Virus record (IMG/VR): IMGVR_UViG_3300020429_000529
Span: 134,762 to 198,761 of that record
DNA: 64,000 nucleotides
Direction: 5' to 3' (one strand)
From: a virus
Shown here piece after piece: positions 1 through 64,000 of this stretch. Each line of letters starts with the position of its first letter. The stretch's first letter is position 1. The position numbers were made by a program, and so were the translations under genes. The notes under the pieces were generated by a model. That model was not told where the DNA came from. It searched no databases and saw nothing but the letters and a program-made list of their open reading frames with translations.

Positions 1-314
1 ATGCGGCGGAGACGTTCGAGGAGCAGGCGGCTCAGAAGCTTGCTCAGTATCGAGGAAAGGTTGTGATTGTCGATAGGAACACCAAGGCGATCAGCTTCCA
101 GTACGATACGCCAGATGGGTCGTATGCCTCCGATGCAGTCATTGATACGAACAACAACTTCGTTGTCGCAGAAACAAGCTTTGTTTCCAACTCGGGCCGC
201 GTCGTCAAGCTCGACTCGTTCGGTAACGTCATCTTCCAGATCGGCGGCGGAACGTTCAGCAAGATCAACGACGTAAGGGCTCTTGTCAATGGAAACGTCT
301 TCATATCAACCTAA
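1..314 (+). CDS. Partial CDS (C-terminal fragment, frame 3 open from window start) of an NHL-repeat-like beta-propeller protein
   Basis: Frame 3 reads AAETFEEQAAQKLAQYRGKVVIVDRNTKAISFQYDTPDG... with no stop until TAA at 312-314. Motifs VVIVDRN...VVKLDSFGNVIFQIGG resemble NHL propeller blades. Confidence 0.4.
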   Translation, partial: AAETFEEQAAQKLAQYRGKVVIVDRNTKAISFQYDTPDGSYASDAVIDTNNNFVVAETSFVSNSGRVVKLDSFGNVIFQIGGGTFSKINDVRALVNGNVFIST

Positions 315-1440
315 GACGCCGATCGAATACTGCGGCTTCTTCAATCAGACGGGCTACGGCAAAGCCGCCTCGACGAATGTTTTCGCGCTCCATCAAACAG
401 GTCGCTACGATGTCCGTATCCACTGCATCAACACGAGACCGACAGCCGACTCGTTCACGGATGAGGACTGGAACCTTCTCAGAAGCATGAGGACCAAGAG
501 GGAGAGTAGCGATGCGATCCAGATCGTCCACAGTATTCCGGACCAATACAGAAGGTGCCCGTTCCGCAAGCGTCGTATCGCCTTTGCTACGTTCGAGACG
601 TTCGATCCGCCCGAGCATTGGATAGGTCATCTCAACAAGTGCGATGCGGTCTTCGTTCCGTCCGAGTTCAACCTTCGTACTTTTTCCCGCGCAGGGGTCA
701 AGGTTCCTATCTTCCATATTCCTCATGTTCTGGACCTGAGCGTATGGAACGCCGATATCGAACCGCTCTACAAGCAGCCAGAGTTCGTATTCGCCTTCGT
801 AGGGACTTGGAGACGAAGGAAGGGGTATGACCTGCTTCTTGAGGCGTACATGCGAGAGTTCGGTCCCGATGAGAACGTGAGGCTTCTCATCAAAACGGAT
901 TCAGCGAACAAGGCGAGCGAATCGATTCGTTCGATGAAACAGGGGTTACAAAAGAAGGAAACTGCCCCCATAACGCTCGAAAGAAAGATACTCCGAGAGC
1001 CAATGATGGCTCGATTCCTCAAGTCAGCCAACTGTCTCGTCTCGCCGACCCTCGGAGAAGGATTCGGCCTGCCGCCCTTGCAGGCTATGGCGGTCAAGGT
1101 TCCTGTCATTGTTACAAACTTTGCAGGATGTCAAGACTACGCCGATGAGACGAACTGTACGCTTTTGGAGCCGTCAGGATTCCTATGTCACGACAAGCTC
1201 GATCCTATTCCTCAGTTTGCGTACAAGAAATGGCCTCGGGTAAAAGTCCTGGACGTGCAGGAGGCTATGAGGGCTGTTTTTGAGAACTATCAAGAAGCGC
1301 AGCGTAAAGCCGATATAGCCTATGAGCGGGTACAAAACAACTACGGATACGACACCTTCGTAGCCGGTTTCGATCAGATGTTGGAGAACGTATACAGTGG
1401 CGGTCACGCTAAAACTCAAGCCATTCAGCGGTACGCTTGA
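283..1440 (+). CDS. Glycosyltransferase family 1 (GT4-like)
   Basis: Conserved GT4 signatures: KGYDLLLEAY...VRLLIK and the EX7E-type motif PTLGEGFGLPPLQAMAVKVPVIVTNFAG. Confidence 0.7.
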   Translation: MSMETSSYQPKTPIEYCGFFNQTGYGKAASTNVFALHQTGRYDVRIHCINTRPTADSFTDEDWNLLRSMRTKRESSDAIQIVHSIPDQYRRCPFRKRRIAFATFETFDPPEHWIGHLNKCDAVFVPSEFNLRTFSRAGVKVPIFHIPHVLDLSVWNADIEPLYKQPEFVFAFVGTWRRRKGYDLLLEAYMREFGPDENVRLLIKTDSANKASESIRSMKQGLQKKETAPITLERKILREPMMARFLKSANCLVSPTLGEGFGLPPLQAMAVKVPVIVTNFAGCQDYADETNCTLLEPSGFLCHDKLDPIPQFAYKKWPRVKVLDVQEAMRAVFENYQEAQRKADIAYERVQNNYGYDTFVAGFDQMLENVYSGGHAKTQAIQRYA

Positions 1441-4400
1441 ACAGACGAAGAACGTCGCTTTCGAACTGACAGGAGTCAGCAGAGAGCGAGATGTTCGCGT
1501 GAGGTTCGAGAATGCGACCCTGGGCCATAACGCTGTCCTTGTTGACTCGCAGGCCGAGTCTCTCGAACTGCCCGCAGGAGGCGACGAGGGGCCTCTCAGC
1601 GGCAATATCGATCTAAGGGTCGAGGCCCATGTCGATAGCAATGTCATCTCGGTATTCGCCAACGTTGAAGAAAAATTCGGGGACGACTGGCGACTCACAG
1701 ATATTGCTGCGTTTGCTTTCCAGATCCAGAGTCAGACAAAGAAGACGACAACCGATCGAGTATCGGTCTATCCTCCGTTCATCGGACCAAGAGAAAAGAC
1801 TCAGATTCAGGTCGAGTCTAAGCCCTACTCGATTCTTGATGTTTTTGTCAATGGTCGCAAGTTCGAGATCAAGACCAACTACGACGGCATCGGGACTCGC
1901 AACATCAGCGGTCTCGACGTTATCAGCGGCTCCGCATCAACAAGCTCGGCCATGCAGCGGTTTGCGGTCGAGTTTGCTCGCAGAGACAACCCTGACGAAC
2001 TGTATGATTCTGGGTCATTCATCCACTATGTTCCAGAGGGCATGAAGGTTCTTCAGTCGGCAGGAGGCAACCCTCCGACCGATGCTCCTGAGTGCGCGAT
2101 TCTTGATCTTGAGCCAGGACCAGGCCTCCGTCTTCGTAGTCTCGACGACTTCTGCTTTGAGGGGGCGGTTGTTGGTTCGGAGTCGATCTTTGATAGAGAC
2201 AGCGACGAGAGCGATTACTACAACTCTCGCGCCGGATTCTGCGGCCCCTTGAATGAGGCGAGCCCTGCTGGCCTTCAGCAAGACGGCGTATGTCGTATCT
2301 ACAACCAGATAGCATCAACCGATCTTCCTGACGGAACTGGTCTTCTTGCATTTACTTCGCAGTACGATCCATCTGCGGAACCAGGCATTACGCAGACTGA
2401 TATCAACAAAGATCTCACGCTTGCGAGCCGAGTCATTCTCGCGCAGGTTCCAACATCCCTCAAGAACGAGGGCAACCCTGTTCGTAACGGAACGATCCTC
2501 AAGCCTGCTAACTTCTACCATACCGCTATACTCAACTCTGTCAATGCGGGCGACCTCATTGGTATCGAGTTCCGAGTAACTGGCGGCGGCGTTTGGGAAG
2601 TTCAGGTAACGGCAGAAAGCGATGCTTCTGCTACTGCGCTCGCTTTCGTCGCGGCTATCAATGCAAACGACAACAATCTTGACAATGAAATCACTGCTCT
2701 TGCGAGAGACGGCGAAGTCGATGTCTATTCTGAGAGTCGTTTCTCGATACGCATTGTTGTTCGAGAGGGCACATCCGATGTCGAGGTCTGTCTCGATAGC
2801 AACAGAACGGTAGAAGTCTTCACAAGCACTGATGGAGCAGATGATGAGGGAGATACGATTGTCTTCCTTACTCCCAAGCTTGGCGCTCGTTCATACTCGG
2901 TTCTGTCTCGAACAGACAGGCTGATTCGATTCGTCATTCCCGAGGGCGTCAACAATACCTTTGGCCCGACGATAACTTCCAACTTCTACTGCGAAAAGTT
3001 TGTCATAACCGACTCGGTAACGGCTGCCTCAACTGAGGATCTTGTCACGGTCGTTCCGTTGCCGTACATCAAGGACATATTTCAGCGAGAGCTTCCTGCT
3101 GTCAATCCCACCGTTTGTTCGTACAGAGACGATGTGGGAGACACTTTTATCTACGTCATCTGTCAGTCCCCTATCTCTGACGGAGCGTACCAGTTATTCT
3201 ACTATTCGTTCCGAATCGGCGACGATCCAAGCACAGGATCTCCTGACTGGAAGCAATTGACATACGACGGAGAGAACAAGAACCCTACCGCTCGAATTGA
3301 TGGCGGCGGCAACATTCATGTTGTCTGGGAATCAGACAGAACCGGACCAACTCAGGTTTACTACGGAGTTCTTGGACCGGCTTCTCCGATCATTTCCAAC
3401 CAAGTTCTGATGTCGGGTGTTGAGAAGGCTTACGAGGCAGGCGTCGAGACGCCGCTTATCAATGTCTCTCCGATTGAGACCGACCTTGATGGAGATTGGC
3501 ACAGGCTCCTTGATAATGGCGGCGGAGTTTCAATCGCAGGTAACAGCATCGGTATCGTTGCGAATCCTGTTGATGATGGCGCTCTTGCTCTGAGGTGTAT
3601 CACGGCAGATGAAAACGGCGAGTCGTTCGATGGTCAGTTCTCGCAGTTTAGCTACCAGATCTCATTCAACCTAAAGGCTTCTGGTTTTCAGAACATTCCG
3701 CTCGGAGATCGCAATCTTCAGTTGTTGTTTGATGAGTGGAAGAATCAGTTCACGCCAGTAGGCAACAATCGCTACGAGTACGAAGGCAACCGTATGACCC
3801 TCGATCAGTTCGAGAGGTATTACGAGAAGATCATCCCGATTGTTGGTTCGTATCGATTCCCGAATGTCACAAATGGCGAGATTGCGGGCGGAACCGATGC
3901 CGTTGGTTTCGATCATACCGAAGCGGACAACTACATTCCTTTCTCAGATGCCGCTGAGCTTGCTCACATCGCCAATGTAAACCACTTCGTACTGGCGCTG
4001 ATGCCTGAGAAGGTTCGTTTCAAGGCAGTCAACCAAGAGCCGAAGTTTGTCTTCTGCGAGCGCAACGAGCTTAGCGTTGACCAGTGCGATGGCTATGTTT
4101 CAGAGCTTGAGGAGATCCATTACACGGGTCGCTTCAAACTCGCTCTTCTGCTTGCAACAAGCGAAGACGAATCAACAGGACACGTTTCTCGCAAGCGTTT
4201 CCATGTCATCCGACAGTTCGGAGATCCGATTCAGTTCCAGTCTGAATCTGGCGGAGAGTTGGATCACGACATCGATATCCTTGTTCATTACAACAAGGCA
4301 TCGTCTGATCACATTGGCAACATTTTGAAGGTTGATCGATACGGTCAGCCGCAGGACTATCGTTTCTACGGAGACATTGTTGTTGCTATCGATGATGAAG

Positions 4401-7400
4401 CTCGTCTTGGTCAGTCGTTTGTTGCGGACTTCTCGAATCAGTTCAGAGAGATGAACATCGGTTTCGGTATTCCTTCTCAAGGACAGTACCTTACAAACGA
4501 GTTCTTGCCATACAACGGCAATCTGTATGACGATCTTGAGATTACGCTTGATTACAGCGCTGTCAAGATTGGCGTTCCAACAATGTCGGTCAACAGCAAC
4601 TACTCATCGTTCACATATAACGATCGCTCGACGAACTCTCTGACGGTTCAGGGCAACGCTCTGACGAACCTCATATCCAACGGATCATTCGAGGAGACTC
4701 TGATTCCGATCGTACCGATCGAGGCGATTCTCGATGAGCAGTTCATTATTCAGAACTGGCGAGCGGATCAGGGCATCTACTATCACTACGAGTCTACCTC
4801 GTTCTTGTTGGCTGCTAATGGTGTTCGTTTTATCGAGATGACAGGTCTTGATAACTCAACTCTTGGATTCATTGAGCAGGACGTTCCGACTGTTTCTGGT
4901 AAGGAATACATCATCCGATTCCGAACTGCATCGCATCCTTTGGCGGCGGTTCATTTTGGCGCGAACACGATTCGTAAGACTCAGCTTTCTGCTGGTCCCG
5001 CTTCGACCGAGTTCCCTACATTCGCCAGATTTGACAATGGCTCGATCTACTATGAGCGGTACATGAAGTTCACGGCGAACTCAAGCATAACAACGGTTCG
5101 CTTCGAGAATACTTCCAGCGCCAATGCTGACGGATCAGATCTATGGCACCTTGATGGTATGCTGATCGATGATGTCCGCATGTATGCGACCGAGGACATC
5201 CTTGATGAGTTGGCCTCAGATTCCTCATGGGATAACTTGAGAATCTCTGAAGAAGAGTTCAAGTTCAACAAGTCGCTCACAAACGAGGGGTTTACACAAG
5301 TTCCGATCACGTTCTCTGATACTCAGCAGAACCGTAATCCTGATCTTTGGGTTGACCATTTCCACAAGCCTCACGTTGCTTTTCAGTCGAACCGCAACGG
5401 TTACTGGGATATCTACTACTCAGGCGCTCGCGATCGTTCCGTTCCCTTCCGCTTTGATACTCGTATTACCGATTCTCGCAGCGTAAGCGTCAATCCGTCG
5501 ATAGCCGTAGATCCTGAAGGTCGAAGGCTCATTGCATGGCAGGATGACCGCAACGGCGATCAGCAGATCTACTGCGCCACATCGGATGAGAGAGACGAGC
5601 AATGGCATAATCAGTGTAGAGTTGATGAGGCGGACGAATACGTTTACCGCATCAACAGCAACTCCGATCCATACGATCCATACTTCGGAGAGACAGATAC
5701 TCTATCTTGTCAGGTTGTCTTTGACTTCGAAGCGCCTGAGAATGCCGATTACCACTTCCGAATCTTGTTCTATTCAAACGAGGCAAGAACCAATCTTGTC
5801 AAGGCGATTAGTTCCAAGTCTGATATTGCGGGTTGGTTCGTAAATGACTTGCAGATGCCGTATGACGGATCTCCGCTCCTTGAGGGAGAGACCGCTACCG
5901 TTGTCTACAACGTCTCTCAAGAAGACGCTTTGACTGGTCAGGTGTATTACTTGACTATCGAGTTTGAGTCTGTGGATTTTGAGAACTATGACGCAACCGT
6001 CATCGATGTTTTTGGAAGCTCATCGAACATCACAATTCTTGATGGAGATCCTGGAACGGATCTTTCTCTTGGCTCGAATGAGAGCGATACAAACCTGATT
6101 GCTGTTGTTGAATCGCAAGGCTTGTCTCCTATTGCAATTGATGCTCAGGATAACAACTACTTCACCACAGAGTTTGGCGATGGTATGAGTTTTCCGAGAG
6201 GTCTTGATCGTCTTCCTGGTCTCAACCAAGGAGATCAGTATGTTTCTGTCTTCTTCAAGGTAGATCCTGCTACAACGACGGTTGGCATCAACTTCAGCAT
6301 CAAGTTCAAGAGACCGATTGTTGCCATCTTCTATGATGGCGAGCTTCTGACTGATACTTCTCAGGATGCGTTTGGGAACCCGACGTTTTCCTATCCTGAT
6401 GGAGGATGGGAACTCGGCGAACCTCCGCTTACAAATGACAACGCAACCATTTCTGCCGACCGTATGACTCTTTCGGGATTTGCTGGCGTAAATGAGTTTC
6501 AGGTTGATTCATTCCGAGTCATTCTTGGAACCGCTGGCGTTGTTGACGGCACATCGAACTTTGCGTTCTACTGCCCTTCTGAGCAGCCTCCTCGTTGCGA
6601 TGTCAACGTTCGCTATCAGAATGATTCGCCCGTTGAGCAAGATGTTCACTTTAAGGCCAGCTTCTATGCCGATCCTGAGCGAGAGCTATTGCTCTTCTCG
6701 ACTCTGACCTTTACTGATCCGACTGGATGGACCGCAAACAGTACGAGTTTCCCCTCTTCTGGTTTGACGATTCCTGCGGGCGAGTATGCGAGCGCTATCT
6801 TCACTCCAAACTTCCTGCCCTCAGAAGTCTGGGCAGGACAGACAGCGTTGCCTTATGGCTTTGCCATTCGAAGCAACTTTGATAAGAACAATGATGGATG
6901 GCGTATTGCGGATGATACGGGAGTATCTGGCTTCAATAGCACTCCGACGATTCTTGGTCCGGCGACATGGGATTCTGATCGAGGTCGAGGCGCTCTGCGG
7001 CAGTTCAATGCAAGCGCGGATCTACGGCAGTTTATTGCTCCTGCGAAGTTCTTGGGCAACAAGATCAACTTCTACGGAGGCTCCTTCAAGTGGAAGGCCA
7101 GACTCGATGAGTCGATAACGCAAACAGGCTCGCCCACAACTCCGATCTTCTTCATTAGGGGAACAGAAGGTTTGCTCTACTTCTTCGGAAGCCCTTCTGC
7201 TCGTATACCTGATAGATCCGAGGATTACACTGAGTTCGAAGTTGTTATCTCTGAGACTTCTGCGGGTAGCCTTGTGCTATATGATGATGGAGGAGGCTTT
7301 GGCGCTGCAACCGCAGATGATGTCAAGAGCGTTCTCAGGAACATTGTCTCTATCGAGGTTGAAGCTAAGCACATTGTCTCTCAGGACGATCAGATGTTCT

Positions 7401-9214
7401 TGAGTGAGTTCTCTATGGAGAAAACTTCTGCGGTCAGCGAGCGAACCTTCAGGCGCTTGCTTTGTGGAGTTCCATACTACGTTGTCATTGATAGCTACAT
7501 TGATGGCGCTCTGAATGAGATGCTTACCGAGACCGTTCTCTGTCCTTGCTTCTGGTCGGAGGCAGATATTTGGAGAGAGAACAAGGATGCAATGAACTGG
7601 TCTTGCAGCGGTCAGGGCGGTAGCGATATGCGTGTCACAAACACAAGCAATGACGCCATTCGTCCTCATGTTGCAGCCGCAGAGAACAACCTCATCTATA
7701 TCTCTTGGGAAGACTACCGCTACACAAGGGTTCTTTCTGCTCAGCCTGCGCTATCGCCAGACTACTTCTTTGGCATCTGGGACGCTGCAAGCAATGCCCT
7801 CTACTCTTCGGGTCAGGGAGATTTTGATCGTCGCATGACGTATTTCAGCGACGAAGGCAACCTCGTTCTGTATGATGCAGATATCTTCATCGATCCCTTC
7901 CAGAACATCAACATTGGCTTCCATGACGGAACCAAGGCATATTCAAGAGCCTGCAGCGTTGGTTGCCCTCTTGAGGCTTTCAATGAAGCTATCAGGCCGT
8001 GCCAGTTTACAGACGGTACGGATGACGATTTCTATCAGGTTGGCGGATCTCCTGAGAGAGATGTCGATCAGTATATGCAGGTTCGAATCAAGGATGAGTA
8101 TGTTGCATATTCGACATACCTTGATCTTCAGCAGCCTATGCCTGTCATCAATGATTGCTTTGTTGAGCTTGACATAGTTGGAGTACCAGGAACTTATGCT
8201 TACCGTCTCAAGAACGATGAGGACGAAGACTTTACGGAATGGCTGCCGATCGGAGCCGATCTTCCTGCGCAAGAAACGGATGGAACGGGCGCTCAGGCAG
8301 AGCGAGACTTCTTCAAGGCTCGTTTCACAGGGCGAGACCGATTCATCGCTCCATGGGTGTTGTCTCCCAACAACGGCGTCAAGCGGATCTGTTGCGAAGT
8401 TCTCACGTTCTTTGGCAAGACAGAGAGGTTCTGCGTCAATGTTCAGGCCCTCTACAAGGAGCTTGAATACGACGTTGACTTCTTCTTTGACGCTGAACTC
8501 ACCAAGCCGGTCCCGAAGTTTGGAGACCTCCCGGTCGTCAGCACCAAGTTTACGGAGACTGCGATTACGGAGGATAACCTTACTTCAATCACCGAAGAGG
8601 TCACAGAAACCAACGAGATCTACGTCAAGATTTCCTTCAGAGACGTATCGAGGCTTGAACTGCTCGAACGACTTGGATCTCTTGAGCGGTTTAGCTCTCT
8701 TGGCGGGATTACTATGAGCGTTTACCAGCAGGGTCTTGCGGATCAGTTGAATCTGTCGCTGACTCTGATGGATTCTGAGACGTTTGGCGCTGGCGTGTAC
8801 GGCGGAGCCTTCAGGGTTGAAGAGGACGACACAGTTGTCAACAAGGACGGTCTTGCTGTCATTGTTGTAAACGTACCAGGAAACTGTAATCCGTTTACAT
8901 TCGAAGAGGCCATTGCAAGGCTTGGGGTTGATCCCGATGTTCAATCCCTTGAGCAGAGGGTGTCGATTCTCAACGACTTTACTGTCTTCCGAGACCGATA
9001 CACTCAGGATGACGCAAGAGGTTCCTTCGGAAATCCTGCGTACTACAAGACTCAGAGGTTTGGTAGCGGCGGCGCAAATCCAAGAGGAGCGAGTTCCGAT
9101 TGGAGCGGCGGCGGAGATGGACCTATCAACGGAGCTACAGGCGGCGGCACGACCGTTCCTGCGCCTCCGCCGCCTGACGAAGGCGGATTCACGTTGCCCG
9201 ATGGAGGGGGCTAA
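1397..9214 (+). CDS. Giant virion/fibre-like structural protein (2605 aa) with TolB-like propeller-blade motifs and a Gly/Pro-rich C-terminus
   Basis: Uninterrupted 7.8 kb ORF with a GTG start and GGAGAA 7 nt upstream. Blade-like motifs VVWESDRTGPTQVYYG, AFQSNRNGYWDIYYSG, IAWQDDRNGDQQIYCA and ISWEDYRYTRV. C-terminal GSGGANPRGASSDWSGGGDG...PAPPPPDEGG. Confidence 0.7.
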   Translation: MAVTLKLKPFSGTLEQTKNVAFELTGVSRERDVRVRFENATLGHNAVLVDSQAESLELPAGGDEGPLSGNIDLRVEAHVDSNVISVFANVEEKFGDDWRLTDIAAFAFQIQSQTKKTTTDRVSVYPPFIGPREKTQIQVESKPYSILDVFVNGRKFEIKTNYDGIGTRNISGLDVISGSASTSSAMQRFAVEFARRDNPDELYDSGSFIHYVPEGMKVLQSAGGNPPTDAPECAILDLEPGPGLRLRSLDDFCFEGAVVGSESIFDRDSDESDYYNSRAGFCGPLNEASPAGLQQDGVCRIYNQIASTDLPDGTGLLAFTSQYDPSAEPGITQTDINKDLTLASRVILAQVPTSLKNEGNPVRNGTILKPANFYHTAILNSVNAGDLIGIEFRVTGGGVWEVQVTAESDASATALAFVAAINANDNNLDNEITALARDGEVDVYSESRFSIRIVVREGTSDVEVCLDSNRTVEVFTSTDGADDEGDTIVFLTPKLGARSYSVLSRTDRLIRFVIPEGVNNTFGPTITSNFYCEKFVITDSVTAASTEDLVTVVPLPYIKDIFQRELPAVNPTVCSYRDDVGDTFIYVICQSPISDGAYQLFYYSFRIGDDPSTGSPDWKQLTYDGENKNPTARIDGGGNIHVVWESDRTGPTQVYYGVLGPASPIISNQVLMSGVEKAYEAGVETPLINVSPIETDLDGDWHRLLDNGGGVSIAGNSIGIVANPVDDGALALRCITADENGESFDGQFSQFSYQISFNLKASGFQNIPLGDRNLQLLFDEWKNQFTPVGNNRYEYEGNRMTLDQFERYYEKIIPIVGSYRFPNVTNGEIAGGTDAVGFDHTEADNYIPFSDAAELAHIANVNHFVLALMPEKVRFKAVNQEPKFVFCERNELSVDQCDGYVSELEEIHYTGRFKLALLLATSEDESTGHVSRKRFHVIRQFGDPIQFQSESGGELDHDIDILVHYNKASSDHIGNILKVDRYGQPQDYRFYGDIVVAIDDEARLGQSFVADFSNQFREMNIGFGIPSQGQYLTNEFLPYNGNLYDDLEITLDYSAVKIGVPTMSVNSNYSSFTYNDRSTNSLTVQGNALTNLISNGSFEETLIPIVPIEAILDEQFIIQNWRADQGIYYHYESTSFLLAANGVRFIEMTGLDNSTLGFIEQDVPTVSGKEYIIRFRTASHPLAAVHFGANTIRKTQLSAGPASTEFPTFARFDNGSIYYERYMKFTANSSITTVRFENTSSANADGSDLWHLDGMLIDDVRMYATEDILDELASDSSWDNLRISEEEFKFNKSLTNEGFTQVPITFSDTQQNRNPDLWVDHFHKPHVAFQSNRNGYWDIYYSGARDRSVPFRFDTRITDSRSVSVNPSIAVDPEGRRLIAWQDDRNGDQQIYCATSDERDEQWHNQCRVDEADEYVYRINSNSDPYDPYFGETDTLSCQVVFDFEAPENADYHFRILFYSNEARTNLVKAISSKSDIAGWFVNDLQMPYDGSPLLEGETATVVYNVSQEDALTGQVYYLTIEFESVDFENYDATVIDVFGSSSNITILDGDPGTDLSLGSNESDTNLIAVVESQGLSPIAIDAQDNNYFTTEFGDGMSFPRGLDRLPGLNQGDQYVSVFFKVDPATTTVGINFSIKFKRPIVAIFYDGELLTDTSQDAFGNPTFSYPDGGWELGEPPLTNDNATISADRMTLSGFAGVNEFQVDSFRVILGTAGVVDGTSNFAFYCPSEQPPRCDVNVRYQNDSPVEQDVHFKASFYADPERELLLFSTLTFTDPTGWTANSTSFPSSGLTIPAGEYASAIFTPNFLPSEVWAGQTALPYGFAIRSNFDKNNDGWRIADDTGVSGFNSTPTILGPATWDSDRGRGALRQFNASADLRQFIAPAKFLGNKINFYGGSFKWKARLDESITQTGSPTTPIFFIRGTEGLLYFFGSPSARIPDRSEDYTEFEVVISETSAGSLVLYDDGGGFGAATADDVKSVLRNIVSIEVEAKHIVSQDDQMFLSEFSMEKTSAVSERTFRRLLCGVPYYVVIDSYIDGALNEMLTETVLCPCFWSEADIWRENKDAMNWSCSGQGGSDMRVTNTSNDAIRPHVAAAENNLIYISWEDYRYTRVLSAQPALSPDYFFGIWDAASNALYSSGQGDFDRRMTYFSDEGNLVLYDADIFIDPFQNINIGFHDGTKAYSRACSVGCPLEAFNEAIRPCQFTDGTDDDFYQVGGSPERDVDQYMQVRIKDEYVAYSTYLDLQQPMPVINDCFVELDIVGVPGTYAYRLKNDEDEDFTEWLPIGADLPAQETDGTGAQAERDFFKARFTGRDRFIAPWVLSPNNGVKRICCEVLTFFGKTERFCVNVQALYKELEYDVDFFFDAELTKPVPKFGDLPVVSTKFTETAITEDNLTSITEEVTETNEIYVKISFRDVSRLELLERLGSLERFSSLGGITMSVYQQGLADQLNLSLTLMDSETFGAGVYGGAFRVEEDDTVVNKDGLAVIVVNVPGNCNPFTFEEAIARLGVDPDVQSLEQRVSILNDFTVFRDRYTQDDARGSFGNPAYYKTQRFGSGGANPRGASSDWSGGGDGPINGATGGGTTVPAPPPPDEGGFTLPDGGG

Positions 9215-9220
9215 TAGTAG

Positions 9221-10657
9221 ATGGCAAGACCTAATCGACCATCATTGGTATTCCCCAATGGCGGAGAAGAGATACTTACTCGCGTCGTAGAAGTCACGTG
9301 GGAAGAGCCTTCTCCTGTCTCCAATGACGGTACGCCTGTTTTCTACGAGATCTACTACTGCGACAACTACGATAACTTCGACGAGCCTGACTGGCAGATG
9401 ATTGCCATGGTCCCTTCTGGTAATCGAACTTACGCCTGGGAGATTGGCAACTACCTTCGCAGCGAAAAGGTTCGAGTCGCCATCAATAGCGTCAATGCCA
9501 GAGGCGAGCGCAGCGATCTATCGATTTCTGCGGAAGACATCTTCATCAAGAGAGCCCTCCCTCCAACGCCAGCGGTTCTCAGCCCTGTTCCGAACGGTCG
9601 TTATGGTCGATCGGTCCAGATCGTTCTCGATGACTCTGCCGTGAGAAACACTTTCGGACAACGAGCCAAGTATTACATCTTCTTCAGTTCTGATAAAGCA
9701 GGTATTCCTTTGTCTCCTGTTGCTCAGAAGATTCCTATAGGTACAGGACCGATTGTTTGGGATACATCGCTTCTGAAGCCATCTGACGACTACATCCTGA
9801 CTGTATACCTTGCTGATGACGATGGCAACAAGTCTTCAGAGGTCAATGTCAGGAATATCAAGATCTTCAACGAAGGCTTCTTCCTGATTGACACCAAACC
9901 GCCGAGCGGTTTTGTTCAGATCAATGATGGCGAAGAATTCACAAGAGAGCGAGATGTCTCGGTCAAGTTGTTCGCTTTTGATGAGACGACAGGCGCTCAT
10001 TCAATGCAGTTCCAGGAAGGGGAAGAAGCCGGACCTGCAGAGGCCATTGCCAATCTCAAGTATGTCACTTTGTCTGAGGAGGATGGCGTCAAGACGCTGA
10101 AGGTATTGTTCCAGGACTTTGGAGCAAACCGAACATCTGAGATTCAGAAGAAGTTCCGAATCTTGTTTGATATCGACAACCAGGATATCGGAGACATCAT
10201 CTATCAGACGGCCAGCAATACGGTTTGGCTTGGATACAACGGCCCCGAACCGGCGCTCTACAAGAGCGATTCGCAGGGCATAAGTTTTGCGGCAAGGGTC
10301 AATGAGCCAATCAACTCGCTTTCGGTTTTGAATGGCGTTGTTTACATTGCTGTTGATACGCCAGATGATACCGCTCTTGTCTATCGCTTTACCGGCGTAG
10401 GCGTTGAGCAAGTCATTGGGTTGACGGAAATGGAAACCGAGATATTGTCGATGGGTACATATAAGGGGAACATGTACCTGGGATCTATGAATGGAGATCT
10501 GTACCTGTATGACGAGACAGCGATCAGTCTTCTTACTCAGTTCAGCAATCCGATTGATCGTATCTATTCGGACGGCTCGTTGCTCTACATTCTCCTTCGC
10601 AACAACTCATCGATCCATATCTATGACGGAACGCAGTTCGTTGAGGTAGAACTCTAA
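9221..10657 (+). CDS. Structural protein with an N-terminal FN3-like domain and a C-terminal beta-propeller-like region
   Basis: FN3-like stretch VVEVTWEEPSPVSNDGTPVFYEIYYCDNYD...YAWEIGNY. C-terminal blade-like repeats NGVVYIAVDTPDD, GNMYLGSMNGDLYLYDE and SLLYILLRNNSSIHIYDG. Tightly coupled to its neighbours. Confidence 0.55.
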   Translation: MARPNRPSLVFPNGGEEILTRVVEVTWEEPSPVSNDGTPVFYEIYYCDNYDNFDEPDWQMIAMVPSGNRTYAWEIGNYLRSEKVRVAINSVNARGERSDLSISAEDIFIKRALPPTPAVLSPVPNGRYGRSVQIVLDDSAVRNTFGQRAKYYIFFSSDKAGIPLSPVAQKIPIGTGPIVWDTSLLKPSDDYILTVYLADDDGNKSSEVNVRNIKIFNEGFFLIDTKPPSGFVQINDGEEFTRERDVSVKLFAFDETTGAHSMQFQEGEEAGPAEAIANLKYVTLSEEDGVKTLKVLFQDFGANRTSEIQKKFRILFDIDNQDIGDIIYQTASNTVWLGYNGPEPALYKSDSQGISFAARVNEPINSLSVLNGVVYIAVDTPDDTALVYRFTGVGVEQVIGLTEMETEILSMGTYKGNMYLGSMNGDLYLYDETAISLLTQFSNPIDRIYSDGSLLYILLRNNSSIHIYDGTQFVEVEL

Positions 10658-12240
10658 TGGCAAAGATTACAAACCCATTTACGCCAACCACTTCAGAGGG
10701 CAATAATGGCGGTTCGGGATTCTCTACGACGTTTGCGGGCGGAGGTACTGCAGCGGGCAAGATTGATGTTGCCAACTTCAAACCTTCTCTTCCGTCTTCT
10801 GGCAGTAGTTCAGTTGGAGTTTCGATTGAAGAAGGAGATCCTGCGGCTTACATTGCTGCGCATGACGTAAACGATGCGGTTATGAGGGTTGCCTTTACTG
10901 TTGTCGATCCATACATACCCTACACCAATGGCAGGTTTTTCATTCAAGGTGGTCAGTCTACAACGTCTGATATCAACACGTTCGGCGGCGTTTTCGAGAC
11001 AGATCAGCAGAATGCGGTATTCCTTATCAAGGAACACCTGATAGGTCAATCGCTCGGAGAACTTGCGACCGCTATTCGTAACTACCCTAATGTGCTTGCT
11101 GAAGTCTTGAATAATGCGCAGTTCCTTGATGTGAGATGCTTGCAGCCTACTCCTTTCCTGAACGGGACGGAGCGATGGGTCTATTTCTTCAAGGCGGACG
11201 AGTGCCAGCCTCCGAACCCCAATGAGAATCTCAAAGGAGCAATCAAGTTCTACTTCACTTCGGTTGAGCCGAGTATGGATCAGTTACAGCCGAGTCAGTC
11301 TCTTGGAGGCTTCATTAGCCCCTCTGTTATCTACAACAGCACTGCTACAGCAGAGTCGGTCGGTTTTTACGATTCGGTCATCACAATGATAGATGATGAT
11401 CTTGCAAGTTTCGACCTGATTCAAATTGGCGATGAGATTATTCGGGTTGATAGTTGGGATGGCGTAAATGCGAACATTGCCGAACGGAATGCCTACGGAA
11501 CTCCGGTTCGCTTCCATCCAAACGGGACAAAGGTCTTTGGCATCGTGAAGAACGACATATTCGATTTCTCGCTTTCGGAGGAAGAGAACGCCCAATATCG
11601 TTGCATCGCCATCCGGAACACTCATCCGACCGAAATCGCCAGAAACGTGAAGGTCTTTTTCAAACTTAGCAGTAGGAACAATCTGTCGAATACTCGATTT
11701 GCTATCGAGATTCCCCGCAGCGAGTTCATGACTTCAACGGCGACCTCGGGCACGACCTCGACGGTTGTTGATTCGACCCTCGCAGGGCAGTACGACGATA
11801 ACCATTTCCAGTCAACTGCCTTGAAGTTCACTTCGGGTCCAAATAACTCGCAAGAGAGAATCGTAACGGCGTACAACGGTAGCACGGGAACTTTTACTCT
11901 TGACAATGCATTGTCCAACTTGGTCGAGGCAGGTCATGGTTATAGGCTTGAGACCGCCCCGTCTCAGAGGGTTCCATCAGGAGTGACTTCTCCTGTTGTG
12001 GATCAAGATACTCCGCCAAGCGGACCTGATGCAGCAAAGCCTCACTTGATAACCGAGTTTAGCGGCGCAACATTCGCAGAGAATGGCGTCAGCATCAATG
12101 TCGGAGAAAATCGCACCAGCGGCAGCGAGCTAAAGCCTAATGAGGTTGTGTACGTTTGGATTGAGAGGAAGATCGATGACAGCAATCCGTTCTTCCTGAA
12201 TGACAGAGCGATGGTCTCTCTGTCTTACAGCAAGGTTTGA
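10657..12240 (+). CDS. Hypothetical structural protein with a Gly-rich N-terminus
   Basis: TAATG overlap with the upstream gene. N-terminal GNNGGSGFSTTFAGGGTAAG. No recognisable catalytic motifs. Confidence 0.5.
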   Translation: MAKITNPFTPTTSEGNNGGSGFSTTFAGGGTAAGKIDVANFKPSLPSSGSSSVGVSIEEGDPAAYIAAHDVNDAVMRVAFTVVDPYIPYTNGRFFIQGGQSTTSDINTFGGVFETDQQNAVFLIKEHLIGQSLGELATAIRNYPNVLAEVLNNAQFLDVRCLQPTPFLNGTERWVYFFKADECQPPNPNENLKGAIKFYFTSVEPSMDQLQPSQSLGGFISPSVIYNSTATAESVGFYDSVITMIDDDLASFDLIQIGDEIIRVDSWDGVNANIAERNAYGTPVRFHPNGTKVFGIVKNDIFDFSLSEEENAQYRCIAIRNTHPTEIARNVKVFFKLSSRNNLSNTRFAIEIPRSEFMTSTATSGTTSTVVDSTLAGQYDDNHFQSTALKFTSGPNNSQERIVTAYNGSTGTFTLDNALSNLVEAGHGYRLETAPSQRVPSGVTSPVVDQDTPPSGPDAAKPHLITEFSGATFAENGVSINVGENRTSGSELKPNEVVYVWIERKIDDSNPFFLNDRAMVSLSYSKV

Positions 12241-12243
12241 TAG

Positions 12244-13350
12244 ATGCCTACCTTTGGTCAAAACGCAGCCAATATCTCTTCGATCATCTACTCGAACAAC
12301 TCGCTTGTCGAGGCGGATATCAATACGTCTCGTTACAAGCTCTTTGCCAAGTTTGAAGAGCTTCCCCTTATCGACGAGATATCGAGCAAGAAGTTTACCG
12401 TAAGCGCTTCGACTCAGGACGCTGTTTTCTTGGAAGACGGTGCCTTTGGCAGGGCTCTCAGAATGAAGCCTCTCACGACCCTTCAGTATGGTCTTGGGAT
12501 TTCATCTGTTACAACTTTCTCGATGGGCTTCTGGCTCAATCCAGTCAACATCATTCCGACTGTCAACAGTCAAACAGGTCTTCCTAACTACTATCGTATG
12601 GGACTTATCGATAAGGCAAACTACCAGCTAAACGGATCTTCTGGCATTATCGAGATCATCGAAGGACAGACGGCTTTTTCAATCTCTGAGGAATGCAGAG
12701 AAGACGGCAAGAATCGCATGAGGATTCTTCTCAACATGCCAGCAGGATCGGTTGTCTATGAAACTTCCGAATACACATCGGGAGAATGGCATTTCTTCTG
12801 GGTAGCATTTAGCGGACCTGCTCAGACTATCAAGGTCTTCATAGATGGTATTGAGGATACTGGTTTGACTCAGGTCTCTGGATCGGCATCTCTTGGCAGC
12901 CTTGTTCAGACTTCGACGCCCTTGAGGATCAATAACTCTGCTCATGGCTTCAACTCGCTGATCCGAGGCAACTATGGTTTGCTTGATGAGCTTATCTATG
13001 AGACCGGGTTCACGACGAGCCCAGAGATCATCGGAAGACATATCAACCTTGGCTCAGAGTTTGTTGTAAACGAAACACTTTTGAACCTTGAAGAGGTTTA
13101 TCACGCATTTGCCTATGACGATCCAACAACGATCGATATCTCTTCGGTCTACAGCAACGGCAAGAACATCTATGCGGGCCGCTCTGACGGTAGGGTTTTT
13201 CGGGGCGACAGGACGATGTGGAGAGCAAGGAGAGACTTTGCAAACAAGGACGAGATCAGGTTTATCAAGAGCAAGGTTTTGGCGTCTGACTCGATAGTCG
13301 ATTTTGAAGATGGCGCATTGAAGCTTGTCAAGGCAACGGCGAGGATCTAA
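12244..13350 (+). CDS. LamG/concanavalin-like jelly-roll domain protein
   Basis: LamG-like core motif GEWHFFWVAFSGPAQTIKVFIDGIE (W-H...V...DG). Sits between two giant structural genes. Confidence 0.5.
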   Translation: MPTFGQNAANISSIIYSNNSLVEADINTSRYKLFAKFEELPLIDEISSKKFTVSASTQDAVFLEDGAFGRALRMKPLTTLQYGLGISSVTTFSMGFWLNPVNIIPTVNSQTGLPNYYRMGLIDKANYQLNGSSGIIEIIEGQTAFSISEECREDGKNRMRILLNMPAGSVVYETSEYTSGEWHFFWVAFSGPAQTIKVFIDGIEDTGLTQVSGSASLGSLVQTSTPLRINNSAHGFNSLIRGNYGLLDELIYETGFTTSPEIIGRHINLGSEFVVNETLLNLEEVYHAFAYDDPTTIDISSVYSNGKNIYAGRSDGRVFRGDRTMWRARRDFANKDEIRFIKSKVLASDSIVDFEDGALKLVKATARI

Positions 13351-16300
13351 GTGGGAATCTCTATAACCAATCTGTACCTGAATAACGTTCGGTTCGCGCC
13401 CGGAACGCCGCCAGAGGTACGCTTTGCTCCGTTGACCCTTAACTGGGACTACGAGACGACATCGAAGACGATCCGTCAGAACTTCTACGAGGTCCGTATT
13501 GGTACGAACGATCTGAACCTTGGTACAGATCAGTACGTCCCTGATACCTTCCGTCAGCCTCTTACGAGGTCTCAGGCGGATTCCTGGCGTTTGCGAACGA
13601 AGTTCATGGACCGAGGCGTACTCTACTTCGGCCAGATCCGTCTCGTGGACAACATGAACGAGCGAAGCGACTGGATTTCATTCCGGTTCCGAGTCAACAC
13701 GCTACCGTTTGTTGCAGATGTTGAGATTTCGCCTGCTGAACCAGATGTCAATGATGATCTTGAGCTTTCGTTCAACACATTCGAGACCACGAGCAACAAG
13801 ATAAGATGGTTCAAGAATGGCGTCCACATGACGCAGTTCGATGACTATACCAAAATTTCAAGAGACTACCTGAGGTACACTGACGTTTGGGTTGCTCAGG
13901 TTACGCCGATCGATATGCTCGAAGAGGGACCATCGATCGACTCGAATGCTGTGATGATTCAGAAGGCTCCGCCTGCTGCTTCTCAGGTTGAAATCTTCCC
14001 GCGCAACCCAAACACCTACGATATCCTTGAGGCCTCATGGTCTGCGGTTGATGAGACAACGGGCCGACCGATCCTCAACGACAAGAGCAAGATCAAGTGG
14101 TACATCAACAATGGAGAGCGACCCGAGGCCGAGAACTCCAAGTTCGTTCGCTTTGAGTTGGTTCCTGGCGATGAGATCTTCTTCGAGCTTACGCCGAGCG
14201 ATGGCATCTTTGACGGCCCTACGGTTGCTTCTGAGGTTGTCACAATTGAAGATGGCGGATTCCGAATCCTTGGCCTTCGAGTAGACGGTATCTCGGAGAA
14301 TCTCAATGTCAAGAGCGTAAACCCCACGATCGAATGGGATGTTATCGAGCCTGTCGCTCGTCGATCGAGGTACGCCTTTATTCGAATCGGCACAGCGCCT
14401 CAGTCTGGCAATATCTACGAGACCACGATCGAAACCTTCGATGAGAAGTTTACCGTACCTGACAATGTTCTCAAGAGGGGCGAGGATTACTTCGTAACCG
14501 TTGCAGCAAGCGACGAATCAGATAGCTTCACAAATCCAGTTACGACTCGTTTCCGAGTCGCTGGTTCATTGTGGGATTCGAGCGTCAGCAACTCAACAGG
14601 ATGGACCATCGAGGCCGCTCTCCGAGTAGAAGGCGAAGGCGATAACGCTGGGTATCAGAGAATCTCGCTGAGCGATGGAACTGCGTTTGCAGAGATCCGG
14701 TTCTACCTTGATAGAGTCACGATGCTTCTTGGCAAGAGTAATGCCAAGACATACGCTCTTGATATGACCGTAACTCGCAACTTCATCATAACTGGTCAGG
14801 GATCTACCATCAGGGTCTATCAGGACAATGCGCTGATCCTTGATGGAACCGATGAGTTCACTCAGTCTGCCGAAGAGCGATTCATAGAGATTGGTTCAGG
14901 AGCAGGAGCGGAAGCTGCTGGTCTTTACAAGAGAATCGTCTACACAGTAAACGGATCTTTCGATCCGATCACAAACTCCTCGATATACACTGACATCTCT
15001 CTCGAATCGTTCATCAACTTTGTTGGAGGTTCGGTGAGCGATATCACGGAGCATCAGGGCGATGTTCTTGTGGCGGTCAACTCTCGAAACACAGACGAGA
15101 GCGGAACGCTCTATCGAATCGTTGAAACCGAGATGCCTATCTTGGCTGCAACAGAAAACATCGATAACTTCCCGCTCGTCGTCAACAGCATGAGCGGTTC
15201 GCCTGATGATCGATTCACGTTCATATCTCACAGCAAGGGAGCAAGTTACTTTGAGAACTTCTTCCTGGCGAGCTTTGATATCAACTCTATCTTCGAGTCG
15301 GGATACTCTCCGTCCGTTGACAACTGGGAGCTTGTTCAGTCGATCCCGTTCAATGCAACAAGCTACACATCGAGCGGCCTTGTTCTCGATACGACCTTTG
15401 GCAATGTTGCTCGCGTAGACGATCGTTTGCAGTTCACAACGCAGACGGTTTCGGGTCTGCGTTTCTCTTGGCTTTGGGACTTCTTTACTCCAAGCGGCAC
15501 GTTCGACTTCTCTATCTACACGCAGGGAAGCCAGCTATTCGTTTGGTCTGATTCTCTGGGTTCGGCTCTTGGAAGCGTTTCGCTGCTAAACAGGACGCTT
15601 GAAGATGTTCGCGATGAGCTTCTGGATCCTAATGCCGCATGGAACCAGACTCCGTACTTCTTCAACATCTTTGTCAAGGTAGATATTCTCAACGGCCTTA
15701 ACGATCAGCCTGCTTCCAATCTTGAAGACACGGCATTGGATGGTATCGATATCGGTTCGCCGGTTACGATCTTTGGCGACTTCTTGATTGTTGACCCCTA
15801 TGACCCTGATCCGTATTCAAAGACTGCGGGCGGCAAGTGGTTTTACTCGCATAGGCGTCCGGGAACCCCTTGGTTTGATCGAGTTAGCAACTCGTCGGGA
15901 TGGACAGTTGACTTCGATGTAACGGTTGAGACAACCGAAGACAACGATCGCCCCTCTGATATCGGCAACCCTGACGGCTTTGGGTTGTATGTCAATGACG
16001 GAGCATACTATGAGAACCTGAAGTTCATGACGCAGGAAGTCTACCTCAACGAGGCAGATAAATCATTCCTGATCGACAACACTCAGGCTAATCGTTACCG
16101 CATCACAGGACAAGACGACAACATTCGAGTCTATGTCCGTAGACCAAACACGATCGAGTACGAGTTGCTCGGCGAAACAAAGATGACTGAATCGGGCACG
16201 GCTGCAGCAAATGCTGGTCGAGTTGCTGCTGCTTCAGATGATTCGGGCAACATCTATGCTGTTTGGCATGATGATGGCGACGGGTCAAGGCGTCAGCTAT

Positions 16301-19300
16301 ATTTCGCAGAGTTCGACTCGGCAACCGGGTGGAGCGATCCGTTCTTGCTTGTTTCTGATGAGTTTGGAGCGCAGAACCCTGATATCGCTGTTGATGGCAA
16401 CGGAATCATCTACATTGTTTTCGAGACGCTGCAGTCCGACTACACAGACCTTGCGGTCATTCAGAGAACAAGCGAAGGCTGGTCTGATCCGTATCTCATC
16501 GCAAGCGATGAGGGAGATTCCGTCAACCCTGCCATTGCTATCGATCGCAACAATACCGTATGCGTTGTTTGGGAGGATCATAGGTTCATTGAGCCTGAAA
16601 TCTTCTTCGCCCAAAGAGTCTCTTCAAACGGACAATGGGAGTCGAGCGCTTTCGGTCGCAAGGATTTGCGAATAACGAACAGTCCAGCAGGAGCGTACCG
16701 TCCAAGTATCGCTATATCTGGTCTGACCATTGCTGTTTCGTTCACTTCGTTCACGAAGGACGGAAACAGCCAAATCTATGTTGCCATTCATGGCGGCGAG
16801 GGCGGCAGAACCCTGACTTCGGCGGCGCAGTCAGCGCTGGCTCGCTACACTGATGCTGAAGTTGTTTCCATTCTTGCTGGCGAGATTCCCTTCGGAGAGG
16901 ACGCCAACATTGAGAGCATCTTTACTGACATTGGAGTCAACAACGGAACTGAAATTACAGGTTGGAACAGCAGCGCTCAGGGCGGTTCCGACATAGCTGT
17001 TTCTGCGCCCGATGCAGAGCAGGCTGACCATTCTGATATGGTCGTAGACAACAAGGGGCGTCTCTTTGTTACATGGCACGATGTTGTCAATGGAACATAC
17101 CAAGTTTTCGCGAGACGAGCAAACCCTCGATTCACTACTCCAACGGCGATTGCTCAACTCACCAATGCTAATCTTGACTCTCGCTACCCCAAGGCAACAT
17201 ACGAGGTTCTATCAGGAAGCATCTACATCGCCTTCGAAAGAGGCGAGGTCACAGCCGTTGATCCGTACAATCCTTATGGCGATCTTGATGACCAGAACAT
17301 CAGCGCAGGCGATGCAAAAATCATGCTTGCCCGCTATAACAATGAAGTTCAACGATGGGAGTCGAGCAATCAGACCCATACAACTTCCGGCGGCGGAGGT
17401 GGCTTTGACGTTGAGATCGAGGAAGGCGATACTCGTATAGCTCGTCGTCCTGTAGTCGCAAACCGTTCTCGAAACGGCGAGGTTCAGGTTTTGTATGAGG
17501 GGCTGCTAACTTCTGAGCAGGGCAAGGTTCTTGAGTTTAATCAGAACTTTGCAACCGCTCGAAGCGCTCGCTTTGATCTCACATGGGAGCCCATCTACAA
17601 CATCAACGATGGCGATCCCTATGTAGAAAAGGATGTTGATCTTAGCGGCAAGACTCCTCGTAAGGAGATCCGTTTCGGCGACTTCTCGAACACTGTTGGC
17701 GTCAAGTATATCATCAGCAGAGTTCGTTACTACTTGGGCGGAGCATACGGTCCATTCAATATCCGCTTTGTTTCTCCCGCAACGGTCAACATGCCAAATG
17801 CCAATGTCTTTGATACTGTTTCAAATAACAGAGGAGATGCATGGCTTGGAACGAACAAGGGTCTCTTCTACTTCAACAATGTCACAAACGAAGCGTTTGT
17901 TTTCTCGGGAGACGAGTTTGGTATTGATGGTCTTGAGATCAGAGGTATCGTCTTTGATCGAGACAGCAACATGTATCTCGCCACGAACAATGGCGTCTTT
18001 GTTAGCGTCGATCACGCCTTCTTCTACAAGTTGACTGGCGAGGGTATCCCCGACGAAGCAACGAGCATTGATACCGATAGCCAGAACAGGGTCTTCGTTG
18101 GTTCGTTCAACGGCGTTACGGTTATTCCGACTGCTGAAGCCGTTGCTCAGATCAAGACAACCAAAGAGAACGCAACAACCGAACGAACCATCGAGATCAC
18201 AACGGCTCAGATCCTCAATGAGGATGCTGGTCTTGTGTCAAACCGAGTCTATGTTGTCCGCATCGATGCAAACGATGTTGCATGGATTGGAACAAACAAG
18301 GGCCTTGTTCGTTACTCTCAGGGTCAGTTCTCGACGTTTACGATGGCAAACGGACTGTCTTCGAGCAAGATCAACGACATCGCTATCAAGAACACCGCTA
18401 TCCGATTCATCGCAACGACCGCTGGCGTTGACAAGATGACCGGCGTAACAGTGGAGAGACTCGACTTCGGAAACCTTGGAGCGCCGATCGTTGGCGTTGA
18501 GGACAAGAAGCCCGATGTCAGCATCCCCCAGTTCACAAATGTTCGTTCGGTACGATGGAAGCATCCCAATGTTCTCTACATCGCAACAACAAGCGTTGTA
18601 TATCAGGTTGAGTTTGTTGATGACGCTTTCCAGACCGAACAGATCAAGATCACGAAGTTCAACAGTCAAGACTTCTCTCTGACGACTATCACGCCAGAGC
18701 GAAACGATGACCTGCAGACATTCCGCATTGTCGGTCTTGAGGACAGGACCATTCCTGCAAATGTCCTGTATGAGGTCATACTAAACGGCAACAAGATCAC
18801 AAGAGGATTCCGTTTCTCGCCCAACAAGCAAGTCTTGAGGTTTGATTACCCGCTCAAGGCCAGCGACATTGTTCAGATCAATGTCCGCTTTGATGTTGAG
18901 GTCGTCAATGATTTCTCTCAGAATGGCGCTCAGCGATTCGCTGTTGGAAACAAGGCAACTCGTCTTGAGCGTTTGCTTTCCGCAAGAGGAAGCATCTATA
19001 CGCAAACGGGCGGCGATATCAATACGCTTCAGATCAACGACGAGACAACGGACCTGCCGTTTGATCGCATTACTGTCGATACTCAGCCTCCTGTTGGTCG
19101 AGTTGAGATTGGTCAGCAGTTGGATCAGACTGTTTTCCGGGTCAATGTACGTCAGATCGCAGAAGGCAGCGAGTATCTGCCGTTTGATGCAACTTCAGGT
19201 ATTGACAAGCTCATTATCTCGAACTTCACAAACTTCACAACAGACGGAGAAATTCCGCAAGAACCAATCCCGTTCGTAACAGCGGTTGATCACGATCTTG

Positions 19301-21801
19301 GTATTGTCTTTGATAGCATAACTCAGGAGTATGAGTTCCCTGCGGGCAAGGGCCGCTACCTATTCCGTTGGGATCGTCTTGATGGATCTCAGAGAATGGT
19401 TGCCGGTACTGGCGAGCCATCCAAGATCTACATGTATAACCCGACGACCGAGATGTGGGAGTTTAAGGCTGATCTCGATGACGGCAACCCCAATAGCTCG
19501 ATTGAGTTCATAACATCGTTCCAGGGTCGTTTGATTGTTGGTACTGGCATCCCTGACGGCATTGGTAAGGTCTGGACATCAACAGATGGCGAGAACTTCG
19601 TTGTCATCGGTACGCTTCCTGTTTCGCATGCGTATGCGGCAGAAGAGCTTGGAGCGAAGCTCTACATTGCTGCGGGCGGTAACATTGGACAGGTTTACGC
19701 CTGGGATGGTCAGACCTTTACTCTTGCATTCGACAACATCAGCGGTCATGTCTATGATCTGGTTCAGGCTGACGGCGAGCTATACGCAGGAACAGGTCGG
19801 GAAGGTCGAATCTATCGTCTTGACCCAACGAACTCGACGCAGCAAATTATCGATGCCAATTCTGATCCTGATATCATCAGCGTCGGTTTTGCAAACATCA
19901 ACAACAAGAGCTTTGTCTTCTCGGGCACGGGCAGCACAGCTACGCTTCGCCGCAGCACGCTACCAGATGGGGCGTTTGTCCACTCATTCCGAACTCTCAA
20001 TGCCCCTGTTTACGATCTTGAGAACGTTGGAGGCACGCTTTACGCAGCCATCGGCAACACGCTTTACGCCAACAAGAATGTTTGGAACGCTGAGTTCACC
20101 CATACCGAAGACATTAGGGACATCGCAAGAGGACTTGGAGATGTTCCATGGTTCGTCTCCGATAGCTTTGTTTTCAAGGTCGGAGAGGCTACGACTGTCA
20201 AGAACGTTTACATGAAGCTCATTGACCGAGCAGGTAATGAGACCAGTCTGTTTGTTGATGACGAGCAGACAACGCTTGATGAAAACCTATTTGACAGCGT
20301 AACTCTTGAGCAGCTTGTTGAGTTCACGAATCAGAACCGCATCCTTGAGGTTGATGGTTTTGGCAATGTTGTTCCTGCATCGACGATTTCCGGCGATGAG
20401 AGGTTCTATTCGGCTGACAAGATCGATGTCGAGCAGGGTAGCTACTTCAGCGAGATCTTCAATGGGACCAATAGCCTTGTTTCATGGGATCGCATCAACT
20501 GGGATGCAACGATACCCGAGAACACGACTATGACTATTTTCGTGAGAACAGGAGATTCTCGCGATGATATCTTGGACAACGATTTTGAGATTGAGGTAGA
20601 TGGAACAGAGGGAACGTATGATATCTCGTTCTTGAGCAAGCAATACATTCAGTTCAAGATCGTTATGACCAGCAAGATCCGAGGATTGAGTCCTTCGCTG
20701 CGAAGCGTTGTCATCCGAAGCATTGCAAGTCAGTCAACTCACTTCTACACAACAAACTTTGTCCTTCCAAGCAGGGTCAAGAGCGGTATCATTACGTCTA
20801 CCAAGATGATTCCTGTTGCTGCGGATGTCGTATTTGGCATCAATACCAACAACTCGGTTGACTTTGCTGAATACCAGATCATTGATGAGAATCGCATCTT
20901 CACAACGGCAGATGACCAGGTTGGGCGCAGCGTCCGAGTTGGCATCAAGCTGATTACTCCGAGCAAGGGCGAGGTTCTTTCGGAGGACTTTGGCGAGTAC
21001 GGGCCGTATGATACAGATCTCTTCTTCAACTCGATCAACTGGTCGTACACGAACTCTTCGGGAAGCGATGGGACATATCACTTCCGAGTCTCGTTCTACG
21101 AAAACTTCACATTGACAAACCCGATCTACACGGCCTACTCCGGTCAGAGTACCTCGGGCTTCAGCGACAATGGCGATGTTTTCCAGACGACGGGAGCGAT
21201 CATCGAAGCAGGAGATACCAAGGAGTTTTCCTTTGTTCCTGTTGGGGATACTCCGATTCGATGCAATACCTTCTACTTCCTTAAGGTCGAGGTACAGGAT
21301 GACCAGAGCGTTTGGACAACGGTCTTTGACAACCGATCATTTGTTGAGGCCTGCGGAACGTCGTTTGTCGATTCGATCGATTTCGACTTCACAAACTCTG
21401 GCATTACCGACACCTTCCACTACCGTATCAGGTTCTTCTCGAACCCAGAGCGTACAGAGCTTCTGACTACGGCATTCAGCGGAAACGACACAACGGGTTG
21501 GTCGGTTGACGGAGAAGACTTCCCTGCGGTAGGGTTGTCCGTCAACGGAGGCCAAACCAAGACGGTTCTTTACGAGCCGCCTGATCTGTCGGTATTTGAG
21601 GTCGGACTGACGTACTACCTCTCTATCGATGCGTTCGATGGAACCGAGTTTGTGAACAACAGCAACTCGTTTACTTTCCGCGCCCGAGACATCGATACCG
21701 GCATTTACTGCGGCCCATATGTCGATGTACCTGTAGTCAAGAACCTCTCGCTCATGTTTGAGCTTGAGGGCAACGAGTTTGTCACTCTAAAGCTTACCTG
21801 A
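13351..21801 (+). CDS. Giant structural protein (2816 aa) containing repeated W-x-NG beta-sandwich domains, a 7-blade TolB-like propeller and Reg_prop-type repeats
   Basis: GTG start with GAGGA upstream. Repeats IRWFKNGVHM and IKWYINNGERP. Propeller blades AVWHDDGDGSRRQLYFAEF, VVWEDHRFIEPEIFFAQR, QIYVAIHGG and VTWHDVVNGTYQVFARR. Reg_prop-like AWLGTNKGLFYF and VAWIGTNKGLVRYSQGQFSTF. Confidence 0.7.
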   Translation: MGISITNLYLNNVRFAPGTPPEVRFAPLTLNWDYETTSKTIRQNFYEVRIGTNDLNLGTDQYVPDTFRQPLTRSQADSWRLRTKFMDRGVLYFGQIRLVDNMNERSDWISFRFRVNTLPFVADVEISPAEPDVNDDLELSFNTFETTSNKIRWFKNGVHMTQFDDYTKISRDYLRYTDVWVAQVTPIDMLEEGPSIDSNAVMIQKAPPAASQVEIFPRNPNTYDILEASWSAVDETTGRPILNDKSKIKWYINNGERPEAENSKFVRFELVPGDEIFFELTPSDGIFDGPTVASEVVTIEDGGFRILGLRVDGISENLNVKSVNPTIEWDVIEPVARRSRYAFIRIGTAPQSGNIYETTIETFDEKFTVPDNVLKRGEDYFVTVAASDESDSFTNPVTTRFRVAGSLWDSSVSNSTGWTIEAALRVEGEGDNAGYQRISLSDGTAFAEIRFYLDRVTMLLGKSNAKTYALDMTVTRNFIITGQGSTIRVYQDNALILDGTDEFTQSAEERFIEIGSGAGAEAAGLYKRIVYTVNGSFDPITNSSIYTDISLESFINFVGGSVSDITEHQGDVLVAVNSRNTDESGTLYRIVETEMPILAATENIDNFPLVVNSMSGSPDDRFTFISHSKGASYFENFFLASFDINSIFESGYSPSVDNWELVQSIPFNATSYTSSGLVLDTTFGNVARVDDRLQFTTQTVSGLRFSWLWDFFTPSGTFDFSIYTQGSQLFVWSDSLGSALGSVSLLNRTLEDVRDELLDPNAAWNQTPYFFNIFVKVDILNGLNDQPASNLEDTALDGIDIGSPVTIFGDFLIVDPYDPDPYSKTAGGKWFYSHRRPGTPWFDRVSNSSGWTVDFDVTVETTEDNDRPSDIGNPDGFGLYVNDGAYYENLKFMTQEVYLNEADKSFLIDNTQANRYRITGQDDNIRVYVRRPNTIEYELLGETKMTESGTAAANAGRVAAASDDSGNIYAVWHDDGDGSRRQLYFAEFDSATGWSDPFLLVSDEFGAQNPDIAVDGNGIIYIVFETLQSDYTDLAVIQRTSEGWSDPYLIASDEGDSVNPAIAIDRNNTVCVVWEDHRFIEPEIFFAQRVSSNGQWESSAFGRKDLRITNSPAGAYRPSIAISGLTIAVSFTSFTKDGNSQIYVAIHGGEGGRTLTSAAQSALARYTDAEVVSILAGEIPFGEDANIESIFTDIGVNNGTEITGWNSSAQGGSDIAVSAPDAEQADHSDMVVDNKGRLFVTWHDVVNGTYQVFARRANPRFTTPTAIAQLTNANLDSRYPKATYEVLSGSIYIAFERGEVTAVDPYNPYGDLDDQNISAGDAKIMLARYNNEVQRWESSNQTHTTSGGGGGFDVEIEEGDTRIARRPVVANRSRNGEVQVLYEGLLTSEQGKVLEFNQNFATARSARFDLTWEPIYNINDGDPYVEKDVDLSGKTPRKEIRFGDFSNTVGVKYIISRVRYYLGGAYGPFNIRFVSPATVNMPNANVFDTVSNNRGDAWLGTNKGLFYFNNVTNEAFVFSGDEFGIDGLEIRGIVFDRDSNMYLATNNGVFVSVDHAFFYKLTGEGIPDEATSIDTDSQNRVFVGSFNGVTVIPTAEAVAQIKTTKENATTERTIEITTAQILNEDAGLVSNRVYVVRIDANDVAWIGTNKGLVRYSQGQFSTFTMANGLSSSKINDIAIKNTAIRFIATTAGVDKMTGVTVERLDFGNLGAPIVGVEDKKPDVSIPQFTNVRSVRWKHPNVLYIATTSVVYQVEFVDDAFQTEQIKITKFNSQDFSLTTITPERNDDLQTFRIVGLEDRTIPANVLYEVILNGNKITRGFRFSPNKQVLRFDYPLKASDIVQINVRFDVEVVNDFSQNGAQRFAVGNKATRLERLLSARGSIYTQTGGDINTLQINDETTDLPFDRITVDTQPPVGRVEIGQQLDQTVFRVNVRQIAEGSEYLPFDATSGIDKLIISNFTNFTTDGEIPQEPIPFVTAVDHDLGIVFDSITQEYEFPAGKGRYLFRWDRLDGSQRMVAGTGEPSKIYMYNPTTEMWEFKADLDDGNPNSSIEFITSFQGRLIVGTGIPDGIGKVWTSTDGENFVVIGTLPVSHAYAAEELGAKLYIAAGGNIGQVYAWDGQTFTLAFDNISGHVYDLVQADGELYAGTGREGRIYRLDPTNSTQQIIDANSDPDIISVGFANINNKSFVFSGTGSTATLRRSTLPDGAFVHSFRTLNAPVYDLENVGGTLYAAIGNTLYANKNVWNAEFTHTEDIRDIARGLGDVPWFVSDSFVFKVGEATTVKNVYMKLIDRAGNETSLFVDDEQTTLDENLFDSVTLEQLVEFTNQNRILEVDGFGNVVPASTISGDERFYSADKIDVEQGSYFSEIFNGTNSLVSWDRINWDATIPENTTMTIFVRTGDSRDDILDNDFEIEVDGTEGTYDISFLSKQYIQFKIVMTSKIRGLSPSLRSVVIRSIASQSTHFYTTNFVLPSRVKSGIITSTKMIPVAADVVFGINTNNSVDFAEYQIIDENRIFTTADDQVGRSVRVGIKLITPSKGEVLSEDFGEYGPYDTDLFFNSINWSYTNSSGSDGTYHFRVSFYENFTLTNPIYTAYSGQSTSGFSDNGDVFQTTGAIIEAGDTKEFSFVPVGDTPIRCNTFYFLKVEVQDDQSVWTTVFDNRSFVEACGTSFVDSIDFDFTNSGITDTFHYRIRFFSNPERTELLTTAFSGNDTTGWSVDGEDFPAVGLSVNGGQTKTVLYEPPDLSVFEVGLTYYLSIDAFDGTEFVNNSNSFTFRARDIDTGIYCGPYVDVPVVKNLSLMFELEGNEFVTLKLT
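16190..17560 (+). other. TolB/PD40-like beta-propeller domain (about 7 blades) inside the 13351..21801 giant protein
   Basis: Seven successive W/F-x-D/E-x-G-x(3-6)-IY/LY/VF blade motifs, spaced about 45-60 aa apart. Confidence 0.5.
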
Positions 21802-21802
21802 T

Positions 21803-41758: not shown

Positions 41759-42606
41759 CAGCCGTAAGCATCATCACTCCTGTTTACAACTGCGAAGCGT
41801 ACATTGAAGAGTCGCTTCAGTCGATTGTTAATCAAAGAGAGTTCGATGATTTTGAGTGGTTGATTCTCAATGATGGATCTCAAGATTCCACTTGGGAAAA
41901 GGTCACAAACTTCAACTACGGATGGGTTCAGGATAAGATTCGCTTCATCAATGATTCTGTCAATGTGAGGATACCTCGTAGACGGAATGCTGCTGTTCAG
42001 TTGGCGAATGGCAAATACATTGCTATCCATGATGGGGATGATGCAAGTCTTCCCGATCGCCTTCGTACCGAGTTCGAGTTTCTTGAGAGCCATCCTGAAC
42101 TGTTCTGCGTCGGCGGATTGGCGTTCAGAATGGAGATGGACGGTACGCCGAGCGGCATGATGGATTACCCTTTGGCGACTCACGAACAGATCGTGGGACA
42201 GATGTATCGGAGCGTCAATCCGATGATCGATCCTACGACGATGTTCCGCCGAGAAGGGTTTCTTGAGCTTGGCGGGTACACGCTGCGAGAGGACATCTAT
42301 ACAGTCCCCGACATGCATCTTTGGTGTAAGGCTATTCTCGCGGGCAAGAAAATGGCGAATATCAGGAAGCCCCTCATTCGGTATCGGGCCAACCCGAACA
42401 GCATGACGGGGAAACATAAAGAAGAGATGGTCAGAGCGCACATGACTGTCTGGCGCGAGTTTGCGGGAAAGTTGAGTAGTGCGTTTGTAGAAAGAGATCA
42501 AGCCCATGCGCAAGTGGACACTCGAAGAACTGCAGTTCCTTTACGACAGCCGAAAGAGCAACGTTCCGTGGCAAGCAATTTCGGACGCTCTCAAGAGAAC
42601 GCTTGA
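41755..42606 (+). CDS. Glycosyltransferase family 2
   Basis: VSIITPVYNCEAYIEESLQSIVNQ...LILNDGSQDST, plus AIHDGDDASLPDRL (DXD). ATGA overlap with the upstream gene. Confidence 0.65.
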   Translation: MTAVSIITPVYNCEAYIEESLQSIVNQREFDDFEWLILNDGSQDSTWEKVTNFNYGWVQDKIRFINDSVNVRIPRRRNAAVQLANGKYIAIHDGDDASLPDRLRTEFEFLESHPELFCVGGLAFRMEMDGTPSGMMDYPLATHEQIVGQMYRSVNPMIDPTTMFRREGFLELGGYTLREDIYTVPDMHLWCKAILAGKKMANIRKPLIRYRANPNSMTGKHKEEMVRAHMTVWREFAGKLSSAFVERDQAHAQVDTRRTAVPLRQPKEQRSVASNFGRSQENA

Positions 42607-43984
42607 TTCGGTACAATGTAAGTTCAAGGAGTTCGATTGGTCTGCTTTCGAGCGTCCTGATGGCAAGATTGTCGAAGACGACTTGACGCCAGAGAACGCA
42701 GGTGTTCCTTGGAGCGAAGAAGAGCTTCAGTTCCTCTTTGAGGAGCGTCTTCAGAACACGCCTTACACCGCAATCTCTCGCGCCCTTGGTCGTCCTTACA
42801 ACTCATGTCGCAAGACATACAACGAGACCGACTGGTCTCAGAAGCCGTACTCGAACGGGCCGAAGGTTCGTCAGCATCGTCGGGATCTCAAGACATTCAA
42901 GGCACAGACCGAAAGCACCGTCAATCGAGCCCTTGATCGTTGGAGAATGAGAGCCGATACGATGGCGGATGCGCTGGTTGACTCGGCTCAGAGGTTGCCG
43001 AGGGCTCCCCTTGTCAAATGGAAGCCGAAGAACCGCAAGCCAAGCCAGCATTCTCCCGAGGACATTGGGCTCATGCTCAGCGACCTCCATATCGGGCACG
43101 AGCATTCGCTCGAAGAGACAGGCAATCTATCGCAATACAACGTTGATATTTTCCTGCAACGCCTTGAGAATCTCAAGCATGCTGTTGCGGATATCTACGA
43201 GCTTCATTCGCAGCTTTACAAGATCCCCAAGCTCCATATCTTCTCGCTTGGCGATGTTGTTGACGGCATGAACGAGGCGGGCGCTTGGTCTCCTGTCTAC
43301 ATCAATACTCCGATTACCGATCAGGTCATGATTGGCGTTCGCGCCTTGAGCGAAGCGATCTTTTACTGGCTGACGATCTTCGAGGAAGTTGAGTTCTACG
43401 GCGTTCGAGGCAATCACGGTCGGGTTGCGAAGTCTGGCGCTGAGAAAGACTACAACAACTGGGACCGCATGGTTTACCTGTTCCTCGAAACAGAGTACCG
43501 CAATAACCCTCGTATTAAGTTCAATGTTCCAAAGACCTGGTGGTCGATGCAGAATATCCGCAATCACAAGTATCTTTTGATGCATGGAGATGATGCGAAG
43601 AGCAAAAACCCGCCCATTTCAACATTCCTGGATGTCGAGCGCAAGATGGCGGGTTACGTCAAAGATTTCGCGCACTACACATTGGTAGGTCATTTCCATA
43701 ATGCAAGCGAAATCACAAGCACGAACGGGAAAGTTCTCATGAACGGCTCCTTCGTTGGTTCCGATGTGTATTCCCTGAAGAACAACCTGCCCGGAACAAA
43801 GGCAGAACAGAAAATCTTCGGTATACATGATACAAGGGGAATCACTTTCAGGTACGATCTCGATCTTGATGACGAGAGATCGCGTCCTGAATCAACGGAG
43901 GCTATATCTCATGATACCGCTACCACGATGGGCTCTTCCATATCTTACAGACAAGAAGTGTCCAGTGTGCGGAAGTCCGACTGA
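42506..43984 (+). CDS. Fusion protein with N-terminal tandem Myb/SANT-like repeats and a C-terminal calcineurin-like metallophosphoesterase (Mre11/SbcD-type)
   Basis: Two W-x18-22-W/Y-x21-W repeats: WTLEELQFLYDSRKSNVPWQAISDA...DWSAF and VPWSEEELQFLFEERLQNTPYTAISRA...DWSQ. Phosphoesterase motifs in order: DLHIGHEH, GDVVDG, RGNHGR, LMHGDD and GHFHN. Confidence 0.6.
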   Translation: MRKWTLEELQFLYDSRKSNVPWQAISDALKRTLDSVQCKFKEFDWSAFERPDGKIVEDDLTPENAGVPWSEEELQFLFEERLQNTPYTAISRALGRPYNSCRKTYNETDWSQKPYSNGPKVRQHRRDLKTFKAQTESTVNRALDRWRMRADTMADALVDSAQRLPRAPLVKWKPKNRKPSQHSPEDIGLMLSDLHIGHEHSLEETGNLSQYNVDIFLQRLENLKHAVADIYELHSQLYKIPKLHIFSLGDVVDGMNEAGAWSPVYINTPITDQVMIGVRALSEAIFYWLTIFEEVEFYGVRGNHGRVAKSGAEKDYNNWDRMVYLFLETEYRNNPRIKFNVPKTWWSMQNIRNHKYLLMHGDDAKSKNPPISTFLDVERKMAGYVKDFAHYTLVGHFHNASEITSTNGKVLMNGSFVGSDVYSLKNNLPGTKAEQKIFGIHDTRGITFRYDLDLDDERSRPESTEAISHDTATTMGSSISYRQEVSSVRKSD

Positions 43985-44363
43985 CGCAAAGCATGTCGAA
44001 GCAATCGGTATCAAACAGAGAGAACCCTCGACGAAGAAGATCGATAAAGGACAGGCTCTACTGATTTTTGAGTACCGCTGCCCCAATTGCGGCGAGAAAA
44101 CTTTCTGGTTAGCCGATCCTGATGAACCTGATCTCAAGCCCGAAGAACTACTGCAGAGTATCCTTGATGCCATGGCAGGAAGTTCTAAAAAGAGCAACAA
44201 GGTATCGAAGAGCAAAATCACGAATAAAGAGTTGAAGCAGATCAAGCTCGATCTTGAGCAGATGGTAGATCATGACGAGTTTCTCAGATACATCGGACTT
44301 GACCAAGGCGAAATCGATCGTCTCAAAAAGGTTGACGGAAAGAATGGAAACCAGGATAAGTGA
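43908..44363 (+). CDS. Small C4 zinc-ribbon protein
   Basis: CPVCG ... CPNCG pair about 40 aa apart. Start placed at ATG 43908 (MIPLPRW); the track ORF begins at 43827 inside the upstream gene. Lys-rich C-terminus. Confidence 0.45.
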   Translation, partial: LMIPLPRWALPYLTDKKCPVCGSPTDAKHVEAIGIKQREPSTKKIDKGQALLIFEYRCPNCGEKTFWLADPDEPDLKPEELLQSILDAMAGSSKKSNKVSKSKITNKELKQIKLDLEQMVDHDEFLRYIGLDQGEIDRLKKVDGKNGNQDK

Positions 44364-45411
44364 TTTTGCGCTCGCTCAACGGGCTCTCGACATCATCTGC
44401 TATCAGTACGATTATCCCTTCGTAGATGTCCCCATCCACTTTGGCGATGAACCCGCATCCTACCGAGATGGAGTCTTCCATCTTGAAGAGAACGCTTCGC
44501 TCCACAAGACGATCTTCTCTATCGTTTTCCTGTATCTCCATCATCTGCTCGACGAGGTGCCCGACGAAGACCGTCAGGCGGCTCTCTCGTTCGTTCTGGC
44601 GCTCGTCAGAGACTTCAAGCATCGAGACCCCGCTCTTGACTTCGAGGGCATAGGAGACGATGAGATCGTCCTGATGAGGCTCGATCAGAATCCCTTCATC
44701 TGGCTGGTCATGAGGGACATCATCTGTCCATCGAGAGATATCAAACTTCGCAACCTGAGAGTCGTAGCGAGCAAGTCTTCGGTCATCGACATCGCCAAGT
44801 GCGTTCGAGAAGATGAGGTCAATCATCCAGATCTTGACTCTGAAGATTTCCCGCTGCTCTTCATGAACCTCGATGTCAACTCGTTCGCCATTCGGACAGC
44901 CGCTCTGTTTGTCGAAGCTCTGAGGGCTCATGTCGATGATCCAGAGGAAGCGATCAGAGACCTGTTTTCTGACTTTTTCATGAGAGACAAGATCATCTCA
45001 TTTGTTCGCATGGTTTTTGTCGATGACAGAGATGAAGCGGACTTTTTCGCCACGCTTTCTATTCTTTGCCAGTCTCAGGAGTTGGAGAAGTTGGCGGTTG
45101 AGGGAGCGCCAGGCGGAGAGAAGGACGGCATCAAGGAGGCTCAATGGGAGGGCAATCAGTCAAACTGGTGGTTCTTGGGGCTAACCGAGAAGATGCTCGA
45201 ACCTGCTCGATCAGAGGACTGGACTGTCTATGAGATGTGGAAACCAGTAACAGAAGAGCTTTGGTCCGAAGTGGAAGCCGAGAGGCGGAAGCGAGGTCTG
45301 GACGAAGTACCTTTTGACCTCATGCTCGATATTACGAGAAACTTGAGAGACCAGCATACTGATGAAACAAAGACGCTGCAAGCGTTGCTTGCTGACGACC
45401 GAATTTGGTGA
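44272..45411 (+). CDS. Hypothetical protein (acidic, no recognised motifs)
   Basis: Long ORF with the same codon bias as its neighbours. An alternative start at ATG 44344 is possible. Confidence 0.45.
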   Translation: MTSFSDTSDLTKAKSIVSKRLTERMETRISDFALAQRALDIICYQYDYPFVDVPIHFGDEPASYRDGVFHLEENASLHKTIFSIVFLYLHHLLDEVPDEDRQAALSFVLALVRDFKHRDPALDFEGIGDDEIVLMRLDQNPFIWLVMRDIICPSRDIKLRNLRVVASKSSVIDIAKCVREDEVNHPDLDSEDFPLLFMNLDVNSFAIRTAALFVEALRAHVDDPEEAIRDLFSDFFMRDKIISFVRMVFVDDRDEADFFATLSILCQSQELEKLAVEGAPGGEKDGIKEAQWEGNQSNWWFLGLTEKMLEPARSEDWTVYEMWKPVTEELWSEVEAERRKRGLDEVPFDLMLDITRNLRDQHTDETKTLQALLADDRIW

Positions 45412-45422
45412 AGGAGTAAAAG

Positions 45423-45665
45423 ATGAGCGAAACAACAACGACACCCGAGATTTCCGAACTTGAGTTCGACCAGTATATCGACAGCAAGCTGCGGACCATG
45501 TGGACGAAGGTAGAATCGATCAAGAACCTTCTCCGCAATGGACAGCAGGTTGTTGCGCATGAGCAGCTTCAGGGCCTTTCTGATGGCCTTGCTCATCTCG
45601 TTCACGGAGTCGAAAAGAGGATCGGCGTACTCGGAGGAGACGCCGATGCGAGTTCTTCAGACTAA
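45423..45665 (+). CDS. Small hypothetical protein (80 aa)
   Basis: AAGGAG RBS 6 nt upstream of ATG 45423. Confidence 0.4.
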   Translation: MSETTTTPEISELEFDQYIDSKLRTMWTKVESIKNLLRNGQQVVAHEQLQGLSDGLAHLVHGVEKRIGVLGGDADASSSD

Positions 45666-45906
45666 TGCATTTCGCAAGCAAGCCGGTAGCTGGGACGACC
45701 AGCCTGGTTTTGTTGATCGCGATGTTGGTCCGGGCGGTATAGGAAACTCTCCGTCTGATCCGTCTGAAGAAGAGATCCTCGACGGCTTCGATCCCGAGAA
45801 GCGCAAGAAACGACGTAGAAAACGAAGAACCAAGCGGATTTACCAGCTTGGCATAGATGTGCCACTGTCTCCGCGAGAAGAAAGACAGCCCCTCATTACC
45901 CTATGA
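45646..45906 (+). CDS. Small protein with an Arg/Lys-rich cluster (KRKKRRRKRRTKR)
   Basis: ATG 45646 preceded by GGAGGAGA. Highly basic motif, possibly nucleic-acid binding. Ends in an ATGA-type overlap with the helicase gene. Confidence 0.35.
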   Translation: MRVLQTNAFRKQAGSWDDQPGFVDRDVGPGGIGNSPSDPSEEEILDGFDPEKRKKRRRKRRTKRIYQLGIDVPLSPREERQPLITL

Positions 45907-47438
45907 GCCGCGAAGTAACTCTCCGAATCACAAATGTCAATACATATGTCGAGTCCTCGCTTGATTCGATGACCTATCAGAACTTCAAGAAGGTCATGGG
46001 ATTCCGAGACGACAAGGCGATGTGGCGCGCGAGGAAAGTCCAAGAGAAGCTTGAGTCCCAAGGCAAGAATGCCAGTTGGGTCAAGAAATGGGACGGAACG
46101 CAGACGACCGTCGTGTATGACAAAAAGACCCGCAAGTCGTACTTCCCGACCGGCCTACTTTCTCGCGCAAGAGAGTTCTTCGGCGACTGCGAGTTCGATA
46201 TCAACTTGGTCGATCAGCGGACTCAGGTCCACCGTTCAACCGGCTACTCGATGAGCGAAGAGTACGAGCCGAGAGACTACCAAGGTAAGATCAGGGACGA
46301 CGCCTGCAACAAGGGCCGAGGCATCATCAAGATGGCGACGGGCGGAGGCAAGACCGCTACCGCTGCTTCGATCATCTCTGAGCTTGCCGTTGATCCAACC
46401 ATCTTCTATGTGACTTCCAAGGATCTGCTCAAGCAGGCTCGCGATGAGTTTCAGCGATTCATCTACCTGAACGGTTCCCCTGTCAAAGTAGGAACAGTCG
46501 GCGACGGTCAGTTTGATCTTCAACCGATCACGATCATGACGGTTCAGACAGCGATCCGAGCCCTCGGAGAGCGATGGACTCGTTTCGACGAAGAAGACGA
46601 TTCGGCCAAGACTGAGAAGCAGAAGCTCAACGAGAAGCAGAAGAAAGAACTCAAGGACTTCATTCGAGGCGCTGGCCTCATGATGTGCGACGAGGTTCAG
46701 CACTGGGCCGCAAAGACATGCCAGACTATCTCTTCTGCCTCTGAGTCCGCAAGATACCGCTTTGGCCTCTCTGCGACTCCTTGGCGAGATGAGGGCGATG
46801 ACATGCTGATCGATTCCTGCTTCGGCAAGGCGATCTGCGACATCTCTGCGTCGTTCTTGATTGATCGAGGCTATCTCATTAAGCCAACGATCTACTTTGT
46901 CCATCACAAGAAGCCAGGCATGGAGGGCGCTTATCCGACTGTCTACCAAGAAGGTATCGTAGAGAACCAGGAGCGTAACCTCTTGATCTCGAATATCTCT
47001 CGGAAGATGGTTGATAGCGGTCGCCAGGCTCTTATCTTGGTTCGCATCGTTGAGCATGGCAACATTCTTGAAGCGATGACGCCAGACAGCTTCTTCATTC
47101 ATGGCTCTCATACTGGTAAGCAGAGAGAAGCATGGATCGACAAGATGAGAAACCGAGAAGCTCCGATTACGATCGCTACTTCGATCTTCGACGAGGGCGT
47201 CGATGTCAAGTGTCTTGATTCGCTGGTGCTTGCTGGCAGCGGCAAGAGTCAGACGAGAGCGTTGCAGCGCGTAGGTCGAGTTCTTCGGCCATTTACCGAT
47301 AAGTCGAGTGGTTTCGTAAAGAAGGATGCGTTTGTTGTCGATTTCCATGACAACATGAAATACATGCTTGCGCATTCTCGAAAGCGCCGCAAGATTTACG
47401 ACACCGAGCCAGCCTTCGAGATCAAGGACTGGAAGTAA
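45903..47438 (+). CDS. SF2 DExH-box DNA helicase (UvsW/Res-subunit-like)
   Basis: Walker A MATGGGKTATAA, motif II MMCDEVQHW, motif III GLSATPWRD, motif V IATSIFDEGVDV and motif VI QRVGRVLR. Confidence 0.8.
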   Translation: MSREVTLRITNVNTYVESSLDSMTYQNFKKVMGFRDDKAMWRARKVQEKLESQGKNASWVKKWDGTQTTVVYDKKTRKSYFPTGLLSRAREFFGDCEFDINLVDQRTQVHRSTGYSMSEEYEPRDYQGKIRDDACNKGRGIIKMATGGGKTATAASIISELAVDPTIFYVTSKDLLKQARDEFQRFIYLNGSPVKVGTVGDGQFDLQPITIMTVQTAIRALGERWTRFDEEDDSAKTEKQKLNEKQKKELKDFIRGAGLMMCDEVQHWAAKTCQTISSASESARYRFGLSATPWRDEGDDMLIDSCFGKAICDISASFLIDRGYLIKPTIYFVHHKKPGMEGAYPTVYQEGIVENQERNLLISNISRKMVDSGRQALILVRIVEHGNILEAMTPDSFFIHGSHTGKQREAWIDKMRNREAPITIATSIFDEGVDVKCLDSLVLAGSGKSQTRALQRVGRVLRPFTDKSSGFVKKDAFVVDFHDNMKYMLAHSRKRRKIYDTEPAFEIKDWK

Positions 47439-48616
47439 TGGATCGCAAAAGCGTAGAATCAACGGACCTCTTCGATGCAGATGACTGGATCGGAGATGTC
47501 AAAGATGTGCAGAACCGCCTTCATGCCGTGAGTAATCCCTATCGAGGGAACAAACGGAAGATGCTTATCGATTTGGCTTCGGTCTGTCGAGAAGAGGGAC
47601 TGCAAGAAAAAATCGAAGGCGGTCAGGTTCTTGACCTATTCTCAGGAAGCGCTTTCTGTAGCTATCTTTTCAAGAGCATGGGCGCTGCTGTTTGGTCGAA
47701 TGACCTTTTGGCCTTCTCGTATCTCAGCGCTGTTTCTCTTGTTGAGAACTCGACAGTCATTCCCTCGAAAGAGCAGATCCGATTCATTCTCAAGAACAAG
47801 CCGACTGATTGCGGCACTCGCATCAGGGACAACTATGTCGGCGTTCGTTTTACCGAGGAAGAAGCTGAGACTCTCGATCGCTGGATTCGCAATCTTGAGA
47901 TTCAGCATGGCGACCGACCTATCGCAGAGCTTGTTGAGTTCTACAACGATATCGATTATGCGGTAGAGAACCTGGGCGAAGACTTTGATCCAGATTCGCA
48001 TCGTTCGGCTGCTCATCTCTTTGCTCAAGAGGCGATCATGTTGTTGCACTTCATTGTGCGGACAACGGATCTGGGCGGTCGATTGAACAACGGACAGGTT
48101 GTCGCCCGAGTTGACCATCGTATTGAGAATAAAGGGCGGACGTTCATTGAACGAAACATTCGTCCATACAACTTGCATTTCAATAATGGCCTCACTTCTG
48201 TTGCAACTCGTATGGATGCCATCGATCTGCTCAAGCAGTTTGATCTGAGCGATCTGGATCTCGTTTACATCGACCCTCCGTATGGAGGCGATCAGAGCGA
48301 TTATGCCAAGATGTACGAGTTCTTTGAGGACTACCTTGGTTTCTCGGATATTCACAACGAGTGGGAGAAGGAGCGGTTTGCGAAGTCTAAGACTTACGCT
48401 GAAAGCTTCGATGAACTTCTCTCATTATTGCCAAAGCAATCGCCCTGGATCTTCAGTTACAACGATTCCAGTTGGGCTTCTGGCGAAGAGATCAAAAACC
48501 AGATTTCAAAGTTTGATCGCAGTCGTGTTGTAATGCACGAAGTCGATTACGAGTATCAGTATCGGGCGAAGGACAACTCCGCTGGAACTGAGTATGTGAT
48601 AGTGGCGCATCCTTGA
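47438..48616 (+). CDS. N6-adenine DNA methyltransferase (Dam-like, alpha class)
   Basis: Motif I VLDLFSGSAFCSYLF near the N-terminus. Motif IV VYIDPPYGG about 230 aa downstream. Confidence 0.65.
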   Translation: MDRKSVESTDLFDADDWIGDVKDVQNRLHAVSNPYRGNKRKMLIDLASVCREEGLQEKIEGGQVLDLFSGSAFCSYLFKSMGAAVWSNDLLAFSYLSAVSLVENSTVIPSKEQIRFILKNKPTDCGTRIRDNYVGVRFTEEEAETLDRWIRNLEIQHGDRPIAELVEFYNDIDYAVENLGEDFDPDSHRSAAHLFAQEAIMLLHFIVRTTDLGGRLNNGQVVARVDHRIENKGRTFIERNIRPYNLHFNNGLTSVATRMDAIDLLKQFDLSDLDLVYIDPPYGGDQSDYAKMYEFFEDYLGFSDIHNEWEKERFAKSKTYAESFDELLSLLPKQSPWIFSYNDSSWASGEEIKNQISKFDRSRVVMHEVDYEYQYRAKDNSAGTEYVIVAHP

Positions 48617-48626
48617 GGAGGTTGAC

Positions 48627-49448
48627 TTGAGTAACTTGTTTGAAAACATCCTGTCTGACGCAAGCGAGTCTGTCAAAGAGTCCTCAGAGCGGTTTGCAGC
48701 GAAGAAGAATCCGGGAGATGAATGGGAAGTTACAGATGAGTTCCTTGGCTACAAGCGCAAGCGGGTAGCCGAATGGCGAACTCCTGACTTCTTCCACTTC
48801 TTTCTCGATATGTTCGAACGAAAGTTCGGCGAACCATTTGAGATCGCGCCTGCCGCTGGTCAGCAATCGATTCTACTCATCAAGGATGCCATCGCTAAAG
48901 AACTTGGCGAGAGACCATCTAACCAGGTTGTCAAAGACTACCTTGAATGGTTCATGGACAATGTAGCACACGGGCTGATCGTCAAGTACGGTTGCATGAA
49001 GATGAAGTTCTTCAAAGCCTCTTGGGAGATTGAGAGATTCCTGGATCTCTACAGCAAGATCAAGGATCGCAAGAAGCCAGAGAAGGTCTCATCGATTCTC
49101 TACACCGATGACAGCATGCAAGCCGTCTACATGTCAAGTCCCAAGAACTTCGTCCTCAAGTACGGTCTTGTCTTGTCCGTTGTTTGGCTTATGCGTCGGA
49201 AGAACATGACCGAGCAAGAGGCTGTTGGTATCGTGATGAAGCATGCGATCGATCTGGCGGATGACGGTCAATACAATGCCATTCTCTCGGCGACAGAGAA
49301 GCATACGCCCTATCCTCGCTGGTGCTATTTCCGATCGATCGACAGTATGCCTCGTGAGTTGACGATCGAAACCGGACAGTTCTTTGACGTTTTGTCCGTG
49401 TATTTCTCTGACCACGCGAGTCAGTTTCTCTTCCTCAAAGAGAAGTGA
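48627..49448 (+). CDS. Hypothetical protein
   Basis: 273-aa ORF in the conserved orientation. No recognisable motifs. Confidence 0.5.
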   Translation: MSNLFENILSDASESVKESSERFAAKKNPGDEWEVTDEFLGYKRKRVAEWRTPDFFHFFLDMFERKFGEPFEIAPAAGQQSILLIKDAIAKELGERPSNQVVKDYLEWFMDNVAHGLIVKYGCMKMKFFKASWEIERFLDLYSKIKDRKKPEKVSSILYTDDSMQAVYMSSPKNFVLKYGLVLSVVWLMRRKNMTEQEAVGIVMKHAIDLADDGQYNAILSATEKHTPYPRWCYFRSIDSMPRELTIETGQFFDVLSVYFSDHASQFLFLKEK

Positions 49449-49563
49449 AATAGCATCGCTGTTTGCGCCAGGCACGATTTGATTCGTGAGTTTGCCGATC
49501 CCTATGTGACGCTGAAATACGGTATGATAGTAGTCGCAATTGAAGTAGCCAATGGAGTCGTGA
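49449..49563 (+). promoter_or_regulatory. Largest intergenic gap in the window; candidate promoter/regulatory region upstream of the AAA ATPase gene
   Basis: 115 nt non-coding, AT-richer than its flanks. Contains TATGAT (49523-49528) and GGAG 8 nt before ATG 49564. No convincing -35 at canonical spacing. Confidence 0.25.
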
Positions 49564-52500
49564 ATGGCGGACCCTCTTGTCAAAGAAGCGGAGAAAGAGT
49601 TCAAGGCATGCGCCTCGGATGATTTCAACAATGACCTTCTTGCGCTTATCAAAAGTCGTCACCCTTTGGTCTTCATCTCTTCGCACGAAGAGAAGAGACT
49701 TCTTTCTCACCTGAACAATCTCTGCATTGCTCGCAACTACGATGCGTATGTCTGGGACTGCTTCGGCGGTCTTCGTCATCTTGCTACTGACAAGCAGGTT
49801 GATGCGGAGGATGGAAAATCCTCTCCCGACAAGAGCAATCCCGAAGCGGCTCTCAACTCGATCATTCGTCGCATAGAAAAGTCGCAGGCGGATATCAGGA
49901 GACGAAGAGAAGAAGGCAAGGAGCCCGCCAACAATGGCAGCATCTATGTTCTCCTGGACTTCTACAAGTATTTCGAGCGTTTGCAGCCCGCTATTCAGCG
50001 CAGGTTGAGACATCTTGCAACTCACGCCAAGGCTGCAAGCGTGATTATGACAGGTCCGTCTTATTCGAGCGTGCCCGCGCTCGACAAGGACATTGCTGTT
50101 CTTGACTTCCCGTACCCTAATGAGTACGAGATTGGTCGGGTTCTTGATACCTCGATCGAGATTGTTGAGAACAAGCAGGCCTTCACTCATATCAAGAACA
50201 TCCGCAACCATGTCAAGAAGCGGAGAGAAGACATCATCAATGCCGTCAAGGGCTTGACTCTTGCGGAGGCTCAATCGGCATACTTTAAGTCGCTGGTAAT
50301 GGGCGATCGTCTTGGCCTCGATCCGTTCGATGTCGAAACGATCATGAAAGAGAAGCGATCCATCATCAGCAAGAGCGATATTCTTGAGTTCATCGCTCCG
50401 AAGGTTTCGCTCGATGATGTCGGCGGCCTGGACAATATGACGGAATGGTTCAAGGCTCGACGATTGGCTTTCAGTCATGAAGCTCAGCAGTATGGCCTCC
50501 CGATGCCCAAGGGGGCTTTGCTGCTCGGGGTTTCTGGCGGAGGAAAGTCGCTAACCGCTAAGGGCGTTGCGAAGCAATGGAACATGCCTCTGCTTAGGCT
50601 TGATTTCGGAGCCTTGTTCAACTCTCTGGTCGGCGCTTCCGAGGAACGAAGCCGCATGGTCATTGACCTTGCTGAGGCCGTCGCTCCTTGCGTGTCCGGC
50701 GATACTGTCATTCAGGACATCAACGGTAATGAGTACGTTATCGAGGATCTTCTCAATGACGATGGAGAACTGAAGAACAACGAACTCTACATCTTTGGAT
50801 TCAACGAAGAAACGAAGAAACTTGAGCCTACCAGAGTTCAGGGCGTTATACGCCATGCGAGCAAGAAAGAGATGATCCGCATCTCGACTGCTCATTCTTC
50901 GATTGAAGTCACCAAGGACCATCGGGTTATGGTCAATCGAGATGGCGACCTTCACTGGGTTGAGGCTCAAGAGATTGACAAGGGCGATCTGGTTATGGCT
51001 CCCAAGCTCTTCATGCGCCGCTGCAAGAAGCCCGATTGGAAGTCGGCCATCTCGATCCCTTACGACTCAATGAAGGGACAAGAAAAGGGTCATCACATTC
51101 TCTTCTCCAAGAAGAAGGGACACTTCTGCGTCGTCAACATGTTCAACGGGTTCAATCCCTCTGAGTTGTTCTACATGGTTGGCCTCATTGATGGCGGAGG
51201 CTGGATTGATGCAGAGACCGGAAAGGTCTCGATCAGCCTTGACAACTGGGAAATGACTCACAATTCGACAACGCTTTTTTGCGAGATGTTCGGAGTTGAG
51301 CCGCTGATCGAAGGCAACAAGCGGACTGGTTTTCGTATCGAGACAGAGAACAAGATCGCTGGCGACATTCTCTCGTTTGCCAGAGAGAACTTGATGAGTC
51401 AGGAAGATGAATACATTAGTCACTACCTGAGCGGCGTCATGGACGCGAGCGGCGACATTTACGCCGACAAGAAGTTCCCCAAAGTCATCTTCAATGTCTC
51501 GAATGATTTTGGGGTTCAGGATCGGGTCGCCAAGGCGATGCATGTCTTTGGCATTCTTGCTCCTAAGAGAAGCAAGTCTTCGATTGTGATCGATACGAAC
51601 TTCGATATGGAGAGCGCTGCGATCGCTCTCGATCTTCGGTACGAACCGCTTGGTAGCGCCTTGGCTGGTATTGTGAGAAACCGTCTCGGCAAGGACAACA
51701 GATCGATTGGTTACAAGTTCGGTAGCTCGTTGACGAAGGACAGAGATCGTTTCGATTTGTCGCGAGCAGACTTCAGCTTGCCTTCTCAGACCATCGCCTC
51801 GTATGAGAGAGGCAAGACGGTCCCGTTTGACAAGGCGTATGAGATCGCTGAGAAGATCGCTAAGGTTGCTCCGAGCGAGGTTGCGATCAAGGATACCTGC
51901 GTTGAGCTTATGCAGAGCGATCTGGTCGGCGTTGCTGTAACCAAGATCGAAGAAATCGGCAGCAGATACGCTTACGATCTTGCTTGCGAGAAGAATCACA
52001 ACTTCATCGGCAACAACATTCTGGTCCATAACTGCGTTCTTTGGTGGGACGAGATCGAAAAGGGTCTGTCTGGCGGCGTAGGGCAGGGCTCTGGCGACTC
52101 GGGCACTACGAAGCGAGTCATCTCTACGTTCCTCACATGGATGCAAGAGAAGACGGCACCTGTCTTTGTAGTCGCCACGGGCAACAATGTCCATGATATC
52201 CCGCCCGAGTTCATGCGCGCAGGTCGTTTCGATGAGACTTTCTGGATTGATCTTCCTGGCAAGGATGGTCGAGAGCAGATCTTCCATATCCTGCTCGGTC
52301 GCAAGGGAAGAGACCCGAAGACCTTTGACATCGAACGTCTTGCTGAGGAAACAAAGGGATGGACAGGAGCCGAGATCGAAAAAGCGATCCATGATGGCAT
52401 GTTCATTTCATTTGCTGACAACAAGAGAACTCTCACTACAGAAGACATCTCTGTTGCTATCTCTAAGATCAGGCCTCTTTCTGAGACCCGAAAAGAAGAA

Positions 52501-52611
52501 TTGCAACAGATGAGGACATGGGCTAAGGAGCGTTGCACGTTTGCCAACACGGACGTTGATGGCGATGGCAATCCTGATGTTCCTGATATCGATCTTCACG
52601 GGAAGAAGTAA
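49564..52611 (+). CDS. Classical AAA ATPase (Cdc48/FtsH-type ATPase module) interrupted by an intein
   Basis: Walker A LLGVSGGGKSLTAKG. After the intein, Walker B CVLWWDEIEKG, sensor-1 VVATGNN and SRH/Arg-finger IPPEFMRAGRFDETFWIDLP. The predicted spliced product is about 567 aa. Confidence 0.75.
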   Translation: MADPLVKEAEKEFKACASDDFNNDLLALIKSRHPLVFISSHEEKRLLSHLNNLCIARNYDAYVWDCFGGLRHLATDKQVDAEDGKSSPDKSNPEAALNSIIRRIEKSQADIRRRREEGKEPANNGSIYVLLDFYKYFERLQPAIQRRLRHLATHAKAASVIMTGPSYSSVPALDKDIAVLDFPYPNEYEIGRVLDTSIEIVENKQAFTHIKNIRNHVKKRREDIINAVKGLTLAEAQSAYFKSLVMGDRLGLDPFDVETIMKEKRSIISKSDILEFIAPKVSLDDVGGLDNMTEWFKARRLAFSHEAQQYGLPMPKGALLLGVSGGGKSLTAKGVAKQWNMPLLRLDFGALFNSLVGASEERSRMVIDLAEAVAPCVSGDTVIQDINGNEYVIEDLLNDDGELKNNELYIFGFNEETKKLEPTRVQGVIRHASKKEMIRISTAHSSIEVTKDHRVMVNRDGDLHWVEAQEIDKGDLVMAPKLFMRRCKKPDWKSAISIPYDSMKGQEKGHHILFSKKKGHFCVVNMFNGFNPSELFYMVGLIDGGGWIDAETGKVSISLDNWEMTHNSTTLFCEMFGVEPLIEGNKRTGFRIETENKIAGDILSFARENLMSQEDEYISHYLSGVMDASGDIYADKKFPKVIFNVSNDFGVQDRVAKAMHVFGILAPKRSKSSIVIDTNFDMESAAIALDLRYEPLGSALAGIVRNRLGKDNRSIGYKFGSSLTKDRDRFDLSRADFSLPSQTIASYERGKTVPFDKAYEIAEKIAKVAPSEVAIKDTCVELMQSDLVGVAVTKIEEIGSRYAYDLACEKNHNFIGNNILVHNCVLWWDEIEKGLSGGVGQGSGDSGTTKRVISTFLTWMQEKTAPVFVVATGNNVHDIPPEFMRAGRFDETFWIDLPGKDGREQIFHILLGRKGRDPKTFDIERLAEETKGWTGAEIEKAIHDGMFISFADNKRTLTTEDISVAISKIRPLSETRKEELQQMRTWAKERCTFANTDVDGDGNPDVPDIDLHGKK
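50689..52032 (+). mobile_element. Intein (448 aa) with LAGLIDADG-type homing endonuclease motifs, inserted immediately upstream of Walker B of the AAA ATPase
   Basis: Starts at Cys (APCVSGDTVIQ) and ends ILVHN followed by extein +1 Cys (CVLWWDE). Internal LAGLIDADG-like motifs MVGLIDGGGWID and LSGVMDASGDIY. Confidence 0.7.
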
Positions 52612-52626
52612 AGATCACTTTGTTGG

Positions 52627-53505
52627 GTGGAGTCTTTATTCAACCGGCTTGTAGAAGCCGAAGGTGTTGCTATGAGGGATATCAGTAGAACCATAAACCT
52701 CTACACCGGAAAGCTGCAAGAGACTTGTCAGTTTCACGAAGGCGAGCGAGAATGTTCTCGGGAAGAAGGTTGCGTCTGTCGTAAGCTCGGCGAAATCAAA
52801 GCTCTGACTCAAGAGCTAATCGAACCGATCTATCGCAACTCAACCTTTGATTCATTTACAGGTAAGCTGCCAGACGGTCAGAGGGCGAAGCCATTTAGAG
52901 ATGATCCGAATCGGATCAATGAAGTGAAGAAACAGCTATGGAAGTATCTCTACGGAGATACGCCTATGGTCCCCGGCGGAAGCCGAGAAGACTACAACCG
53001 AATATCCATCATTGACAAGAGGCACCGAGAAGGCGCTTCTGTTGTGATTCATGGCAAGTCGGGCGTCTACAAGAAAGAGCAGCACGGCGGTTATCGCTAC
53101 GAGCATGTTCCAACTGGTAAGACTTTGCTTGCTTCGATCATCATGCTCGATGCGATCAATCGCAACAAGCATCCCTCGGGCAAGAACTGGACTTACGATA
53201 AGGTTTCATTCCTTGAGCTACGACAAGCTCTCAAGTCCAAAGATGATAGCATCTATGACATGCAAGACGTTGACTGGTTGTTGATTGACGATCTTGTAGA
53301 AATAGCAGAGGAAGGTTCCAGCAAGAAGGCTTCTGGCTGGACGAAAGAAGTGTTCGATGCGTTTCTGATTGATCGCATTCAGAATCACAAGCCTACGATC
53401 CTGGTATGTAACTTCGACATCGAGGATATTTCTGTCGAAGAGCGTATGGGTCTGGCCTTCCAAAAAATACTGTCAAGCCATACTACGCATGAGATCAAGG
53501 TGTAA
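52627..53505 (+). CDS. Putative helicase loader / DnaC-IstB-like ATPase (low confidence) with an N-terminal Cys cluster
   Basis: Sits immediately upstream of dnaB. Split P-loop-like SVVIHGKSG...VPTGKTLLASII, Walker-B-like VDWLLIDDL and N-terminal CQFHEGERECSREEGCVC. GTG start; an alternative ATG lies at 52672. Confidence 0.35.
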   Translation: MESLFNRLVEAEGVAMRDISRTINLYTGKLQETCQFHEGERECSREEGCVCRKLGEIKALTQELIEPIYRNSTFDSFTGKLPDGQRAKPFRDDPNRINEVKKQLWKYLYGDTPMVPGGSREDYNRISIIDKRHREGASVVIHGKSGVYKKEQHGGYRYEHVPTGKTLLASIIMLDAINRNKHPSGKNWTYDKVSFLELRQALKSKDDSIYDMQDVDWLLIDDLVEIAEEGSSKKASGWTKEVFDAFLIDRIQNHKPTILVCNFDIEDISVEERMGLAFQKILSSHTTHEIKV

Positions 53506-55094
53506 TGAGGGATAGGAAAGAAACACAAGAGAAGATACTGCATATTCTGCTCACCACGCCGGATTCGGTGAGCGCTCTCGTTGCGCATCGCATCGGCCCT
53601 GAGCATTTTGACCCGATCTTTCGTCCGCTTCTGCATGGCATTTTCCATGCTCAGTCTAAGGGGGCGAAGCTTACTGAAGTCGGCTACATTGACTTCATTG
53701 AAAAGGCCGTTACTTCAGGTAAGTATTCGGAGTGGGTCGGCAAGAAGGTTGACAGTCCTAAGCAGGCTGTTCTTCGAGAAAAGGCCATGCTGTTTGAGGC
53801 GTTCGGTCTTCAGACAGCCGAAACCGATGACATCGAAGTCTACATCGATCGCCTCAACGAAGATCGAATCAGAGAGCAATCTGAACGACTCTTCCAGAAG
53901 TTCAAGGAAGATGCCAAGAAGAACTATCCCGAAGCGATTGGTCAACTGTCTGAAGGTCTTGAGAAGATCTCGGTCTCAACAAGCGAGAACAAGTCCAACT
54001 GGGTGTACCTGAACGAAGATAAAGAGAGCTTCGTTGGCAAGCTACGAGCCGAGAGAGAAAACCCGTCTGAACGTTTGTTGACAGGAATTTCTGAGCTTGA
54101 TGATTCGATTACGGTCGGATTGCAACCAGGATCTCTGACTCTGTTCGTTGCTGATGTTGGCGGCTTCAAGTCAACGATGATGCTCAACGTTGCGCTGAAT
54201 GTATGGCGCAAGTATCACAAAGATGTTCTGTTTATCAGCCTTGAGATGCCAGCGGATATGCTTGAAGCAAAGATCGCTGCAAGAGAGACTGGTATCGCGA
54301 ACGAGAAACTGAGCAAGCCAGAACTTTTGACCGACGCCAATCTTGATCGCATCGAGAAAGAATGGGACAACTTCCATTCCATGCCGCATCGCTTCGTTAT
54401 CGAAGATACCGAGGAACGCCTCAAGGTTTCAGACATCAAAGCTAAGATCGAGAAGAACATCTCTTTCTTCAAGCCCCGCTTGGTAGTTATTGACTATATC
54501 ACGATTCTTTCGCCAGAGAAAAGCTTTGCGAACAAGGCATCTCACGAATGGGTAGGTCATTGGTGTAAGGATCTGCGTCAGCTTGGACGCAAGCATGGGT
54601 TTGCCATCATCTCCGCTGCTCAGCTTGGACGAGAGGCCATCAAGCGTCTTCGTTCTCAGAAAGAGGGCAAGCAGACTGTTGGTTCGGATGACCTTCGAGG
54701 CTCGCATGACTTCTCGGCAGACTCCGACAACATCTATGCTCTTGTACCTGATCCGAGCCAGCCTCAGCAGCAGCTTCAGTTGTTCTGTATCAAGGCTCGT
54801 TACGGCAAGAAGACATTCGGAGGCGTCAATCGAGCGATGCTGAATGTCAATCCTGATCTGTGTCGCATATCAGGGGCAACGGATGCGGCATGGTCTTCTG
54901 ATGACTTTGATGATGGCTCTGACGATGCCGAGTTTATCAAGAGACAAGAGAGCGCAAGCACGGGAATGTCGTTTGAAGATCAAGATGACCTGGATCTCGA
55001 TGGAGACCCCTCTCCTTCTGTTGTAACGAAGAAGCCCAAGAAGGAAAAGAAGAAGAAATCAACTGGTACATTGGAGTTTGACGAGTTCGACTAA
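53505..55094 (+). CDS. dnaB: DnaB-family replicative DNA helicase
   Basis: DnaB N-domain-like start. RecA-fold motifs GGFKSTMMLNVALNV, ISLEMPADML, VVIDYITILS, AIISAAQLGREA and DLRGSHDFSADSDNIYAL. Acidic then Lys-rich C-terminal tail. Confidence 0.75.
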   Translation: MRDRKETQEKILHILLTTPDSVSALVAHRIGPEHFDPIFRPLLHGIFHAQSKGAKLTEVGYIDFIEKAVTSGKYSEWVGKKVDSPKQAVLREKAMLFEAFGLQTAETDDIEVYIDRLNEDRIREQSERLFQKFKEDAKKNYPEAIGQLSEGLEKISVSTSENKSNWVYLNEDKESFVGKLRAERENPSERLLTGISELDDSITVGLQPGSLTLFVADVGGFKSTMMLNVALNVWRKYHKDVLFISLEMPADMLEAKIAARETGIANEKLSKPELLTDANLDRIEKEWDNFHSMPHRFVIEDTEERLKVSDIKAKIEKNISFFKPRLVVIDYITILSPEKSFANKASHEWVGHWCKDLRQLGRKHGFAIISAAQLGREAIKRLRSQKEGKQTVGSDDLRGSHDFSADSDNIYALVPDPSQPQQQLQLFCIKARYGKKTFGGVNRAMLNVNPDLCRISGATDAAWSSDDFDDGSDDAEFIKRQESASTGMSFEDQDDLDLDGDPSPSVVTKKPKKEKKKKSTGTLEFDEFD

Positions 55095-55714
55095 TGAGTT
55101 ATGTCATCGATCAAATCTCGTCGTCATACAAGATCTCTGAGTATCTCGCAGACAGAGGTATCCATCCCAAGAAGGAGCATGGAGATCGCAAGATGTATCC
55201 GTGCCCGCTTCCTTCTCATACGAATGATAGCCATCCCTCATTCTACCTGTTTGACAAGGGCGATCATGAGGACTTCCATTGTTTCGGTTGCAAGGCTGGC
55301 GGAGGGATAATCCAGTTCGTCAGCGAGTTTGAGAATATCTCGATCAAGGATTCGATCTCGAAGCTTGCATCGAGTCTCAATCTCAATGTCGAAGATGCTA
55401 TCGATCATATTGTCGCCGAGCTTACGAATGTAGCAAGAGATGTCATTGTTGACGAAAACGACCTGCTTCATACTTCGATGTTCATCAGTCGTATCAGTCA
55501 CGAGCATTTGAGGCGGTGCGATTTTGATGCTGCTGAGCTTGCTGCATGCGAGAAAATGTTCAAGCTTGTTGACAAGTTCATGATACAACAGGACCAGCAA
55601 TCGATCGAAGAGATCTCATCGCTGTTGCCGACTCACCTCAGAAAGAGGTTCGCTGCATATACGAAGAAGAAGTCGGCAGAAGAACGTGAGTCTATGACTT
55701 CATGGGATATCTGA
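55094..55714 (+). CDS. DnaG-type primase zinc-binding (CHC2) domain protein, stand-alone, no TOPRIM domain
   Basis: CPLPSHTNDSHPSFYLFDKGDHEDFHCFGCKAGGGIIQFV matches the CHC2 primase zinc finger. The protein is only 206 aa. Confidence 0.65.
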   Translation: MSYVIDQISSSYKISEYLADRGIHPKKEHGDRKMYPCPLPSHTNDSHPSFYLFDKGDHEDFHCFGCKAGGGIIQFVSEFENISIKDSISKLASSLNLNVEDAIDHIVAELTNVARDVIVDENDLLHTSMFISRISHEHLRRCDFDAAELAACEKMFKLVDKFMIQQDQQSIEEISSLLPTHLRKRFAAYTKKKSAEERESMTSWDI

Positions 55715-56478
55715 TGAACTATGACATCCGAAACATTGACTGTTTGAACATCGAGGATGATTCGTTCTCGCTGATCTATCTTGACCCTCCTTATAGCTAC
55801 AAGGGCGAAGACAGTTACTATGGGGTGGGAGATGACTTTCATGAGTATCTGTCGTTCATGTACGATCGACTGAGCAGACTCGAAGAGGTTCTTGATGAGA
55901 ACGGCAACATCGTAGTTCATGTTGACTACAAGGCTGTTCACAACATTCGGGTCATGATGGACTCGATCTTTGGTCGTGAGAACTTTCGCAACGAGATTAT
56001 CTGGTGCTACAGCAATCCATCCACGGTCGAAAGTCATCTTCCGCGCAAGCATGATAATCTGCTTTGGTATGGCAGAGGCGAGTATGTCTTTAATCCTGAG
56101 AGAATCCCTCACAAGACCAAGATGAGCGTTGGAGGCGATGCGGCCTGGTCGAAAGAGAAGATTCCTTGGGAGCATTATAGAGACAAGGGCAAGCTCCTTG
56201 AAGATTGGTGGACCGACATTCCTGCTCTCTGCAGGAACGAGAAAGAGAAGACGGGCTATGCAACTCAGAAGCCGCTGGCCCTAATGAAGAGAGTCGTCTC
56301 GCTATGGAGCAATAGAGGTCAACGGGTGCTTGATCCATTTTGCGGAAGCGGCTCGTTCCTTGAGGCTGCCAGCCGTCTCGGTCGGGTGAGCGTCGGCTGC
56401 GACGTGAATCAGGATGCCGTAGAGATAGCTGAAAGACGATTGGATGATATAGAAGAGGACTTGTTTGCCAATGCGTGA
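55702..56478 (+). CDS. Beta-class DNA methyltransferase (DPPY; probable m6A or m4C)
   Basis: N-terminal motif IV LIYLDPPYSYKG. C-terminal motif I LDPFCGSGSFLEAA. This is the circular permutation typical of the beta group. Confidence 0.7.
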   Translation: MGYLMNYDIRNIDCLNIEDDSFSLIYLDPPYSYKGEDSYYGVGDDFHEYLSFMYDRLSRLEEVLDENGNIVVHVDYKAVHNIRVMMDSIFGRENFRNEIIWCYSNPSTVESHLPRKHDNLLWYGRGEYVFNPERIPHKTKMSVGGDAAWSKEKIPWEHYRDKGKLLEDWWTDIPALCRNEKEKTGYATQKPLALMKRVVSLWSNRGQRVLDPFCGSGSFLEAASRLGRVSVGCDVNQDAVEIAERRLDDIEEDLFANA

Positions 56479-57289
56479 TGAAATCATCCATGCCGACGTA
56501 CTTGATGGACTCAAGAAGATACCTGACGAATCGGTGTCTCTTGTCTTCACATCTCCGCCTTACAACGTGAACATTCCGTATCGCAATCATGCGGATGGTA
56601 TGCCGTATGAGATCTATCTTGACTGGCTCAAGCAAGTCTGGACCGAATGCTATCGAGTTCTCCGTCCTGGCGGTCGTCTTGCGATCAACATTGATTCGAT
56701 GGTCAATCATGAAGAGGATCGAATCGCAAAGAGCGCCGATGATACGGGTCGAGAATACTTCCGTCCCATCTACTCTGATCTTTGCATCATGAACAAGGAC
56801 ATCGGTTACAACTTCCGATGCGACATCTGCTGGTACAAGCATCAGGTTGTTGGTAGAGCAACCGCATGGGGCAGCTATCAGTCATGCTCGAATCCGATTG
56901 TTCGTCGCAACCATGAATACATCCTGGTCTGGAACAAGGGGCCTTGGCGTCTTGATCCTCCCGAGAAGGGTGTCAAGAGCGATCTGACAGCAGAAGAGTT
57001 TCAGCAATGGACAATGAGCTATTGGCCCATTTCTCCTGAGACGCAGAACCGAGGGAACCATGAGGTTCCATTCCCTGTTCGTCTTGCTCGACCTGTGATT
57101 AAGCTTTACTCGTATCCTGGCGATACGGTTCTTGATCCCTTTGTCGGATCGGGAACTACTGCGTATGCGGCAAGCATGCTCAATCGCCACTACATCGGCA
57201 TTGATAATGATGCCGAGACGGTAAGGTATGCCAGAGATCGCATCGATGCAAACGTTGATCTGTTTGCGGGTATGGGAGCAGAGATATGA
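56465..57289 (+). CDS. Beta-class DNA methyltransferase (SPPY; probable N4-cytosine or N6-adenine)
   Basis: N-terminal VFTSPPYNVNIPY. C-terminal LDPFVGSGTTAYAA. Confidence 0.7.
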   Translation: MPMRDEIIHADVLDGLKKIPDESVSLVFTSPPYNVNIPYRNHADGMPYEIYLDWLKQVWTECYRVLRPGGRLAINIDSMVNHEEDRIAKSADDTGREYFRPIYSDLCIMNKDIGYNFRCDICWYKHQVVGRATAWGSYQSCSNPIVRRNHEYILVWNKGPWRLDPPEKGVKSDLTAEEFQQWTMSYWPISPETQNRGNHEVPFPVRLARPVIKLYSYPGDTVLDPFVGSGTTAYAASMLNRHYIGIDNDAETVRYARDRIDANVDLFAGMGAEI

Positions 57290-57834
57290 GCATGGAAGGC
57301 ATGGAGTTCGAGATCAACTTCACCGATCGCACGCTGCTTGAGGGCAATGGCGAGTTCGAAGAGGTTGATACGCTCATGAAGAAGCCGCAAGAAATCATCG
57401 GCGGCATGTTGTCTCCTGTTCCCTCGGACAAGTGGACAATCAAGAGTAATGTCACGATTCTTCATGGTCTTGGCTTTGGTCAGGTTACATGCGATTTTTA
57501 CAGCGACGGCAAGATCGTCATCACAGAATTCGCGCCCTCTGCGAAAGATCTCTACTGCGTTGATATTCGATGCCTGACAGCTTGGGCTATGCAGTATGGT
57601 TGGCAAAGACCAGAGCCATTGCCCCATATCGTGAAGGCATGGCAAGAGTTTTGGGTTCTTCAATGGGAGACTCACATTATCGATTCGGAGTACCTCGACA
57701 ACAAGCTTGGCGAAAGAGGACCAAACCTTTTTGTCGATGATGCCGATGAAGAAGATGTTGGAGATGCAGACGATCTTCCGCCAGAAGAGGACATCGACAT
57801 GGACGATGACCTGGAAAAATATAGAGGAAGTTAG
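57286..57834 (+). CDS. Hypothetical protein with acidic C-terminus
   Basis: ATGA overlap with the upstream methyltransferase. C-terminal DDADEEDVGDADDLPPEEDIDMDDD. Confidence 0.45.
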   Translation: MSMEGMEFEINFTDRTLLEGNGEFEEVDTLMKKPQEIIGGMLSPVPSDKWTIKSNVTILHGLGFGQVTCDFYSDGKIVITEFAPSAKDLYCVDIRCLTAWAMQYGWQRPEPLPHIVKAWQEFWVLQWETHIIDSEYLDNKLGERGPNLFVDDADEEDVGDADDLPPEEDIDMDDDLEKYRGS

Positions 57835-57871
57835 TCTATCTCAACGAAGACCTACCAGGAGGAAGTAGCAC

Positions 57872-58531
57872 ATGCCGATTGAAACTGATAGCGGAAATAT
57901 CGACTTCACATGGCGATTCAAGCCGCAAGCCGAAGGACAGCAGGAGTTGACATATCCTGTAAGACTTCACAAAACACCTGACTTTGGTTGGACTGTATCG
58001 TTCCTTGATGAGAACAATCAGCCTTCTCTAAGTCTTCCTGCAAGTATGTTTGAAGAGGTTTGGGAGCATATCTCGACATATGTCTCGCCAGGCGCTCGCA
58101 CGGTCTCTCAGACCGTTCCTACGCCGTCTTCGGGGCTAAGGCTCCCGCAGATCGGTCGGCCTGTTGGAGCGCCGCCAGCGGCCCCTCAGCGGCCTCAGGC
58201 GGTTCCTCGTACTGAGATCGCTGCTGTGCAGGCTGATGGGCGTACTTTCGTTGCCTCTGAAGTCTCCATCGACGCTGATACAGAGGAGGGCGAGGGCGTT
58301 TTCTTGCCAGACGGTCATACTCTCGACGATATCGAACTGGATCCAGATGATCCTACTTTTGAGACTTTTACAGTCCCGCAGAAACCTGTACCTGCTCGCA
58401 AGACGGCGGCAGCAAAGGACGATATCGATGATGACGAGGAGCGGCAGCGCATTCTTGAGGAACGGGCCGCAGCCGCTAAGAACAAGGGCAAGAAAGGTAT
58501 CAAGAAGCGTCACTCATCGGATGACGAATGA
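57872..58531 (+). CDS. Hypothetical protein (Pro/Ala-rich middle, acidic/basic C-terminus)
   Basis: Strong RBS AGGAGGAAG 8 nt upstream of ATG 57872. Confidence 0.5.
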   Translation: MPIETDSGNIDFTWRFKPQAEGQQELTYPVRLHKTPDFGWTVSFLDENNQPSLSLPASMFEEVWEHISTYVSPGARTVSQTVPTPSSGLRLPQIGRPVGAPPAAPQRPQAVPRTEIAAVQADGRTFVASEVSIDADTEEGEGVFLPDGHTLDDIELDPDDPTFETFTVPQKPVPARKTAAAKDDIDDDEERQRILEERAAAAKNKGKKGIKKRHSSDDE

Positions 58532-58770
58532 GCGACCACCTAAACTACCAGCCTAAATGCAGGAAGATTCCTCTCAGTCATCTTGCTGTTTCGCCTCGCG
58601 GCATAGAGGAACCTCTGTGTCAAACATGCGTGCATCGAAACTGCGGAAACCCTATTGAACCATCCACTGTCAGCATTTTGGGGGTCAACAAGACCTTGAG
58701 ATGCTACAACAGTCACGGAGTCATGATGGCTGTCGTAGACTGCGAGGCTTATCACAAGCAAGAGGACTAA
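58528..58770 (+). CDS. Small Cys-rich protein (80 aa)
   Basis: ATGA overlap with the upstream gene. Contains CQTCVHRNCGNP, possibly metal binding. Confidence 0.35.
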   Translation: MSDHLNYQPKCRKIPLSHLAVSPRGIEEPLCQTCVHRNCGNPIEPSTVSILGVNKTLRCYNSHGVMMAVVDCEAYHKQED

Positions 58771-58771
58771 G

Positions 58772-59047
58772 ATGCCAACCTATGTCTACGCCATACTGGA
58801 TGATGAGGGGAACAGAACAGAGGAAACTTTCGAAGTTTTCCAGAAGATGAGTGATGAGCCACTGACGGAAGAACCAGAAACGGGGAGGCCATGTCAGAGG
58901 ATTATCACGGGCGTAAACGTTGCCCACAGCGGACCAGCTTGGGACTGGTGCGAATCAACGAAGCGGTACATCAATACGATGAAGCCCAAGTATATCCGAG
59001 ACGATAAAACAGGTGTACGCAGGAAGTATCCCAAGGGAGGGGTCTAA
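58772..59047 (+). CDS. FmdB-family-like small protein with degenerate zinc-ribbon
   Basis: MPTYVYAILDDEGNRTEETFEVFQKMSDEPL resembles the FmdB N-terminus MPIYEY-C-CG-FE-QKMSD-PL, but the Cys ligands are replaced. Confidence 0.45.
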   Translation: MPTYVYAILDDEGNRTEETFEVFQKMSDEPLTEEPETGRPCQRIITGVNVAHSGPAWDWCESTKRYINTMKPKYIRDDKTGVRRKYPKGGV

Positions 59048-59049
59048 TC

Positions 59050-59445
59050 ATGAGTAACGATTTCAGAAACGCCAAGAGCGAGCAACTTCGTCGCATGCTC
59101 GAAGAAATGTCAGACAATCTTGATCGAACCGAGAAGCCAAAAGAGACTGAGTATGATGCGGATTCTCGCAGACTCGAAGAGCTTCAGCGAATGAAGAAGG
59201 CTCAGGGTATGACCCCTGGTTTGACCAAGCTTGGAGATGTTGATGAAGAGCGATATCTCAAGCTGTGCGAAGCGTTCGAGAACATGCCGATGGGCAAAGA
59301 TGACAATGGCAATGTACGGACAGGATTTACCTGCAGCGCTCCTCCTGGATGGAAGGAAGAGTACGAGCGATACATGGAAAATCGCCAGCGTCATCTTGGC
59401 GGAGGCGGAAGCGTGAAGCCAGTCGGAAAAAGACGCTGGACTTGA
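59050..59445 (+). CDS. Hypothetical protein
   Basis: 131-aa ORF immediately following; charged, no recognised motifs. Confidence 0.45.
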   Translation: MSNDFRNAKSEQLRRMLEEMSDNLDRTEKPKETEYDADSRRLEELQRMKKAQGMTPGLTKLGDVDEERYLKLCEAFENMPMGKDDNGNVRTGFTCSAPPGWKEEYERYMENRQRHLGGGGSVKPVGKRRWT

Positions 59446-59491
59446 AGTGAATCGATCGTCGGCCTGAGCGCGTTTAGTCGATAGATGGCGC

Positions 59492-60895
59492 ATGAGTAAG
59501 CGCCGAATTACGAACGCAGATTTTTGCCACCTGCACAACCATACTGAATACTCGTCCTTCGATGGATTGAACAAGATTGGCGAGTTCCCTCTTGCTGCGC
59601 GCAAGAAGGGCTTTAGAGCCCTGGCGATGACCGATCACGGTAACATCGGCGGGGCTGTTAAGTTCATGCAGAACTGCCTTGCGCCTGCAAAGGATGAAGA
59701 AGGCAACGAGATCCCTCCCATCAAGCCTATCGTTGGCTGCGAGTTCTATCTCGCCAAAGACAGGCACGCCCATTCGTCAAAAGAACAAACCGACAAACGC
59801 CGAGGCAATCGTCACCTTGTTTTGATGGCGAAGAACTGGACTGGCTACCAGAACCTATGCCGTCTTTCTGAGCATAGCTGGACCGAGGGCGTCTACATTG
59901 ATCCTCGCATCGACCTTGAACTGCTCAACAAGTATCATGAGGGACTAATCTGTACCTCCGCATGCTTGAGCAGCGTCGTCAACGCCAACCTCTTGCATGA
60001 TCGCTATGACCAAGCCAAGAAAGCCGTAACGGTACTCAAGGACATCTTCAAGGACGACTTCTATCTCGAAGCGATGTATCACGGCATCGATGCTGAGGGA
60101 ATGATTATACCTGACATTCTGAAGCTTGCTGAAGAGATGGATGTCACTTGCTATTGCACGAACGATTGCCATTACTGCGAGAAATGTCAAGGCAAGTCTC
60201 AAGAGTTGCTTATGGCGATGTCTACATCTCGTTGCATGAACGATCCGAATCGATTGCACTTTCCGTATCATGAGTTTTACCTGAAGTCTGCTGCAGAGAT
60301 GGCTCAGGCTTTTGGTTCGCATCCTCATCTTCTGACAAATACGATGGGCGTTGCAGAGAAGATCGATTCAGACAACATCTTGACCAACATGACAAGCGGT
60401 ATGCGTTTGCCGAGATTCGACATCCCCGAGGGTCATAGTTCGCCTCACGAATACCTCAGACATCTTGCGTATGAGGGCATGAGGAATCTTGGTTGGGATA
60501 CGAGCGAGAAGCACAAGGCTCGTCTTGAGATGGAGCTTGGCGATATTTGGGTTGCTTGGGAGAACAACAAGTACGACTTTGCAACGTACCTGTTGATTGT
60601 TCGAGATTACATGCAAGAGGCTCGCAATCGAGGCATTTTGACCGGATGCGGTCGAGGCTCGGGCTACGGAAGCGTTCTTCTCCGTTGCTTGGGGATTACC
60701 TACGGACCCGATCCTCTTGAGTACGATTTGCTGTGGGAGCGTTTCCTCGGCTTCGACGACAAGTTCTTCGTTCAAGAGAGCGACTTCGGCCTTGATGAAG
60801 CCAAGACCGCCGTTGACATCGTTGCGGATGCTGCTGATGTCGATGACGAGGCGAGAGAGGTTGATGACGATCTCGGAGGGGTAGACAGGTACTAA
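59492..60895 (+). CDS. dnaE: DNA polymerase III alpha (DnaE) N-terminal fragment: PHP domain plus start of palm, ending in a non-homologous acidic tail
   Basis: PHP motifs FCHLHNHTEYS and ALAMTDHGNIGG. Palm motif GCGRGSGYGSVLLRCLGIT...DPLEYDLLWERFL aligns to E. coli GPGRGSGAGSLVAYALKIT...DPLEFDLLFERFL. The ORF then diverges and stops. Confidence 0.8.
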   Translation: MSKRRITNADFCHLHNHTEYSSFDGLNKIGEFPLAARKKGFRALAMTDHGNIGGAVKFMQNCLAPAKDEEGNEIPPIKPIVGCEFYLAKDRHAHSSKEQTDKRRGNRHLVLMAKNWTGYQNLCRLSEHSWTEGVYIDPRIDLELLNKYHEGLICTSACLSSVVNANLLHDRYDQAKKAVTVLKDIFKDDFYLEAMYHGIDAEGMIIPDILKLAEEMDVTCYCTNDCHYCEKCQGKSQELLMAMSTSRCMNDPNRLHFPYHEFYLKSAAEMAQAFGSHPHLLTNTMGVAEKIDSDNILTNMTSGMRLPRFDIPEGHSSPHEYLRHLAYEGMRNLGWDTSEKHKARLEMELGDIWVAWENNKYDFATYLLIVRDYMQEARNRGILTGCGRGSGYGSVLLRCLGITYGPDPLEYDLLWERFLGFDDKFFVQESDFGLDEAKTAVDIVADAADVDDEAREVDDDLGGVDRY

Positions 60896-60896
60896 A

Positions 60897-61550
60897 ATGT
60901 TCAACATCCCGGTTGCTTGCGAGCCTTGGATGAAGATGCATGTCCGTCAATACCGCCCATCTAAACAAGAAGCGGCGACGAGACCATGGTACATCAGTCA
61001 GGCTGAATGGGATTCGGCAGAAGTCGTCATAGACAAGAAGCCTAAACGAATCCTGGATTACGGTTGCGGCCTCGGCAGAATGAGCGTTTATGTTCACAAG
61101 CAGTTTCAGGATCCGGCTATTGAGTACGTTCTCTTTGATGGAGACTCAACTCCAAGTAAGCAAGGCGCTGGCACTGGTTTTACTCGTCAAGAAATCTTCT
61201 ACAACAATCTGAGGATGACAGAACTGTTTTGCAGGTCCAATGACTTGACCAACTACATGATTGTGAACGCTGAAGAACAGCCCTTGTCAGATGCAGGAGA
61301 GGTTGATCTTGTGATGTCTTTTCTGTCTCTTGGGTATCACTATCCGATTGAGGACAAGCTTGATGAGATCATTGAGATACTGAATCCCGAAGGAACTGTT
61401 GTTGCAGGCGTCAGAGAGGGGCTCTATCTTCCTGAGATGTTCATCAGCAAGTTCAAAAGCGTAGAGCTTCGTCCTATCAAATACTTCGGGCACTATTCAG
61501 AGAATGAAGAGCTACTGATTTTGAAAAGACCCAAGAAACGTCATGGATGA
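60897..61550 (+). CDS. Class I SAM-dependent methyltransferase-like protein (not an obvious DNA methyltransferase)
   Basis: Motif I ILDYGCGLGRMSV, post-I acidic LFDGD and VDLVMSF. No DPPY/NPPY or PCQ motifs. Confidence 0.5.
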   Translation: MFNIPVACEPWMKMHVRQYRPSKQEAATRPWYISQAEWDSAEVVIDKKPKRILDYGCGLGRMSVYVHKQFQDPAIEYVLFDGDSTPSKQGAGTGFTRQEIFYNNLRMTELFCRSNDLTNYMIVNAEEQPLSDAGEVDLVMSFLSLGYHYPIEDKLDEIIEILNPEGTVVAGVREGLYLPEMFISKFKSVELRPIKYFGHYSENEELLILKRPKKRHG

Positions 61551-62166
61551 TCTTCTGTCACAAGCTATTGGCAATCTCGATGGCCTACACAAGGTGAAAG
61601 AGATCGAATTAAGGATTCGGCAGCTAACGCTTGCCGAGCTTGCAACTCTCAAAGGACCAGAGATTAGCTTCTTGTTGAACTACATACGAGACGGTTCGAG
61701 CAGAGGCAACATCATGGAGAAGTTCATACAAGCCAAGCTTGGATTTGAGAAGACTCCTAACGGGACAGATGGAGACCTTATAGATCCCGATACGGGTTTG
61801 ATTTACGAGATCAAGTTCAGTAACGGAGAGAACGACAAGGCGCATTCTTGGAAGCAGGTTAGGCAAGATGAGGATGTCGATGTTCATATCTTTGTTGCTC
61901 ACGATCAAGTAAAAGCGCAGTTTGTTCCGTTCTGCATGGATCGTCAGCAACTTGATTCTCATATTCGCAGACACAAACCGTCTAAGACTCACAAGACATC
62001 AGAGGCTATGAAGACTTTGAGTATGCCTCTGAAGAATGAGGAAGAGTGGTTTAGGGCGTATTGCGATTTGGAAATGGCAGAGATCATCAATGGCATAGAG
62101 GTCCGGGGTCGTTCTCGTGACATGGCAGATCTTGCTCAAGTAGATCTGTTTGCAGACGAGGTGTGA
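61543..62166 (+). CDS. Putative PD-(D/E)xK-fold nuclease-like protein
   Basis: GDLIDPDTGLIYEIKFS matches the D...(D/E)-x-K core arrangement (PD ... E-I-K). Confidence 0.35.
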   Translation: MDDLLSQAIGNLDGLHKVKEIELRIRQLTLAELATLKGPEISFLLNYIRDGSSRGNIMEKFIQAKLGFEKTPNGTDGDLIDPDTGLIYEIKFSNGENDKAHSWKQVRQDEDVDVHIFVAHDQVKAQFVPFCMDRQQLDSHIRRHKPSKTHKTSEAMKTLSMPLKNEEEWFRAYCDLEMAEIINGIEVRGRSRDMADLAQVDLFADEV

Positions 62167-62506
62167 GATGTTGAGCTATGCAGCGGCGCAGGACATCATC
62201 CGCATGGCTAAGCGAGCGGGTGAAGAGATTGCAAAGCAGGTCGAGCCAAGGTATGAAATCGATACGCAAGGTTGGACTTATGAGTTCTGCAGCCGTTATC
62301 ACTCTCATCTTTTGCGGATCTGCTGCTATTGGCAGGCAAAGCCCGGCTCAATGAAAGTGGATGACGAAAGTGACGAGGCATATTGGGCCGAAATGAAAGA
62401 GATGGATCGGCAGTACCAGTTGATTCAAGATTTGCTCAATGCGAAGATCGCCAAGAGCAAGTACGCCAAGTTGAACGTCGAGGCACAGTTTAGCGCAGGT
62501 ATTTGA
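62150..62506 (+). CDS. Hypothetical protein (118 aa)
   Basis: ORF within the dnaE-interrupting insertion. ATGA overlap with the downstream dnaE fragment. Confidence 0.4.
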   Translation: MQTRCEMLSYAAAQDIIRMAKRAGEEIAKQVEPRYEIDTQGWTYEFCSRYHSHLLRICCYWQAKPGSMKVDDESDEAYWAEMKEMDRQYQLIQDLLNAKIAKSKYAKLNVEAQFSAGI

Positions 62507-64000
62507 TGGCAGAAGTTGCAGAAATCACCAAAGAGATACTTGGCTCGGTCAACGAGGACGTTCGTTCTTCTGTCGCCCAAGAGCTTAAGCAGATGACCGA
62601 GACCGAAGGTCTTGATGGCAAGCCCATCATCAACAAGTTCTACAGTATTTGGAAAGCGTCAGACGGCAAGAAGGGTCACGACAACAAGATCAACTCTTGG
62701 ACCGCCTTTCATCTCGGGATGACCGACAAAGAACCTGACGGCGATTTCCTGCCGAGGCGTCGTTGCTTTGCTCGTAAGGGCTTCCCTGATATCGATTCAG
62801 ACTTTGACGATGAGCATCGCGATGAGATCTACGACTACATCATCGAGAAGTATGGTCGAGAGAACGTCGGCAACATCGGTACATATCAGTCGATCAAGCT
62901 GAAGTCGTATATCCGTCAGGTCTTTCGAGCCCTTGATCCAGACAAGGTGTTCAACCCCAAGGTTGCGCTGAGCGAGGACAAGGCAGCCAAGCGAGAGAAC
63001 AACGAGAGATGGCGCAAGGAGACAAACGAAAAGGGAGACGAGATCTCCAAGTCGTTGCCCAAGCAAATTGGCGCAACGATCAGAACAACGGATGAGGAAG
63101 GCAATGAGGTTATCATTTGGACTGTTGAAGACGGTGTTAAGCATTGCGATGACTTTGCAAGATACATACAGAAATACCCTGATCTACTTGCATACTCATC
63201 CGACATTCAGGGTCTTCTTTCCAACTTCAGCGTACATGCCGCAGGAATCGTTATTTCAAGCGTACCTCTTGATTCTATTGCTCCGCTAAGGCGAAGCAAA
63301 AAGAAGAAGAGCGAACTCAGCGAAGATGATGACAACCCATATGAGCTTGCAACGCAGTTTGCGAACGAAGACCTTGAGTTCATGGGTCTCATCAAGTTTG
63401 ATATCCTTGCCATCGCAACGCTGTCTGTTGTGCAGAGAACGATCAATCTGGTCAAAGAAAACTACGGCATCGACATCGATGTAGAGAACCTTGCCCTTGA
63501 TGATAACAAGACGTTTTCGCTGTATCGGAAGGGCGATCTGAATGGCGTCTTCCAGTGCGAAAAGCACGGAATGCAGCACACGATGAAAGAGATCGGCGTT
63601 GACCGATTCGAGGACATCATCGCCGGAGTTGCCCTCTACCGCCCAGGCCCCATGAAGTCCATTCCCTCATACGCCGCTCGTAAGGCTGGCGATGAACAGG
63701 TTGAGTTTTTTCATCCAAAGATTGAGCCTCACGTTAGGGACATTCTTGGCAAGACCTACGGCATCCTTGTTTATCAGGAACAGGTCATGCAGATCTGTAA
63801 CTCGCTTGCGGGCTTCTCGATCACCGATGGCTACGGCATGATTAAGGCGGTCGGCAAGAAGATTCCTTCGCTCATGGCGAAGTATGAGAAGCAGTTTATT
63901 GAGGGCGGCGTCCAGAATGGCGTTCCTGAGAATGTCATCAAGCAGTATTGGGATCAGTTCATTACGCCGTTTGCTTCTTACGGTTTCAACAAGTCTCACG
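62506..64000 (+). CDS. dnaE: DNA polymerase III alpha (DnaE) C-terminal fragment (partial, continues past window end) with about 95-aa non-homologous leader
   Basis: RKGFPDIDSDFDDEHRDEIYDYIIEKYGRENVGNIGTY aligns to E. coli DnaE ...[37 protein letters not shown]. Later GVFQ, ALYRPGPM, LVYQEQVMQI and FNKSH. Confidence 0.8.
   Translation, partial: MAEVAEITKEILGSVNEDVRSSVAQELKQMTETEGLDGKPIINKFYSIWKASDGKKGHDNKINSWTAFHLGMTDKEPDGDFLPRRRCFARKGFPDIDSDFDDEHRDEIYDYIIEKYGRENVGNIGTYQSIKLKSYIRQVFRALDPDKVFNPKVALSEDKAAKRENNERWRKETNEKGDEISKSLPKQIGATIRTTDEEGNEVIIWTVEDGVKHCDDFARYIQKYPDLLAYSSDIQGLLSNFSVHAAGIVISSVPLDSIAPLRRSKKKKSELSEDDDNPYELATQFANEDLEFMGLIKFDILAIATLSVVQRTINLVKENYGIDIDVENLALDDNKTFSLYRKGDLNGVFQCEKHGMQHTMKEIGVDRFEDIIAGVALYRPGPMKSIPSYAARKAGDEQVEFFHPKIEPHVRDILGKTYGILVYQEQVMQICNSLAGFSITDGYGMIKAVGKKIPSLMAKYEKQFIEGGVQNGVPENVIKQYWDQFITPFASYGFNKSH

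Follow-up and report, generated by a model that had tools for sequence, protein, structure and literature searches.

The window, a stretch of 64,000 nt, comes from a 498.6-kb contig that has relatives in IMG/VR and whose PHROG matches include a tail-fibre-J-like protein and phage replication proteins. Judged by its sequence, the element is phage-like and roughly 500 kb long. An AAA ATPase gene interrupted by an intein occupies positions 49564..52611 on the plus strand, to which all coordinates refer unless marked otherwise. It starts with ATG, with GGAG 6 nt 5' of it, and encodes 1015 aa plus a stop codon: an N-extein of 375 aa that includes Walker A, an intein of 448 aa, and a C-extein of 192 aa, the exteins totaling 567 aa. 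Thirteen contigs, of which 11 measure 0.2–1 Mb, encode an identical precursor protein. The upstream neighbor (48627..49448) encodes a 273-aa protein with no family match that keeps its synteny with the AAA/intein slot in every related locus, and the downstream genes encode a DnaC-like helicase loader (52627..53505) and a DnaB-like helicase (53505..55094). Promoter and terminator scans around the precursor gene yielded nothing over the shuffled expectation. Two long ORFs on the minus strand (49435..50478 and 51067..52392) overlap the gene; we assume that they merely reflect the coding sequence on the plus strand. No second intein of the same family was found elsewhere in the window. Among 50,697 cultured-phage records, neither megablast with the precursor gene nor tblastn with the intein alone produced a match, and hence there is no close cultured relative.

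The intein (50689..52032, precursor aa 376–823) is comprised of a Hint splicing domain, a degenerate LAGLIDADG domain, and an HTH-like module. Its junctions are AVAP/C at aa 375/376 and VHN/C at aa 823/824, and the break falls between helix alpha2 (…AEAVAP375) and the Walker B strand (C376-VLWWDE), one residue before VLWWDE. The set of class-1 residues is complete: Cys1, the first splice nucleophile, in block A (50689..50691); the TxxH motif T75-K-D-H78 of block B (50911..50922); Asp430 of block F and the terminal His447-Asn448 in the profile-matched blocks F and G (51967..52032, 'YAYDLACEKNHNFIGNNILVHN'); and Cys+1, the first residue of the C-extein (52033..52608). Profile matches were obtained to Pfam Intein_splicing PF14890 (E from about 1.7e-21 to 1.3e-20), TIGR01445 for the intein N-terminus (E=1.6e-10), and TIGR01443 for the C-terminus (E=1.2e-6), all far beyond chance. 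The structural model of the intein (pLDDT 91.4, pTM 0.91) has a Hint fold, with mini-inteins and the Hedgehog Hint domain among its Foldseek matches. The GC content of the intein (0.50) and its codon-usage index (0.76) lie inside the range of the exteins and the other window genes, so nothing points to recent acquisition.

Homologues that lack the intein have no break at the insertion site ('…APCILWIDEIEK', consensus APC(I/V)LW.DEIEK), and Cys+1 is a native residue of theirs. Splicing in silico merged the PF00004 match, which is split in two in the precursor (E=2.4e-21), into a single contiguous one covering positions 2–130 of 131 (E=1.5e-25), and the spliced 567-aa extein, which falls in the phrog_8638 family, is modeled with pLDDT 90.7. 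The sequence-only reading had described an AAA ATPase gene split by a 448-aa intein, running from Cys1 to HN/Cys+1 and inserted one residue before Walker B; the ORF, its coordinates, the motifs, and the position of the insertion all agree with that description.

A word-indexed search with the intein found only a single homologue, P0121; the family emerged from an exhaustive HMMER search. Each of the 25 embedded inteins at the site retains the splice residues (Cys1, block-B Thr and His, block-F Asp, (H/K)N, and Cys+1). In eight homologues that have no exteins the residues have decayed, with Cys1 kept in 2/8, the block-B His in 2/8, and the terminal Asn in 1/8. These proteins are a natural control, and the comparison indicates that the splice residues are selected only where exteins remain to be joined.

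The two LAGLIDADG-like motifs noted from the sequence are indeed present, 'MVGLIDGGG' (51175..51201) and 'LSGVMDASG' (51427..51453), but the working homing endonuclease that they implied did not hold up: the catalytic acid at motif position 8 is missing from both, being replaced by Gly170 and Ser254, respectively. The same position is non-acidic in both motifs of 15/24 endonuclease-bearing embedded homologues, while six inteins that share the site but are more distantly related carry Asp there in both. The fold itself is retained. The model contains the alpha-beta-beta-alpha-beta-beta-alpha pseudo-dimer, with helices 157–170 and 240–254 each followed by beta strands, and the region has Foldseek matches to I-DmoI, I-AniI, E-DreI, and PI-PfuI. 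A Pfam search of the window intein detected neither a LAGLIDADG domain nor an HTH even at E<=10, and hence the fold assignment is taken from structure and homologues; PF14528 was found in 7/23 homologues and not in the window protein. A three-helix module at intein aa about 343–395 (51715..51873, '...LSRADFSLPSQTIASYERGKTVPFDKAYEIAEKI...'; model helices 346–354, 366–373, and 380–393) appears to be HTH-like. HTH_31 has a weak match in 1/23 homologues, and the intein has a Foldseek match to full-length WhiA (3hyi), which combines LAGLIDADG and HTH. Since both motifs lack the catalytic acid, homing activity is doubtful. Loss of both metal-binding acids with retention of the fold and of the HTH-like module suggests that the domain is most likely a putatively DNA-binding, non-cleaving remnant and that the intein is inherited vertically and is not now homing; the verdict of a dead endonuclease is drawn solely from the motif position.

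The whole chain matches PI-PfuI (1dq3), TliVMA and PhoVMA (7qss, 7qst), PI-TkoII (2cw7), and PI-SceI (1vde) in Foldseek, with E from 8e-18 (7qss) to 2e-8 and TM about 0.65 for the best. These, too, are class-1 inteins with Cys1, a terminal HN, and a two-motif LAGLIDADG domain inserted into the Hint domain. However, they are only 10–15% identical to the window intein, which differs from them by the absence of the catalytic acids, the additional HTH-like module, and the phage AAA host. Closer counterparts are the inteins of a cellular FtsH (P0154) and a Cdc48-like protein (P0139), homologous over the full length (21–30% identity), sharing the HTH-like module, and inserted at the identical Pro/Cys position directly before the Walker B strand. 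They differ in having canonical Asp in both LAGLIDADG motifs, and their hosts are cellular proteases or segregases rather than members of phrog_8638. Inteins in CDC48 have been reported from Anaeramoeba and prokaryotes (PMC10710043). That the site is a typical one for inteins in ATP-binding loci, as had been proposed, fits the TerL1-e intein in Walker B of a mycobacteriophage and the inteins around Walker B of MCM, RFC, and PolIII-gamma (PMC5050341, PMC4760082). As a general rule, here as there, an intein is inserted into a conserved motif of a P-loop ATPase that serves replication or packaging, phages included. The host family is different, and the likeness is one of insertion site.

The extein carries the motifs of the classical AAA clade: Walker A, GVSGGGKS (50527..50550, aa 322–329), with G322, G325, G327, K328, and S329 invariant in 64 homologues; Walker B, VLWWDE (52036..52053, aa 825–830; VLWWDEIE, aa 825–832), with invariant D381 and E382 in extein numbering; sensor 1 and the second region of homology (SRH; 52174..52233), represented by ATGNN (aa 871–875), with the sensor-1 Asn, and RAGRFD (aa 885–890), with both arginines; and a profile match to the AAA lid domain AAA_lid_3, PF17862 (52324..52452). 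Across the family, Walker A, Walker B, and sensor 1 do not vary, nor do the two SRH arginines, and the family profile matches Cdc48/p97 D2 at E about 1e-78. All the motifs claimed from the sequence, and with them the assignment to classical AAA proteins, were thus recovered. The label of an unfoldase fared less well and is uncertain, because pore loop 1 is an aliphatic Leu-Val-Gly: both the window protein and the family consensus have 'SLVG' (50623..50634), with Leu-Val in place of the Trp-Phe of p97 D2 ('MWFG' in Cdc48 D2), similar to the non-aromatic D1 loop 'KLAG'. Nor are such ATPases uncommon in phages, as had been supposed. Against the phrog_8638 profile of 568 positions, the extein scores E=1e-127, and the family has members in 236 IMG/VR stretches and 122 cultured-phage records. 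It includes the 'AAA-ATPase' gp96 of mycobacteriophage Corndog as well as proteins of Rhizobium, Agrobacterium, and Rhodobacter phages. The extein is about 31% identical to the proteins of cluster-O mycobacteriophages over 91% of the length, and all members from cultured phages are intein-free.

The N-terminal domain of the extein is shorter than initially described, as the 375 aa attributed to it are the whole N-extein including Walker A; the domain itself is about 270 aa long (49564..50379, about aa 1–272). The best stretch of the phrog_8638 match links extein aa 10–377 to profile positions 10–367, and a second stretch is also matched. Residues 1–263 had no match among Pfam or PDB sequences, and a profile–profile comparison of the N- and C-domains was not significant (E=0.28). 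In the structural model, the domain has a degenerate D1-like AAA fold with a helical lid, with no P-loop (beta1 reads 'LVFISSHEEKR') and with a Walker-B-like 'LLDF'. Two AAA-fold domains are combined in one chain, as in the type II tandem AAA proteins NVL, Rix7, Pex1/Pex6, and p97/VAT. Unlike in these, the first domain is not detectable as D1 by sequence and has no Walker A, so it would be unable to bind nucleotide; the phage protein also lacks an N-terminal domain for substrates or adaptors, for example a double-psi barrel, its pore loop 1 is aliphatic, and its length is about 560 aa. We considered and rejected the anti-phage ATPase IetA/IteA: the score to NCBIfam NF042959 was 60.8 bits against a cutoff of 510, and the PADLOC IetA matches were limited to the generic AAA module (aa 305–543). 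The JGI name 'SpoVK/Ycf46/Vps4' and, in Rhizobium phage RHph_I4, the presence of DUF1257 and DUF2997 genes shortly downstream of the ATPase raise the possibility of a Ycf46-type protein.

From established intein chemistry, we infer the following course of splicing. Once the precursor is translated, the Hint domain would fold, and an N–S acyl shift would occur at Cys1, assisted by Thr75 and His78. The thioester would be handed on to Cys+1; cyclization of Asn448 with the help of His447 would free the intein, and an S–N shift would make the Pro375–Cys bond. As Cys+1 is native to the ATPase family, the ligation would be scarless. Two products are predicted. One is the 567-aa ATPase, with a nucleotide-free D1-like pseudo-AAA domain and one active classical-clade AAA module, presumably a hexameric protein-remodeling motor encoded in the replication module. 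The other is the free 448-aa intein protein. The unspliced ATPase should be inactive, because 448 residues part its Walker A half from its Walker B half.

In sister phages, the order of genes around this slot is ResIII helicase, D12 methylase, the protein of about 273 aa, IF3, X, DnaC-like loader, DnaB, and primase. In at least two sister lineages, represented by partial contigs, slot X holds an intact intein-only ORF of 440–478 aa that has no exteins and whose splice residues have decayed. These ORFs are only 29–42% identical pairwise and still open, hence they are long-lived; copies from different samples are nucleotide-identical, and the remaining pairs are too divergent for dN/dS. In a neighbor-joining tree of inteins, the free P0121, P0123, and P0124 group with the inteins of the window and of locus L006 (95% bootstrap), while the free P0137 nests among the embedded inteins of the L007 type, a placement with no separate bootstrap value. 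DnaB identities agree: DnaB of L013, a locus with a free intein, is 67.6% identical to that of L007, where the intein is embedded, and about 42% identical to those of the other free loci. As the tree splits the free ORFs, the exteins appear to have been lost at least twice. The ATPase would then be dispensable in the sister phages that lost it, and the presence of intact intein-only ORFs with decayed splice residues suggests that the intein protein is kept for its own sake.

Taken together, these data make it highly probable that a class-1 cis-splicing intein interrupts the phage AAA ATPase and splices out of it, and that its LAGLIDADG part is a non-cleaving remnant. It could be argued instead that what is inserted is a relic unable to splice, or a fixed domain, leaving the AAA gene permanently interrupted and its product non-functional or two-lobed; the sister phages do manage without the ATPase, and splicing here is predicted. 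This is very improbable, as the splice-critical residues are intact here and in 25/25 embedded homologues and have decayed where exteins are absent, the ATPase motifs of both extein halves are still family-invariant, and the AAA fold that the spliced model reproduces with pLDDT 90.7 could not form with a domain of 448 aa separating alpha2 from the core strand beta3. Somewhat less remote, though still unlikely, is that the intein is a mobile homing element with a non-canonical active site, the extein-less ORFs being free-standing homing endonuclease genes that have replaced the AAA gene in the manner of WHO and HO. Both the endonuclease fold and the HTH-like module persist across the clade, the more distant same-site inteins with canonical Asp in both motifs show that the lineage was once active, and occupation of the same site in FtsH, the Cdc48-like protein, and phage AAA genes points to past homing across hosts. 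WHO elements are intein-derived genes that home without splicing (PMC7282813). On the other hand, position 8 is non-acidic in both motifs of the window intein and of 15/24 embedded homologues. Substitution of the equivalent residue of I-CreI, D20, abolishes cleavage, which we count against present homing. Agreement between the intein tree and DnaB identities speaks for vertical descent and against recent transfer, the intein has the composition of its host gene, and the closest intein-free alleles are only about 46–49% identical, so no recent polymorphism of gain and loss is visible.

Less improbable, if still tentative, is the proposal that selection maintains the excised intein itself, as a domesticated protein that binds DNA sequence-specifically, with a degenerate LAGLIDADG domain and an HTH combined as in WhiA; the AAA gene would here be a mere carrier. 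Such a protein might act in the replication module, for instance at an origin or as a regulator upstream of the helicase loader. The long-lived intact ORFs in the syntenic slot with their decayed splice residues, the loss of exteins on at least two occasions seen from the intein tree and DnaB, and the structural match to WhiA are consistent with it. Bacterial WhiA is a parallel for the middle part of the intein, using a catalytically dead LAGLIDADG domain and an HTH to bind DNA, although it has no Hint domain. Yeast HO and WHO (PMC7282813) are free-standing intein-derived genes like the extein-less ORFs of the sister phages, but both keep an active nuclease, whereas the phage inteins mostly lack the catalytic acids. 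However, the intein may have persisted as a selfish element and not because it is useful; the tree was built by neighbor joining from divergent sequences, with P0137 placed without its own bootstrap; the contigs with extein-less inteins are partial, and an AAA copy could reside elsewhere in those genomes; and the HTH comes from the model and one weak Pfam match only. We therefore propose with reserve that the intein may have acquired its own function, for which binding to specific DNA sequences in the replication module, immediately upstream of the helicase loader, is the most plausible candidate. This would explain why at least two lineages of huge phages independently dropped both exteins and kept a stand-alone intein gene.

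The intein-split phage AAA ATPase belongs to an already known kind of arrangement and is not surprising, because homologous inteins occupy the same AP/C site in its relatives, in FtsH, and in a Cdc48-like protein. The phrog_8638 ATPases are a further host family among P-loop ATPases with inteins beside catalytic motifs, and the tie of this allele to the homologous same-site inteins of FtsH and Cdc48-type proteins should help intein catalogues and annotation of huge phages. The family also receives its first structural reading, with a predicted pseudo-D1, one active AAA module, and an aliphatic pore loop. Embedded inteins, all of which retain the splice residues, and the syntenic extein-less ORFs, which have kept the fold and lost these residues, form a natural experiment on intein selection. 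The intein is a candidate for domestication in viruses and bears on the long-running debate over whether any intein is more than a selfish element. If it does have its own role, the case would parallel, in a prokaryotic virus, the way HO was domesticated from the VMA1 intein, and an intein would have outlived its host gene.

The ATPase precursor gene occupies positions 49564–52611 of the plus strand, starts with an ATG with GGAG 6 nt upstream, and comprises 1015 codons and a stop. The ORF and all motifs quoted in the sequence-only reading are present exactly as described, and the DNA coordinates of the motifs were verified against the window sequence. In the translated precursor, these are Walker A (GVSGGGKS, residues 322–329), the N-terminal splice junction (AVAP375|C376, residues 375/376), the C-terminal junction (VHN823|C824, residues 823/824), Walker B (VLWWDE(IE), residues 825–832), sensor 1 (ATGNN, residues 871–875), and RAGRFD (residues 885–890). 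The intein comprises 448 aa (nt 50689–52032, plus strand), and the exteins around it, when joined, 567 aa. Intein blocks were recovered by the profiles Intein_splicing of Pfam (E=1.3e-20), TIGR01445 for the N-terminus (E=1.6e-10), and TIGR01443 for the C-terminus (E=1.2e-6). The AAA profile PF00004 is split over two separated stretches of the precursor; removal of residues 376–823 in silico yields a single contiguous match at positions 2–130 of 131 (E=1.5e-25), followed by AAA_lid_3. Given these intein and AAA profile matches, there is no doubt at the sequence level that the assignment as an intein-containing AAA precursor is beyond chance. Two minus-strand ORFs, 49435–50478 (347 aa) and 51067–52392 (441 aa), lie opposite the gene; we assume that they are by-products of the coding-strand composition.

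The insertion follows Pro375, which ends helix alpha2, and precedes Cys376, with which the Walker B strand begins; as the first reading had it, this is one residue ahead of hhhhDE. Intein-free homologues read '…AE.(V/L)(A/S)PC(I/V)LW.DEIEK' across the site. Since they have PC at the junction, the +1 Cys is native, and splicing would be scarless. Among the 120 best relatives, ten are interrupted at the very same position, one of them by a 153-aa mini-intein (P0096), and all ten inserts are homologous to the window intein (29–43% identity). Inteins of this family also turned up, in an exhaustive search, at the Pro|Cys position of other hosts: a cellular FtsH (P0154, 1085 aa), a Cdc48-like protein, in its D2 domain (P0139, 1249 aa), and more distantly related proteins of the phage family (P0141, P0167). 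The homing site is thus shared across AAA families. The view of the position as a typical intein site in conserved ATP-binding loci agrees with published surveys: in bacteria, archaea, and mycobacteriophages, P-loop ATPases are favoured intein hosts, with insertion at Walker A or B (PMC4760082, PMC5050341). PMC10710043 mentions CDC48 inteins that weakly resemble inteins at orthologous bacterial or archaeal sites. The arrangement in the window fits this already published kind. Some members of the AAA family (P0127, P0132, P0142) have, besides the pre-Walker B intein, a second one inside Walker A (GxPG|C…HN|(C/S)GKS); the window protein has the Walker B-site intein only.

The joined exteins match the 568-position profile of phrog_8638, annotated as 'unknown function' (E=1e-127), the best stretch aligning residues 10–377 with profile positions 10–367, and a second stretch being matched as well. 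They are about 31% identical, over 91% of their length, to the 'AAA-ATPase' of cluster-O mycobacteriophages (Corndog gp96), and have further relatives in phages of Rhizobium, Agrobacterium, Rhodobacter, and Aeromonas. The cultured-phage records with a match number 122; the match spans 80% or more of the query in 35 of these, and each match listed forms one unbroken piece. Of 8000 candidates scored in the large protein collection, 6018 had E≤1e-10; the best are 45–49% identical and mostly about 550 aa long. A search of IMG/VR with just two short peptide patterns brought up 236 viral stretches with a gene for a relative; their contigs range from 6 kb to 548 kb, many exceeding 200 kb. Because of this spread in cultured phages and IMG/VR, the suggestion that classical AAA ATPases are uncommon in phages does not hold for the phrog_8638 family. 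A survey of jumbo phages lists homologues of BCS1, ClpA, ClpX, and MoxR (PMC7824862).

The C-terminal module of the ATPase, from about residue 275 of the joined exteins, belongs to the classical clade of AAA domains. The family profile matches the D2 domain of Cdc48/p97 (E about 1e-78), and Walker A, Walker B D381 and E382, sensor 1 T424 and N426, and R437 and R440, both arginines of the second region of homology (extein numbering), are invariant in 64 homologues. The protein had been compared with unfoldases. Pore loop 1, however, reads Ser-Leu-Val-Gly where Cdc48 D2 has Met-Trp-Phe-Gly, so that one defining feature of threading motors is absent; unfoldase activity is thus a hypothesis. By analogy with established AAA biochemistry, the ATPase would form a hexamer, and the unspliced form would be inactive.

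The '375-aa N-terminal domain' of the sequence-only reading conflated the N-extein, Walker A included, with a domain that spans only residues ~1–270. This domain had no sequence match in Pfam or PDB, and its profile-profile comparison with the AAA module was not significant (E=0.28). Its strand beta1 reads 'LVFISSHEEKR' and lacks a P-loop. In comparison, the figures are 437 for Rix7 and 461–474 for Pex1. The N-domain is a D1-like AAA fold that has lost the P-loop. Our best guess, held with low confidence, is that the ATPase assists the replication module by remodelling proteins, and that some lineages can do without it. In the cultured Rhizobium phage RHph_I4 (L002, 6956–10278), a hypothetical gene comes after the homologous AAA gene, and DUF1257 (Ycf35-like) and DUF2997 genes come next. 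The ATPase may thus have a link to Ycf46 and Ycf35, a pair found in cyanobacteria and plastids.

To characterize the intein, we built an AlphaFold2 model from 23 homologues; it was confident (pLDDT 91.4, pTM 0.91). Its best whole-chain PDB matches in Foldseek are endonuclease-bearing inteins: the TliVMA intein (7qss, E=8e-18), and also PI-PfuI (1dq3), PI-TkoII (2cw7), the PhoVMA intein, and PI-SceI. The ends of the model match mini-inteins and the Hedgehog Hint domain, while the middle matches I-DmoI, I-AniI, E-DreI, and WhiA. Pfam did not detect a LAGLIDADG domain in the window intein, and found PF14528 in 7 of the 23 homologues. Despite the null Pfam result, the Foldseek matches make the description as a LAGLIDADG intein right as far as the fold is concerned. 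This does not extend to endonuclease competence. The catalytic metal of canonical enzymes is bound by the residue ending each LAGLIDADG helix (motif position 8; D20 of I-CreI). The window motifs are MVGLIDGGG and LSGVMDASG, and the modelled helices end at Gly170 and Ser254; both position-8 acids are absent, and by established biochemistry the intein would lack cleavage activity. Several inteins at the Pro|Cys site, including those of P0154 and P0139, have the canonical Asp in both motifs. The LAGLIDADG core is followed in the model by a three-helix module (LSRADFSLPSQTIASYERGKTVPFDKAYEIAEKI), which we infer to be XRE-type helix-turn-helix-like from the model itself, the Foldseek match to full-length WhiA (a dead LAGLIDADG with an HTH), and one weak HTH_31 match in a homologue. 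The P0154 and P0139 inteins carry the same module.

The window intein has the complete set of class-1 splice residues: Cys1, Thr75-x-x-His78 (block B), Asp430 (block F), His447-Asn448, and Cys+1. By established intein biochemistry, it would splice through the four-step pathway. Cys1, the block-B Thr and His, the block-F Asp, (His/Lys)-Asn, and Cys+1 are kept in all 25 compared inteins embedded at the Walker B site, whereas among eight homologues without any exteins Cys1 is kept in two, the block-B His in two, and the terminal Asn in one. Of the available evidence, this difference argues most strongly that selection maintains the splice residues wherever exteins exist to splice, the window included. 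As for the endonuclease acids, only 6 of the 24 embedded inteins that also bear an endonuclease domain have both, and none in the clade of the window intein. In GC content (0.50), GC3, and codon-usage index (0.76), the intein lies inside the range spanned by the exteins and 18 further genes of the window. The identical precursor protein occurs on 13 contigs, and ERZ17089788 is one of the samples that carry the phage. The closest relative, IMG/VR contig L006 (N-extein 58% identical), also has the intein. From the conserved splice residues, lost acids, host-like composition, and presence in L006, we conclude that the intein appears old, vertically inherited, and splicing-competent, while its homing function has probably decayed.

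The window is a part of a 498,610-bp metagenomic contig. A run of giant plus-strand ORFs (1397–39845; products of 2605, 2816, 1578, 1175, and 3261 aa, with smaller ORFs of 368–527 aa between them) lies upstream of the replication module and is flanked by glycosyltransferase genes (283–1440 and 39863–41758). The 1578-aa protein and a neighbouring 478-aa protein have tail-fibre-J-like segments, and the 3261-aa product carries Laminin_G_3 and Kelch/beta-propeller domains. They probably serve a huge phage in host recognition or adhesion. The replication module starts at about 42.5 kb with genes for an Mre11-type exonuclease, ResIII helicase, D12 methylase, and a 273-aa protein, followed by the AAA gene with the intein, a DnaC-like loader, DnaB, a DnaG zinc-ribbon protein, methylases, and a DNA polymerase III alpha subunit that is encoded in separate pieces. 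Its PHP and N-terminal part (467 aa, 59492–60895) and a 678-aa part with finger and HHH domains (from ~62506 to the window end) are separated by a methyltransferase and small ORFs, matching the divided 'minimal PolIII alpha' that PMC7824862 describes from jumbo phages. The order [273-aa protein]-[AAA with intein]-[loader]-[DnaB] is found again in L006 and L007, the two IMG/VR jumbo contigs inspected out of three retrieved (L006–L008). A gene for translation initiation factor IF3 immediately precedes the AAA/intein slot in most relatives (L007:4350-4928, L009:5409-5912, L011:4306-4812, L013:4493-5017) and is absent from L006 and the window, where the gap is 115 nt (49449–49563).

The closest relatives of the window intein, 37–40% identical over all 448 residues, are embedded in nothing. 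These are intein-only ORFs of 456–478 aa (P0121, P0123, P0124, P0126); P0137, P0138, P0140, and P0157 are more distant examples. Intact extein-less ORFs syntenic to the window gene were found at L004:1201-2634, L009:5952-7388, L011:4835-6259, L013:5001-6377, and L012:90-1460. Their slot, between the genes for the 273-aa protein and IF3 and that for the loader, belongs to the order [ResIII]-[D12 methylase]-[~273–306 aa]-[IF3]-[intein-only ORF]-[DnaC-like loader]-[DnaB]-[DnaG Zn-ribbon], the same as in the window, and their splice residues are decayed. At most 20–45 nt flank the ORF on each side, leaving no room for exteins, and the contigs, among them ERZ27247780:k141_208770, SRR21686412_10576, and ERZ17174968:k141_1608250, come from different samples and assemblers. 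In the neighbour-joining tree, the free P0121, P0123, and P0124 group with the embedded inteins of the window and L006 (95/100 bootstraps), and the free P0137 falls inside a different embedded clade (L007, P0128, P0001). The neighbouring genes agree: L013, which carries P0137, is closer to the embedded locus L007 (DnaB 67.6%, loader 57% identical) than to the other free loci (~42% and ~35%), which in turn are closer to the window and L006. Read most simply, this agreement means that both exteins were shed independently on two or more occasions while the intein ORF was retained. Phages like L013 are intein-rich: its ResIII helicase (1584–3539, 651 aa) contains an intein, with Hint and Intein_splicing matches between ResIII and Helicase_C, and the preceding gene (793 aa; L013:1-11) also has an intein, with a LAGLIDADG_3 domain. 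The window ResIII helicase (45903–47438, 511 aa) is intein-free.

The extein-less ORFs have diverged to 29–42% identity and have acquired no stops. Such an ORF could persist as a selfish free-standing element if the intein were still an active mobile homing element, or the intein protein could have been domesticated for DNA binding, with the AAA gene as its carrier, and be useful in its own right once the exteins are gone. Position 8 is mostly non-acidic in the extein-less ORFs, which tends to favour the useful protein. The literature searched held no description of extein-less phage inteins, and the nearest analogues are yeast HO and the WHO elements (PMC7282813).

The observation that opened this analysis is therefore real, and its interpretation is partly supported, with corrections to the size and nature of the N-domain, the frequency of the family in phages, and the endonuclease competence. 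With its dead LAGLIDADG and putative HTH-like module and its extein-less syntenic relatives, the locus is a tractable test case for intein domestication.

Follow-up and report, generated by a model that had tools for sequence, protein, structure and literature searches.

Several enzymes that are encoded in two pieces bear comparison with the DNA polymerase III alpha subunit (DnaE) considered here. The replicative family B polymerase gp43 of some T4-like phages is reportedly split as 43A and 43B, and we know of no report of an overlapping duplicated segment at that break. In Aeromonas phage Aeh1, NrdA is split as nrdA-a and nrdA-b with mobE between them, and assembly depends on the tails of the fragments (Crona et al., 2011, PMC3045599). 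Group 2.2 jumbo phages have a minimal Pol III alpha in two parts, the N-terminal one binding NTP and the C-terminal one Mg and DNA, which are predicted to reconstitute the enzyme; it lacks the PHP and other DnaE domains, is encoded by distantly located genes, and accompanies a family B polymerase (Iyer, Anantharaman, Krishnan, Burroughs, Aravind, 2021, PMC7824862). Cyanobacterial DnaE is of the split-intein kind, and DnaE loci from marine metagenomes pair a split intein with an endonuclease that is free-standing (Dassa et al., 2009, PMC2677866). The two-gene DnaE described below adds a variant to the split polymerases already known, and it occurs widely among huge phages.

The window, by which we mean the whole stretch of 64,000 nucleotides that was analysed, comes from an uncultivated marine phage with a genome of about 500 kb, of which about 74 kb were covered by the analysis; a second polymerase may be encoded in the remainder. 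Its ORF list places dnaE in two neighbouring ORFs on the plus strand, one at 59,492-60,895 and the other running from 62,506 past the window end; a further three ORFs lie in the interval (60,897-61,550, 61,543-62,166 and 62,150/62,168-62,506). Instead of a single polypeptide of roughly 1100-1200 aa, the halves encode 467 aa and 678 aa, the latter being the length of the complete dnaE-C at L008, a locus of the same genome. An earlier note on this DNA had claimed just such a layout, and it recurs in independent assemblies: the exact window protein is present on 16 contigs, most of which (12) measure 0.2-1 Mb, and gene order is identical at the four places shown, each from a different sample. A large clade of such phages encodes DnaE in this manner, in two adjacent, separately initiated genes; we think it probable that the break lies inside a duplicated insert and that the products form a non-covalent composite enzyme.

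The upstream gene, dnaE-N (59,492-60,895, plus strand), encodes an N-terminal subunit in which a PHP domain is followed by the palm's first half and a tail. It can be aligned with the DnaE proteins of Taq, Mtb and E. coli, and matches the Pfam profiles PHP (E=3e-44, positions 1-162 of 164) and DNA_pol3_alpha (positions 1-97). The PHP domain spans aa 13-195 (59,528-60,076), and nine residues of the PHP region, H13, H15, D24, H49, E84, H108, C158, D225 and H227, are invariant in alignment A1 and are taken here to be the metal ligands expected of such domains. GRGS (aa 387-390; 60,650-60,661), the GS motif with which the Pol-beta-like core binds nucleotide, is invariant in 8/8 sequences and, in intact form, confined to the N fragment, whose GS unit, U1, matches canonical DnaE at E=6e-34 (hhalign). 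Beyond it lies the tail, which begins with a conserved proximal segment, GFDDKFFVQESDFGL (aa 420-434; 60,749-60,793), that averages 74% identity to relatives and in which homology to canonical DnaE could not be detected; in P0050, P0061 and P0064, whose N fragments are short-tailed, the protein ends at this segment, directly after DF. A variable acidic linker follows (aa 435-461; 60,794-60,874), differing in both length and sequence among relatives (26% identity), and the protein closes with GGVDRY and a TAA stop (60,875-60,895), a motif invariant in 8/8 sequences that takes the form GGIDRW in P0118. Homologues of dnaE-N fall into more than 120 clusters with sizes of 405-521 aa, except for an entry of 601 aa that has an intein.

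The downstream gene, dnaE-C (62,506-64,000, plus strand, cut by the window end), encodes the C-terminal subunit, whose homologues likewise form more than 120 clusters, with lengths of about 640-680 aa. It takes up the DNA_pol3_alpha profile at positions 69-260 and matches DNA_pol3_finger (E=7e-50) and, in its full-length form, HHH_6 (E=4e-11); the OB fold (PF01336), which bacterial homologues do match, was not found in the split polymerase. The catalytic strand FPDIDSDFD (62,782-62,808), invariant from F93 to D101, aligns opposite Taq MPDIDTDF, so that its two DxD aspartates correspond to Taq D463 and D465. Asp299 (63,400-63,402), in GLIKFDIL, aligns with the aspartate of Taq KMDFLG, D618 as counted off that alignment, and so corresponds to the third catalytic aspartate. 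Between them the two polypeptides carry what marks a DnaE-type polymerase, namely PHP, the GS motif and three aspartates (distributed over both chains), fingers and HhH. The dnaE-C start has a Shine-Dalgarno-like AGGT (62,497-62,500) 6 nt upstream, within a GCAGGTA that is conserved in the window, L001 and L002, while AGG or GGAG precedes the start in L003-L007 and L012; nine of the ten starts read have such a site, L013 being the one where none is evident.

The break lies inside a lineage-specific palm insert of about 105 aa, between ERFL and PDIDxD, and thus outside the canonical fold. Related genomes with an uninterrupted dnaE, which the earlier note had suggested looking for, do exist and are of two kinds: unsplit relatives (e.g., P0276, P0132 and P0131) with a single ORF of 1071-1117 aa in which tail and leader are contiguous as the palm insert, and insert-free relatives of about 995 aa. 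An AF2 model of the fused relative P0276, which is 52-53% identical (pLDDT 94.7, pTM 0.91; TM 0.7-0.87 to Pol III alpha structures), has the insert folded as one continuous domain and dips to pLDDT 71 at residues 431-440, the position of the break; judged by this model, fission falls in the least confident loop of the insert. The split clade of the window is monophyletic (bootstrap 94%), split, fused and insert-free forms are interleaved in NJ trees, and the GGVDR[YW] tail is common to split forms that do not cluster together in those trees; the events may accordingly have run either way, by fission or by re-fusion. GGVDRY is missing from unsplit relatives and occurs in only part of the split forms; its absence from the fused proteins indicates that part of the tail evolved after fission.

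The leader of dnaE-C opens with a variable N-terminal helix (aa 1-30; 62,506-62,595; 29% identity to relatives), the counterpart of helix 444-458 in the P0276 model. Homology to DnaE had been claimed to resume only at the next conserved block, after a novel leader of 95 aa, and this proved incorrect: leader residues 31-95 themselves align by phmmer with Taq DnaE 394-458, the very stretch covered by N-fragment residues 361-423. A profile of 94 leaders compared with canonical DnaE by hhalign matches only columns 300-379, that is, the GS unit (E=3.3e-6 and 9.6e-5), and the segment at aa 31-92, U2 (62,596-62,781), has higher HMM scores than shuffled sequences. The likeness reaches into the leader from residue ~7 and is clearest at 31-92. 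Direct profile comparison of U1 with U2 was not significant, and the case for the leader as a diverged GS-unit duplicate is made by U2 against canonical DnaE, at E ~1e-5 to 1e-6. This apparent duplicate is degenerate, GRGSxxGS having become GHDNKINS with loss of the GS motif, and its identity to relatives, 65%, is comparable to that of the catalytic core. Such conservation, with GRGS and PDIDSDFD invariant, points to purifying selection on both dnaE halves.

A second GS unit raises the alternative that the genes are uncoupled, dnaE-C being a self-sufficient polymerase that uses U2 and dnaE-N an independent PHP exonuclease or phosphoesterase. All three catalytic aspartates do lie within dnaE-C, which is colinear with canonical DnaE from column ~300 through the HhH domain, and PHP domains can work alone, as the RNase AM matches to the P0276 model illustrate. 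We nevertheless regard this as quite unlikely: the GS signature of U2 has decayed to G.xN.INS, the N fragment keeps an invariant LTGCGRGSGY together with the entire palm half, dnaE-N and dnaE-C are neighbours at all loci examined, and one chain holds both units in the fused relatives. The two proteins are most likely the subunits of an obligate two-subunit polymerase.

The same break was found in all ten related loci read; seven IMG/VR loci, two further loci and three TARA gene pairs have it, and the seven IMG/VR relatives share, without exception, an identical break, a conserved tail ending in GGVDRY before the stop, and a conserved leader. Where cargo is absent, stop, Shine-Dalgarno-like site and start fall within 11-14 nt, and in L002 only 14 bp separate the halves. 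The ORFs of L012, which is of the short-tailed type, even overlap, by 8 nt and in the +1 frame. That overlap is what makes a frameshift product conceivable in L012, and with it the reading that the break is an artefact or decay, whether through an error in sequencing or assembly, as a pseudogene, or through recoding (frameshift or readthrough) into a single protein. However, no slippery site is evident in L012, the L002 spacer has two in-frame stops with the start in another frame, and each half has hundreds of conserved homologues. For the window, this reading is contradicted by the independent contigs and by the 1.6 kb, three ORFs and several stops that separate the halves, and we assign it a negligible probability.

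Covalent rejoining of the halves, through a cryptic split intein or a group I/II intron spanning the cassette, was considered because inteins are frequent in this DnaE gene family, marine metagenomes have fractured DnaE genes (PMC2677866), and the leader contains an Asn-Ser dipeptide (IN|SW). It is nonetheless extremely improbable. Intein/Hint Pfam profiles gave no match at E<=1 in tail and leader, in a scan that did find the L007 inteins as a positive control, and Rfam returned no intron across 59,000-64,000 at E<=10, only chance-level snoRNA and miRNA matches, in agreement with the earlier note, which had seen neither intein junctions nor an intron. The tail, moreover, starts within clear DnaE sequence, tail and leader are kept as folded protein in the fused relatives, and the few nucleotides between the cargo-free halves speak against an intervening element. 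The break is a genuine gene fission, as had been claimed, and not the product of an intein, an intron or a sequencing error. Separately, the DnaE of L007 is arranged in the split-intein manner at another site, in two pieces with a gene between.

The three ORFs in the gap, all on the plus strand, differ in character. ORF A (217 aa; 60,897-61,550) has a class I SAM-methyltransferase fold by Pfam, scoring above gathering for both Methyltransf_23 (31.2 bits against a cut-off of 27) and Methyltransf_11 (25.7 bits against 21.2), which upholds its earlier description as SAM-methyltransferase-like; against PADLOC it matches the methyltransferase region of mad2 (E=8.7e-7). The companion description of ORF B (207 aa; 61,543-62,166) as a PD-(D/E)xK-like nuclease was not confirmed: its one lead is the motif (putative residues E59, D78/D81 and E89-x-K91), it has no match in Pfam, PHROGs, NCBIfam or PADLOC and no relatives in IMG/VR, and its single-sequence AF2 model reaches a pLDDT of 45.8. 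ORF C (112 aa; 62,168-62,506), whose stop overlaps the dnaE-C start (TGATG), is 50% identical to the sole gap ORF of the closest relative, L001, which lacks ORFs A and B. GC3 is 0.50-0.51 in ORFs A and B, below the 0.62 of ORF C and the ~0.60 of both dnaE halves, which indicates a recent arrival; ORF C is the older resident of the gap, to which A and B, foreign in composition, were recently added. Among relatives 0 to 5 genes occupy the gap, taken from no fewer than three unrelated gene sets, and it is a hotspot for swappable, methyltransferase-containing cargo that came later than the split.

These data also bear on the view that the three-gene cassette itself broke an intact dnaE and that the acidic tail and 95-aa leader were newly made at the break to hold the halves together, as in the nrdA/mobE mechanism of Aeh1. 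The cassette does sit exactly between the halves, many relatives have cargo in the gap too, tails that assemble a fragmented enzyme have a precedent (PMC3045599), and the part of the tail that postdates fission would agree with it. Against it, the same break, tail and leader occur with no cargo at all (L002, L012) or with different cargo, L001 lacks the two ORFs that are foreign in composition, the leader is homologous to DnaE itself, and the proximal tail runs on into the leader in fused relatives; since most of tail and leader is already one folded insert there, they are not products of an insertion event. No HNH, GIY-YIG, LAGLIDADG or Vsr-like homing-endonuclease match was found in ORFs A-C (Pfam, PHROGs, NCBIfam, PADLOC), and the cassette flanks have neither a target-site duplication nor inverted repeats. 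We therefore hold a causal role for a cassette to be improbable, and for this particular one it is contradicted by the relatives with empty gaps or unrelated cargo. Of the earlier proposal that a three-gene insertion split dnaE, the two ORFs with three between them stand, and insertion as the cause does not.

Under the preferred reading, fission within a duplicated insert, dnaE-N would contribute the PHP domain and, of the Pol-beta-like palm, the first half with the GRGS nucleotide-binding loop, and dnaE-C the DxD strand, the third catalytic aspartate, thumb, fingers and HhH domain. The halves would join non-covalently, by way of the insert and of the palm interfaces that are normally intramolecular, into a heterodimer whose active site is composite. 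Both genes come with a Shine-Dalgarno-like site of their own, and the abutting or overlapping ORFs fit co-transcription and coupled translation. The acidic tail with its aromatic end (GGVDRY) may serve as an added docking peptide. We infer that duplication preceded fission and that the gap so made was then tolerated as an insertion site for variable cargo. The earlier suggestion that the halves reassemble by means of a new tail and leader is thus half sustained: that they are meant to cooperate as separate polypeptides is almost certain, but tail and leader, being contiguous in unsplit relatives, are not new.

How, then, does this DnaE compare with known systems? Like the gp43 of 43A/43B, it is a replicative phage DNA polymerase made from two genes without inteins, although of another polymerase family and with another break point. 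With the split-intein DnaE loci it shares a dnaE in two pieces, a gene between them and an occurrence in marine metagenomes; the window junction, in contrast, has neither Hint-domain halves nor splicing residues in context, and its products accordingly stay separate. The group 2.2 enzyme is likewise a phage C-family catalytic module divided in two, whereas that of the window is near full length, from PHP through HhH, with adjacent genes and a break in a duplicated insert. The Aeh1 NrdA is also an essential DNA-metabolism enzyme of a phage encoded by two adjacent genes with extra genes between and no intein or intron, and also with a C-terminal tail and an N-terminal leader at the break, non-covalent assembly being presumed for DnaE. 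Yet the DnaE break is ancient, occurs in hundreds of lineages and persists even where no gene intervenes, no homing endonuclease was identified in its gap, and its tail and leader for the most part pre-exist in unsplit relatives.

The two-gene DnaE of this phage is a conserved and widespread arrangement, whose break falls within a lineage-specific, partly duplicated insert of the polymerase palm. The first gene, dnaE-N (59492-60895, plus strand, 467 aa), encodes a Pfam PHP domain (E=3e-44) and positions 1-97 of the 260 in DNA_pol3_alpha; the second, dnaE-C, starts at 62506, continues past the window end and matches positions 69-260 of DNA_pol3_alpha together with the Pfam finger domain. Full-length dnaE-C, available for the same genome in public assemblies at L008 13015-15051, has 678 aa with an HhH domain at its end, and a Pfam scan detected no OB fold in it. 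Three ORFs occupy the gap, ORF A (60897-61550, 217 aa), ORF B (61543-62166, 207 aa) and ORF C (62168-62506, 112 aa counted from ATG), and all five ORFs abut or overlap at their junctions (TAAAATG, ATGGATGA, TGATG), with promoter-like and terminator-like sites around the cassette no more frequent than in shuffled sequence. The exact window protein recurs on 16 contigs, 12 of which are 0.2-1 Mb in size, among them assemblies of 498,610 bp and 502,461 bp from different samples, and gene order is identical in all four places shown. Since independent contigs have the same layout, the break is real and no assembly or sequencing artefact, one of the possibilities that the earlier note had named as its own refutation. 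Its observation of two separate ORFs with three between them is therefore real, and its interpretation is right in part.

The part that stands includes the absence of protein or RNA splicing at the break. A Pfam scan (E<=1) found no Hint/intein families in the 71-aa tail region of dnaE-N or in the 95-aa leader that opens dnaE-C, and the same scan detected LAGLIDADG_3, Intein_splicing and Hint in those pieces of a related locus, L007, that contain inteins, as a positive control. For introns, an Rfam scan of 59000-64000 (E<=10) returned only chance-level snoRNA and miRNA matches. A hidden split intein with junctions at GYG/S in the N fragment and IN/S in the leader was considered and rejected, because its would-be N half is canonical DnaE sequence and no Hint signal accompanies it. 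Within the PHP domain of its N fragment, L007 has a LAGLIDADG intein of the classical type (8153-10762 and 12142-15411; TND/CFVAG...VVHN/CHYC) and is a textbook "fractured gene", its polymerase being in three pieces through two different mechanisms.

A search for relatives seeded with the N fragment recovered seven IMG/VR contigs (101-488 kb, 62-78% identity), all seven with the two-gene arrangement, N fragments of ~464 aa with an invariant GGVDRY at the very end, and C fragments of 658-680 aa with the conserved leader at their start. What lies between the halves differs among related loci. In L002 the gap is empty (14 bp; TAAGCTAGCAGGTAGATATG), with a second in-frame stop in the spacer and the start codon in another frame, and it is also empty in the short-tailed locus L012, where the ORFs overlap. 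The closest relative read, L001 (78% identical), lacks ORFs A and B and has a single ORF that is homologous to ORF C at 50% identity; L013 has an unrelated 151-aa ORF; and L003-L007 have a ~175-aa ORF and a Dam-type methyltransferase, joined in some of them by a phrog_6408 protein and by phrog_4806 proteins, one or two in number. Among TARA pairs, the spacing is 14 bp (P0006/P0396), 11 bp (P0021/P0398) or 460 bp (P0118/P0480). The same split with a variable or empty gap implies that the fission is old and the gap a variable cargo site, so the earlier proposal that a three-gene insertion split the gene does not hold: the break is there in L002 and L012 without cargo, and elsewhere with other cargo. 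GC3 is 0.50-0.51 in ORFs A and B versus 0.60-0.62 in both dnaE halves and ORF C, and a repeat scan found neither target-site duplication nor terminal inverted repeats flanking the cassette. Judged from sequence, ORFs A and B are best read as a recent addition and all three gap genes as secondary cargo.

At L012 7292-7299, the N-fragment stop and the C-fragment TTG start overlap by 8 nt in the +1 frame (TTGTCTAA), which suggests termination-reinitiation coupling, a frameshift fusion product being another possible outcome for halves of this type. An AGG/GGAG Shine-Dalgarno-like site lies upstream of nine of the ten C-fragment starts read, with none evident before that of L013.

As to the cargo itself, ORF A scores above threshold for two Pfam families of class I SAM methyltransferases, in agreement with its first description as methyltransferase-like. 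The PD-(D/E)xK-like nuclease assigned to ORF B fares less well: the motif is present (E59...D78/D81...E89-x-K91) and, with a low-confidence secondary-structure pattern, forms the basis of the assignment, but a profile match is absent from every profile set scanned. ORF B also has no relatives in IMG/VR, and its single-sequence AF2 model is unusable (pLDDT 45.8). The alternative cargo in L003-L007 (e.g. L004 11407-13650) is a conserved pair formed by a 170-205-aa ORF of no known function and a Dam-type type II/orphan methyltransferase, often followed by phrog_6408 and then by phrog_4806 in one or two paralogous copies, which carry a histidyl-tRNA-synthetase-like annotation. This pair parallels ORF B plus ORF A and looks like a restriction-modification module. 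Four methyltransferase-like genes occur within 14 kb of the replication module (47438-48616, 55702-56478, 56465-57289 and 60897-61550), one of the D12 class, two of the N6_N4 class and ORF A with its class I SAM fold; in relatives it is a Dam-type methyltransferase that occupies the dnaE gap. The gap may show how selfish methyltransferase-containing modules exploit essential operons.

The leader had been taken as novel, with homology to DnaE resuming exactly at the next conserved block, and both points have to be revised. In phmmer searches against solved structures, N-fragment residues 361-423 align to Taq DnaE 397-458 and C-fragment residues 31-142 to Taq DnaE 394-510, so that homology overlaps by ~65 residues between the two proteins, as do their Pfam DNA_pol3_alpha coordinates (positions 69-97). 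A profile of 94 C-fragment leaders, trimmed ahead of the PDID strand, matches the same region of 85 bacterial DnaE in hhalign (87.8% probability, E=3.3e-6, 61 colinear columns), and its sole match in full canonical DnaE (1164 columns) is to columns 300-379, the GS-motif unit (E=9.6e-5, 74 columns); HMM scores of real versus shuffled sequences have medians of 8.7 versus -1.8 bits and maxima of 16.6 versus 6.4. We denote the intact GS-motif unit in dnaE-N as U1 and leader aa 31-92 as U2. LTGCGRGSGY is invariant in U1 across N fragments and the GS motif is lost from U2 (GRGSxxGS to G.xN.INS); compared directly, U1 and U2 gave no significant match by BLASTP or hhalign. Between the window and its relatives, identity is 65% in U2 and 54-70% in the catalytic core, 29% in leader aa 1-30 and 26% in the acidic part of the tail. 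That the tail lacks detectable homology to DnaE is confirmed past ERFL, where the hhalign alignment of 116 tails to canonical DnaE ends, and HMMER tail extensions to E. coli residue 420 are not meaningful. MAFFT aligned ..FVQESDF.. of the tail with the catalytic strand PDIDSDF; the idea that it is a relic of this strand was dropped because hhalign ends at ERFL and real tails score no higher than shuffled ones with a strand HMM.

An exhaustive cluster-representative search, followed by one seeded with a fused match, recovered uninterrupted relatives, a comparison that the earlier note had recommended. Three architectures occur in one lineage, separated from bacterial DnaE with 100% bootstrap support and with members 45-55% identical to one another. 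Class A (~995 aa; P0130, P0278, P0285, P0286) has ~50 residues between GRGS and PDID (WERFLAFKTDE..GKRVFARPGFPDIDSDFD). Class B is unsplit (13 clusters of 1071-1117 aa, e.g. P0132 and P0276), with ~155 residues there in which tail-like and leader-like sequences run together, as WERFLGFDxKxFxxxSDFG, a linker, and ..ELxxMxxTEGLxxKxxLxxFYxIWK..G..N.INSxTAYxLGxT..P..FLPxRRAFARxGFPDIDxD. Class C, the window and its split relatives (430-480 aa plus 640-680 aa), is broken between tail and leader. Tail and leader, contiguous in class B, are not new sequences of the break, as had been assumed, and are two halves of one pre-existing domain. The class B protein P0276, a fused relative modelled with AlphaFold2 in place of the window's own pair (138-sequence alignment), gave a model with pLDDT 94.7 and pTM 0.91, and TM 0.7-0.87 to Pol III alpha crystal and cryo-EM structures. 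In it the insert is predicted with confidence to fold into helices 444-458, 462-477, 486-497 and 512-516 and strand 532-535, in a helix-helix-loop-helix order mirroring U1. The sole confidence dip in the insert region, at 431-440 (pLDDT 71), coincides with the fragment ends, as on this numbering ~430 is the last position of short-tailed N fragments and C fragments start at 440-447, and this places the fission in a flexible linker between U1 and U2.

In a bootstrapped NJ tree of 880 shared columns, in which split forms enter as concatenated N and C fragments, the window lies inside a clade of split forms only (94% support), and the remaining half of the lineage interleaves split members with fused and insert-free ones, with supported nodes {P0279, T118, P0285, P0286} at 96% and {P0276, P0278, P0130} at 95%. 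P0135, which has the insert, is placed outside the main clade, and the split form T118, with its GGIDRW end, has the tail motif of the window's clade. Close relatives clearly switch between the three states, and the form without the insert looks like a secondary derivative; the tree does not separate repeated fission from re-fusion yielding the fused forms. A tentative reading, which we consider rather doubtful as a whole, is that the palm insert arose by tandem duplication of the core's nucleotide-binding half and made fission viable. Each fragment-to-be would then have possessed one copy of the helical unit and been able to fold alone; complementary decay would have left the GS motif to U1 and the link to the DxD strand to U2; the U1-U2 linker would repeatedly break, re-fuse or be deleted among close relatives, and would offer methyltransferase-plus-nuclease-like selfish cassettes a protected landing pad between co-translated essential halves. 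If true, this would amount to a series that nature has sampled repeatedly (unsplit, duplicated, split, split with cargo), suited to studying how essential enzymes turn multi-subunit.

As for how the two-gene polymerase might work, the N fragment has all nine residues that serve as metal ligands in PHP domains capable of proofreading, and each of them is invariant. The N fragment also has the GS loop, which binds the incoming nucleotide in Pol-beta-like nucleotidyltransferases, and the C fragment has the DxD strand, third aspartate, thumb, fingers and HhH domain. By this distribution of motifs, neither half alone would hold a complete active site. The halves are adjacent at every locus read and both are under strong constraint, which, with their incompleteness, the Shine-Dalgarno-like sites and the abutting ORFs, favours a non-covalent two-subunit polymerase. 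We infer that the subunits share a composite active site and are held together by ordinary palm interfaces and the U1-U2 insert; the ribosome-binding-like sites and ORF junctions would fit a single operon with coupled translation. The GGVDRY-ended acidic tail, present in only part of the split forms and missing from fused relatives, may be an added docking peptide, by analogy with SSB, T7 gp2.5 and T7 gp4, whose acidic C-termini have an aromatic end. At the C terminus of full dnaE-C (15040-15051 of L008, the same genome beyond the window) and in the C-fragment alignment, a conserved ..KKGV..G..F(G) or ..DDLFGG ending resembles a C-terminal sliding-clamp-binding peptide.

The genome belongs to a huge uncultivated phage found in TARA, ENA, JGI and NCBI marine data, and the dnaE neighbourhood is a replication module with an SF2 helicase, DNA methyltransferases, an intein-carrying AAA ATPase, DnaB and a DnaG zinc-ribbon protein; RecA and a Toprim protein follow downstream, beyond the window. 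The AAA ATPase gene (49564-52611, 1015 aa) has an Intein_splicing domain between two AAA matches. The 206-aa DnaG zinc-ribbon protein (55094-55714) adjoins DnaB and a 268-aa DNAG_N/Toprim protein comes after RecA (L008 18791-19597); the primase thus also appears to be in two genes, ~13 kb apart, an arrangement kept in L012 and L013. Preceding the module, five consecutive giant ORFs (1397-39845; 2605, 2816, 1578, 1175 and 3261 aa) are flanked by two GT4 glycosyltransferase genes (283-1440, 40607-41758). The three scanned (2605, 2816 and 3261 aa) have Laminin_B, DUF642, Laminin_G_3/ConA-like (lectin) or Kelch-repeat domains, and the giant ORFs probably encode fibre or adhesin proteins.

A replicative C-family polymerase appears functional with an active site spread over two chains, one having the GS motif and the other the catalytic aspartates, across a very large, abundant group of huge marine phages. 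Its relatives offer all states (insert-free, fused insert, split insert, split with cargo) as a test bed for gene fission, and the same series informs on the tolerance of Pol III alpha to palm interruption and on split-polymerase design. Annotation pipelines will give each half the name "DNA polymerase III alpha" or take the pair for fragments or pseudogenes; awareness of the two-gene form prevents such mislabelling and yields a marker for the phage clade.

Literature searches found no description of this two-gene PHP-containing DnaE, and the form was absent from 50,697 annotated phage records at >40% identity and from 185,579 GTDB species genomes, where all matches are ordinary bacterial dnaE, the best at 41%. 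No near-identical DNA was found in annotated phages, whose best protein matches ("Bacteriophage sp.", human faeces) proved to be DnaE of the ordinary bacterial type. Split-intein DnaE and fractured genes (PMC2677866) represent a different mechanism, seen in L007 at another site and not at the window break. In function, the nearest counterpart is the mobE-split NrdA of phage Aeh1, whose halves cannot assemble without their break-specific tails (PMC3045599). In structure, it is the minimal Pol III alpha of group 2.2 jumbo phages, which is split at the same functional boundary, lacks PHP and has its halves encoded by distant genes (Iyer et al.; PMC7824862). Split phage polymerases and genes in pieces are known already, and the two-gene PHP-containing DnaE is a new form of these.
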